Origin: Centroscyllium fabricii
Lineage: Eukaryota
Assembly: GCA_051313645.2 (NCBI GenBank)
Contig: JBNRSN020000003.1
Span: 359,910,001-359,974,000, forward strand
Direction: 5' to 3'
DNA: 64,000 nt
Under the pieces are notes generated by a model. The model was not told where the DNA came from and ran no database searches. It was given only the letters and a program-made list of their open reading frames with translations. The position numbers were made by a program, and so were the translations under genes. Shown here piece after piece: positions 1 through 64,000 of the stretch; within the stretch, counting starts at the first letter, position 1, and each line of letters begins with the position of its first letter.

Positions 1-590
1 AGCTCCCTGTTTATCCAGTGTTGGAATATTTTGAGTTTCCTCTACTCTAAAGACTGATACAAAATATTTGTTCAGCGTTTTTGCCATCTCCATGTCCCCT
101 ACCATTAATATCCCGGTCTCATCCTCTAAGGGACCAACATTTACTTTAGCCACCCCTTTTCTTTTTATATAACTATAGAAACTCTTGCTATCTGTTTTTA
201 TATTTTTTGCTAATTTACTTTCATAATCTATCTTCCCCTTCTTAATCAATCTTTTTGTTATTTTTTGTTGCCTTTCAAGAGCTTCCCAATCTTCTATCTT
301 CTCACTAGATTTGGCTACCTTATATAACCTTGTTTTTAGTCGGATACTCTACTTTATTACTTTACTTAGCCACGGATGGCTGTTTTTTTTTACACCTTTT
401 TTTCTTCAGTGGAATATATTTTTCTTGAAAGTTGTAAAATAACTCCTTGAATACACACCACTCAGCATGTACCGTCTTACCCTTTAATCTGTTTCCCCAG
501 ACCACCTTAATCAATTCCGCTCTCATATCATCATAGTCTCCTTTATTTAAGCTCAGTACGCTTGTTTGAGATCCAACTCTCTCACCTTCA
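1..590 (-). mobile_element. CR1-clade LINE ORF2 fragment (EN-RT linker), running off the window start
   Basis: Minus-strand translation gives CR1-type motifs (KTDSKSFYSYIKRK..AKVNVGPLEDETG, LNKYFVSVF), similar to the CR1 segment at 15600-15900. Right boundary approximate. Confidence 0.75.
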
Positions 591-798
591 TCTCTTCAAT
601 CAATTGCTAGGATGTTGGAGTGGCTCTGATGTAGCCTCCTCCTTTCTTATTTTTTTTTAAGTTGATACATGCTGCTTACTATAACTTTGAAGAAAAGCAC
701 CTCCTGAATTACTCTTCCATGTGGATGTCATGTGGGCCATGCCAGAGTGACCATTACCCATTGCCTCTTTCTCTATGCTCACATTCACCTAACTATTC

Positions 799-1078
799 TG
801 ACGTATCGTCAATATCTCAGAGTAAAAGACTCAACGAGTAGTTACCGTAACTAGAGGCTTTTAATCAATTACTTAGGAGCTACCCTCCGAACGAACATCT
901 GAGCAGGAATGAGGGAGCCTCAGTCAGTCTCCACCTATAAAAGCCTCACCTGGGGGAAGAGTTAGAGGTGTGGCTGACCTGGCTCCCGACAGTGTTACAG
1001 GGCTGTGTATCACACATACACAGCCAATTATTGGCAACAAGAATACAGTGGTACAACATAACATTATGGGTTACCACA
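799..1078 (-). repeat. 3' LTR of Gypsy A
   Basis: Direct repeat of 5446-5725, with PPT adjacent. Confidence 0.95.
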
Positions 1079-4000
1079 TTCACCCCTTCTTGAAAATTTT
1101 AAGTCCGGGGGAAGTGAATGGACCGAGCAGTTCAATATCAGCCTATCCGGTGGTCGTGCCAGCCTGGAGGACCGCCGGAGTTCCGGTGATGATCCTTCAT
1201 AGTCCGTGCTGCTCGAGTCCGCTGGTGGTGACAGTTGCCCTGGTGCCATGGTTTCGGGTGGTGATGGTCTCAGCTGGTCCGAGCTATCGGAGGGGTGGTC
1301 CTGGGTTGGCCAATGCTGGGGCTCTGGAAACCTCGGAGGCCATTGTAGGTGTAGGGGGTGTTCTGGATACTGTGTCTGAGTGGCCTGCTGGCCGACCAGG
1401 GGCTCTGCGGTGCATCCTGCGGGCGCCAGGTCCCTGATAGATACGGTGTCCTCACGCCCGTCCGGGAACTGCACGAATGCGTATTGCGGGTTCGCATGCA
1501 GGAGCTGCACCTTGTCCACCAGGGGGTCGGTCTTGTGGCCACGGACGTGTCTTCTAAGGAAGACCGGCCCCGGTGTCGTGAGCCATGGAGGAAGAGCTGT
1601 CCCTGAAGTCGACTTCCTTGGAAAAGCAAAAATCAAATCATGAGGGGTTGCGTTAGTGGCCGTACATAGGAGAGAGCATATAGAATGCAGCGTGTCTGGG
1701 AGGACTGCCTGCCAATGGGCCACTGGAAGGCCTCTGGACTTCAGAGCCAGGGTGACCGCCTTCCAGATGATCCCATTCTCCCTTTCTACCAGGCCGTTCC
1801 CCCGGGGGTTGTAACTGGTCGTTCTGCTCGTGGCAACCCCTTTCTGGAGCAGAAACTGACGCAGTACATCGCTCATGAACGATGACCCCCGGTCGCTATG
1901 GATGTAGCTGGGGAGACCGAAGATGGCGAACAGCGTGGTGAAGTGTTTTATCACCGTTGCGCTCGTCATATCTGCACAGGGAAAAGCGAAGGGGAAGCGG
2001 GAGAACTCATCTACGACCGTGAGGAAGTATGAGTTGCAGTCGGTGGTGGGGAGGGGGCCTTTGAATTCCAAGCTGAGACGTTCAAAGGGGCGGGTGGCCT
2101 TGATGAGGTGCACCGTGTCTGGCCGGAAAAATTGGGGTTTGCACTCGGCGCAAACAGGGGACTCTCGGGTCATAGCCTTGATCTCCATGATGGAGTAGGG
2201 GAGGCTACGGGATCTGACGAAGTGGGCGAGTCTGGTGACACCCGGGTGGCAGAGGCGGTCGTGGAGGTCCTTCAGCCGGTCCAGCTGGGCACTGGCGCAT
2301 GTTCCCCTGGACAGTGCGTCCGGGGGTTCATTGAGTTTCCCTGGTCGGTAAAGAATGTCATACTCGTAAGTCGGGAGTTCGATCCGCCACCGCAGGATCT
2401 TATCATTCTTGATCTTACCCTTCTGTTTATTAGTAAACATAAATGTCACCGACCGTTGGTCGGTGAGAAGGGTAAAACGCTTACCGGCCAGGTAATGACG
2501 CCAGTAGCGCACGGCCTCCACGATGGCCTGGGCCTCCTTTTCCACTGCTGAGTGCCGAGTTTCGGGTCCCTGTAGGGTGCGGGAGAAAAACGCTACGGGC
2601 CTGCCTGCCTGATTCAGGGTGGCAGCAAGGGCGAAGTCCGAAGCGTCGCTCTCCACCTGGAAGGGAATGGATTCATCAACAGCGAGCATGGTCGCCTTGA
2701 TGATGTCTTCCTTTATCCGGGCGAATGCCGTTTGGGCTTCTACCGAAAGGGGGAAAACGGCAGCCTTGAGGAGTGGTCTAGCCTTGTCCGCGAACTGTGG
2801 GACCCATTGTGCGTAATAGGAGAAAAATCCTAGGCATCTCCTCAAGGCTTTAGGGTTGTGAGGTAGGGGCAGTTCTTGAAGGGGTCGCATACGCTGTGGG
2901 TCGGGGCCGAGGACCCCGTTCTCCACCACGTATCCGAGGATGGCAAGCCGGTCTGTATTAAAGACACATTTGTCTTTGTTATACGTGAGGTCCAGCTTAT
3001 CCGCCGTGTCGAGAAATTTGGCCAGATTGGCATCGTGGTCCTGCTGGTCGTGGCCGCAGATGGTCACGTTGTCCAGGTAGGGGAAGGTGGCCTGCAACTC
3101 GTTCTGGTCAACCATATGGTCCATCTCCCGCTGGAACACTGACAATCCGTTGGTCACGCCAAAGGGGACCCGGAGGAAGTGGTAGAGCCGACCATTCGCC
3201 TCGAAGGCGGTGTAGGGGCGGTCGGCTTTCCGGATCGGGAGTTGGTAATACGCTGACTTAAGGTCGATCGTGGAGAACACCTTATACTGGGCGATCTGAT
3301 TGACCATTTCCGAGATGTGGGGAAGGGGGTAGGCGTCGAGCCCGGTGTAGCGGTTGATGGTCTGGCTGTAATCGATCACCAGCCGTTGTTTCTCGCCAGA
3401 CTTTACCACTACAACCTGGGCGCACCAGGGGCTGGTGCTGGCTTCAATTATCCCCTCCTTCAGCATACGCCCGACCTCCGACCTGATAAACGTGCGATCC
3501 CCCACACTGTACCGCCGACTCTTGGTAGCAATAGGTTTGCACTTGGGGTCGAGGTTGGCGAACAGTGAGGGGGGGGTCGATTTTCAGGGTGGAGAGGCTG
3601 CAGCCCGGCTCCGCTTTGGGAAGGGACTGTCCCGGCTACTGACGGTGAGGGGGGGCAAGGTCCCGCCGAACTCCATTGTCACGCTCTTGAGGTGGCACTG
3701 GAAATCCATACCTAGTAAGGCTGGGGCACACAACTGCTGGAGGGTGTACAATTTAAAATTACGGTACACGCACCCCTTGACTGTGAGCGTGACGGAGCAG
3801 TAGCCGGTGACGTCCGCGGTGTGGGACTTTGAAGCAAGGGAGACTTGGTAGTTTGTGGGCAGGATCTGCAGTCCGCAGCGCAGCACTGTATCGGGGTGCA
3901 CAAAGCTCTCCGTGCTTCCAGTGTCAAATAGGCAATTAGTAGTATGTCCGTTTATTTTGATGGGCATTATTGAGTTAGACAGGGTGTGTGGCCTGTCCTG

Positions 4001-5419
4001 GTCCACAATGGGTATGGCTGAAGCCGACGTGTGCTTTTGTGTGTGTGTGTCCCCTGCTGGTTGGGGCTGCACACAAAATGGCGGCGCCCCTGGCTCGCAC
4101 ATGGTGGGGCCCTGGAGACAAAATGGCGGCGCCCCTGGCTCGCACATGGTGGGGCCCTAGAGACAAAATGGCGGCGCCGAGGGGTCGCACATGGCGGGCC
4201 ACTGGGGACCAGATGGCGGCGCTGGGGGGTCGCACATGGTGGGCCACTGGGGGCGAGATGGCGGCGCCCGTGGTTCGCATGCGGCTGACCGCTGTAAGCG
4301 CGCTGGCGGCACCCATGTTTCGCACGCAGCGGGCCGCGGTGACTGGGTTGGCGGCGCCTGTGGTTCGCACACAGCGGGCCGTGGTGGCTGGGTTGGCGGT
4401 GCCCGTGGTTCGCACGCAGCGAGCCGCGGTGGTCGGGTTGGCGGTGCCCGTGATTCGCACGCAGCCGGCCGCATTGGGTCTGCTGCTGGCGTTGGGGGGT
4501 CGCGCTTGGCCGGCCTTTGCCGCCTCGGGGTGGGAGATGGGGGCGCTTTCCTTCTACCCCCGGACCGTCGCTGGATCGCGCTGCTATTGCAGCTTACCTG
4601 AGGTCTGTCGGAGCTTTCACAGGCTGCGCTGTTGTACCTGGAGTTGGGCGCTGTTGGTGCTGATCTGCAAGCCTTTGCGTAATATCCCTTCTTGGCCCAC
4701 CTCTCACAGGTCGCGGTCCTTGCTGGGCATCTCGCTCTCGGGTGCAGTCCCTGGCTGCAGAAGTAGCAGCGTTTGTCTTTTGTGGCTGTCGCAGCCATCG
4801 TGGGGGTCTCGACCTGTTGTGGTGCTGCCCAGGCCTGGGTCCATTGTGGCGCGGCCCACATGCCGTAGGCCTGCGGGTTTGTGCCGCTGTACGTGTGTAG
4901 TTTGTTGCGTGCTCCTTCCCTGGAGTTAGCTATAGCAATCGCGTCTTCGAGAGACAAGGTGGCTTTTTCGAGCAGCCGCTGGCGGGCTTCCACGCACCTT
5001 AGGCCAGTTACATACGCGTCTCGGACGAGGGGGTTCGCCTCCTCTTCTGCTGTCCGGGCTTGGCAGCCACAGACCCGTACCAGGGCCTGGAGCGCTTGCT
5101 CAATTTGTTCATTAGTCTCACCCGGTAGTTGTGGTCTGGTCGCGAGCACATGTCTGGCGTAGACCGAATGGACCGGGCGCTCGTCGCATTTCCTCAGCTT
5201 TTCCACTGCCCCTGGGTAGGTTTTGGCGTCTCGGATGAGGGAGAATACTCGGCTGGAGATCCTGGACCGGAGAACCTGTAGCTTGTTCCCGTCGGTTGTA
5301 GCCTTGGCGGCGTCCATATAGGCCTCCAGGAGACCGAACCAGTGTTCGAACGTGGTGGCGGCGGCAGGGTCCTGTGGACTGATATCCAGCTTTTCTGGCT
5401 TTACTGCACCGCTCTCCAT
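1064..5419 (-). pseudogene. Gypsy A gag-pol (CCHC-like knuckle, protease LFDTGS, RT YLDN, RNase H, integrase), disrupted
   Basis: ORFs 4157-5419 (gag), 3584-4147 (protease) and 1064-3505 (RT-RH-IN) are collinear with the single ORF of Gypsy B. There is a premature TAG at about 4157 and a frameshift near 3580. Confidence 0.93.
4060..4480. repeat. 42-45 bp tandem repeats in the Gypsy A gag-protease linker
   Basis: About 9 units such as AAAATGGCGGCGCCCCTGGCTCGCACATGGTGGGGCCC, translating to repeated CEPxAPP peptides. Confidence 0.9.
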
Positions 5420-5445
5420 TTTAAAAAACTTTAAGTGATTAAAAT

Positions 5446-5725
5446 TGACGTATCGTCAATATCTCAGACTAAAAGACTCAACGAGTAGTTACCGTAACTA
5501 TAGGCTTTTAATCACTTACTTAGGATCTACCCTCCGAATGAACATCTGAGCAGGAATGAGGGAGCCTCAGTCAGTCTCCACCTATAAAGGCCTCACCTGG
5601 GGGAGGAGTTAGAGGTGTGGCTGACCTGGCTCCCGACAGTGTTACAGGACTGTGTATCACACATACACAGCCAATTATTGGCAACAAGAATACAGTGGTA
5701 CAACATAACATTATGGGTTACCACA
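5446..5725 (-). repeat. 5' LTR of Gypsy A
   Basis: Direct repeat of 799-1078; gag ATG lies 27 nt further on, at 5419. Confidence 0.95.
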
Positions 5726-6108
5726 TATTCCACTATGCAGCCCTCACACTCCCTCTCACTCTGATGCTATGAAAACAACTGACAACACGCAGGTAGGGCC
5801 CTTGGTCTTGCCACCACACTCCATCTTTGTCTCTCTCTAAGTATCTGTGCTATGCAATCTCTACACTCACTCCTTCATTCTCACTCAAACTCCACTTGTC
5901 TCCCTCATTGCAGGAAAAGAGAGCTCACAATAACCGTGAAAGAGCCAGGACCAGAGAAGGCCTACCCTCAATAGCTGACCTCACCCCTTGGGAGGAAGCA
6001 GTGATGGAAATTACCGGGGATGATGTTGCTCTGGAAGTTGGGCCAGGAGAGACAGGTGAATCCCTGCAAGCTGGTGACAGAATAGTTTCCATCTCTCGCA
6101 TTGATAAT

Positions 6109-6935
6109 GGGCCAGAAATTCGGGTACCTAAAGCAGATGCCCTCGGCGATGCCCTCGAAAAATGCCCTCGGATCCGAGATGCCCACGGATCCAAAACTTC
6201 CGATGCTGAGGGAAAAGGGCCCTCAGCATGATGCCCTGGAATGAGTTGCACCCAAAACTTCGGGTTCAAAAAACGTCAAAAACGGTCATTTTTTTCAGTG
6301 ATTCTGAGGGCAATGGAGCCCTCAGATGCCCTTGAAAAAAGCTGGAGTAACTCGGTGGTGAGGTAGAGAGAAACGTTTTTAAACAAGGTAAGGTAATTTT
6401 TTTACTTTAATTTTTTAAAAAATTCAGTTTTTTGGAGTAGTGTGGCCAGATCGGTACCGTTAAATTTTTAAGTTAAAGGTTTTTAAAAAATTTAAGAAAT
6501 CCAATTTAATGTTAATTTACCTGGTTGAAATCGCTAATTTTTAAAGTTACATTTGTGAAATTTTTAAGTGTTTAGCTAATTTTAATTTTTTATAAAAAAT
6601 GGAGAAACAATGGCTGTTTCTTACCTGCCTGTGAGCTGCTGCTGTGCCGCCGCGCTGCTCCCCGCGATTTTGTTCTGCAGCTCACGACTTACCTGCTCTC
6701 ACTAAGGTCTGACTCGGGATCTCTTCATTTAAATTAGGGATCTGGTGGGCGTGTTTTATTTAAATTAGCCCTCAAGCAAGCAGAAATGTTGCCCTCCAAA
6801 ACTGGCTAAGGAGAAACGATGCCCTGGAAAACAGTAATCGGTATCCGAAGTTTCAGGGGCAAAAACGGGACGTCTCCCGTGGGCAAGGTAACTGCAACGA
6901 TGCCCTCGAAACGGGTCAAGCCGAATTTCTGGCCC
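6109..6935. mobile_element. Non-autonomous Harbinger-type MITE
   Basis: 15-bp TIR GGGCCAGAAATTCGG / CCGAATTTCTGGCCC, flanks AAT/ATT, and repeated subterminal GATGCCC motifs. Confidence 0.85.
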
Positions 6936-7026
6936 ATTGCATGAGTCACTGATAATGATTCTGAAGCTACATTATATGGACTTATGATCATCTGCAAAAT
7001 GCAATGTGCATGTGATCTTGGCATCA

Positions 7027-7438
7027 CATAGAAACATAGAAAACATAGAAGATAGGAGCAGGAGTAGGCCATTCGGCCCTTCGAGCCTGCTCCGTCATTC
7101 AATGAGATCATGGCTGATCATCCAAACCCAGCACCCCATCCCTGCCTTGTCCCCATATCCCTCGATCCCTATCGAGTCTGCACTGACACATATCCCACGC
7201 TATCCCCGTAACCCCAAATATTCAATCCCCCTAACACTAAGCGTCAATTTATCATGGCCAATCAACCTAACCCGCACATCTTTGGACTGTGGGAGGAAAC
7301 CGGAGCACCCGGAGGAAACCCACGCAGACACGGGGAGAATGTGCAAACTCCACACAGATAGTACCCGAGGCTGGATTTGAACCCGGGTCTTCAATGCTGT
7401 GAGGCAACAGTGCAAACAACTGTGCCACCGTGCCGCCC
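7027..7438 (-). mobile_element. Full-length tRNA-derived V-SINE (HE1-like) with CR1-type tail
   Basis: On minus: tRNA-like head with B-box GGTTCAAATCC, V-domain (GTGGGTTTCCTCCGGGTGCTCCGGTTTCCTCCC), and a 3' tail shared with the CR1 at 26930-27044 ending in (TTCTATGT)n. Confidence 0.92.
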
Positions 7439-7584
7439 ATCTCTAACTCTTTCCTTTACTCCGCCACAGGACCATCAAGAGCCCCCATCCCCACTCTGGA
7501 GGAGGAAGAGGCTGAGCAGCCAGACTCCGCAGAGGAAGCTCCAACCTCTGAGGGCGCAGCATCAGCAGAATTAACCACACCCAA

Positions 7585-7862
7585 TGTGGTAACCCTGTAT
7601 TTACCACTTGTGTATATAATGATTGTACCAGTAAGGACCTTACTGCATTGCTGTATATATCTGTACATACCTGTATATACCTGGCTGCAGGAACTGCCCC
7701 GCCTCTAACTCCTCCCCTCAGGTCGGAGTACATATGTGGCTGCTCACCATCCCCCATCATTTACCGTCCTGAGCTCAGCCAAAGACCAGCTCTGTTCTAT
7801 AGTTAATAAAAGCCGTTAGTTGAGGTAACTATTCGTCTTTGAGTCTTATTGACGATACATCA
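7585..7862 (+). mobile_element. Solo LTR (Gypsy, same group as A/B/C)
   Basis: TGTGGTAACC...GATACATCA, 278 bp, contains TAGTTAATAAAAGCC. Near-perfect 5-bp TSD CCCAA/CCCAG. Interrupts the Harbinger Myb frame. Confidence 0.88.
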
Positions 7863-8773
7863 CCCAGCACCAGTGCAGATACTCAAATCTCGGTGGGACC
7901 TTTGGGACATAGATTAGTGTTGTCACAGCTCACAAGTGAGCCTCAGCAGATTGTGGGGACAGGGACAGCAGTGGAGAGTCCTAGTCGGAGGGCGCAGGAC
8001 TCTGCCAGCTCAGCTCAGCTGCATGTTGACCCTCAGCCTCTGGGTCCATCCGTTAGATCAGAGGTGATGGTACTCCAGGAACAGATGCAGGAGTCTCTGG
8101 CAGGTTTTGTCTCCAGGGTCACTGCGAGTGTGGAGCGAATGGAGGAGTCCATTGCGAACATGAGCAGAGCCTTTGTGGAGTCAGTGGCGCATGAACGCAT
8201 CACCACGGAAAGGATGGCTTCCTATGTGGAAATGATTGCTGACTCTGTGGTAAGGCTGGCTACCACAGAGGAGAGGATGGTTGCGGTAGAGGAGAGGAGG
8301 GCTACGGTCATGGAGGAGGTTAGTTGCCAGGGTATGGAAAACATGGTGAGTGTTCAGAATATAATGACATTTCTTGAGGCACGATGGGTGTGACCTGAAA
8401 TAACGTCCTCGGAGGCGAGTAGTTAGTTAGAAACAATAAGGCTTTTATTCACTACACTGGAACATGCACCAGTTAGTCGACTGTCCCCAGGAATGCTTGG
8501 GGGATGGGAGCAGTCACTTATCTACCTCCTCCAGGGAGGGAGGAGTTATGGGCGGAGCCAACCTGGGCATGTCCCAGTCATCACAGCATAGTACAGGCAT
8601 AGTACAGGTATTTACATGGTTACATCTTAATACATAATAACTACTATATACAGTGATAAACAGTTTATCACATTCACCCCTTCTTTAAAACGAAAGTCCG
8701 GCGGGGTGAATGGCCAGTGAGTGGGAAAAAGAAGAAAGAAAAAATTTTAATAAACGAGAAAAGTTCTTTTCAG

Positions 8774-11700
8774 CTATAGATTAAGTCTTGCTGGCAGTTT
8801 TGATGTCCGCGTCGATCTTCGCACCGCTGGAGGTGCCTGTGGTGTTGGTGGTCGAGGCGTGGCTGGCCGTGTCGGTTGCTGTAGCGGTGTCGGTGCCGGT
8901 TGATGAGCAGTAATGCTACTTCTGGGTGGCGGTGGTGCCCTTATTCTGACAGCAGGGGGCGCGTTCTCTCCTTCGTCCTCTGACTCTAGGGGGCGCGCGC
9001 TGTGGATCCAAGCTTGGGGCCAGGTCGTGCTGCTCGCAGGTGCCATGCGGACGTACTGGGGTACTGGGCCCACGTGTCGGGGAGCGTACTTTGGCTTCGG
9101 CGGCATGGGGAGCGTCACAGGACGTTTTGGGCGCGCGGGCTGCTGGGCGGGGCTTCTTGGAAGTGCGGGCTGCCGGGCGGGGCTGGGTTTGGGGACTCCT
9201 GCTGGGGCTAGATCCTTTATGGACATGGTGTCCTCCCTCCCATCGGGGTACGCTATGTACATGTACTGGGGATTGGCGTGCAGGAGGTGGACCCGTTCGA
9301 CTAGGGGATCTGCCTTGTGTCCCCTCACATGCTTCCGAAGCAGGACCGGTCCCGGGGATAGTAGCCACGATGGTAGCGAGGTCCCGGAAGCTGACTTCCT
9401 TGGGAAGGCAAAAAGTCTTTCGTGAGGGGTGGCATTAGTGGCAGTACACAGGAGGGACCGAATAGAGTGGAGCGCTTCAGGGAGGACGTTCTGCCATCGG
9501 GTGACTGGGAGGCCTTTAGACCATAGGGCTAACTGGACGGCTTTCCAGACCGTGGCGTTCTCCCTCTCTACCTGCCCGTTCCCCCGGGGATTGTAGCTGG
9601 TAGTCCTGCTAGTCGCGATGCCTTTCGCTAGCAGAAACTGACGCAGCTCGTCACTCATAAAAGAGGCCCCCCGGTCACTATGGATATAGTTGGGGTACCC
9701 GAACAGGGAGAAGATGCTATTAAGGGCTTTGATGACGGTGGCGGAGGTCATGTCCTGGCAGGGAATAGCGAAGGGGAAGCGGGAGTACTCATCGATTATG
9801 TTGAGGAAGTACACATTCCTATTAGATGAGGGAAGGGGCCCTTTAAAATCGACACTGAGTCGTTCAAAGGGGCGGGTGGCCTTAATCAAGTGCGCCCGGT
9901 CGGGCCGGTAGAAGTGCGGCTTGCACTCCGCGCAGACCTGGTAATTGCTGGTCAGGGTCTTGACCTCCTCGATGGAGTAGGGGAGGTTGCGGGACTTCAC
10001 AAAGTGAACCAACCTGGTGACCCCCGGGTGGCAGAGGTCATTGTGAAGGGTTTGGAGACGGTCAGCCTGTGCGCTGGCACAGGTACCGAGGGATAGGGCA
10101 TCTGGGGGTTCGTTAAATATCCCGGGCCTGTACAAGATATCATAATTGAACGCAGAGAGTTCAATTCTCCACCTTAATATCTTGTCGTTCTTTATTTTAC
10201 CCCGTTCCTTGTTGTTAAACATGAATGCGACTGATCGTTGGTCAGTCAGTAGGGTAAAATGTTTGCCGGCCAGGTAGTGCTTCCAATGCCGCACTGCTTC
10301 AACAATGGCCTGGGCCTCCTTCTCGACTGAGGAGTGACGGGTTTCGGGGCCTTGGAGGGTATGTGAAAAGAAGGCCACGGGTCTGCCCGCCTGGTTAAGG
10401 GTGGCGGCCAGGGCAAAGTCAGATGCATCACTTTCCACTTGGAATGGGACAGACTCATCCACAGCGTGCATCGTGGCTTTGGCAATATCGTTTTTTATTC
10501 TGCAGAATGCCGAGTTGGCTTCTGCAGAAAGGGGAAAAGAGGTCGATTTAAGTAGTGGGCGAGCTTTGTCCGCATAGTTAGGGACCCACTGGGCATAGTA
10601 GGCGAAAAATCCCAAACACTGTTTAAGGGCTTTGGGGGAGTGGGGGAGGGGAAGCTCCATGAGGGGGCGCATGCGGTCCGGGTCTGGACCGATGACTCCA
10701 TTCTCCACCACGCTGCCGAGGATGGCCAGACGGCCGGTGCTAAATACACATTTCTCTTTATTGTACGTTAGGTTCAGGGTTTTGGCAGTGTGGAGGAATT
10801 TTTGGAGGTTGGCGTCATGGTCCTGCTGATCATGGCCGCAGATGGTCACATTGTCAAGGTACGGGAAAGTGGCTCGCAGCCCGTACCGATCAACCATTCG
10901 GTCCATCTCCCTTTGGAAGACCGAGACCCCATTCGTGACGCCAAACGGAACCCTAAGGAAGTGGTAGAGGCGACCGTCAGCCTCAAAGGCTGTATAAAGA
11001 CGGTCCTCTGGGCGGATGGGAAGCTGGTGATAAGCCGATTTGAGATCAATCGTGGAGTACACTTTAAATTGGGCGATTTGGTTCACCATGTCCGCTATCC
11101 GGGGGAGAGGGTAGGCATCTAGTTGGGTGAAGCGGTTTATGGTCTGACTATAGTCCACCACCATCCTGTTCTTCTCCCCGATTTTTACTACTACTACCTG
11201 CGCTCTCCAGGGGCTATTACTGGCCTCTATGACCCCCTCTTTTAGGAGACGCTGTACCTCGGATTTTATAAATGCCATGTCCCCAGCACTGTAGCGCCTA
11301 CTTTTGGTGGCGACGGGCTTGCAGTCTGGGGTGAGGTTGGCGAAGAGGGATGGAGGGGCAACCTTAAGGTTCGAGAGGCCACAGGTAGTGTGCTGGGGGT
11401 ACCGCATTGGGCTGCGGTTTCTGACCGTGAGTGAGGGAAGGGTTCCGCCGAATGCCATCGTAACGCTCTGGAGGTGGCACTGGAAATCCAGTCCCAGGAG
11501 TAGGGGGGCGCAGTGCTGCGGCAGCACGTAAAAGCTAAAATCGTTAAACCTTGCCCCCTGGACATTAAGTGTTACAACGCAGCGCCCGGTGACGTCAGCA
11601 GATTCCGACTTGGACGCCATAGATATTCTCTGGCGCGCAGGGATTACTCTAAGGGAGAGGCGCTTTACAGTGTTAGGGTTTATGAAACTTACTGTGCTTC

Positions 11701-13025
11701 CGCTGTCGAACAGGCACACCACCTCTTGACCGTTGACTTCCACCGGCATCATAGATTTCTCCAGCGGTTGAGTCTTCCTCTGGTCGATGGTCATCGATGC
11801 TAACACAGGGTCCTCCAAGTCGTCTTGATCCGGAGAGTAGTCCTCCGAGGCCGCTCCCCAAGATGGCTGCCGCCATGCGGTGTACTGTGGAGGGGGAGGC
11901 TGAGTCCAAGATGGCCGCTGTTGCTGCTGCTGCCACGAGGGATGCTGAGTGGGGGATGGGTGAGCCCAATATGGCTGCTCCCATGTTCCACACGCGGCGC
12001 TGCCCGATTTTGATTTTATGCTAGTGCTTTTACCGACCTTCGCATAATGTCCTTTCTTGTCACATTTCGAGCAGATCGCTTCTCTAGCAGGGCAGCTGCG
12101 TCTTGAGTGCTGAGACTGCCCACAAAAGTAGCATTTGGCTGCCATTTTCGCGTGGGCAGCTGCGATTAGTTCTTCTGCCGGTCGTTGCGCCGGCACTGTC
12201 CAAGATTGCGGGGATGGGCCTGTATAGTTGCTGGAGTATGAAGATAAGTCCGTTGAGGCCCTATCCAGCGCATGCCCCAAGTCTGTAGTCGCCTGTAAGT
12301 CCAGGCCGTTCTGCTCCAGCAGTCTCTGCCTGACATAGTCTGATTTTATGCCTGTTACGTAAGCGTCTCTGATGAGGCTGTCTACATGGACCGGGGCCGT
12401 TAGCGCCCTGCAGTCACAGTCCCGCGACAGTATTCTGAGGGCTCTTAGGAACTCCACACTTGACTCACCAGTTTGTTGCTTTCTGGTGGCAAGTATATGT
12501 CTAGCGTGGACTATATTCGGTGCCCGATTGTACTCAGTCTTGAGAATCCTGATGGCATCCTGGGACGATGAGGTGTCCATTATCATGGAGTACACCTGAG
12601 GGCCCACCCGGGTGTTGAGGAGTCGCCGTTTGTGCTCATCGGTCACCACGACCGCTGCATTGGCTCTGAGGTACCCATTGAGCACACTGTGCCAGTGTGT
12701 GAAGGCGTTCGATGCTCATAGAAACATAGAAACATAGAAACTAGGAGCAGGAGTAGGCCATTCGGCCCTTCGAGCCTGTTCCGCCATTCAATGAGATCAT
12801 GGCTGATCATCCAAACACAGTACCCCGCCCCTGCCCCCTCCCCATATCCCTCGATCCCTATCGAGCCTCCATCGACACATATCCCACCCTATCCCCGTAA
12901 CCCCACATATTTAATCCCCCTAACACTAAGGGTCAATTTATCCTGGCCAATCAACCTAACCCGCACATCTTTGGTGATCGGGGATCCAATTCGAAAACTG
13001 CTGGCTTGAGCATAGTAGTATCCAT
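8774..13025 (-). CDS. Gypsy B single gag-pol polyprotein; N-terminus interrupted by a SINE
   Basis: Uninterrupted 1303-aa ORF (8774-12685) with zinc knuckles, LFDSGS protease, YLDN RT, RNase H and HHCC/DDE integrase. The true start MDTTMLKPAVFELDPRSP at 13025 lies beyond the SINE. Confidence 0.9.
12717..12974 (-). mobile_element. 5'-truncated V-SINE inserted in Gypsy B gag
   Basis: Matches the 3' part of SINE 7027-7438 and ends at CCAAAGATGTGCGG. No clear TSD. Confidence 0.92.
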
Positions 13026-14392
13026 TTTCACATTAGTGAATAAAATTGTGAGCTGAAATAACGTCCTCGGAGGCGAGTAGTTAGTTAGAAACAATAAGGC
13101 TTTTATTCACTACACTGGAACATGCACCAGTTAGTCGACTGTCCCCAGGAATGCTTGGGGGATGGGAGCAGTCACTTATCTACCTCCTCCAGGGAGGGAG
13201 GAGTTATGGGCGGAGCCAACCTGGGCATGTCCCAGTCATCACAGCATAGTACAGGTATAGTACAGGTATTTACATGGTTACATCTTAATACATAATAACT
13301 ACTATATACAGTGATAAACAGTTTATCACAATGGGCATCTATTCAACAGGGAAACCAGACCTTCATGGAAGTCCTTCTGAGTAGGACTGCCATTGCAGAT
13401 TCGGGTCCCCATGGCCCCCCTGATGTGCAGCAAGGTGCTCTCCAGCCACTTGCAGGCGCTGAGGGGGACCTGACCCATGAGAGGGAGGTTGGTGGCTGAC
13501 CTCAAGAAAGTGGGGGCTCCTCTCCAAGCACTCACACTTCCATGCCATTGCAGAGCCCTCGGTCAGAGCCCCACCAGAGTCCACACACAGGTGAGATAGA
13601 CATCTACACTCCTGCACAGCCACAGGAGCAGCAGAGTGCTGACGAGCCATCACAGCCTTAGCATCCCAGAGGACACCTGCCAAAGGTGTCGAGACAGGAG
13701 CAGCAGGAAAGTGAACCTGGGACCTCCACATCTGCTGAAGCCACAGGGGAATCACTATGTAGGAGCATGCGTAAGAGAAAAATAAAGCACTAATATTCAC
13801 AAGGGTAGTCACTTGGGTGAAATTTGATGTTTAATGTGTGAAGGCCATCAGCTGGTTTCTGTACATAAACAAATCTGATGGCAACTGCTGCAGTTGAGGC
13901 GTATCTCATTTCGCGAACGGGGCTTTAACTTTGAGGGCTTACAATTACTTGCAGTTGTGAGGCTGCTGGTGAAATAGCTAGGGATCCACAGGGTTCGGAC
14001 ATTGTAATTGCTCAGGGAAGAAGCAGCGAGGCTACAGTGTTTGATGCACAAGGCTAAGCAAATCTGCCCAGCATAATTGTGTTCCTTGCATCCCAGGCAG
14101 CAATGTTCTCGCGTACAGCTGCCGCTGGTTGATGGGCCTCTGAAGGATGTTTGTTTTTGCCCTCCTCCTCATCATCATCATCCTCATCTGAGGAGGGTAT
14201 GTGAGGAGCCACTTGGTTCTCAGGAATCTGCAAGCCACAACGCTGTGCCATGCTGTGAAGTGCACACCAAACCACGATGATTTTGGAGACCCTGGCTACT
14301 GAGTACTGGAGGTCTCCACCAGATCTATCCAGGCATCTGAAGTGTATCTTCAGCAAGCCGATAGTTTGCTCGATAATGCATCTGGTGGAAAT

Positions 14393-16502
14393 CATAGAGT
14401 CATAGAGTAATACAGCACAGAAAGAAGCCCTTCGGCCCATCGCGTCCGTGTCGCCCATCAATCCCAGTCTATACTAGTCCAATTTTCCCGCATTTGGTCC
14501 GTAGCCTTGTATGCTGTGGCATTTCAAGTGCTCATCCAAATGCTTTTTGAATGTTGTGAGGGTTCCCGCCTCTACCACCCTCTCAGGCAGTGAGTTCCAG
14601 ACTCCAACCACCCTCTGGGTGAAAAAGTTCTTCCTCACATCCCCACGATACCTCCTGCCCCTTACCCAAAAATTATACCCCCTAGTTATTGAACCCTCAA
14701 CCAAGGGAAAATGTTCCACTCCACCCACCTTATCTATTACCCTCATGATTTTGTATACCTCAATCAGGTCCCCCCTCAGCCTCCTCTGCTCCAAGGAAAA
14801 CAACCCCAGCCTCTCCAGTCTCTGCACCCTCTCCAAAGACATTACATCCTTCCTATAGTGTGGCGACCAGAACTGCACACAGTACTCCAGCTGTGGTCTT
14901 ACCAGCGTGTTGTACAGCTCCATCATAACCTCCCTGCTCTTATATTCTATGCCTCGGCTAATGAAGGCAAGTATCCCATATGCCTTTTGAACCACCTTAT
15001 CCACCTGTCCTGCTGCCTTCAGGGACCGATGTACCTGCACACCAAGGTCCCTCTGATCCTCTGCCTTCCCTGCCTTCCCTAGCGTCCTACCATTCATGGT
15101 GTATTGCCTTGCCATGTTAGACCTACCGAAATGCATCACCTCACACTTTTCAGGATTAAATTCCATTTGCCACTGTTCCGCCCATCTGACCAACTCATCT
15201 ATGTCGTCCTGCATGTTGCGGATTTCCTCCTCAGTATTTACCAACCCCCCAACTTTTGTGTCATCTGCAAACTTACTGATCATGCCTTTTACATTAATAT
15301 CTAAATCGTTAATATAGACTACAAACAGCAAGGGACCCAACACCAATCCCTGCGGTACCCCACTGGACACAAGCTTCCAGTCACAAAAACAACCTTCGAC
15401 CATCACCCTCTGCCTCCTGTCACTAAGCCAGTTTTGGATCCACTGTGCCAAGGTGCCCTGGATCCCATGGGCTCTTACCTTTTTGACCAGTCTCCTATGC
15501 GGGACCTTATCTAAACATAGAAACATAGAAACATAGAAGATAGGAGCAGGAGCTTTCAGGGCCTGGAGACTTATCCACTTTTAAGCCTGCTAAAACCGCT
15601 AGTACCTCCTCCCTGTTAATACTAATATGATCAAGTGTATCGCATTCCTCCAGTCTGATTTCAATGTCCACATTGCCCTTCTCCACAGTGAACACAGATG
15701 CAAAAAATTCATTCAAAACCCCACCTACATCCTCTGGCTCTACACAGAGATTCCCACTTTGGTCCCACTTTGGTTCCCTCGTTATCCTCTTGCCCTTAAT
15801 ATATTTATAAAACATCTTAGGATTTTCCTTTATTTTGCCTGCCAGGGTTATCTCATGGCCCCTCCTCGCTCTCCTAATTTCTTTTTTAAGTAACCCCCTG
15901 CACCTTCTATACTCCTCTAGAGCCTCCTCTGTCTTTAGTTCTTTATGTCTGCCGAAAGCCCTCCCTTTTTTCCGAATCAATTCACGTATATCCCTTGACA
16001 TCCAAGGTTCCCTGTGCTTATTGGTCCCACCCTTGACCTTACGGCGAACATGTTTCCCTTGCACTTTCTCAATTTCCTTTCTGAATGCCTCCCACTGTTC
16101 TGATGCGGACTTTCCTTCTAGTAGCTGGTCCCAGTCTACTTGGGCCAGCTCCAGCCTTATCATATTAAAATCGGCCTTGCCCAATTTAGAACCTTTATTT
16201 CTGGTCCATCGTTGTCCTTTTCCATTACTACCTTAAATATTACCGAATTATGGTCACTGTCCCCAAAGTGCTCTGCTACTGACACTTCTTCAACTTGCCC
16301 GTCCTCATTTCCCAGAATTAAGTCTGATACCGCCCCCTCCCTTGTAGGACTTCCTACATACTGGCTCAAAAAGCTCTCCTGGATGCACTTTAAAAATTCT
16401 GCACCCTTAAGCCCTTCACACTTTGGCTATGCCAGTCAATATTGGGAAAGTTGAAATCCCCCAATATTACTACCCTATTATTTCCACACTTCTCACTCCC
16501 AC
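14393..16502 (-). mobile_element. 5'-truncated CR1 LINE (end of EN, part of RT, 3' UTR)
   Basis: GVPQG, KFADDTK and FGDSDHN motifs; tail (CTCTATGA)n at 14393; TSD AAAT at 14389-14392 and 16503-16506. Confidence 0.93.
15513..15552 (-). mobile_element. 40-bp SINE/CR1 tail fragment at an internal deletion of the CR1
   Basis: CTCCTGCTCCTATCTTCTATGTTTCTATGTTTCTATGTTT on minus joins KSPGP directly to DKVPHRRL. Confidence 0.85.
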
Positions 16503-18174
16503 AAATGTGGCTGGAGTTGTAGCGCTCCTCCACTTTGTTGGCTGGCCTCCTCAACGGCGTCATTAGCCAAGTCCTCAGGGGATAACCCTTGTCTCCAAGT
16601 AGCCACCCTGAAGTTTGTCTGGCGGACTGAAGAGCAGAGGTACACTTAACTGGTTCATTATGAAAGAGTCATGGCAACTGTCTGGGTACTTGGTACAAAC
16701 ATGCAAAATATCCTTCTTGTGGTCACACACCAGTTGAATGTTAAGGGAGTGGAACCCCTTGCAGTTGACAAAAGTACCTGGATTGTGATGGGGTGCCCGA
16801 AGGGCCACATGTGGGCTGTCAATGACGCCCTGCACTCTTGGAAAGCCTGATAGATGAGCAAATCCAATTGCTCACACCCTCACACTTGCCCGATCCATGG
16901 TGAAATGGATGTGATTGTGCGCAAGGATAAAGAGGGCATCAGTTACCTGAATGTGCAAGTGTGTGTGGCCGACTGGGAAATGCCGCTGATGTCTGCTGCT
17001 GATCCCTGGAATGAGCCTGAGGCAAAAAAGTTGAGTGTGGTGGTGACTTTGATGGCCACTGGTAAGGAGTGTCCACCTGGTGCTCTGAGTCCCAGGACTT
17101 GCTGTAGCATTGCGCAGATGTCAGTCACTACCTGTCGCGAAAGTTGGAGCCGCCTTTGGCACTGCCGCTCAGTCATGTTGAGGTAGCTGACCCTGCATCT
17201 GTAGACCCTGTTCGGGGGGTATCTCCTACGCAAACGGGCTTCCATGTGCTGGCCCCTTCTGGCCTGTGCTGCCTCCGGAGGGTGAGCCTGTGGCTCCTGC
17301 TGGTGTTGCTGTTGCTGGTGCTGCTGTTGTTGCTGGTTCTGCTGCTGGCGCCTCTGCTGCTGGAGATCCTCTAACACCAAGAAAGGTAGCTAAAAATGGC
17401 CTCCCATGCTTCTGATGGATGCCTCCGCTGAGGAATCACTGAGTGAGATTGGCGAGAGGGCTTTCCCATGAGGTCACACTGGAGAACTGTGTGAGGCTGC
17501 AACCTTCCGCTGGTCTGTTTAAGCCTGGAACAAGGTGCCCCAAGCCTGAAACAGCTACGTCCTGCCAACTGCAAATGATGGCTGCTTAAAAATCTTCTTT
17601 TCTGATTGACCTGCTGCTGATAGTTTGCAGCTCAACAGTGTCCCCGCCAGGTTTCAATGACATGGTTCCCACTAAGCGTGTTTAACATGGGAAAAGGCTC
17701 AAAATAGCAAGGGGCCCTTAAAATGGCATTATAGATGCCAATTATTGCTCATTAAGGACCCTTTCGACCATCCCCACCAGTGGCGGGCGGGACTGAAGCT
17801 GGCCAATCGGACACGCCGGACTGAAACTCACAAGCTGGCGGGAAACCGGCGGGAGGGGTCGCGACCCCCCGTTTCTAGAATTTTGCCTCCCCGGCCGCCG
17901 AGAAAGCCACCTGTCAGCTCTAGGAAAATTGACCCCGTGGGATTTTTCTTGATCTGCGACTGAGTTAATTCAAGCAGATACAAAATCAAATCTAGTACAA
18001 CAGTTCCTTTATCATGCCTCATCCTTGTTAAAAAGTAAAACTTTTCAGTGCAGAAAGATCACTGTTTCTGGAGAACTGAACACTGCTTTGAAGTACATCA
18101 TTTCATTTTGTTTTTATTTTGCCAAAGATGCTAAACTTTTGGACATTTTTCTTTTCTGCAACAAAAAATAGAAG

Positions 18175-18290
18175 CTGCTGTGTGGACTCGCTCTCTGGAC
18201 CCCCTCTCTGGACCCCCTCTGGACCCCCTCTGGACCCCCCCTCTGGACTCCCTCTCTGCTGTGTGGACTCCCTCTCCCTCTCTGCTGTGT
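18175..18290. repeat. Short low-complexity tandem repeat
   Basis: Repeated CTCTGGACCCCC units, flanked by a duplicated CTGCTGTGTGGACTC. Confidence 0.75.
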
Positions 18291-19035
18291 AATATGGGCC
18301 TTTAATTCCAACTACTTTTAAAGCAGCCAAAAATAATTTCTTATAACCCAACTAAAAGCTGTGAAATTTGTGCATACTTACTCTGGTTTGACCTAAGTAG
18401 CATGTATGAAGTCTATATTTGGATCATTTATGTGTTAAGAGTTTTAGTGTGGGGATCACTTAGATGACCAGCATTGTTATGCTCCTCTCTTTCAGTGATG
18501 TGCACAGTGCTGAGCTCCACTCTCCGTACCGCGCCAACATCTTATTAATGTTAACAGGCACCCTGCCGGCTGCTGTTGGCCATCACTGAGAAATTAACTC
18601 TTAGAGTGTCATTCTTGCCATGTTATTGTTTCATTTGTTACCATGGGGAAACTCTACCCACCAATGAAGGAGAAACAAAAGAAGTTGATTCGCAAAGTCA
18701 TGGTTAAAACAAACTCATTAGCTTAATGGGTCTGTGAACACATTGCTTCAGTGAAAGCAGAAACCGAAAGAACCTGACTGCTACGCTTGAGTGCCTGCAA
18801 AATAAGACGTACTAAGTTAAGGGCTGACCACTGCCTGTGTATTTCTGGCGTAAAAGGGAGTCTGTTCACCGGCTGCAAACGTTTGTCTTCTGTTCCTATT
18901 CTGAGGAAAGGCATGAAAGAGTTGAACACTAGCAGAAAATTAGACTCATTTTTAATGCATTAATAAAACTTGGCAATTCAACTTGCAACGAATTCAAGGA
19001 CAAGCTGTTTGTGAGAAATGAAAAGCACCTTGACA

Positions 19036-20920
19036 GTACACCCATACATACACACACACGGATACATGTACACCCATACATACACACACGGATACATGTA
19101 CACCCATACATACACACACACGGATACATGTACACCCATACATACACACACACAGATACATGTACACCCATACATACACACACGGATACATGTACACCCA
19201 TACATACACACACACAGATACATGTACACCCATACATACACACACGGATACATGTACACCCACACATACACACACACGGATACATGTACACCCATACATA
19301 CACACACACAGATACATGTACACCCATACATACACACACGGATACATGTACACCCATACATACACACACACGGATACATGTACACCCATACATACACACA
19401 CACAGATACATGTACACCCATACATACACACACGGATACATGTACACCCATACATACACACACACAGATACATGTACACCCATACATACACACACGGATA
19501 CATGTACACCCATACATACACACACACAGATACATGTACACCCATACATACACACACGGATACATGTACACCCATACATACACACACACGGATACATGTA
19601 CACCCATACATACACACACACAGATACATGTACACCCACACATACACACACGGATACATGTACACCCATACATACACACACACAGATACATGTACACCCA
19701 TACATACACACACGGATACATGTACACCCATACATACACACACACGGATACATGTACACCCATACATACACACACACAGATACATGTACACCCATACATA
19801 CACACACGGATACATGTACACCCATACATACACACACACAGATACATGTACACCCATACATACACACACGGATACATGTACACCCATACATACACACACA
19901 CAGATACATGTACACCCATACATACACACACGGATACATGTACACCCATACATACACACACACAGATACATGTACACCCATACATACACACACACAGATA
20001 CATGTACACCCACACACTCACACACACAGATACATGTACACCCATACATACACACACGGATACATGTACACCCATACATACACACACACAGATACATGTA
20101 CACACACACATACACACACACAGATACATGTACACCCATACATACACACACGGATACATGTACACCCATACATACACACACACAGATACATGTACACCCA
20201 TACATACACACACACAGATACATGTACACCCACACACTCACACACACAGATACATGTACACCCATACATACACACACGGATACATGTACACCCATACATA
20301 CACACACACAGATACATGTACACACACACACTCACACACACACAGATACATGTACACCCATACATACACACACGGATACATGTACACCCATACATACACA
20401 CACACAGATACATGTACACCCATACATACACACACACAGATACATGTACACCCACACACTCACACACACAGATACATGTACACCCATACATACACACACG
20501 GATACATGTACACCCATACATACACACACACAGATACATGTACACCCATACACTCACACACACAGATACATGTACACCCATACATACACACACACAGATA
20601 CATGTACACCCACACACTCACACACACAGATACATGTACACCCATACATACACACACGGATACATGTACACCCACACACTCACACACGGATACATGTACA
20701 CACACACACACACACACACATACACGCAGATACATGTACACACACACAGACACATGCAGACACACACACACGAAGATACATGTACAGACACATGTACACA
20801 CACAGACACATGCAGACACACACACACACACACGAAGATACATGTACACCCACACAAACAGACACATGTACACACACAGACATATGCAGACACATGTACA
20901 CACAGACATGCACTCACACA
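19036..20920. repeat. CA-rich minisatellite (30-34 bp unit)
   Basis: Unit GATACATGTACACCCATACATA(CA)n tandemly repeated for about 1.9 kb, decaying toward the right. Confidence 0.97.
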
Positions 20921-23900
20921 CAAACTAAGGGTCTCTTTGTCTCTGTGTGTACAGCTGTCCAGAAACATTATTGAGTCCAAAAGTACAACACACTGAGTCT
21001 GCAGGCACAGGATGAGTAGTTACATTGTTGCTTCCACCTCACTTTAACTTCTGCTCAAACCAGTTCCATCTGTCACCTCTATGTACAGCGTCGTAGCCTT
21101 TGGCAAAGCAATGTCGAGCCCAGCTGCAGCCGCTACCTGTGTGTTCTGAGCTGAGTGTATGCTATGTCATCTGAACCGTGTCCTGCCAATGTCACAGAAA
21201 CTCCTATTTATTTGTGAAGGGATATTAATTCCAGGCAATTGAAGAGTCCCTTTGCCATATTGTCTGGACCTCGCAACACATCTAACAATAAACAACAGAC
21301 AAGCATACAAACAAATGTAGGCAGTTTGTCTTGAAATCCAATGAGCCACCCACTCACGAGAGTTTAAGTCCTTATACACACAAAGAGCTATTGCCAGTTC
21401 CCCACCCCCCCTCAAAAAGTCAGATCCTTGTCATTATATCTGAGTTTGGGGTATTGGTAGTGAGGAAGCTTCTCCCATGATGCAGCCTGATAAGGATTGG
21501 CCTACATGTGGCCCAGCATGCTGCTGCTGATGTTTCCTTGATTAGGTGTCTTATCTTCCACGAGCTGCATCAGATGAAGGCTGCTGACAGCGTAATGGCT
21601 GGGAAAGCATCGGACGGCTCCATAAAATGGCAGCTGTGTTATGACATGTCAGCCAGGACTTGGTGGATGGTGAGTTGGCAATGATAAGACTTTTTTTTGT
21701 AGAAATGTTTCCCCCCTCCCTTATTGTAACAATTGAAGTGTTATCAGTCGAAAAGCAGAAGTACACAATTTGTGAACAAATTAGAGCGATGATTCCGTAA
21801 CGCCTTCCCAAACCACTCGTAGGGCCAGTGTACTACAAGGCTTTGTCTTCTCTTGCACAGAGGCACAGGACCTTCTATTTGTTTGAAAGGGCAGACAAGG
21901 CATAATCTTTCTTGGAAAATATAAATGCAAATTTAACAGTGTGCTTCAAATTGGCGTGTGCGACTGAGGAGTGGGACCGTTTCAAATCAGAGCCCTCTGT
22001 GTCATAACTCTTTTGATTAATTGCTCCGGAGTTGATCAACTCACTTTTGGGTCAATGTTCATGCTTTTATTGACTTTGCTCACTGTCTCTCCCCACCCCA
22101 CCCCGACTCACACACCCCACTCTCTCTCTCCCCCTCTCTTTCTCTCGCTCAAGCCTCTATTCAATGAACTTTACTTGGACTGTGCTGCTCAACCACTCGT
22201 TCTGTATTCCATCATACAGCCCCACGCTTCAACTAATTTAATGTGCTTTCCTTTATAATGAGAACAGTATTCAAGCCATCGCTAATTAATACGCTGTTTG
22301 GCCTCATTATTTATTTGTTAATGAGGCCATGCATATTCAGCCTGGGTGTCTTTGTTGCTGCAGGGCAGCTTTAATTGTTTCGAGCTCACATAACCCCCAA
22401 AACAAAGTCCCGCTTAAAAAAAAGCAAGTTCAATTTTTACAGTGGTCAGTAGGAGCAAAACTTTTCTTCCTCGCACAAGCAATACATTACATTTTCTGCA
22501 TGCTTTCATTTGTAATTCAGACAATAGTCCCTTGTATACTCACTCTGATTGTAAATGAAAACCTTCTGCTGGCTGGCATTCCGTTATGAATATTAATTTC
22601 ACTCTTAGGCTTGCTTTGTCCAAAGGAGTAATTTCTAATTCCTTCTCATTGAAATTGCTTGTTTGCCTCGATAATTATTATGCTTACTGCATCGTCTGTT
22701 TTTTCACAATTAGTAATGTGTTGAGACAATGGGAACTTTATTCCTGTCCAGCGGGTAAGGAGAGAACAAGTGAGCTGTGCAACCAAGTGCCTAGGTGGAA
22801 TGCATCTCTCTGACTGTTATCTCCCTACATTGTTCTTGCAAAGATTAGCCTTGTTTTAGTAAATGCTGGAAGTTGGTATTTTGCAGTTCACGGATGTTGG
22901 AATATGGAGCATTTGTGCTTTTGGGTCTTTGATTCAATGCCTCTTTTTGCTTTGTTGTTTGCATTGGTTGAGCGTCTGTGTAAAACCATAGAAGACATGG
23001 AAACAGGGGATCAAACTGCCTGTTGCTAGTTGAAGTGCTCGAACAAATTGTTACTGTTCAACACATTTTTATGGAATTGCTCACGAACAGGCAATTTTCT
23101 GGGATGTAGTAACATTGTTTTGAATCCCTTGTGCTATGGAGATTTGTTAAGTATTTGGATGAATGTTTGGATTTTGTCTTTTCCTTTTGACAATGTTTAT
23201 CTTTGAGTTTTTCATAAAAAAACAAGTTTAACTGTGCATGTCATACTTTGGATGCAATAGACTTTTCTGAGATATTTGAAAGGTGAGAATGTTTGTTTTA
23301 AAGCATATGTATAATATTGAAATGACCTCTGTTGTAAAACTGTTAATACTATTCTGCAGACATCTTAAAAAGGTTTCATTCATTGTAGATTCTCAGCAAT
23401 TTAGTGCAAAAATTAACTTCATTATTTTCACTGAGAGTATTTATTTATCAAAAATCCCTTTATCAAAATGAATGTTTGAAGCGTCAATGTTGAATGAACT
23501 GCATTCATTCAGTTTATTTTAGACTTCTTATTCTTACGTAAGCTGTGTACAATTTGTGAAGTGTTTGGTTGCTTTTCCAAATTCACTATTTTCTCTGGGC
23601 TTGGCATTGAATTAATAAGTTTAGAACGAAGCTCCATTGAGAACCCGGGTGCTGCCCATTCGTACTAAGATGCTGATCTGTCTGACCAAACTGCTGTTAC
23701 AATACAATACATTTCAGTCAGCTACCCAGTTACTGTTGCAGGCTTTTGAAAAATTATTACTGTCATATTCTAATGATAAATCTCAAAACAATTGATAAAC
23801 CATATGCAAGTACTTGTTCATGTGTGTTATTAATAACAGTAGAAAGCTCAGATACAGGATCTTTCTATATTAATGAAATGTTTCACAGTTATGAGGATGC

Positions 23901-24749
23901 TTAGCCATCATTCCTAGGTTCTAAAGTGTTACTTTTTATCTGTTCTTAGTTCTTGAAGTCATACATATTTTTCCAATGAGTTCTATTATTTGTCATATTA
24001 ACCAGTGCCATAAGCACACCCCTTTCCTTGTCAGCTGCAAAGGACATTCAGCCCCAAGGTATCCATCGGCAAACTAACTATCCCATTCTTTTTAATTAAA
24101 AATAAATAATAATGAATTAATGAATGCACTGTTGGTAGACCACAGAAATATGGGAACTTTCTGGGATAGCACATCAAAATCTGCCCGCTGATTGGCAGAT
24201 CCTTGGGAAATTTCCCTATAGTATCTTTATACATTACATTACCTGTCAGTGGGACAATCCTTGTGGCACATAAACTTATTGGTGCGAAAGCAAATGACAA
24301 GAAAATATATTCTTCCACCCCATTCAAATAAGTGGCAAACTGCTAGCCAATTAAGCAAAGACCCAAACTGCACATTGTAGCAGATGTAGTTGATTGACAT
24401 AACTGGAGCTCTGGCATGGACACAAAGGCACTGTGCTACTTTTGGTATGAGGGAACAATTATGGCAGCTAAATGAATATAGATTGGGAATTTTTTCTCTG
24501 TCATCAATTTAGCACGATAATCCTTTGTCACTTCAATATTTAAAAAAATGACCATGCTTTAAATGATCAACTTGCTGAGGTCTATCAGGCATTTCTGTGG
24601 AGAATGTTCTTTGCCATTACATTCAGACTGTGTATTGCTTACTTTTAATTAACTATTCTAAATATTCACTGCCTTGTATTAATTAGCACCATGATGCAAT
24701 TTGTAACCACACCAAGTATTTAAGGTGAGATTACTAAGAATATAATAAC

Positions 24750-24880
24750 ATAATAATTCTTGCATTTAAATAATGCCTTTTCATGTCAAAGTGTATCAAA
24801 CACTTTACACAGTGAATTACTTTTTGAAATATAGTGACTATTGTACAGGCAAACAATAGATGATTTAATGAATCATATAG
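24750..24880 (-). mobile_element. Old SacSINE1/Deu-type SINE 3' tail remnant
   Basis: Degenerate similarity to the tail segments at 27630-27700 and 29890-29985. Confidence 0.45.
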
Positions 24881-25781
24881 ATTAATTCTCAATCTCAAAT
24901 CTGATCTTCAAGTCATAAAATCATCTTGTATATTAAACACATATTTATTAATAATTTTTCTGTACATAGTTCTCTTTATTGAGTTTTTGTTTCTGCTCAA
25001 AATTGTATCAATAAGTGGATCAAAGTGTTGTACATGATGAAATTATGTTTCCACCAATCAATGCTTTATTGATAACACAATAAACGATGGTTTGCCCTAT
25101 AATGGTGATGAATTATCAGTTAAACAGATTCGGACAGCAGTCATATGGAAAATGTGCTTCAGTTTCCCTTCTGTTAATGACACTGTCACTCTGTCACTTG
25201 TAACAGGCACTTGCCTGTATCTGCTTAGGTTAGTATTAATGACAACATTCACTCTTGATTGATGTCCTGATATCTTTTGGAGTTTTAACAAAACCAATGC
25301 TTCACTTCGGGTGATGTTATTTCAATTCAACAACGTTAAAAGATATTTACTGATTCAAGAATAACATTTCCAATCTAGCTGATAAGCTGCTCTGTAAAAA
25401 CTTTCAGACAAAGACTGTCTGTCTCCTGTGTTTACTGATGTTGGAAAAACCTGGAAATATATCTTCAAATTCTGTGTGTATGCGTGCGTGTGTGTGTAGC
25501 TTCCAGGATCAAATCGTGAGAATTGCGCAAGAATAAATCATTTGGCAATGCAAAAGCACATTTGCAAAAAAATTGGCAAAATGTAATTATACTGGATCCA
25601 GATATTTAAAAAAATAACAATGTTTAATTCAATTAATATTCACCAGCTTATGCCTGTTACCAGAACCTTAAAAATAAATTCTCAGGAAAGTATATTTTCT
25701 TTATTCAAGCCTGCTCGATTAAAAAAAAAAAGAGTTTAAATGAATGTATTGTTACTTGTTTTGCCCGCGTCATGTCATGGT

Positions 25782-27044
25782 CCAAATTTGCAGACGACAC
25801 AAAGCTGGGTGGGAGGGTATGCTGTGAGGAGGATGTCGTGAAACTCCAATGCGATTTGGACAGGGTGGGGGATTGGGCAGACACATGGCAAATGCACTAT
25901 AATGTGGATAAATGTGAGGTTATCCACTTTGGTAGCAAAAACAGGAGGGCAGATTATTATTTGAATGGCAATAGATTGGGAGATGGGGAAGTGCAAAGAG
26001 ACCTGGGTGTTCTTGTGTACCAGTCACTGAAGGTAAGCATGCAGGTGCAACAGGCGGTTAAGAAGGCAAATGGTATGTTGGCCTTCATAGCAAGAGGGTT
26101 CGAATGTAAGGCGGCACGGTGGCATAGTGGTTAGCACTGTTGCCTCACAGTGCCAGGGGTCCGGGTTCAAATCCGGCCTCGGGTGACTATCTGTGTGGAA
26201 TTTGCACATTCTCCCTGTGTCTACGTGGGTTTCCTCCGGGTGCTCCAGTTTCCTCCCACAGTCCAAAGATGTGCGGTTTAGGTTGATTGGCCAGGATAAA
26301 TCGACCCTTAGTGTTAGGGGGGATTAAATATGTGGGGTTACGGGGATAGGGTGCGATATGTGTCGGTGCAGGCTCGATGGGCCGAAATGGCCTCTATCTG
26401 TACTGTAGGGATTCTATGATTCTATGATAAGAACAAGGATGTCTTGCTGCAGCTCTACAGGCCTTGGTGAGACCACACCTCGAGTATTGTGTGCAGTTTT
26501 GTCACCTCATCTGAGGAAGGACATTCTTGCCATGGAAGGAGTGCAGCGAAGATTCACCAGGCTGATACCTGGGATGGCAGGAATGACGTATGGGGAGAGA
26601 TTGAGTCGATTGGGCTTATACTCACTGGAGTTCAGACGATTGAGAGGGGATCTCATCGAAACCTATAAAATTCTTTCAGGCCTGGACAGACTGGATGCAG
26701 GAAGGATGTTTCTGATGAAAGGGGAGTCCAGAACCGTGGGCCATAGTCTAAGGATAAGGGGAAAGCCATTTAGGACTGAGATGAGGGGGAATTTCTTCAC
26801 CCAGAGAGTGGTGAACCTGTGGAATTCTCGGCCACAGATGGCGGTGGAGGCCAATTCATTAAATATATTCAAGAAGGAGTTGGATATATTTCTTCAGGCT
26901 GAAGGAATCAAGGGATATGGGGATAAGGCAGGGGCAGGGTGCTGGGTTTGGATGATCAGTCATGATCTCATTGAATGGCGGAGCAGGCTCGAAGGGCCGA
27001 ATGGCCGACTCCTGCTCCTATCTTCTATGTTTCTATGTTTCTAT
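25782..27044 (+). mobile_element. 5'-truncated CR1 LINE 3' portion (HER1-like)
   Basis: SKFADDTKLGG...RLRGDLIETYKIL...NFFTQRVVNLWNS; 3' UTR and (TTCTATGT)n tail of the same type as the V-SINE tails. Confidence 0.93.
26111..26427 (+). mobile_element. Full-length V-SINE, short-tail variant, inside the CR1
   Basis: tRNA head GCGGCACGGTGGCATAGTGGTTAGCAC, V-domain, tail (GATTCTAT)n and TSD TAAG. Confidence 0.92.
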
Positions 27045-27629
27045 ATCACTCCAAGACCTCTCCATTTGCTGTGTCCTGCTGAAATCAATAAAAAAATAAA
27101 GTTTAACTCAAATGCAGAGCCTTTTTAAAAATCTAATCAGTACTATTGTAGCAATATAATACACAATGTGGATTGATGGTTTGTGAAGTGGATTATTTTC
27201 TCCAGGCTACACTCCAATTCATATCGACCCTTGATAATTCCTGACTGCTGATATTCAATACTAATGGTGTTATGTACCACCTTCTCCACAGCACTAATAT
27301 TCAAATTCATGAGCCGATCTGTGATAAGTGGCAATTGTGCCTGATTATTATGCTTTTTATCATTTGCTTCTGTTTATATCAACTCCAAGATCTAAATGAT
27401 TTTACTTGAAGAAGTTTTGAAGAAGCTGATGGGTGTCTCTGCCATCCAGAGCTTATAATTGAACTGTAATGACACCGCAAAGCCACACATTCATCAGTGA
27501 AAGTGCCCTTGCAGGGAGTGCTGATTGGAGACGTAGCTATGACACTGGAACTCAGACTTTTCAACCCACACTCCCTGCGAGTGTGACTTCCCCCGGGAGT
27601 GCGGGAACACCCCATAGCAGCCTATCAAG

Positions 27630-29630
27630 TTAAAGCGTTTCAAAGCACCTCAGACAATGAATTGCTTTTGAAGCGTAGTGATTGTAGCTATGCAGGCAAA
27701 TACAGCAGCCATTCTGTATCAACAACATCCCACGAACAACCGTGAGATGATTGATCACTTAATCTGTTTTTAAGTGTTAGGTTGAGGGAGGAATGTTGTG
27801 TAGGAGGTGGCCTGTGGTTCAGCTTTGCCTCTGACTGTCTGAGCGGTTGGAATCGCTCCCACGCCCCTGAGGTTCTAGACTCTGGACTTCGGTACAGGCG
27901 GCGATACAAAATTGGAGTAGACAACAAGGTTTGGTGCAAGAAAACTGCTTCATTTAGAGTCACAATAAAATTATAACTTTGAGAGATTACACATAAATTA
28001 CTGGAATAGTTACAGGCATTCAAGAGTACATTTAATTAGGAATGGGGAACACATGGCACAACGAGGGAAAAATCACGTTAATAATCGCCCTACCCTTGTC
28101 CCACCCCCAATACCGAACTAAATTATACTAAAAGGGTCAGGGATCATGCTCACCAACAGGGGTTTCTGGACAGTTCGAATCTGTCAGTTAAGCCGGTTAC
28201 AGTTTTGGGGTTCGCTCTTTGTGTCCTTTGGGGCCTGCCATCTCCACGTAGTACCAGTCTTAGAATCTGTGAAGGTCCTTCAGTTTGGTGGAATCTGCTG
28301 ATGCGGTTGGGTGCGGTTGTGGATTTGTCTAGTGAGTACCCACTTTTCTCTGTTAGAAATAGGGAGAGTAAAATCTTTGTTGGGTACTTTAGCTTGTAAA
28401 GTGGAAAGCTTCGGGTTTTGTTCTTCCGGTGGTATCTGGTCATCGAGTTTTGTTGCGGTTGGTGTTTGGTTGGCGGTCTTTGGTGTCGGCTTGGTCACGG
28501 TGGCCTAGATCATTACCTGTGTAGTCCTTTGTTACCGTGGTTCTTATGGTTGGTCCTCGTGTCGTGCTGTCTTTGATAGAGCCTGCCCCACCATGCCTCC
28601 TTTCTGTGATGTTTCCGTGAACCTTTCTGTTAGCTCCTTTGCGAATTATCTTCCCGACTGTCCCCTTGAATGCTTGCATGCTTGGTTATGGGTGGGCCTA
28701 CATTTATACTGTTTTTGAATTTGTCATCTGCGTGCCAAATCAAGGTTAGTTCTTTGTCTGAATTTTGGCGGGCTAACTAAGGTGATTATAGCCATTCACC
28801 TTAACTGCTTTTTGAGTGGTTGTCTCCTTGCTAAATGGCTTTAATGTCTTGGGTGTTTGTTATGCATAATATTGATCGGTGTCTTCCTGGCTTGGTAGCT
28901 AGCTCGAAGGTGGCTTTAATATCTTGGGTGTTTGTTACGTATAATGTTATTCAGTGTCTTCCTGGCTTGGTGGCTAGTTCGAACTGTAAGCAATTATTTA
29001 TGCATAGTTTTGATGGGCTTTAGGTCTGATCAAGATTAGGTCTTTTCCTGAGTTGATTGTGAAAATGTGTATTCCGTCTCATCCAGTTGTCTGGTTTCAA
29101 AAGGTGTTTGCCTGCATGCTCAGGCATGTCAAGTTTAAGCCTTTCAAAATTGACTGGCTGTCTGCAGGGATTTACTTTAAACTTGCAGGTTTTGCCATAA
29201 AGTCCAAAAGCCATTTCCTTCAGGGTTCCCTTATCGTTAACTTGCCCTTCAGGGTCCCTTATTAATAACTTGGGAAATGGGAGAATTTTGAGAATCCTAT
29301 AGTTGGTAAGACCATTTGGAGAATTCTGATCCTTTTGAATACTGCCTTGAGATCTTTACCATTCACCTGAACCACTGGAGCTGGCAATTTTTTTCTTTAC
29401 GTTCCCAATTGAGAGCCTTGTCCGTTGGGACAGAATATCAGAAAATCATGCCAGCTCTGCGGCTGAATTTCTGATACGTGTTTCTGGTGAGCAAGGCTCC
29501 CTATCCAGTAGTATGAAGACAAAAAATGACCTCTAACATCTAATCCAAGAGATGGCACCTCTAAGAGTGCAGCACTCCCTCATACAACACTGGAGTGTCG
29601 GCCAAGGTTATGCGTTCAGGTTCTGGTGAA
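27630..29630 (-). mobile_element. Old SacSINE1/AmnSINE1-like (Deu-domain) SINE split by a solo LTR
   Basis: Segments 27630-27798 and 29302-29630 resemble the Deu-SINE consensus (GAGGGAGTGCTGCAC, TCCCTCAAC and AACAGATT on minus). Recognised from memory of the family. Confidence 0.6.
27799..29301 (-). mobile_element. 1.5-kb solo LTR (ERV-like or Gypsy)
   Basis: Inverted termini TGTAGGA...TCCTA(T)A, 4-bp TSD GTTG, and an internal ~76-bp tandem duplication at about 28835-28985. Orientation tentative. Confidence 0.75.
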
Positions 29631-29889
29631 TTGTTTCCTTTGGTCAGAAATGTTGGGTAATCAGAGCACAGTTAATAGTGTGCAATTAGCTTCTCCTTAT
29701 TAAAAAAGGACCTCTTTCGAAAAGGACCAGCCACTGGTTATTCCATGAGCTTGTTCCATGTCATTCATATGCAATGCAATTAATGTTGAAAGATTCAGTA
29801 ATCCTAACATCAGTACTCAAAAAAAATTGTAACTAATTATCAAGAAATGCAATGACCAACATGCATTATAGGAGTATTCCTAAGTACCA

Positions 29890-29985
29890 ACAATCACTGC
29901 ACTTGAAGATAATTCATTAACTGTGAAGATTGTTGAGATGTTTTTGAGATGGGTGATACGGCACTATATAAATGCGACTCTTTCT
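29890..29985 (+). mobile_element. Deu-type SINE 3' tail remnant
   Basis: Ends in GGCACTATATAAATGCGACTCTTTC, matching the tail style of this family. Confidence 0.5.
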
Positions 29986-30017
29986 TAACACTTTCACTTG
30001 GCTTCCCTGCAGTTTAG

Positions 30018-30563
30018 GATGAAAATCAGTATTATAACAAACAGTTTGCTATGTCGATGTGTGATTCAGTACTGTCATTCTTCCCCCCTCCCCCTGTCAA
30101 TCATAAAAACTGACATAGCATGAATGTTGTCCAATATTCATGCAGCAGCCATACAAAGCTTGTTTTTTTTACAGCTCAGCGTACTCCGGAACAATATTAA
30201 TCAGTAAAGGCTCAGTAATGTCTACAGTTGATTTTTTTTCTGTCCGGCGGCCTATGCAGCTCCTTTAGGAAGTATTAACTTTCGAACAGATCTCCTCCAA
30301 TCTGTGTAACACTGATCTCCCACATTTACCATCTGTAGCTGTGAGGTGAGAATACCCTGAGGGAAGAAGTTTATTATTTCTGGTCTAAAAACAAGCTTTG
30401 TATGGCTGCTGCATGAACATTTCACAGCATTCATATTATGTTAGTTGTTATGATTGACAGGGTGGGGGGGGGGAAGAATTACAGTAACAAATCACACGTC
30501 AACATGGCAAACTAGTTGGTTTACTGCTTGGGAGGGGGAGGTTTGATTCTACCAGTTTTCATG
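30018..30563. repeat. Long imperfect inverted repeat (fold-back or old MITE)
   Basis: Arms at about 30035-30168 and 30387-30522 are reverse complements, with core TTCATGCAGCAGCCATACAAAGCTTGTTTT. Confidence 0.85.
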
Positions 30564-31439
30564 ATGTCTAGATAAAACAAGCAGCACACATCTGCCTGAC
30601 CTGATTGTAGTCTCAAGTCGGCAAGGCTCTCATATTATTGAAAGTTACGAATGGAGATGAGGCCGTAATATGCTGAGTTGCAGGCAGTGTGGTGTAATCT
30701 GATAGCATAATGGCAAGGGGCATTATGGGAGGGTCAAAGGTCATTACTTGAGGTTCCAGGTGACAGGAAAACGAGAGGGAAACTGAAACCAAAAGTACTG
30801 TGTAACGTGTGTTCTGGTTGCTGGAATAAAAGACACAAAAGATATACACTCTTGATGTTTTTGCCCACGCGCAAGTTTGAATAATTGGACATGGTGTCAG
30901 AGTGACTTCAAGTGAGTGTAGAGAGAGTAGTTTTGCCGTGTTCTGAAGAAGTTTGGTCGAGAGTTGTGAAACAGTGCTAGCTAGGCTACTATGTCGACGG
31001 ATGAAGCTGTCGGAAGACAACAAGCCGGTCCGAGTCCACAACAGGTAGCAGCAGCCGCGGGGATGGCTCAACCACCACCCGTGCCGGGGCCCAGTGCTAC
31101 ATTCAGCATCCAGCCACTGGAGCCGTTTGACTTCACCAAACCCCAAGAATGGGAAAAGTGGATACGGAGGTTTGAGTGCTTTCGTCAGGCCAGTAACCTC
31201 CATACAACCACACAGGTGAACCAAGTGAACACTCTTATGTACTGTATGGGAGACGAAGCGGATGACGTTCTGAAAGGACTGAATCTATCCGACGCTCAAC
31301 AACTACAGTATGACGCAGTAAGAGATGGAGTTTTGGCATTCTTTGTGTTGAAGAAGAACGTGATTTATGAAAGAGCACGTTTTAATATGAGGAAGCAAGG
31401 AACAGGTGAAACAATCGATTCTTTTGTGACCGCATTGTA

Positions 31440-31835
31440 GAAACATAGAAACATAGAAACATAGAAATTAGGAGCAGGAGTAGGCCATTCGGCCCTTCGA
31501 GCCTGCTCCACCATTCAATGAGATCATGGCTGATCATCCAAACCGAGTACCCTGTCCCTGCCTTGTCCCCATATCCCTTGATCCCTATCGAGCCTACACC
31601 AACACATATCCCACCCTATCCCCGTAACCCCACATGTTTAATCCCCTAACATTAAGGGTCAATTTATCCTGGCCAATCAACCTAACCCGCACATCTTTGG
31701 ACTGTGGGAGGAAACCGGAGCACCCGGAGAAAACCCACGCAGACACGGGGAGAATGTGCAAACTCCACACAGATAGTACCCGGGTCTCTATTGCTGTAAG
31801 GCAACAGTGCTAACCACTATGCCACTGTGCCGCCC
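31440..31835 (-). mobile_element. Full-length V-SINE in Gypsy D gag
   Basis: Same family as 7027-7438, with a small deletion near the B-box. Confidence 0.92.
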
Positions 31836-31958
31836 ACTAGTATACTGTATTCGCTGCTCATGATGCGGTCTCCTCTACATTGGGGAGACCAAACGCAGAT
31901 TGGGTGACCGCTTTGCGGAACACCTCCGTTCAGTCCGTAAGGGGGACCCTGAGCTCTG
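31836..31958 (+). mobile_element. Penelope GIY-YIG endonuclease fragment attached to the SINE 5' end
   Basis: Translates as VYCIRCS*CGLLYIGETKRRLGDRFAEHLRSVRKGDPEL and aligns with 53443-53560. Confidence 0.88.
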
Positions 31959-34900
31959 ATTGTATACCTTGGCTGAACACTGTAACTACAGAGCTTTGCA
32001 TGATGAACTGATTAGGGACAGGGTGGTTGTCGGGCTCGCAGACGTGCGCCTGTCAGAGAGAATGCAGCTGGATAAAGACCTCACGCTAGAAAAAGCGATG
32101 GCAATGGCCAGACAGATGGAAGCAGTGAGACAGCAACAGTGCAACCTGCGGGGAGAAAATACTAAGGAGACATGCTCTGTGGATAAAGTCGTGAGTAAAG
32201 GCAAACAATTTCATAGAAATAAGAAGTTTAACAAGCCAAACAAAACGTACACAGAGAAAAATAAGGCACAGTCAAAATCATGCTTCAAATGTGGAAACAG
32301 TCCCTCACATCCAAAAACGGAGTGCCCTGCTAATGATGTAATGTGTCATGCGTGTGGCAAGAAAGGCCATTTTAAGCGTGTGTGTGCATCCTCCAAAGTT
32401 GTGCACGAGGTACAAGAAGAAGAGGAGGACAGCAGCTTATTCCTGGGCACAGTGGCAGCAGGCGGAGATCCTTGGATGGTGAACCTGAATATCAAAGACA
32501 GAAAGGTCAAATTTAAAATAGACACTGGCGCTGATGTGACTGTTATCCCTGACTATGTGTTTAATGCTGTATTCAAAGGTGACATTCCAAAACTTCAACA
32601 AGCAAAGAGGCCGATACTGGGACCAGGATGCACTCCACTGGATGTCCTGGGAGTCTCAAACATCACGCTACAGAAAGGAGGACAGCAGATACAACAGAAT
32701 AACTCTCAACATGGAGAAATGTGAGTTCTCAGTAAGGGAAGTTAAATTCCTGGGTCACATAATTACAGATGAGGGAGTAAAGTCAGACCCGACTAAAACA
32801 GCAGCAGTAAGAGAGATGCAGGAGCCCACCAATGTAAGTGAGCTACGCAGCTTCCTGGGGATGGTGAATCAGTTAGGAAAGTTTATCCCTCAGCTAGCAG
32901 AAAAGGATAAACCACTCAGAGACTTGCTGTCTAAGAAAAATCACTGGCTCTGGGGAGTCGACCAGGTCAAAGCCTTCAACAGCCTGAAGGAGGAGCTGCC
33001 GAGCACACCTGTGCTAGCTCTGTATGATCCCAACAAAGATAGTAAGGCATCAGCAGACACGTCCAGTACCGGACTGGGAGCGGTCCTGCTACAGAAATGG
33101 GGTGAGGAATGGAGGCCTGTTGCCTATGCTTCCAGATCTCTCTCACCAGTCGAGCAGAGATACGCACAGATAGAAAAAGAGGCGCTGGCGCTGACATGGG
33201 CCTGTGAAAGGTTCAGAGACTTTCTGATAGGCCAACACTTTGAGTTAGAGACAGATCATAAACCTCTGCTAAGTCTTCTGGGGGCCCAAACGTTGGACGC
33301 CTTACACCCCAGGATCCAGCGTTTCAGAAGGAGACTGATGAGGTATTCTAACATAATATCTCATGTTCCTGGAAAAAGCTTGTGGACCACAAACACGCTG
33401 TCACGAGCACCGATGGAGAACAACACAGTAGACACAGACACAGAGCTCATGGAGAGCACAAATATCTATGTGGACAGCATCATGGAGAACCTCCCAGCAA
33501 GCATTTCCTACCTGGACAACCTGAGAGAGCACCTGAAAACAGATGTGTGCTCTACCATCATGCAGATGTGTCGGGATGGATGGCCTGAGTACAACGCATG
33601 TGAGGGAACTTTAAAACTGTACTGGACGGAGCGCGCCTTCCTAACCGTACAGGACGGTCTTCTACTGAAGGGCACAAAGCTGGTCATTCCTTCACCCCTA
33701 AGGAATGATGTCCTCGATAAGCTACATGAAGGACATCAGGGCGTCGTGAAATGTAGGGAGCGGGCGCGACAGAGTGTGTGGTGGCCTGGCCTGAGCCAGC
33801 AACTAAACGAGCTAGTGCTAAGCTGTAGAACCTGTATCAGAGAACGTACAAACCACGCAGAGCCGCTCATCCAGACAGAACTTCCTGACAGACCCTGGCA
33901 AAAGTTAGGGGCGGATTTGTTTGCACTTAAAGGTAAAACCTACCTGCTGGTGGTGGACTATTACTCGAGGTATGTTGAGATAGCGAACCTCACCTTCACT
34001 AAGTCCACTGATGTTACAGTTCATCTCAAATCAATGTTCGCGCATCATGGAATACCTGACACACTAGTGACTGATAACGGGCCGATATTCTCGTGTGGCA
34101 CATTCTCAGCCTTCGCCGCGACATATGGATTCCAGCATGTAACCAGCAGCCCGAGATATCCGAAAAGCAACGGAGAAGCAGAACGTGCTGTTCAGACGGT
34201 AAAGAATCTCCTCAAGAAAGCCATTGATCCATATCTTGCCTTGCTGGCATACAGATCAACGCCACTCCAGAATGGATTTAGTCCTGCTCAGCTGCTGATG
34301 GGGTGCCAGCTTCCCACTACTGTGCCAACCTCTCCATCGTTATTGGACCCAGCACTGCCGAGCAGCACCACAGTTAAGTCGAAGGAGAAGGAGAGAAGGA
34401 GCGCTGATCTGACACGCTACAACAAGCGTCACCGAGCGTCTGATCTCAGCAGTCTCCCATCCGGGCAACAGGTGTGGGTGACTGACGCCAAAGTCACTGG
34501 GACAGTGGTGAATGAACACTCAGCACCACGATCCTACATAGTAGACGTGCCTCAGGGGACTGTACGTAGAAACAGGCACCATCTTATTCCTATTGTCGGA
34601 CCTGAGAGCGTCATGGACACAACCAACTTACAGGTGCCTGCCCAGACACACACTCCTGTGTCAACCCCGAGACCACAAACACCTAGTCTGGAGCACACTT
34701 TCAGAACGATATCTGGAAGACCTGTAGTAAATCCCACTAGATTTGACTTGTGAAAAAAAAATGGTTAAGATAACAACTGGGGGGGAAAGAAACATTGCTG
34801 TGTAAAGAATTGAATGTGGGGAATGCATATCCTGGTCACTGTTTATGGAAAATTCCTTATATAAGGTGTTCTGATAAAGCGAATTATTATGTGACAATAT

Positions 34901-35564
34901 TGTTTTAGAGAAAATACTTATGTTAATGGCAATGTTAATTTATAAGCCAAAAGTAAACAAAGAAGCAAAGGTATGGTTTTGTTTAACTGAAAAGGGGAGA
35001 TGTGGTGTAATCTGATAGCATAATGGCAAGGGACATTATGGGAGGGTCAAAGGTCATTACTTGAGATTCTAGGTGACAGGAAACAGAAGGGAAACTGAAA
35101 CCAAAAGTACTGTGTTAACATGTGTTCTGGTTGCTGGAATAAAAGACACAAAAGATATACACTCTTGATGTTTTTGCCCATGCGCAAGTTTGAATAATAC
35201 GACAGGCAGGACACCCCAACAGCTGCTGCAGTGGTCACTCGTCTTCATAAGGAAACAGGTGTGCCTTCGCTAACACATGTAGCATGTACAAACACGGATT
35301 TAATTTTGCTTTAAAATAACATTTTTAAGCTTATTAGATATTTTAAAGACTTTGCTGTTGGTCTTTTTCTTTGTCACAATGGGTCTCTGTGCCCAGCAGC
35401 ACATTATAATTAACCACCGTGGAATTAAGTGCAATTTTGCAAGTCACAATGGGCCTTTGTGTTACACAGAACACTGCTGTTAACCTTTGTAAATCAACAG
35501 AATACAGGCAGTGGCAGCAAATGTAATATTGCTCGGGGCTGAGCTATCTGCAAGATTTTATATT

Positions 35565-36322
35565 GGCCCAGAAATTGCAGTGGAGCCTTCGTGTGGGTGC
35601 AGTACCTGCTTAACGCACTTGAATTGTCCATATTCAGGTTTGCTTTTTTGCACTCAGAAATTGCAGTTACCCAGCTTGTCAGAGCTCTGTGCGAGCTTCA
35701 TGGGCATCTGAAGGGCGTAATTAGTGCGAGATGGCTTTTGAGACCATCTGATTGGCAGGGAGCCAATCAGTGGAACCAATTCTCCGTTCAAAACTTCCAC
35801 TGAGAAATCTGTGCAAGCTCTGAAAGGAGAGATTGCCCAAAAGACATCTAAACACAAAAATAACATTTTACAAACACTACAGTTTAACATTACCCCAACT
35901 CACACAAATAACCTATTTTAAAGAAAAAATAAAAATTTACAGAAACATTTTTCAACTTCCAACAGGTCTAAAAAAAACTTACCTGTCTTTAAAGTTATCA
36001 ACAATTAAAAACCTGAAAAAACAACAATTAAAAATCAATAAAATACACACTTACCAGATAAAAACGGCTACTTACGACTGCTTTTTCCCAGCGTAGAATA
36101 TCCTGGTCTTGATCCATAGAAAAACTTTAAAAAAAGAATCTGAATGTCTGGACGCACCCATAGTTCGATGCTTCCTGCGCTGGACCTCGCAGGAACTCCA
36201 ACCCCCCCCCGCTGGCCGGCATAGGAAAACCCGAAGCTGCGCTACCGGCTGCTTCCTGCGGGTTTAAGCTCTGGTGCGCTCGCACCATAAACCCGATATG
36301 GGCAGACTGGAATTTCTGGCCC
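35565..36322. mobile_element. Harbinger-type MITE, copy 1
   Basis: TIR GGCCCAGAAATTGCAGT / ACTGGAATTTCTGGCCC and TSD ATT; highly similar to 54044-54806. Confidence 0.92.
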
Positions 36323-36691
36323 ATTGTATTGAAGGCTGCTCGTTTAATCCAGCTACAATGGCACGATGCATTGGCTGATCAACAAGCTGTACCATGCCTG
36401 TGTTCAAACTCCTGATCTCAGTTGGTGAGCTGTGAGCTAGTGGGGCAATTAACTCTCCCCAAGGACATTTTTGGTTATGACTGGGCCACAGTGGTTACAT
36501 GTATACTAGTCATAGCTGCCTAGGGAATGTGCAGTGTGCAAAGAACTAAGGAAAATAATGCATATCTTTTTTTTAAAGTATTTTAAAAAGAGCCACTCAT
36601 CTCACCCATCTGCAGACAGCATTATCAGTAGTTCTGGTACTGGACCAGCAACCCAGAGAGGTTGTGAGTTCAAATCCCACCATGGTAAGTT

Positions 36692-37470
36692 ACATAGAAT
36701 TCTTTACAGTGCGAAAAAAGGCCATTTGGCCAAACTGGTCCATACCGGTATTTATGCTCAACGAGCCTCCTCCCACTCTACTTCATCTCACCATATCTGC
36801 ATATCCTCTGTTCCTTTCTCCCTCGTGTGTTTATCTAGCCTCCCCTTAAATGCATCTATGCTCATCACCTCAACCACTCCCTGTGGGAGCGAGTTCCATA
36901 TTCTCACCACTCTCTGGGTGATGAAGTTTCTCTTGACTTCCTTAATGAATTTCTTGGTGACTATCTTATATTTGTGTCCTTTAGTTTGGGACTCCCGCAC
37001 AAGTGGAAATATCTTCCCTACATAGAAACATAGAAACTAGGAGCAGGAGTAGGCCATTCGGCCCTTCGAGCCTGCTCCGCCATTCAATGAGATCATGGCT
37101 GATCATCCAAACCCAGTACCCCGCCCCTGCCCTCTCCCCATATCCCTTGATCCCTATCGAGCCTCCATCGACACATATCCCACCCCATCCCCGTAACCCC
37201 CACATATTTAATCCCCCTAACACTAAGGATCAATTTATCCTGGCCAATCAACCTAACCCGCACATCTTTGGACTGTGGGAGGAAACCGGAGCACCCGGAG
37301 GAAACCCACGCAGACACGGGGAGAATATGCAAACTCCACACAGATAGTCACCCGAGGCTGGATTTGAGCCCGGGTCTCTAGTGCTGTAAGGCAACAGTGC
37401 TAACCACTATGCCACCATGCCGCCCTACATCTACACTATCAAATCCCTTCATAATTTTGGTAACCATGAA
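36692..37470 (-). mobile_element. CR1 3' fragment
   Basis: Minus-strand RNFITQRVVRIWNSLPQGVVE plus 3' UTR; interrupted by a SINE. Confidence 0.85.
37021..37425 (-). mobile_element. Full-length V-SINE
   Basis: Same family as 7027-7438; flanked by a CCCTACAT duplication that overlaps the SINE ends. Confidence 0.93.
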
Positions 37471-38126
37471 GTGACAACAGATGAGAATAAGTGAAATCAG
37501 ATATATGCCAGAGTGTATCACAAAATAATCAGTGACGCATGTGATACACAGTACATAATACATTCATTACCTGTCTATCAGTCAGAGTGTCTGGCTGATA
37601 TGAGAAATTATCACTGTTTTATTTAAATCTTCTCCCCATGCTAATTAATTGTTACAATGCTTGTTTTGAGAGGTCGATTCATTCATGGAATCTCATGGAA
37701 GGCTGAAGCTCCGACAAACAGTAACGATTAAATCAGGCAACGAGAGTTAATTGACGCCCTCCAAATGCAAATGACAAGATGCTTTGTAATACCGGGCAAA
37801 ACAAAAAATGGTGAGGAGGGATGTGGGGAAACTATCACTAATCCACCAATAAAACTGACATGTCATTCTTGTTTCAATTCAAATCTATATGTTCTTTCAA
37901 AGACCATCAAATGAAACCATTTTAATGCAATGTTAGCATGCAGCCAACGACTGTGTATTGCCAGAAGAACTAATAACTCAGATTTAAAATACTGTTATCA
38001 TACGCTGCCGTCTTTGTTTTTTTTTTAGAGGTTTCCTGTTGCATCAGGTGAAACAAATATTATTTTAAAGTAGAGCACTGAGGTTACATTTTTAAAAGAT
38101 TACCTCTATTAAATAGAATGAATGAC

Positions 38127-38401
38127 TGAGATACCTCAATTACGATGGAAGCGAGTTTCTTAATAAAGAGGCTTTTATTAACAAAGAACTGAACCGTGTC
38201 CCCGATGAGTCCGCCTGGCATAAAGGACCAGTGGGCGGAGCGTTCTCCTTTATACTAGCCCCCAGAGGCAGGGTCAGCCGGCACAGGTCCCCACAGAAAG
38301 ATAAAGCATTAACAGATATATAACAAGATATATACAAACACATTAAACAGAACTATATACAATAACAGTACAGTGTGAACCACTCCAAAAGGTTCATCAC
38401 A
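38127..38401 (-). mobile_element. Solo LTR (Gypsy, same group as A/B/C)
   Basis: TG...CA, 275 bp, with GGCTTTTATTAAC about 45 nt from the left end as in A and B. Near-perfect TSD ATGAC/ATGGC. Confidence 0.8.
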
Positions 38402-39046
38402 ATGGCAGACGGTCATGTTTCTACTGACAGTTTGAGAATGAGCTTAATGTTCCAACACCAGCTCTGGTTTGGGATCAGATTGCAAAGTGACATCACAGGA
38501 TCATTCTGCAATCCCAGCAATGGTAAAGTTTCCCACATTTCTAATAATCAGTGAATCCAAGACTCAGTTTAGGTGTTTGGAATGGGAAAACCTTGGTTGA
38601 TCTGAACAATGTCCACAGCACCCCCCTACCCCCACCCCTCAACTGTGGGATCACACTGAGCCAGGGGCTTGTTTTGTTTAGGCGGAGTTGAATTGGTATA
38701 GCTTCATTATTCACGGGTGGAAGAAATGTAGATTTGAGAGGCCCTTCAATTTAGCATATGATCCCCATTCAAGGAATTTTCAAGATAGCAGTATCTCATG
38801 GAGAGTACGACAGCTGAAGGGCAGCTTATTAAATAAATATATCCATAAACTCACACAGAATTTACAATGTGAAAAAGCCAGCTGATTTAACTTGACAGAC
38901 AGAACTTCCTAATTCTCGGATCTAGAAGAGGGAGACAGACTGTGCATCCATTGTTTCCCATGTTGCTCCTCCGTGAATCAGACCCGCTGCAGCAGCTGAA
39001 TTTAGTAAAACACTGTTGCAACATGTTGTGTTTGATCAAACTCTTA

Positions 39047-39804
39047 GGGGAAAAATTGGGTTGTGCCCCGTTTGGGGCGCTAACCTCGGATTTGCGCTCC
39101 TTTTAGCGCCCCGAAAAAGTTAGCGCCGCTCCTCCTGAAATTGGGTTTTAACGCCCAAGTAGCAGGTCGGGCGCTACTGCAGGTGCCGCGCCTCGTTCTT
39201 TAGGCGCTACCACTCATTTTCGGGCGCTGTGGGTCACTGCGCCACGCACTGCAGAGCGACGCGCCGCGGTACTGCTGGCCTTCCTCCCCTGATTAAAGGG
39301 GAGTGGCCCAGCGCGGCTCAGGCCGGAGCCCCGTTGGACAGCCGGGGATCGCAATGCCGCCAAAGGAGCCCGGCACTCGAGGGAAGTGACGGGCTCACGG
39401 AGCACAGTCAGCACTCTGCGGGGGGCATCGGGGAAGGTCGGGGACGGCAGAGGGGGCAGGTGCTGGCAGTCAGCCAGCAATAGAAATGGCCGCCCGGCAC
39501 CCCTCCCTTTAAATATCGCTCTCCCTGCTGCAAGTACGCACCCCTGACCCTGTCGTTGACAGCATCCAGCAGTAGGGCAGCGGGCGCGACTGAAGTTTGT
39601 GGCCGGGGTGCGAGCGGGGTGCTGCGCACTTCAATGGCGTCATCGGCGGCAGCGCAGCACCATGGGGCGCTATCGGTTACCGCCCCCGCCAGCGCCCCAC
39701 TGAATATTGCGGGAGGAACCAGCCCAGGGGCTAAGTGCCTTGCGCCCCATTAACAGCCCTCTTAGGGCGCTAACGGGAGGCACAAGCAACCGAATTCTCC
39801 CCCC
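39047..39804. mobile_element. GC-rich Harbinger-type MITE
   Basis: Imperfect TIR GGGGAAAAATTGG / CCGAATTCTCCCCCC, TSD TTA, and many TAGCGCC/GGCGCTA subterminal motifs. Confidence 0.85.
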
Positions 39805-40637
39805 TTAAAGTGCTAAGTCCCAGATATGAGCCTCTGTTCATTGTTGATTCCCTTGATCTTTGCCACATGTTTATATGGCACATTCAGCTCCATTTCTACT
39901 TTTAAATTATAGATGTTGGAAATATCAGCGAAGGTGGTGGATTACCTCAGTCCTTTACGGAGTGTGAAAGGGCTAACAGGCATAAGTAGATGGCAACAAT
40001 CTTTCCAGAGTTTTTTTTACATTGAGAAAGCTAGGCTAAGGCCCAAAGCCCATGTGCAGCGTAACAACAACATTGAAAAGAGGAGAGAAGGTGAGGTGAG
40101 TCAAGAAGTACTAATTAGATGTCTCAAGTTTGGGCTGTAAAAGCTTATAGGGCGCAAAATTCACGGTCCTGCGCCTACCCGTTAGCGCACTAAGAGGGGC
40201 CAAAGAGGTTTTAGCGCCCGGGTGCAGAAATATTAGCACCGGGCGCAAAATTTGCCAGGTGATCGCCGGCAGCGCTAACCATTAGCGCCCGCTGCTGGCC
40301 GCACGGTGATAGTGATGAAATTCCCTTGTGCAACACCCTTCCTCAGGGTAGCACCGGAAATTCAGTCACGCCCACCTACCTAACGCCCAGCGCTGCCCGC
40401 ACCAGGTTTCCGGAATGCATCCGACGCAATGTGGGTCCGCTGGGGCGCTATATAAATAACTTTCTTCATTTGTTGTGGCAGTCATTTTACCAGCATTCAG
40501 AGAGAAAGAGATTTTGAGAGAGGAAAGACTGTTTCTTGTTTCACTCACTGCTTCCTGACATACTTTGGCCCTCTGGTCATAGGCTTGTAGGTACTGTGAG
40601 TTTTAACCCTTCTGTGAGTTTTGACCCTTCTGTCCTA

Positions 40638-41014
40638 ACGACACGGTGGCGCAGTGGTTAGCACTGCTGCCTCGCAATAAGGAGCTCCTGGGTTCGAATC
40701 CTGCTTGGCCCGGGACCTCTCTGCGTGGGGTTTGTATGTTCTCCCCGTGTTCGTGTGGGTTTCCTCCGGGTACTCCGGTTTGCTCTCACCACCCAAAGAC
40801 ATGCAGGTTAGGTGAATTGGAGATACTAAAAATTGCCCATGAGTATGTGTGTGAGATATAGTTCTTAGAGTTGGTGTTGTCGGGGGATATCGGGAGAGGG
40901 TAGGAAGGGGGTGCTGGGTTTGGATGATCAGCCATGATCTGAACAAAATGGCGGAGCAGGCTCGAAGGGCCGAATGGCCTACTCCTGCTCCTATCTTCTG
41001 TGTTTCTGTGTTTG
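40638..41014 (+). mobile_element. Divergent V-SINE subfamily with the same CR1 tail
   Basis: A-box GGTGGCGCAGTGG, B-box GGTTCGAATCC, V-domain, and tail ...GGCCTACTCCTGCTCCTATCTTCTGTGTTTCTGTGTTT. Confidence 0.9.
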
Positions 41015-41076
41015 CTTCCTTTGATACTATTGGAGCTACACTGGATGGGGATGTTGCCCTGCTACATTACATTGGC

Positions 41077-42217
41077 ATGGCACAGAGATGCCGACAGAGA
41101 TGCCGACAGCGAGCACCAGTCATGGCCAGGCACAGGAGGGCAGACAGGCGTGTGCGCAGGAGGCCTTACCGTGGCAGGGTTTTTGGCCATCAATACTCAT
41201 GCATGAATATGTCTGAGGAGCAGTGTCTGCGTAGGCTGCGCTTCAGGAAGGAGGTGGTGGCGGAGCTCTGCCAGCTGCTTCAGCCAGACCTGCAGCTTTA
41301 GCAGAGGACCAGGACATCTCTGTCGGTGGCAGTGAAGGTAACTGTGGCTCTGAACTTTTATGCCACTGGCTCCTTTCAGGCAGGTACTGGGGACATAGCT
41401 AACATCTCCCAGTTTGCTGCGCATTGCTGCATCCATCAGGTCACAGAAGCCCTACACAGAAGGAGGCGACAGTATATATCGTTCCCCATTGCTCCGGACA
41501 AGCAACAGGAATGCCATGAGGGGTTTGCCAATGTGCAGGGCTTCCCCATGATGCAGGGCACCATTGACTGCATGCATGTGGCTTTGCGGGTGCAGTACCG
41601 CGATGCTGAGGCATACCGCAACAGCAAGGGCTTCCATTCCCTGAATGTACAGCTGGTGTGTGACCACCGAAAGCTGATGCTCACTTTGAATGCACACTAT
41701 CCAGGCAGCACCCACGATGTCTTCATTCTGCGCGAGACTACTATGGCAGACATCTTCCAGGTACCAAATCACCCAGCTGGATGGCTTCTCGGGGACAAGG
41801 GATATGCCCTGACCAACTGACATGACCCCGCTCCATGCGCCCCAAACCCCTGCTGAGCGTAGATACAACGAGAGCCATCAGGCGACCAGGAAACTCATTG
41901 AGCAGACAATCGGCGTGCTCAAACAATGCTTCCGCTGTCTGGACCATTCTGGAGGGGCCCTCCAGTACGCGCCTGACCGAGTGTCCCACTTTGTCGTTGT
42001 GTGCTGCACGCTGCATAACCTGGCAATCCTCAGGACCCAGCCACTACTGCCAGACATTGTTGCAGCACCAGAGGAGGAAGAGGAGGTGGAAGACGAGGAG
42101 GAGGAGGATGTTGATGAGGAGGAGGAACATCAGGAGCATCAGCAGCAGCCCCAACGCAGCAGGCATGCGGTAACTGGAAGGGCTGTGCGTCAGAGGCTCA
42201 TAGACAGCCACTTCTAG
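41077..42217 (+). pseudogene. Harbinger B transposase (HARBI1-like)
   Basis: QCLRRLRFRKE, FYATGSFQ, GTIDCMHV, HDVFIL, LLGDKGY and IEQTIGVLKQCFRCLD; stops at about 41300 and 41819. Start approximate. Confidence 0.92.
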
Positions 42218-42548
42218 GCCCCTGTTGATGAAAAGAGGTCTGCCCTTCAGAATGGCCTGACTGAGACCAACCCCCTACTGTAAGCCGCTGAACGCAATGA
42301 TACCAAACAGGAACCATGCACATTTTCATTAAAATAAATACTTATTGTACAAAAACCACCCCAACAACAACCCCCCAAAACATTGATAAACATCAATCTG
42401 CCCCAACAACAAACCCCCCCAAAACATTTGTAAGCAGAAATGGCAACCCGTCCCAACAACAAACCCCCCAAAATATTTGTAAACATAACTGGCCACGAGC
42501 CTCAGCCTTTCAAAGGACATCTCACTGCTGTTTGTGACATCCAGCAGG

Positions 42549-44637
42549 CTATTTTGTAGCCTCCGGGGAGGTCCTGCCCTTCCGCTGTTCCCCCCTTCCC
42601 ACCCTAATGCTCCTCCTTAATGTCACCCCAGTGGGTGCAGAAATGCTGGTGGAAGGCTGCACAGTGCCTGAGCTTGACACGGCCACAGCCTTCGAAGATC
42701 GGCCTCGACCAGCTCTGGGCTTGGAGGGCCCAGCTTCAGACTGCTGCACCTCTGAATGGGCGGCAGCAGTCTGTGGTACAGGTGGGGCTAGCAGCAGTGG
42801 GGAAGTGGGACCGCTGGCAGCATCAATGCTGCCCTGGTGAGAGAGGCGAGCTCCTCCCTGTTCCACCAATCCCGTCTCACTCCAAGGGGCCCGTGTCTCA
42901 TCTCCCCAGCAATCAGCAGGAGCACAGATTGCTGGCTTGCTGTGGCATATTCAGAGCCCAAGGTAATGGTGCCCGAAGACAGGACGGCACCAGTCAGTTA
43001 ATAATAATAATAATTCAACTTTATTGTCATTATACAATGTACAAGTAGATGAACAACGAAATGTGATCTTGCAAGCTCCCAAGAGTCCAGCAAAGCCGCT
43101 GCGTCTGTGCGCGCCACCATTCCATCTTTCCATCATTCCTCTTCAGCCAACCGCCCCTCCCTGGGGCTCCTTTCATGACCTTCTCCACCTGGTCTTCCCT
43201 GGTGGTCACCCATCCAAGTACTAACCAGGCCTGGCTCTGCTTAGCTTCCAAGCCCTGCCAGAGACCCTGTCCCTAGTCTCAGGAACAGGGATGACGCATG
43301 GTGTCAGTAAGCGGCTGCAAAGCAGGACCGACTGACTGAAGTGCAGCACCCACTGCCTGCACTGCAGCAGTGAGCACCTGTGCAGCTTCTGCCATCTCGT
43401 GCATGGCTTCGGGCAACCTCTCCCCTGCTTGCATGAGCTCCCCGTGGTGCTATCCCGCCTCGGTGAGAGAGGACACGCTCGTCCTCCGTGGTCAGGCCAT
43501 CAGGGGTCAATGACCCACTCTCCGTCCGAGCAACACGCTTTGGAGCTGCCCTTCCCCCCTTGCGTTGCGGCACCCCGCTGGGGCCTGGACCACCGTGCGC
43601 CTCCCACCACTCATCCGAACCCGGCGTGGAAGGCAGCCTTCCCGTCGCCAGCGCCTTCATCCACAGAAGGTGGCCATCCTGCGGCTTCTGCCTCTCCCTC
43701 CTCCTGGCCTTCTGACAGCATCTCCTGCGATGGTTGAGGGTCCGCCTCCTCAGCTGATGAACCACCATCTGAAATGACAGAGATACAAGAGTGGGTTTAG
43801 CGTGAGGACAAGGTGGCGGCAAGGGAGCAATGAGTGGAGGGAACGACTTATTTTGATGGAAAGTGCCAAAGGCGGCTGTTGTGAGGAGCAAAAGGAATAA
43901 GAGAGGAGAGGAACGTCATGAACTCACCACTGGTGCCCACAATGGGGTCGGCATCTCCTGTGGTGACAGGAGCACTCAGGCGGTTGCCCATTATCTGTGC
44001 CACTCGCTGCTCCAGGACACTGAGCTCCAGCAGATCAGGAGGACTGCCGCCCATGTGGTCCTGCTCCCGACGGTTGTGAGCCAGCTTCCCCTGCAAGAAA
44101 AAGGACAGAATCTGAGTTAGAGGAGAGCAAGTATTGCATCTGAAGTGCATACCATAGCTGAACAACCCTTACTGCATGCAAGTGTCTTACAGGCAAAGGC
44201 TATGGAACCCTTACTGCATGCAAGTGTCTTACAGGAAGAGGCTATGCTAAACCCTGCAGCAACAGGCTGCTGATGGATACTGACCCTGAGGGGCACTAGG
44301 TTCTGGCTGAGTGTTCTCCATTGGGGGTTTAGAACCCTCTAGCCATACAGTAACATTGATATGCAGAGATGGAGAGATATAGAAAAAAACCACTTACCCT
44401 TATACCCCCAGTGCGGTCGTTCAATTTTTTGCGGCATTGAAAAGGGGTCCTGGGCACCATGCTCTGGCTGCTGAGATGGTGAGCCACCTCCCTCCATAAT
44501 CACTTGCACACCTTTGGCACAGGCTTTCTCCCACGCTCAGGGAACAGACCAGCTCTGCGAGCCTCCACTGCACTCAGGAGGGCCTTCAAGGCCTTGACAC
44601 TGAACTTTTCTGCCCTCTCCCTGGGATGCCTCTCCAT
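42549..44637 (-). pseudogene. Harbinger B Myb/SANT gene (exons 44637-44398, 44090-43928, 43768-42549)
   Basis: Exon 1 MERHPRERAEKFS...LWREVA...RTPFQCRKKLND is a SANT/trihelix-like domain. Canonical GT/AG sites are in compatible phases. It has an internal stop and an insertion in exon 3. Confidence 0.85.
42998..43252 (-). mobile_element. 5S rRNA-derived SINE (5'-truncated) with Rex1/Babar-like tail
   Basis: Minus strand GGAAGCTAAGCAGAGCCAGGCCTGGTTAGTACTTGGATGGGTGACCACC matches the 5S internal promoter region. Tail is ATTTCGTTGT...AATGACAATAAAG followed by (ATT)n. Confidence 0.8.
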
Positions 44638-46189
44638 GTCGTCGAACTAGGTTCATAGGTGTGGCCACAGCAGCACTCACAGAGGAAGTCAGCAGGGTGT
44701 GCCTGGAATGGGAGGAAGACCCTCACCCTTTAAGATGGCGCCAGCGTTTCTGGGAAGGCGCTGACTGACAGATCAAGCGCTGCACCCGCGTTCGCGGCTA
44801 GCGCTTGAGTTTTCACCATTTGCGCCCTAAGAGTGCCGTGCAATGCCTGGTTTATCGCTGCAATCTCCTACCTGGGCGCTAAACCCGACTATCGGGAAGC
44901 CGGGTGCAAATTTGCACCCGGCGCTAATTTTAGCACTGCGCCCACTGCACCGCCCCAAAACGTGCGCTGACCAATTTAGCCCCCTTAGACTTTAAGAGGA
45001 AGGAAATCCTGGAGAAGCTAAGGATTCCTAGATCTTGGGAAGAATGAGTTGGGATGGACATGTTACAATGACTCTTGATTTCAACCTAGTAAGCATTTAA
45101 AGAGTGGCACGAACATGCAGCATACTATATGACTATATTACTTACATTTCAGTGCAACTATAATCCTAGTAGTATCAATAAAAGAGAGAGTGTCGAGCAA
45201 GCTTGCAATAAGGGAGAGAGTCTGAAAGCTAGAGGTAAGAGAAGCATTGGCTATCAGACTTTTTTTTCGTATCATGCCCAGGATTTTGAGAGAAATAAGA
45301 GCATCCCTTCTCTGGTGGTTCAGTGGATTAAACATTAACGTTTCCTCTCTGGGATCAGGAATAAAATCCATCATAGTATGGTGGGATAAAAGTGTTCTCT
45401 GCTGGCTTTAAGGGCCTTAAGTGAAATGAGTGTGGGTAGTCTTAGTCCAGTTCCTGGTGGACACAGGCCAAAACTCATCAATGCTTCTCGTTTGGCACTA
45501 ATTGCCAATGTTACTCAAGCAGACCTGAGGATGGCTTGTATGGGAAGAGAGGTTTAATGGTTGAAAGTTAACCTCCTGGTCAGGGTGTATTTGAGGACTC
45601 GCCCTGCGGACCCTCCCAATTTCATTACCAAGAAACTGCACCAACCTGTTCAGTCCTTTGATCCCAACATACGTCCGGCCACCTTGTAGCTAGAAGCAGA
45701 AAAAATACAATTTGCTCTTAATATTAGAGCAGAGAGTTGTCCATTAATAAAGATACTAATCTAATCTAGATGATTTAAACAGAGCAGGATAATGCCAGGT
45801 TATTTTGTACAGTTGGGAAGCTAATATATTCATTGCACCTCAGGCCAACTCGTATTAGTCGCAAATCATGGAAATTTGAGTAAAAATCTTACTCATGGTT
45901 AACACAATTCCAACTAATCCATATAACTTCCATTAATTAAAAATCTATTCCGAACAAAAATAAGCCAAAACTGCTGCTGCTTTTAATTAGGTAAAAATGA
46001 TAGTCTGGGACAGTGTAATGAATTTGAGGTACTTAGCTGCTTTAGAAAAATATGCATAAAAAGTTGATGATTCAGAAGCTGCATTACATCCTTTTCATCT
46101 AATTAGTTCATCAGCTGTTGCACAGATTGATATGATAGTTAAAGGGAAAGGGCCATAAACTTTTTTAATGCTGCATAGCTGACAATTGA

Positions 46190-47222
46190 TGGAGAAATTG
46201 TGCTCCATGTAAATGATGGAGATACGGTGCTCCATGTAAAGGATGGATACAAGGTGTTCCATGTAAATGGTGGAGATATCTTGTTCCATGGAAATGGAGA
46301 TATGGTGCTCCATGTAAAGGATGGATACAAGGTGTTCCATGTGAATGGTGGAGATATCTTGTTCCATGGAAATGATAGAGATATCTTGTTCCATGTAAAT
46401 GATGGAGATATGGTACTCCATGTAAATGATGGATATATCTTGTTCCATGTAAATGATGGAGATATGGTGCTCCATGTAAAGGATGGATATATCTTGTTCC
46501 ATGTAAATGATGTGGATGTAAATGATGTAGATATCTTGTTTCATGTAAATGATGGAGATATCTTGCTCCATCTAAATGTTGAAGATATGGTGGTCCATGT
46601 AAATGATGGAGACAACTTGCTCCACGTAAATGATGGAGATATCTTGCTCCATGTAAACGGTGGAGATATTATGCTGATGTCTTGCTCTATGTAAATTATG
46701 GAAATCCGGTGCTCCATGTAAATTATGGAGATATTTGTTCCATGTAAATCGACATAGGGTGTTTCATGTAAATGATGGAGATATCTTGTTCCGTGTAAAT
46801 GGAGATATCTTGTTCATGTAAACAATGGAGATATATTGTTCTATGTAAATGATGGAGATACCTTGTTCCATGTAAATGATGGAGATATCTTGTTCCATGT
46901 AAATGATGGAGATATTTTCTTCCATGTAAATGATGGAGACAACTTGTTCCATGTAAATGATGGAGATATCGCGTTCCATGTAAATGCTGGAGATATCTTG
47001 TTCTATGTAAACGGTGGAGATATCTTGTTCCATGTAAATGATGGAAATAGCTTGCTTCATGTAAACAATGGAGATATCTTGTTCCATGTATATGTTAGAG
47101 ATATCTTGTTCCATGTATATGTTGGAGATATCTTGTTCCATGTATATGTTGGAGATATCTTGTTCCATGTGTATGATGGAGATATCTTTCTCCATGTAAA
47201 TGAGGGAGATATCTTGTGCCAT
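46190..47222. repeat. 27-bp minisatellite
   Basis: Unit TTCCATGTAAATGATGGAGATATCTTG repeated for about 1 kb, with variants. Confidence 0.96.
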
Positions 47223-47389
47223 TTTCCAAAGATTTAGGAATATCAAATAGTATGAAGTAGAATTTGCAAACTGTGGAACCATAAAACATTTCCTAATGGT
47301 CAGTATTTTTGAATGAAAACAAACAAAAAGCATTGACACTCTATATTTGATCTGTATTATTCAGCAGTAGTATTTCACAAACTGGGTTT

Positions 47390-47595
47390 CAGCCTTGGCT
47401 CAGTGGTAGCACCGTATTAAGCCAGTAAGCTGTGGCCTCAAGCTCCACTCCAATCTTTACACATGCCATCTAGGCTTACGCTTTTGTACAATGCGGAGAA
47501 TGCACTGCTTTGTTGTGCCATTAATTCGCGGCCCATTCTGCCCTCCCCAGTGAAAGATCCCATGGCACTATTTTAGGTAGAGCAAGGGAGTTCAT
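47390..47595 (+). mobile_element. Old SacSINE1/Deu-type SINE 5' part
   Basis: CAGCCTTGGCTCAGTGGTAGCAC head and AAAGATCCCATGGCACTATTT core. Confidence 0.6.
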
Positions 47596-48749
47596 TTTGT
47601 TTCTGTGATGATCACATTTCCAATGACTAATGTAGGGATTTGAACTGGTTGCTTGCTACAAGAAGCACGGGTTCTTTAAACTTTTGTTCTTGCGCTTAGT
47701 TGACTTACACCAAGTAGAATGAAACTGGCATTATGTCGCTCCAATGACAAGGTACAGCTCCTGCGGCCACAAAGCTTCACATTCACAGCTTCACATTTCA
47801 ACATTGGCTATCACTGGGTTTTTCTAACTACCACTGGGTTTTTCTAACTACTGATATAATGATATCATGCTGAAATTGTTATAAGTGCAGCCTTGTATTA
47901 GCTATTAAACAGATTCATTTCTCTGCAGTGGAACATTAGAATGGCACTTCACAGCTACAACATTCTAAATGTGGAGCCCCTGATCTTGAGCATGCAGGTC
48001 AGGAGGAAATCAAGAATGAAAAAGAGGGACCTGCCATCTCAGCCCACTCTTCAAACCTTGGTAATGATCTCTGAAGTGGCAGAGACCTTGGAGCAGATTG
48101 ATTTGGGAATGTTGCATTACTTGGGAAGGCCAAAAAGAGGAGATATAAAAAATTAAATTATGCGGAGGGAAAATAAATGAAATTAGGACATATTGCAACA
48201 TGTTTTCCCTTTAATGTTGGCAGGGAAGTGTAGCAATTTGGAGCTTGCTGTATATTGTGGGAAGTGGATAAGCCACAAAATATTCTCTAAGTGACGGAGA
48301 TTTAAAAGGGACATTGATGTTCAGGGAAGAGTGATACGGACAATTAAAGGACTTGGGGCCCTAATTCATGTAAACACTCAACAAACTGGATTCCTGATCA
48401 TTGGAGAAAAGAAATGGGAAAAGACATGATTGATGTTTTTCCAAAATGCTGAGAAGATTCAAATTTAAGTAAATGCAAAAGGGCTTCTCTAACTTGGACT
48501 GTAACTTTATGAATTGTGGATTAAAATTGAGGATTAAAATTACAAAAATTATATACATGTATACTTAACTGGCTTGAACAGATTCAATGGCCCTGAGATT
48601 TACAGGGAGGCTGAAAATGGCCAAAGAACCAGGCAAGGCTTTTGCCATCAGAAACCTAACCGTCTGTGAGTAAAACTTTGTGGCGAACCAACAGGCAGGC
48701 TTGCTCTTTGCCTCGGGGAATCACTCAGCAGAAGTCGTAGATTAGTGTG

Positions 48750-50870
48750 TGTGGTAATACGGTTTACAACAATGTATATAGTTATCTGTACTGTAACACT
48801 GCATTGTATATAGTTGCCTTGTGGTTGCCTCTTGCCTACCTGGGATGCCTCAGCCGGCTCCGCCTCCAGGCTCCACCCACAGGCTGCCGTATAAAGGTCA
48901 CAGCCCTGCTGACCTCGTGGCATTCCAGGGTCGGTTAGTAACAAGATAAGACCTGTGCTCCAGTTCTTAGTTAATAAAAGCCTCAGTTGTATTCTTAACT
49001 TCGTCTTGAGTATAATTGATCGTGCATCAATTTTATTAACTAGGTTTTCAGCGATGTTTAAAATATTGTGACCTAATTGCCTGGAGCTAAAACCGTAGGC
49101 ACCAGACGCACCCCGGAACTTCGCCCACTGGCTCAGGGTGTTTGACTTCTTTTTAACCGCCTCCGCAATGACCATCACCACAGACGCTGATAAATTGGCG
49201 GTCCTGCTATCCCGGGTCAGCCCAGCTATCGACGGGCTAATCCAGAAGGAAACCACCTACGCAGGCGCTCTGAGGATCCTCAAGAACCGTTTCGAAGCCC
49301 CGATGAATGAGGTTTATGCGAGACACCAACTGCTGTGCCGCAAGCAGCAGGCCGGTGAGTCTATTGCGGACTATGTCGAGGAGCTGCGGGAAATCGGTCA
49401 GGGCTGCAACTGCCAGGCGATCTCGGCCGAGGTCTACCTGCACGAACTCATCTGCGATGCTCTCATTGCGGGTGTAAGAGTGAGTTACACCCGCCAGCAG
49501 CTGCTCGAACAGGACACCCTCGACCTAAAAAGGGCAATAACTCTCGCTAACTCCCTGGACGTTGCACATCGGAACATGGAGTCCTATGAACAGCTGACAA
49601 CCTCGTGGGCAAGACGGGCGCAGCCATCATGGACGGTAGGACAGAACCCCGTCGCGCCTCCCCCGCTCACAGCCGCTGCTATCTCTGTGGCTACTCAAAG
49701 CACCCCAGGCAGCGCTGCCCGGCGAAATCGGCAACGTGCTCCAGCTGCAGAAAGAAGGGGCACTACGCCAGCGTCTGCAAGGCCAGACCCTCCCCCAACC
49801 CCAGCAGTGCGCGTGTGGCCTAGTGGAGCGGCCATCTTACCCTGCCGCGTGGTAAACAAGGGGGTGGCCATCTTGGGTCTCCCCATGCCATGTGCGATCC
49901 ATGGGCGCCGCCATCTTGGAACCGGCCGCGCATGCACACCTCCCCCCCTCCTCACCGGATTCTTCGTGGATCGTGACCTGCTTCTACCTCAACTGGCCTC
50001 CATCACCCTAGACCAGTCTAGACCCCACCAGCTCGCCAGGTCCACGATGGACATGCAGGTAAATGGCCGCACCACGAACTGTGTCTTTGACTCCGGGAGC
50101 ACCAAAAGCTTCATCAATCCGGACACTGTACGGAGGCTTTCGCTGTCAGTTCAAAAGATGTGCGGGTTAGGTTGATTGGCCATGATAATTTGACCCTTAG
50201 TGTTAGGGGGATTGAATATGTGGGGTTACGGGGATAGGGTGGGATATGTGTCGGTATAGGGATCGAGGGATATGGGGAGAGGGCAGGGGCGGGGTACAGG
50301 GTTTAGATGATCAGCCATGATCTCATTGAATGGTGGAGCAGGCACGAAGGGCCGAATGGCCTACTCTTGCTCCTATCTTCTATGTTTCTATGTTTCTATG
50401 TTTCTATGTTCACCTGGCACACCAACGGATCTCCCTGGCTTCTAAAACACGAACGGCGGCTGTCGGCAGCTATTGCGGGAGATGGACCATATGGTGGACC
50501 AGAACGTGCTGCTGGCTACATTTCCCTATTTAGATAACATCACCACCTGTGGCCATGACACGCATGACCACGACACCAACCTGGCCAAATTTCTCAAGAC
50601 CGCCCAACTCCTTAACGTCACTTATAATAAGGAGAAATGTGTCTTCCGCACCACCCGCCTTGCCATCCTGGGCGGTGTCGTGGAGAATGGGCTCATCGGC
50701 CCGGACCCTGAACACATGCGCCCCTTCCTGGAGCTTCCCCTCCCCCACAGTCCCAAGTCCCTGAGAAGGTGCCTGGGCTTTTTCTCGTACTATGCCCAGT
50801 GGGTCCCCCAGTACGCTGACAAAGCCCGCCCCCTCATCAAATCAACCACCTTCACCCTGGCGGACGAGGC
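48750..50870 (+). mobile_element. Truncated Gypsy C (5' LTR 48750-49029, gag, protease, RT fragment)
   Basis: 280-bp TG...CA LTR. Gag and VFDSGS protease are homologous to A and B. A deletion joins the protease to REMDHMVDQ...FPYLDN. No 3' half. Confidence 0.92.
50154..50407 (+). mobile_element. 5'-truncated V-SINE in Gypsy C protease
   Basis: Starts AAAGATGTGCGG and ends (TTTCTATG)n; TSD GTTCA. Confidence 0.92.
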
Positions 50871-51114
50871 TTTATTTTGTCATGGTGTCACATATCTGAA
50901 ACAAAGCACAAGCACACAGGAGTAGCATTATGTCAACCAAGCTGCCAACATTCATATATTGCTAATTAGAGGAAATAAATGCCCTGCGCTTGATTTGAAT
51001 ATTGTGCTGAGTATTTATTTGATATTGTTTATAGCAGGAGACCGGCACCGAGGATGAAAGTGAAACAAAAGATGGTTTGGGCAGAATTGGGCAGATCGGA
51101 TTTAGAATCTCTCT

Positions 51115-51770
51115 GGGGATAAAATTTCCCTTGTTTGTACCTCCGGTGGGAGGCGATAACGGGGTGCAAATGGCTATTCGCCCCTCCCAGAGATGATTAC
51201 TGCGCCTCCCGTGAAATTCCGCAGGAGGTTAGCGGAGGTGCTACTGGGTATCGCCCCGATCTTCTGCGCCCAGAGATCATGAAATCATCTCCGAGTGCAG
51301 CGTCTTGGGAGAAAGATTCCCCCTCGCGCCCCGCAGCAGCGCCGGGCGATGATACCGACTGCGGCAGGGGGTCACCAACAGTGAAGCTGGCGGCTCACGG
51401 GGTGCCATTTAAAGGCGCGGTGAATGGCCAACATGAAAAAAAAGCTGAATTTTCAACAAAAAAAATTCTGATCACTGGACGAAGATTGAGTGACGCAATC
51501 GGTCTGAGTGCCACAACAGCTTGAGTGCTGGGCTGATTGCGCTGCACTCCTGCACCACGATGCTCCAGCAGATGCCAAAAGAATGCAGAGCTGGCTGTAA
51601 GGGAGCCCTTACCTTTAATTGAGGGAAGAGCCACTACAACGCAGCAGCGCCACGCCTGGTCACGAGCGGTACTGCTGAACATTTTGCCCCAGGTCGGGAC
51701 ATTCCCCGCCTCTTGCGCTCCAAGAAACAAGTAGACAGCTTGATATAGCTCCACTTCCCTCGAGATGTTT
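51115..51770. mobile_element. Probable Harbinger-type terminal segment or MITE remnant
   Basis: Begins GGGGATAAAATTTCC and is GC-rich like the other Harbinger ends. No matching right TIR found. Confidence 0.5.
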
Positions 51771-54010
51771 AGAGCCACTTCAGAATGATTTTCAGCTTAA
51801 TTTTTACATTTTACAGCTGGCCCGCGGGGCCATAGGCCACGTCTGTCAATTTGAGGTGGAAGTTCAGTCCACTCTACTCACTCCAACCTACCTCCCTCTG
51901 AACTTGCAGCACAACCATTCGCTTAGATCCAACCCCGACATTGTCATTAAACCCACTGACAAGGGTGGTGCTGTTGTTGTTTGGCAAACCGACCTCCACC
52001 TAGCGGAAGTTGAACGCCAACTCTCCGACATCTCCTCCTACCTCCGCCAGGACCATGACCCCACCACCAAACATCAAGCCACCATTTGCAAGACTGTCAC
52101 TGACCTCATCTCCTCTGGAGATCTTCCCCCATGGCCGAAAAATCTCATAGTTCCCCAACCCCGCACAGCCCGCATCTAGCTCCTTCCCAAGATCCACAAA
52201 TATGACTGCCCTGGTAGACCCATCGTTTCAGCCTGTTCTTGCCCCATGGAACTTATCTCTTCCTATCTCAACTCAATTTTTTCTCCCCTTGTCCAGTCTC
52301 TTCCCACCTACATTCACGACTCTTCCGACACCCTCCACCATTTTTACAGTTTCCAGTTTCCTGCCCTGAACTGCCTCCTTTTCACTATGGATGTACAATC
52401 CCTTTACACCTCCATCCCCCACCAGGATGGCCTTAGGGCACTCCACTTCTTCATTGAACAGAAGCCCAAACAGTCCCCATCCACCACCACCCTCCTCCGC
52501 CTGGCTGAAAATGTTCTCACATTGAACAACTTCTCCTTTGACTGCAATCTTCCTCCAAAACAAAGGTGTTACTATGGGAACCCGCATGGGCCCTAGCTCT
52601 GCCTGCCTTTTCATGGGAGATGTGGAACACTCTTTGTTCCAGTCCTACTCGGGTCCCCTACCTCAGCTCTTTTTCTGGTACATTGATGACTGTATTGGTG
52701 CCGTTTCCTGCTCTCACCCTGAACTAGATAATTTCATTCACTTTGCTTCCAGTTTCCACCCTTCCCTCACCTTCACATGATCTATCTCCGACTCTTCCCT
52801 TCCTCGACTTCTCCGTCTCCATCTCTGGAGATAGGAGATTGACAAACATTCACTACAAGTCCATTGAATCGCACAGCTACCTGGACTACACTTCCTCCCA
52901 TCCCACCTCCTGTAAGGACTCTATTCCATTCTCCCAGTTTCTCCATCTCCGCCACATCTAACGATGCCACCTTTCATACCAGTGCTTCTGACATGTCTTC
53001 CTTTTTCCTCAACCGAGGATTCCCCTCTACAGTGGGTGACACGGCCCTTGACCGTGTCCGTTCTATCTCCCGCACTTCTGCCCTCACCCCTGCCCCTCCC
53101 TCCCAGAACCACGACAGAGTTCCCCTTGTCCTCACCTTTCACCCCACCAGCCTCCACATTCAATGGATTATTCTCCACCATTTCTGCCACCTCCAACGTG
53201 ATCCCACCACCAAAAGCATCTTCCTCTCACCTCCCCTTTCAGCATTCTGTAGGGAACACTCCCTTCGTGACACCCTTGTCCACTCTGCTCTCACCCCAAC
53301 ACCCCTTCCCCTTCGCCCAGCACCTTCCTGTGCAAGCGCAGGAGATGCAACACCTGCCCTTATAACTCCCCGCTTCCCACTGTCCAGGGCCCCAAAAACC
53401 CCTTCCAGGTGAAACAGTGATTTACTTGTACTTCTCGCAATTTAGTATACTGTATTCACTGCTCATGATATGGTCTCCTCTACATTGAGGTGACCAAACA
53501 CAGATTGGGTGACCGCTTTACGGAACACCTCCTTTCAGTCTCTAAGGCGGACCCCGAGCCTCCGGTGGCCTGTCATTTTAATCCACCACCCCATACCCAC
53601 TCAGACCTCACCGTCCTTGGCCTTTTGCATTGTTCCATGGAAGCTCACCGTAAGGTCGAGGAACAGCACTTTACAGCCCTCTGGACTCCACATGGAGTTC
53701 AACAATTTCAGATCATAACCTCGGCCCCTATTATATATATATAGAGATATTTTATCCACACTTTTTGTCTGTGTTTTTTTCTTCCCTCCCACACGGCAGC
53801 TGTCATTCTGCCAGCGCAATTCACACTTCATCTCGAGCCATCCTTTGTTTCTTAACCTGTCCCATTACCATCTCCTTTTGCCTTGAATATCTCTTAATCT
53901 CTTCCACCTTCAATCCTATCACAGACCTTCCCTTTTGTTCTTCCATCCCCTCGCCACTTTCCCAGCCTCTTCTCTTGCTTAAAAATCTCTTCCATTTCCT
54001 GCTTTTTTCC

Positions 54011-54043
54011 AGTTCTGACGAAAGGTCATCGACCTGAAACATT
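54011..54043 (+). ncRNA. Minimal hammerhead-ribozyme-like motif in the Penelope terminal region (split by a MITE)
   Basis: AGTT-CTGACGA-A-AGGTC-ATC-GACCT-GAAA-CATT; the complementary AACT resumes after the MITE at 54810. Confidence 0.6.
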
Positions 54044-54806
54044 GGCCCAGAAATTGCAGTGGAGCCTTCGTGTGGGTGCAGTACCTGCTTAACGCACTTG
54101 AACTGCCCATATTCAGTTTTGCTTTTTTGCACTCAGAAATTCCCGTTAGCCCAGCCTGTCAGAGCTCTGTGCGAGCTTCATGGGCATCTGAAGGGCGTAA
54201 TTAGTGCGAGGTGGCTTTTGAGACCACCTGATTGGCAGGGAGCCAATCAGTGGAACCAATTCTCCGTTCAAAACTTCCACTGAGAAATCTGTGCGAGGTC
54301 TGAAAGGAGAGATTGCCCAAAAGACATCAAAACACAAAAATAAAATATTACAAACACCACATTTTATTAACATTGCCCCAACTAACACAAATAACCTATT
54401 TTAAAGAACAAATAAAAATTTGCAGAAAAAAATTTCAACTTCCAACAGGTCTAAAAAAAGTTATCTGTCTTTAAAGTTATCAACAATTAAAAACCTGAAA
54501 AAACAACAATTAAAATCAATAAAATACACACTTACCAGATAAAAACGGCTACTTACGACTGATTTTTCCCAGCGTAGAAAATCCTGGTCTTGGTCCGTAG
54601 AAAAACGTCAAAAAAATATCGAAATGACTGGATGCTCCCGTAGTTCGCTGCTTCCTGCGCTGGACCTCACAGGAAGCAGCGACCCCCCCGCTGGGCGGCA
54701 CAGGAAAACCCGAAGCTGCGCTACCGGCTGCTTCCTGTGGGTTTAAGCTCTGGTGCGCTCGCACCAGAGCTTAAACCCGATATGCGCAGACTGCAATTTC
54801 TGGGCC
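54044..54806. mobile_element. Harbinger-type MITE, copy 2
   Basis: Perfect 17-bp TIR GGCCCAGAAATTGCAGT and TSD ATT. Confidence 0.93.
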
Positions 54807-55221
54807 ATTAACTCTGTTTCTCTCTTCACAGATGCTGCTTGACCTGCTGAGTATCTCCAGCATTTTCTGTTTTTATAATGGGAGCTCAGTGGCCACTGAA
54901 TCAGCTGAGGAATTGACAGAGTCATATGTAAAGTAAAAGCTCCCACTTTACAGAGATATCTTCCCTTGGCCACAAACTGTTCCTCACAGCATTTCCACAA
55001 AAGATTTAGGAGGCTACAAGTCTTTCTACAAATCACCATCCAGTCTGACCTCATTACTTCACTCACCAGTAACAGATCACTTCTGTCATCTCTACTTCAG
55101 CTGTCACCTATTCCATCAGCATGGGCGCTGACCATAATCCCCAGAATCTCACCACTATCAGCCCCAACACCAGCAATACCAGGCAAACCAGCATCATCAG
55201 GCACACCAGCAGCACCAACAA

Positions 55222-55565
55222 AAACAGAGATAGACAGTTTCCTGAAAGTAAAGGGAATTAGGGGTTACAGTGAGCGGGCAGGTAAGTGGACATGAGGCTA
55301 GGTTCAGATCGGCCATGTGATCTCAAGTTTTCAATCGCCTAGATGGGTCGGAGTGGAATTTCCCAGATTTTCTCTCCCAAATTGGCCACTGGGTTTTTTA
55401 TCTGGTTTTTCGCCTCTCCCAGGTGATCACATGGGTTTGGGCGGGATGGAGAGTAAAAATAAAATTGAGGTTAGGATCAGATCAGCCATGATCTTGTTGA
55501 ATGGCACAGCAGGCTCGAGGGGCCGATTGGCCTATTCCTGCTCCTATTTCTTATGTTCTTATGTT
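55222..55565 (+). mobile_element. CR1 3'-end fragment
   Basis: KTEIDSFLKVKGIRGY followed by a CR1-type 3' UTR and (TTCTTATG)n tail. Confidence 0.8.
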
Positions 55566-55622
55566 AACACCAAACTTCTCCACAATCACCTGATGCTGCA
55601 CAGGACAGAGGGCATCAGCACC

Positions 55623-58290
55623 TGAAAGTATAATTACAAGTCTTAGCCCTTTTTGGGTTACCCCGGATCAGGCATATTCCCCAGACATTCACCTTCAACT
55701 AAAGTTAAAGATAGCCGAATTCTATAAGATGCTTAATTGGGTCTAAAGGTTCAGACTATCTCTCCCTAAAGGAAAGGAACATCGTGAAGATGGTACTGTC
55801 CTCTGGATAGCACTTTTAATAAGTTTAACTAGACTATAATCTTCCAGATATTATGAGGGTCTGGAATACCCCCCAGAATTCTACAACTCCTTGCACAGAA
55901 AAGAATGTACAGAAATTGGGTTTGCGAGATTGATACAGAAATACTCTGAGAAATTCTAAAAATATATAGTTATTTAAGAGCTGACATTCATTTAACAGCT
56001 GTTGAGTCAGTCACAATATTAACAATTCAAAATACAAACAGTTTACATTTCTTATCAGAGATCGTTATTCTCAAATCTTAACTGTGTTATGTTTCCACAC
56101 TTCTACTTATTCTTAATCCAGAACATCCACCAAAATCAAACACCTTGATTAGCCAAGACTCAAAGTTGTAGGCTTAGAGTACTTGATTGCCGATAATTGA
56201 TTGCCCGTCTCCAGCGACTTCTGACTTTACATTTGAAAAAGTCTTTTATATCCTTTTTGCAGTAGTAAATCCTTTGAAGTTTTCTACTGATGTAAGCTAA
56301 TTATCTTATTCATTCTCTCTGTTGATGTATTTATATTCTTACTGTCAATTTAGCTGCTGTATGCATAATTATGTCTCTACCCTTAGGTGTTCCAAAAACT
56401 TATCATAAAACACTATGACAGTAGTCTTTATTGAATGCCATTCTTATCAAAGATTTTCCATTCAATACTTAATATTGGCTTAACTGTTTATAACCACAGA
56501 TGTGACTCAGTGGTGTTCCAATTTCAATACAAAAACAACATGATTGCTTGATGCATCTATTGAAGTCTTATCTTCAAAGTTTTCTGTATGTATCTTATTT
56601 ACAATATGTAAATTCAAACCACTTTAAACAGGGTATTTCATGCATTCCCAACTATCTCAATTGGTTGCATATTTAATCATGTTTGCTGTCTTATTTGATA
56701 TTACTTTTACAAAGGCACATGGATTTTTAATATTCTATTCCTGTTTGAAGTGTCAGATCTAACACTTTAATTGGGTCATACATTTGTCTTTCTCCCAAAC
56801 TCCAGACCTTTTGGAAGCAAGCCTTTGCTTTTTCAATTGGGCCATTGTTTTAGCATTAACAATTATTCCCATTTCAAAGCTTGTTATGTTTGCAACTTGT
56901 GTTATGAAACCATCCCATCTCAGAAGCCTGTTTTGACACATCTTGTGTCGCCGAGACTTTAAATTTTGAAACCCAGTATATCATGTATTAATAATGTCAG
57001 AAATCTGTCCATATTATGGTGTATCACTTGGAATATGGCTTAGTCCATCAAACCCCCTTCTGGACCAAATAATGAGCTCATAACATCAGGGCAGAGTTTG
57101 CTCAATGATACTAATAAGGTTACAATAGCATATAAATTTCACGAGATGCACAACCATGTGTTACATGAAAATTCCTTTGAAGTTACCCTAGGACAATGCT
57201 TTGTCTTATTTTAAATTGAACACAATTTAAAAGGATGTTAAGTACATAGTCATGCTATGAGCGAAACAACATGTACTTACAATCGGCAGATGTACATTCC
57301 GTAGAGGTGAGTTATTCATATGAGTCAAGGAAATGTCAGTTGACTCTAGTTGAAGCTTGACACACTGTTCCTGCGATCCAGCATGTGTACAGATGCATGT
57401 TTTCATAAAGGCCTTACTAGGCACTCAGTCGATTCCTTCTTTATCGACGGTGTCTTCCTCCTTCGTTGAAATAACTCATTGATCTTTCCTTGATTCAGTT
57501 GCTGCTTTTTGCAATTCCTAATGCCTTGTCAAGCAACGTGTAGAAGAACCGGCGACACCATCTGACTGACCGTCATCAGTAATTCAATCGCATCCATTTC
57601 CTGTGTCGTGCTCCAAGCTGGGTCTTGAAAGACAGTGTACGACTGCACCTTGTATTGTTCCTCCTTTTCGGTATCCTGCAGGACATCTTTTGATATTGTC
57701 TATGGACACAGTTTTAAAAATATGCTTGCCATTCGGCTGGTTAATATGTATTTGAACTGTTCTTTCGTTAATAACAGAATGTATTTTAACAGGTTTTTTC
57801 CACTTCAATCTTAAACCAGGATTTTGCTTGAATTTATTTTCCTGTACCCATTCTCCTATTATGGGTTGCCATGCTTTATTTGTCCATTTTTTCTGCCTAT
57901 TTACTTCCCTTATCCTCTGTTCAATTCGATGAATCTCCTTTGTTACGTTTTTTTTAACAGTAGCTGGCGGGTCAAGGACTCAGTGTGTAGAGGCAATAAA
58001 AGAACTATGGGTAAGCGGTGCATGCATCTCAACCCCATACATCAGATAATATGGAGTTTTAGGGGACACTGTCCCTGATGCAGATGTGGGCACATTATTG
58101 AGTGATAGCTGTACATCTGGAATGATGGCGGTCCACTTATTCCCCCTGATTCTCAACAGTTTGACCATTAGCTTTATTACTTCCTGATTTTTACATTCCA
58201 CCAGCCCCGCTGATTGCGGCTGACATGGCGTGCTGTGCTCAAACCCAATCCCCTTTGTTCGCAATAGTCTTTGATATCTCTTGAAATATG
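55623..58290 (-). mobile_element. 3' remnant of an AT-rich LTR element: integrase fragment, PPT and putative 1.4-kb LTR (55623-57050)
   Basis: STPCQPQSAGLVE...SLNN...TPYYLMYG at 57980-58264. GAAGGGGGTT precedes TG at 57050 on minus. The LTR's far end is tentative. Confidence 0.65.
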
Positions 58291-59392
58291 ACTTATTCCT
58301 TCACACACCCAACTGTATTGCTGCCCGGGATGCCAAGGATGGCCTCACCATGGCCAGATTTACATCACTTGACTTGTACACCCTGGCTGCCACATGATGC
58401 ACCAGGTTGGCACCACTCCACACCAGCACCATAAAGGATCGCTACAATGTCCAAGCCATTCCTTTTACACTCATCACCATTGCGGGTGATATAATTATGC
58501 CTCATCATTCACTGCAACTCAATAAACCACTTCCAAAGGTGCACACAAATCTGTCCAAGAACACAAAGTATTGAAAATAAAGGTTTCAATGTTTGAGACC
58601 ATATTAACAGAAACTTTACATGAACATTACATAAAACACCCAAGTGCTCACCCTTGTGTGTTGTTAGTTGGTATGATTGCGCTAGGATGAGGGTGAGTGT
58701 GAGGGGTGTCTAGTGAGATGGGGATTTGTTAATGTAGATAGAGAGGGTTGGGTGGAGGTGCAAGGTAAGTTGGTGTGAGTAAGGATGTGCAGGAGTAGGG
58801 TAGGGAAGGCAGAGTGATGGGGATGTGATGAGAGACACAGCAGGATGAGGTTGAGTGTGGCTTTGTACTAATGTTTTGTGATATACTGAGATCATTGAAA
58901 TGTTTGCATCACTGCACCCAGGTCCTTCTGACCATATCTCTGCTTATCCCCTCCTCTGCAATGTGCAACCAGGCTGTGTTGATCTCCTGGAGAGGTATAT
59001 TCCACCTCTGTGAAGGGAAGTAGACCTTTCTGCGTGCTGTGACTCCCTCAATAAGCATATGGAGGGAGTCATGGGAGAGCCTGGGTGCAACCATGTGTCT
59101 TTGTGCCGTGATTGTCAGTGTTTGCAGCACCTCAATGCTGTAGAACACTGACAGCGCAACTGTCAAAATAAATTTGCCCATGGTCACTTTAAGGAAACCA
59201 GCTGAAGACACGTCATTAAATGGCATCACCAGACCCACTTCCTCTAATTGGCTGGAAAATGCTTTGGATGGGCTTAACAAGTCCAATCAAGGAAATTTCA
59301 TTTCACAGAGCAGGATGGAGCCAAGAGTGGGGTTGTGACCCGCCACCAAAATCGCCCGCCACAGGCCCGCCGAGATCAGCAAAATCCTGACC

Positions 59393-59818
59393 ATAGAAAC
59401 TTGCAGCACAATCTTAGGACTGACTTGATTGCTCAACAGAGAGCCGGCACGGACTCGATGGGCTAAATGGCCTCCTTCTGTGTCGTTATGACTCTGTGGC
59501 AGAAGGAGACCATTCAGATAGTAGTGCCGGTGCTGGCTCTTTGAAAGAGATGTCCAAATTAGTCCCACAGCCCAGCTTTTTCCCCATAGCCCTGCTAGTG
59601 AGTCCTTTTGAAATTCCTATCGATCTACTTCCACCACCCTTTCTGGTAGTGCGTTCCAGATCTTAACAACCCTTTGTGAAAATGTTTTCCTCATTTCCCC
59701 TCTAGTTCTTTTGTCAATTATTTTAAATCTTGACATTTGGTTACCAACCCACTTGCCAGAGTAAATATTTGCTCCATCAAAACCCCTCATAATTGTGATT
59801 ACCTCTATTGCCTAGTTT
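59393..59818 (-). mobile_element. CR1 3' UTR fragments
   Basis: CR1-like tail and ORF2 end (GTTCCAGATC..AACAACCCT..GTGAAAA); truncated by Gypsy E. Confidence 0.6.
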
Positions 59819-62800
59819 TGTGTTGACACGCCCACCAAAGGTATCGAATCCGCCTCGGGAGCACCGCGGAGCACGGCCCCGCCCATTGGGTGATGCGGTG
59901 ACGTCACCTCGACTTCCGGCGTGATGAGATCACCAACCGCGGGCCCTTTAAATAAGCCTGCTCCAGGTGGTTCAGTCTCTTTGCTACCTGGTCCCTGTAA
60001 TGTAATAAACGAGTGTTTTCCTGTCTCACTGGCTCCAGCGTGGTTCTTCAGGCCTGCATGCACTACAGTGGTGACCCCGTACTTGGAACGTCTTCCAAGG
60101 GAACAAAAATGAAGCAGTTGCTGCAGGACTGAGGGCCAAGCTGCCTCAGAACACTCCCAACCAACATGCCATCAGGGAGCCAAGCAGCGCGACCTCAAAG
60201 ACTGGGCCAGAACTCTGGCCATAAACCAACTCTGCCAGAGTTCTGGGAGCTACGCCCAGCGGCCTGGTTCCTCTGCATCGAGACCAGCTGCCGCATCCAT
60301 GGCGTCCAGGGGGACGATCGATACGACCTGCTCTTTGCGGCCCTACCATAGACCATGGTCGACCGGATGTGCCCGACGCTACAGCGTGCACCAGCAGCAG
60401 GCAGGTACGAATTCCTTAAGACCGCGCTGCTTAAGAAATTCACCCCCTCCCAATTTGAGCGCGACTGCCAACTCATCAACCTCCCCGAACTCGGGGACGC
60501 AGACCCATCGGACCTTTGGGGCCAAATGGAAGCGCTGAACGCAGACCCAGCCTCCATCAAGCGCTCCTTGTTCCTCCTCAAACTGCCCCCTCCGTCAGAC
60601 CGGCTCTGACAGCCCTCTGCCACTACAGCGGAGAACGGCTGGCTGAGGAGGCCGACAAGCTCATGACGGCCGAGCGCACCCGCTCCGCCACGTGCGAGCC
60701 CGTTGCCACGGCATCGGAGCCCCGCCACGCGCACCCCAAGTCCGACCCCAAGTCTGAACCCAGACCAACGCGACCCCGCAAAAGGCCGCGCACAACAGGC
60801 ACCCGGTTTGAAGCCAAAGCGCAGCGCTGCATCCAGCCCTGCACCTTCAAACCCCAGCCCAGCTCAAGCCCCACCATGTCCGTAGGCCGCTCTGGAGCAC
60901 TGCTCTACGTCACGGACAGCGACACAGGCCTCCGGTTCCTCTGCGACACAGGCGCGCAGCACAGCATCGTGCCAGCCTCCCCCACAGAAACCAAACAAGG
61001 CACCCGGGGCCCGCCACTCGAAGCCGCAAACGGCTCCGAAATAAAAACGTACGGCACCCGCAAGCTCACCATCAAGCTAGCAGGCCACACGTACCTTTGG
61101 GACTTTATCACCGCCCATGTCAAACTACCCCTCCTCGGGGCAGATTTCCTCTGCGCCCACGGCCTCCTGGTCGACGTGACCCGGCGCCGACTGGTCGACA
61201 TCCATAACATGTCGACCATCCCATGCTCCACTGGGCCGGCACACCAGGCCCACGCAGCGGCACACTGCCGAGCCCGGAACTCCGACACGTATGGCACGCT
61301 CCTCGCGGAGTTCCCAGCCCTCAGCAACCCCACCTTCACAGCCCGTACGGCCAAACATGGGGTGGAGCATTTCATCACCACCACCGGCCCTCCCGTCCAT
61401 GCCCACGCCCGCAGGCTGGACCCGGCCAAACTGGAGATCGCGCGTACCGAGTTCCGCACCATGGAACAACTCGGCATAATCCGCCGCTCCAGCAGCCCCT
61501 GGGCCTCCCCCCTCCACATCGCCCCCAAGCCGGGCGGTGGCTGGCGCCTCTGCGGAGACTACCACCGCCTCAACAACGCCACCACCCCAGACAGGTATCC
61601 CGTCCCCCACATCCAAGATTTCTCAGCAAGGTTAGCGGGCTGCACGGTCTTTTCCAAGATCGACCTGGTACGGGGCTACCACCAGGTACCAGTGCACCCG
61701 GCGGATGTCCCTAAGACAGCCGTCATTACCCCATTTGGACTATTCGAATTTCTCCGAATGCCCTTCGGACTCAAAAACGCGGCCCAGACTTCCAACGCCT
61801 CATGGACTCAGTCCTACGGGACTTGCAGTTCACGTTCGTCTACCTAGACGACATCCTCGTGGCCAGCACCTCCCCCCAGGAACACCTCCTCCATCTCAGG
61901 ACCCTGTTCAAACGCCTGGTCGAACACGGCCTCATATTAAGCCCCTCCAAATGTCGGTTCGGCCTCGAGACAATCGACTTCCTCGGCCACCACATTTCCC
62001 AGACCGGGGCCATACCCCTGCCCTCCAAGGTGCAGGCAGTCCAGGAATTCCCCCGCCCGCACTCCATCAAGGGGCTGCAGGAATTCCTCGGGATGGTTAA
62101 TTTTTATAACCGCTTCATCCCAGGAGCAGCCGCTCTCATGGCACCCCTTTATCAGGCCACTTAGACAGGCAGTCTAACAAAACTGTGGTCGAGTGGACTG
62201 CCGAAGCCACAACCAAAACCGCCCTGGCCAATGCCACGCTCCTAGCCCACCCTAGGCCCAACGCCAGAGTGGCCAGAGTGGCCCTCACCACCGACGCCTC
62301 CGACCACGCGGTCGGAGCGGTCTACGAGCAGTGGACCGGCAACTCCTGGCAACCCCTGGCCTTTTTCAGCCGACAACTTCGGCCCCCAGAGGTTAAGTAT
62401 AGCGCCTTCGATAGGGAGCTACTCGCTCTCTATCTCGCAGTGCGCCACTTCCGCTTCCTCTTGGAGGGCCGCCATTTTACAGCCTTCGTTGATCACAAGC
62501 CGCTTGTGTCAGCAATGGCTAAGATCGCCGAACCCTGGTCGGCCAGGCAGCAGCGCCAGCTCGCGGCCGTGTCTTAATTTACCACCGACATGCAGCACAT
62601 CGCCGGCCGCGACAACGTGGTTGCTGACTGCCTGTCACGCCCCACCATCAGCGCCGTACAAACGGCGGTCGACTACGCCAAACTGGCGGCCGACCAACTA
62701 ACCGACCCTGACCTGCTCGACCCAGCTACCAACCTCCCCGGCCTGCACTTGGCCAGCGTAGCACACGGGCCCACAGCCACAGCGGTCCGCTGCGACGTCT

Positions 62801-64000
62801 CCCTCCTGCAGCCCAGACCCGTCGTCCCCCACGCATGGAGGCGACACATCATCCAGACCCTTCATGGCCTGTCCCACCCTGGCACCCGCGCATCCACTAA
62901 GCTGATTTCGGCACGTTTCGTCTGGCGTGGCCTGCGCAAGGATGTCCGCGCCTGGACCAACGCCTGCACTGCCTGCCAGCGCGCCAAGGTGCACAAACAC
63001 ATCAAGACACCGCTGGAAACGTTCACCATACCAGCTAGACGCTTCGACCACGTCCACATCGACCTGGTCGGACCACTACCGCCATCACGGGGACACACGC
63101 ACGTCATGACCATGGTCGACCGCAGCACTTGCTGGCCAGAGGCAGTCCCACTCATCGCTACCAGCACCGCAGACCTGGCCAGGGCCTTCATCGCCACCTG
63201 GGTCGCGCGTTTCGGCGTACCTGCCGACATCACGTCGGACAGGGGCCCCCAATTGACGTCGACACTATGGGCGACCATCGCCCGCGACCTCGGGGTAACC
63301 CTGCACCGAACCACCGCTTACCACCCACAGGCCAATGGACTCTGCGAACGGTTCCACCGCTCCATCAAAGCTTCCCTGTGGGCCAGTCTGAAGGACGCAA
63401 CCTGGACCGACCGCCTGCCCTGGGTAATGCTCGGCCTGCGCTCAGCGGCCAAAGAAGACCTGCACGCCTCGGCGGCGGAACTCGACTACGGCCAACCTTT
63501 AACCGTACCAGGCGAGTTCCTCGCAGAACCTAACGCTCCCTGGTCAGCTGACCAGTGCCTCAAAGACTTCAACAACCAGGCACGAGCGTTCAAACCACTA
63601 CCGGTGGCCTGGCACAGAGAGCCAGCAGCACGTGTACCGGACGGCATCAAGAACGGCAAATATGTGTTTGTCCGCCACGACGCACATCGAACGCCACTAC
63701 AGCCACCGTACGACGGACTGTACAGAGTGCTTCGGGCGGGAGCTAAGACTCTTGAAATCAAAATGGGCAACAGAACTGAAACTGTCTCGATAGACCGGCT
63801 CAAACCGGCACACGTAATGGCGGGCGAGACAACAGTCCCCGCGCAGCCACCAAAATGCGGACGCCCTCCCGCACCAAAACCCACCCACACTCCCACGCAG
63901 AACAAGGAGCAGCGCATGACACGTGCCGGCCGCATCATCCGGCCACCTCAACGCCTCGCATGAGACTCATTTTTTATTTTCACTTTATTCTCCCTTTTTT
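59819..64000 (+). mobile_element. CsRn1-like Ty3/Gypsy element E (3' LTR beyond the window)
   Basis: 5' LTR about 59819-60067 with AATAAA; PBS TGGTGACCCCG (tRNA-Trp-like) at 60069; gag LPEFW...AWF; then pol. Confidence 0.92.
60109..63963 (+). pseudogene. Gypsy E gag-pol with frameshifts and stops
   Basis: LCDTGA protease, YLDD RT, TTDAS RNase H, and HHCC/DDE integrase with a GPY/F-like PPYDGLY motif, spread over several ORFs. Confidence 0.92.

Follow-up and report, generated by a model that had tools for sequence, protein, structure and literature searches.

Self-priming of reverse transcription is understood from work on one yeast element; for the chromovirus relatives of that element it has been deduced from sequence. 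In Tf1 and Tf2 of Schizosaccharomyces pombe, and in Tj1, Tosmo1-3, Tcry1 and the Tf1/sushi chromoviruses, the primer site is described as complementary to the element's own LTR and not to a tRNA, and the primer as being cut from the genomic RNA (PMC7175516, PMC4600332, PMC10085805, PMC5341516). At Tf1 the RNase H cut falls between bases 11 and 12 (PMC7175516), and the self-primer is reported to be retained and copied into DNA at the 3' end of the plus-strand cDNA in about half of the cDNA (PMC11042837). In plants, self-priming of Tcn1 (Gypsy) and of TAR/Houba/Osr-1 (Copia) has also been deduced from complementarity between LTR and primer site, so the trait is not confined to one lineage. The plant cases were predicted from complementarity alone, and primer length and overlap with a poly(A) signal do not figure in the available part of their description (PMC6317226).

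Here we describe element B, a retrotransposon in a 64,000-nucleotide window (the whole stretch of DNA that was analysed). Its family resembles the Tf1 group in having a primer site complementary to its own LTR and, probably, a primer cut from the genomic RNA. The stem formed by primer site and LTR is real and conserved, and self-priming is very likely its function. The geometry differs from that of Tf1, where the primer consists of the first 11 bases and is paired throughout. In the B family the predicted primer is 51-54 nt, about five times the length of the yeast Tf1 self-primer; it would end in a poly(A) signal, with the paired arm lying about 40 nt inside the predicted RNA and not at its extreme 5' end, as judged from promoter motifs and the end points of fossil copies. 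Our main reading, to which we give a probability of roughly 0.7, is that the B family is primed by the capped first 51-54 nt of its own RNA, cut after an AAUAAAA arm; it draws on genomic sequence and on analogy to Tf1. That the family has no tRNA primer site, and that dozens of mis-copied relatives within one genome carry the first ~52 bases of the predicted RNA in inverted form, makes it likely that copying begins with a long, capped stretch of the element's own RNA. In the literature searched (subscription journals, Repbase and GyDB being outside it), no description of a long self-primer or of a primer arm with a poly(A) signal was found for animal Gypsy elements. New here is the observation that inverted copies are common, that in three family sets they stop where transcription is predicted to begin, and that they carry the C typical of a cap.

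Layout of element B and its affinities

Element B is a young Ty3/Gypsy LTR retrotransposon on the minus strand, with a TG..CA LTR pair, a 5-bp target duplication on both flanks, a polypurine tract and the gene order PR-RT-RH-IN. The features of B, and those of two further elements of the window with the same layout, are collected in Table 1.

Table 1. Positions in the window of the parts of element B and of related elements
Feature	Position	Strand	Basis or remark
5' LTR of B, 284 bp, TG..CA	13047..13330	-	282/284 identical to 3' LTR
3' LTR of B	8389..8672	-	282/284 bases shared with 5' LTR
Polypurine tract of B, before 3' LTR	8673..8686	-	sequence
gag start of B (ATG 13025-13023)	12975..13025	-	sequence
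SINE-like insertion breaking gag in B (family D13; absent from sibling L002; boundaries approximate)	12717..12972	+	
Open gag-pol frame of B, 1313 codons	8774..12715	-	two zinc-knuckle-like motifs, protease, RT with YLDN, RNase H, integrase, without chromodomain
TATA-like box, TAGATAAG in B (TATATAAG in most siblings)	13175..13182	-	first base 30 nt above predicted start; putative function
Predicted transcription start, initiator-like CA, A+1 = 13152	13152..13153	-	motif, TATA spacing, end points of sibling inverted copies
Predicted self-primer, 52 nt, capped 5' end to arm end	13101..13152	-	51-54 nt in all 142 scored events
LTR arm of B, pairs with primer site; AATAAA hexamer at 13107-13102	13101..13112	-	pairing across families
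Predicted cut in B (AAAA|GCC)	13101/13100	-	geometry and analogy to Tf1
55-nt loop of B: rest of R, U5, terminal CA, one-A spacer	13046..13100	-	putative full template for minus-strand strong-stop DNA
Primer binding site of B, TTTTATTCACTA, without TGG start	13034..13045	-	sequence
Element A, same layout: LTR 5725-5446, predicted start 5557, arm 5518-5506, primer site 5444-5432, loop 61 nt	5433..5557	-	
Third element, same layout: arm 48968-48979, primer site 49031-49042, loop 51 nt	48750-49042	+	

The catalytic motif of the reverse transcriptase of B is YLDN instead of YxDD (residues 619-622 of the protein P0001, window region 10840-10860). Over 121 proteins, YxDN was found in 91 and YxDD in 23, and 7 were unmatched. 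YxDN and the stem are not coupled, as both stems with YLDD (2) and stemless loci with YLDN (5) occur among 42 loci. The nearest named homologues over RT-RH are shark and ray proteins (76-85%), followed by cnidarian, insect and nematode proteins (60-64%), the hosts being sharks and rays, a sea anemone, a damselfly, Trichuris and Trichinella. From this ranking, the DNA probably comes from a cartilaginous fish. No chromodomain was matched by Pfam at E<=0.01 in P0001 or in any of the 24 members of alignment A1, member 1 of which covers the RT-RH part only. The double zinc knuckle of the B family is one that we take to be Mag-like, and together with the host range of the homologues it fits a broad non-chromoviral clade of animals.

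Compared with Tf1/sushi elements, the B family has mostly YxDN in its reverse transcriptase, a 55-nt loop, and no clear counterpart of the three-duplex pretzel described for that group (PMC10085805). The family appears to work in the manner of Tf1, but the missing chromodomain and a paired arm that is predicted to lie away from the RNA's 5' end keep it out of the Tf1/sushi group. The Cigr-1 clade is reported from Ciona intestinalis and molluscs (PMC6238403), and the RT motif of the family had no match in the supplement files searched of PMC6238403 and PMC8556966. CsRn1 and Saci-2 are described as having a tRNA-type primer site, a CHCC or CCCH Gag motif and a 4-bp target duplication (PMC2582038, PMC12471100). 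Membership in either clade was ruled out by the primer type (no TGG site), the 5-bp duplication and the CCHC-type knuckle. Relatives of family B were not found among the viral contigs searched. Animal-type retrotransposons were seen on seven contigs of bacterial genome bins (L251-L257), where they are probably host DNA.

A conserved stem between the LTR and the primer site

In element B, TAGTGAATAAAA at 13034-13045 has its exact reverse complement at 13101-13112, with 55 nt between them. One A at 13046 separates the LTR CA from the primer-site arm, and the gag ATG lies 22 nt beyond the last LTR base. In these respects the original prediction was exact, though it had missed the poly(A) hexamer within the LTR arm. 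At 12 pairs, the stem of B is one pair shorter than that of most siblings (13-14). The LTRs of A and B had also been called largely dissimilar, with the pairing conserved and the sequence not. They proved to be 60% identical with shared blocks (shuffles: mean 52%, maximum 55%), and their 12-nt arms match at 10 of 12 positions, both differences being compensated in the primer site. The contrast between pairing and sequence was therefore overstated for A against B alone; across the wider family it holds.

Retention of the stem by siblings had been set beforehand as a test. At 56 primer sites scored within loci L001-L060, the stem is perfect over 12-14 bp in 49, longer in 3 and shorter in 4, and in the subfamilies of the same genome changes in the arm are matched by changes in the primer site. 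Relatives were taken from metagenome and genome contigs (87 loci, 46 of them with a gag start and 42 with enough upstream DNA). A perfect stem of 11-19 bp was present in 34 of the 42 and no perfect stem in the other 8. The stem ends always lie 1-3 nt from the LTR CA, and the spacer is a single nucleotide in 29 of the 34 stem-bearing relatives. As several loci were copies of one family, the test was redone on 30 distinct primer sites, anchored without use of the pairing. With their own LTR, 22 pair perfectly, 4 with one mismatch and 4 poorly, and perfect pairing with another element's LTR was seen in just 3 of 870 cross pairs. The same stem search at 1260 internal positions of related elements gave 9 bp in 6 cases and nothing longer, so the stem is not a product of chance. 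An AT-rich stem that is weak in folding is what one might expect of a coincidence or an artefact of palindromic host DNA, and yet the cognate-only pairing, the internal control and the stems of the siblings (49/56) refute this explanation, which can for practical purposes be dismissed.

The weakness in folding is apparent from several measures. The AU-rich stem is missing from the minimum-energy fold of the predicted leader both of B (133-143 nt) and of A, and its mean pair probability is 0.60-0.69 in B and 0.30 in A. Fold z-scores of four B windows were -2.4, -1.6, -0.9 and +0.2, so that whole-leader folding does not single out the stem, and the energy of the stem duplex is about -11 to -12 kcal/mol. 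Given this weakness in the folding models, chaperoning by Gag would be needed. When the main stem was enforced, the models gave an imperfect U5 stem in B and hairpins in A, and no duplex between the loop and the stretch downstream of the primer site. Adjacent to the primer site, the final 14 bases of A-type LTRs can form, with the spacer A, a perfect hairpin of 6-7 bp resembling a U5 stem (window 5446-5460, minus strand; also at the ends of the C set), which B-type LTR ends do not have. Immediately upstream of the arm, the predicted primer contains another small hairpin, spotted by eye and in the fold (CUGG..CCAG in B, 13113-13128, minus strand; GGAG..CUCC in A/C), which could halt plus-strand copying near the end of the primer site. 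In B and in loci L008 and L026, A replaces the usual C at the stem edge (window 13028-13033, minus strand), which creates an ATG-stop just ahead of the gag ATG.

A self-complementary primer site serving tRNA-free priming, as first proposed, is supported by the cognate-only pairing, the fixed geometry at the LTR end, the absence of TGG and the aberrant copies that bear a primer copy (see next section). The proposal has to be refined in one respect: the primer is probably a capped fragment of 51-54 nt with the arm at its 3' end, and not just the 12-nt arm. The primer site of B is complementary to its own 5' LTR and has no match to a tRNA 3' end. When tRNA fragments were considered as primers, no shared word above 5 nt turned up in a comparison with 9 distinct tRNAs, a small and incomplete set that cannot speak for tRNAs in general (63 of ~816000 candidates were scored and 30 loci taken, among which ARAGORN called 10 tRNAs, 9 of them distinct).

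In 28 of 33 listed pairs the arm has A's at its end and RCC directly after it. AATAAA or ATTAAA lies within the arm in all families of the same genome that were listed and in 21 of 34 relatives. One alternative is that the helix serves to hide the 5' poly(A) signal while another RNA, a tRNA fragment or a small RNA, does the priming. This proposal agrees with the fact that the partner strand is present only at the 5' end of the RNA. It also agrees with locus L169 of another family (G000:C224:122090153), an LTR fragment that begins at the first base of U3 and, ten bases beyond the arm, ends in A11, as a working poly(A) signal would produce. The A11 end is a possible trace of a poly(A) site, seen at one locus (two overlapping matches), and a search for further poly(A)-tailed retrocopies gave this one locus only; if it is such a site, about 10 nt of R would be left for the first strand jump. 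The canonical hexamer is, however, absent from 13 of the 34 stems, and L200 has compensated changes inside it. Masking does not need a stem that ends so close to the LTR CA, an outside primer would have to change together with the LTR of each family, and neither TGG nor a tRNA word above 5 nt was found in the set described. We consider priming by an outside RNA improbable.

Inverted copies and the predicted transcription start

B, A and a third family set each have a TATA-like box 30-31 nt upstream of an initiator-like CA, and this CA lies 51-54 nt above the arm end. Aberrant copies carry information on the same position. In sibling L003 the primer site is prolonged by an inverted copy of the LTR stretch upstream of the arm, after which the sequence jumps into gag. 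Three such run-on patterns gave 126, 18 and 283 genomic matches, and the reversed-pattern controls gave 0. Among the matches listed, 92, 18 and 90 run-ons were examined, 200 in all (L003 was added, and two tandem-spaced duplicates were skipped in the third set). After removal of 5 duplicates, 108 of these were independent events with an intact LTR of their own and a junction. The other 92 did not enter the end-point count: 5 are the duplicates, 35 (34 unique) run to the LTR start, 15 have their promoter on the opposite arm, 26 lack an arm that could be aligned, and in 11 no initiator was recognisable.

The ends of the 108 events cluster at the initiator A, whose position was anchored on the promoter: 38 lie at -2..+2 and 38 at +3..+27, against 8 at -27..-3, 22 further up and 2 beyond +27. 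None of 20000 uniform simulations produced such a 5-nt peak. The peak holds 23 of 51 ends in B-like families and 15 of 33 in A/C-like families (within +/-27), and none of the 15 'flipped' events, with the promoter on the other arm, ends in it. After ends at -1/+1, the next base is C in 15 of 23 events compared with 15 of 58 elsewhere (Fisher p 0.0012), and the excess is seen in each set (8/13 vs 10/34 and 7/10 vs 5/24). Reverse transcriptases are reported to add one extra C beyond the last templated base when the RNA end is capped, but scarcely so when it is uncapped (PMC7370879, which cites Wulf et al. 2019). The best reading of the C after these ends is accordingly that it marks a copied cap, as far as genomic copies can tell. 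The addition has been described in vitro for enzymes used in cDNA libraries (PMC7370879), whereas in the B family it would be a genomic fossil and would concern the primer rather than the template end. Of the 23 scored ends, 10 fall on the C that precedes the initiator A, which calls for either untemplated bases or a second start site.

A hairpin of 5-6 bp surrounds the initiator in B-like LTRs, and none is present in A/C-like LTRs. Priming could be of the plain Tf1 type, with a start at the arm and a primer of 12-14 nt, the inverted copies then arising by fold-back that stalls near the CA. Fold-back clearly occurs, as 34 events reach the first LTR base, and the hairpin of the B-like LTRs would offer a place to stall. 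The A/C families, however, show both the peak and the extra C without a hairpin, on which ground stalling at the hairpin was rejected as the cause of the peak. There is, moreover, no TATA-like box 30 nt above the arm, as there is above the initiator in all three family sets, and if transcription began at the arm, AAUAAA would lie at most 6 nt from the cap. Plain Tf1-type priming is thus very improbable.

Where the junction is followed by the element's coding sequence, the orientation is sense in 49 events and antisense in 7. A polypurine tract precedes the LTR in only 7 of the 108 events, so most of them derive from the 5' LTR position. Inverted copies that end at the predicted start with an extra C are what a retained primer, copied by the plus strand, would leave behind. 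The fossils appear to record copying of a capped RNA 5' end; covalent joining of that RNA to minus-strand DNA is beyond their reach, and a switch of template to uncut capped RNA would look the same in them as a long primer that stays attached.

This bears on an explanation that we regard as unlikely but as deserving consideration, namely self-priming by a short internal piece of the RNA, released by two cuts, or in trans from a second RNA, including the R arm of the 3' LTR. The inverted copies would then reflect switching of plus-strand DNA, finished at the primer site, to uncut capped RNA, with identical end points and the same C. Normal copies pair over 12-14 bp only, and the 3' LTR has the same arm, both in keeping with such a primer. 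It requires, however, an extra cut or a second RNA. Run-off on one attached primer accounts most simply for the distribution of ends, of which 38 fall within the primer, 38 at its terminus and 8 in the adjoining 25 nt of U3.

Loci L091, L099, L100, L138 and L140 have one common junction after the inverted primer copy and, where seen, different 5' flanks, so a deleted element with an extended primer site seems to have been copied again. Contigs from three runs were compared with B and contigs from two with A. Three contigs of runs X5 and X6 (two studies; run type unclear) begin exactly at 13101, the arm end, probably at an assembly branch. Reading such starts as RNA ends was rejected, as on A the listed ends fall at 5508-5510 and not at 5506, and contigs cannot show RNA ends.

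Proposed priming pathway and putative fold-back products

The pathway proposed here begins with the complementarity of arm and primer site, which change together across families. Motifs and end points suggest that transcription would start at the initiator, about 30 nt below the TATA-like box and about 40 nt above the arm. By analogy to Tf1, the element's RNase H would cut at AAAA|RCC and generate a 3'-OH one base from the LTR CA. The 55-nt loop would then be copied, with about 10 nt of R left for the first strand jump. As the DNA fossils show, the plus strand can run past the primer site and through the entire would-be primer to the predicted start, add C, and then jump, mostly into the element's own coding region in sense orientation. 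Finally, fold-back of the plus strand onto U3 may give rise to longer inverted copies and to integrated palindromic mini-elements. A primer copied to the cap would produce a 40-nt tail unable to pair at the second strand jump, and the fossils may represent jumps that failed in this way. An overhang of this kind on plus-strand strong-stop DNA would be expected to impede that jump, which counts against the long primer in normal copies. A plausible second role of the stem helix would be to mask the poly(A) signal, in the 5' LTR alone.

Run-ons into U3 occur in 30 of the 108 events and in all 34 full-length ones. As U3 cannot be templated by the primer, a second process, fold-back of DNA, is needed. 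The 34 full-length events run to the first LTR base, and in 25 of them a perfect 5-bp duplication flanks the copy, from which insertion by integrase follows. Palindromic mini-elements of ~500-530 bp (e.g. L063, L075, L083, L123, L153, L261, L293) consist of a whole LTR, the primer site and inverted R and U3, with TG..CA at both ends. From their structure they look like fold-back products inserted by integrase. In four full-length events (L124, L258, L289 and, by eye, L066) the run-on extends into the polypurine tract.

Mini-elements with two U3 ends and target duplications (25/34) are also easily drawn if the 3' arm does the priming, and the four run-ons into the polypurine tract fit such priming as well. 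These run-ons are, however, also explained by fold-back onto plus-strand DNA still bearing its polypurine-tract primer, and we retain the long capped primer as the preferred reading.

Taken further, the long capped primer leads to a wider proposal, which we offer tentatively and at somewhat less than even odds. One helix would do two jobs, masking the 5' poly(A) signal in the nucleus and being cut in the particle to yield the capped 52-nt primer. This would be the own form of self-priming of a widespread non-chromoviral animal Gypsy lineage, and it would spawn integrase-inserted palindromic mini-elements with two U3 ends and a 5-bp duplication, a route to MITE-like inverted repeats. Were an animal lineage lacking a chromodomain to use a long capped primer, this would point to a separate or a much older origin of self-priming. 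The capped-primer reading also bears on the proposal that hairpin priming preceded tRNA priming (PMC3601003). Self-primed elements would offer no tRNA-complementary site for silencing by 3' tRNA fragments. The approach is reusable, in that failed genomic insertions map the start site and primer of a retroelement without RNA data.

Apart from the elements with this layout, the window contains two Gypsy-type pol remnants, a LINE-type RT and a fragment of a Harbinger-type DDE transposase (31960-34753, 60459-63963, 14474-16232 and 41302-41820). Tandem arrays with units of 14-18, 27 and 45 nt are present at 18880-21000, 46184-47300 and 4028-4342, and the array with the 45-nt unit (4028-4342) sits within the gag frame of element A.
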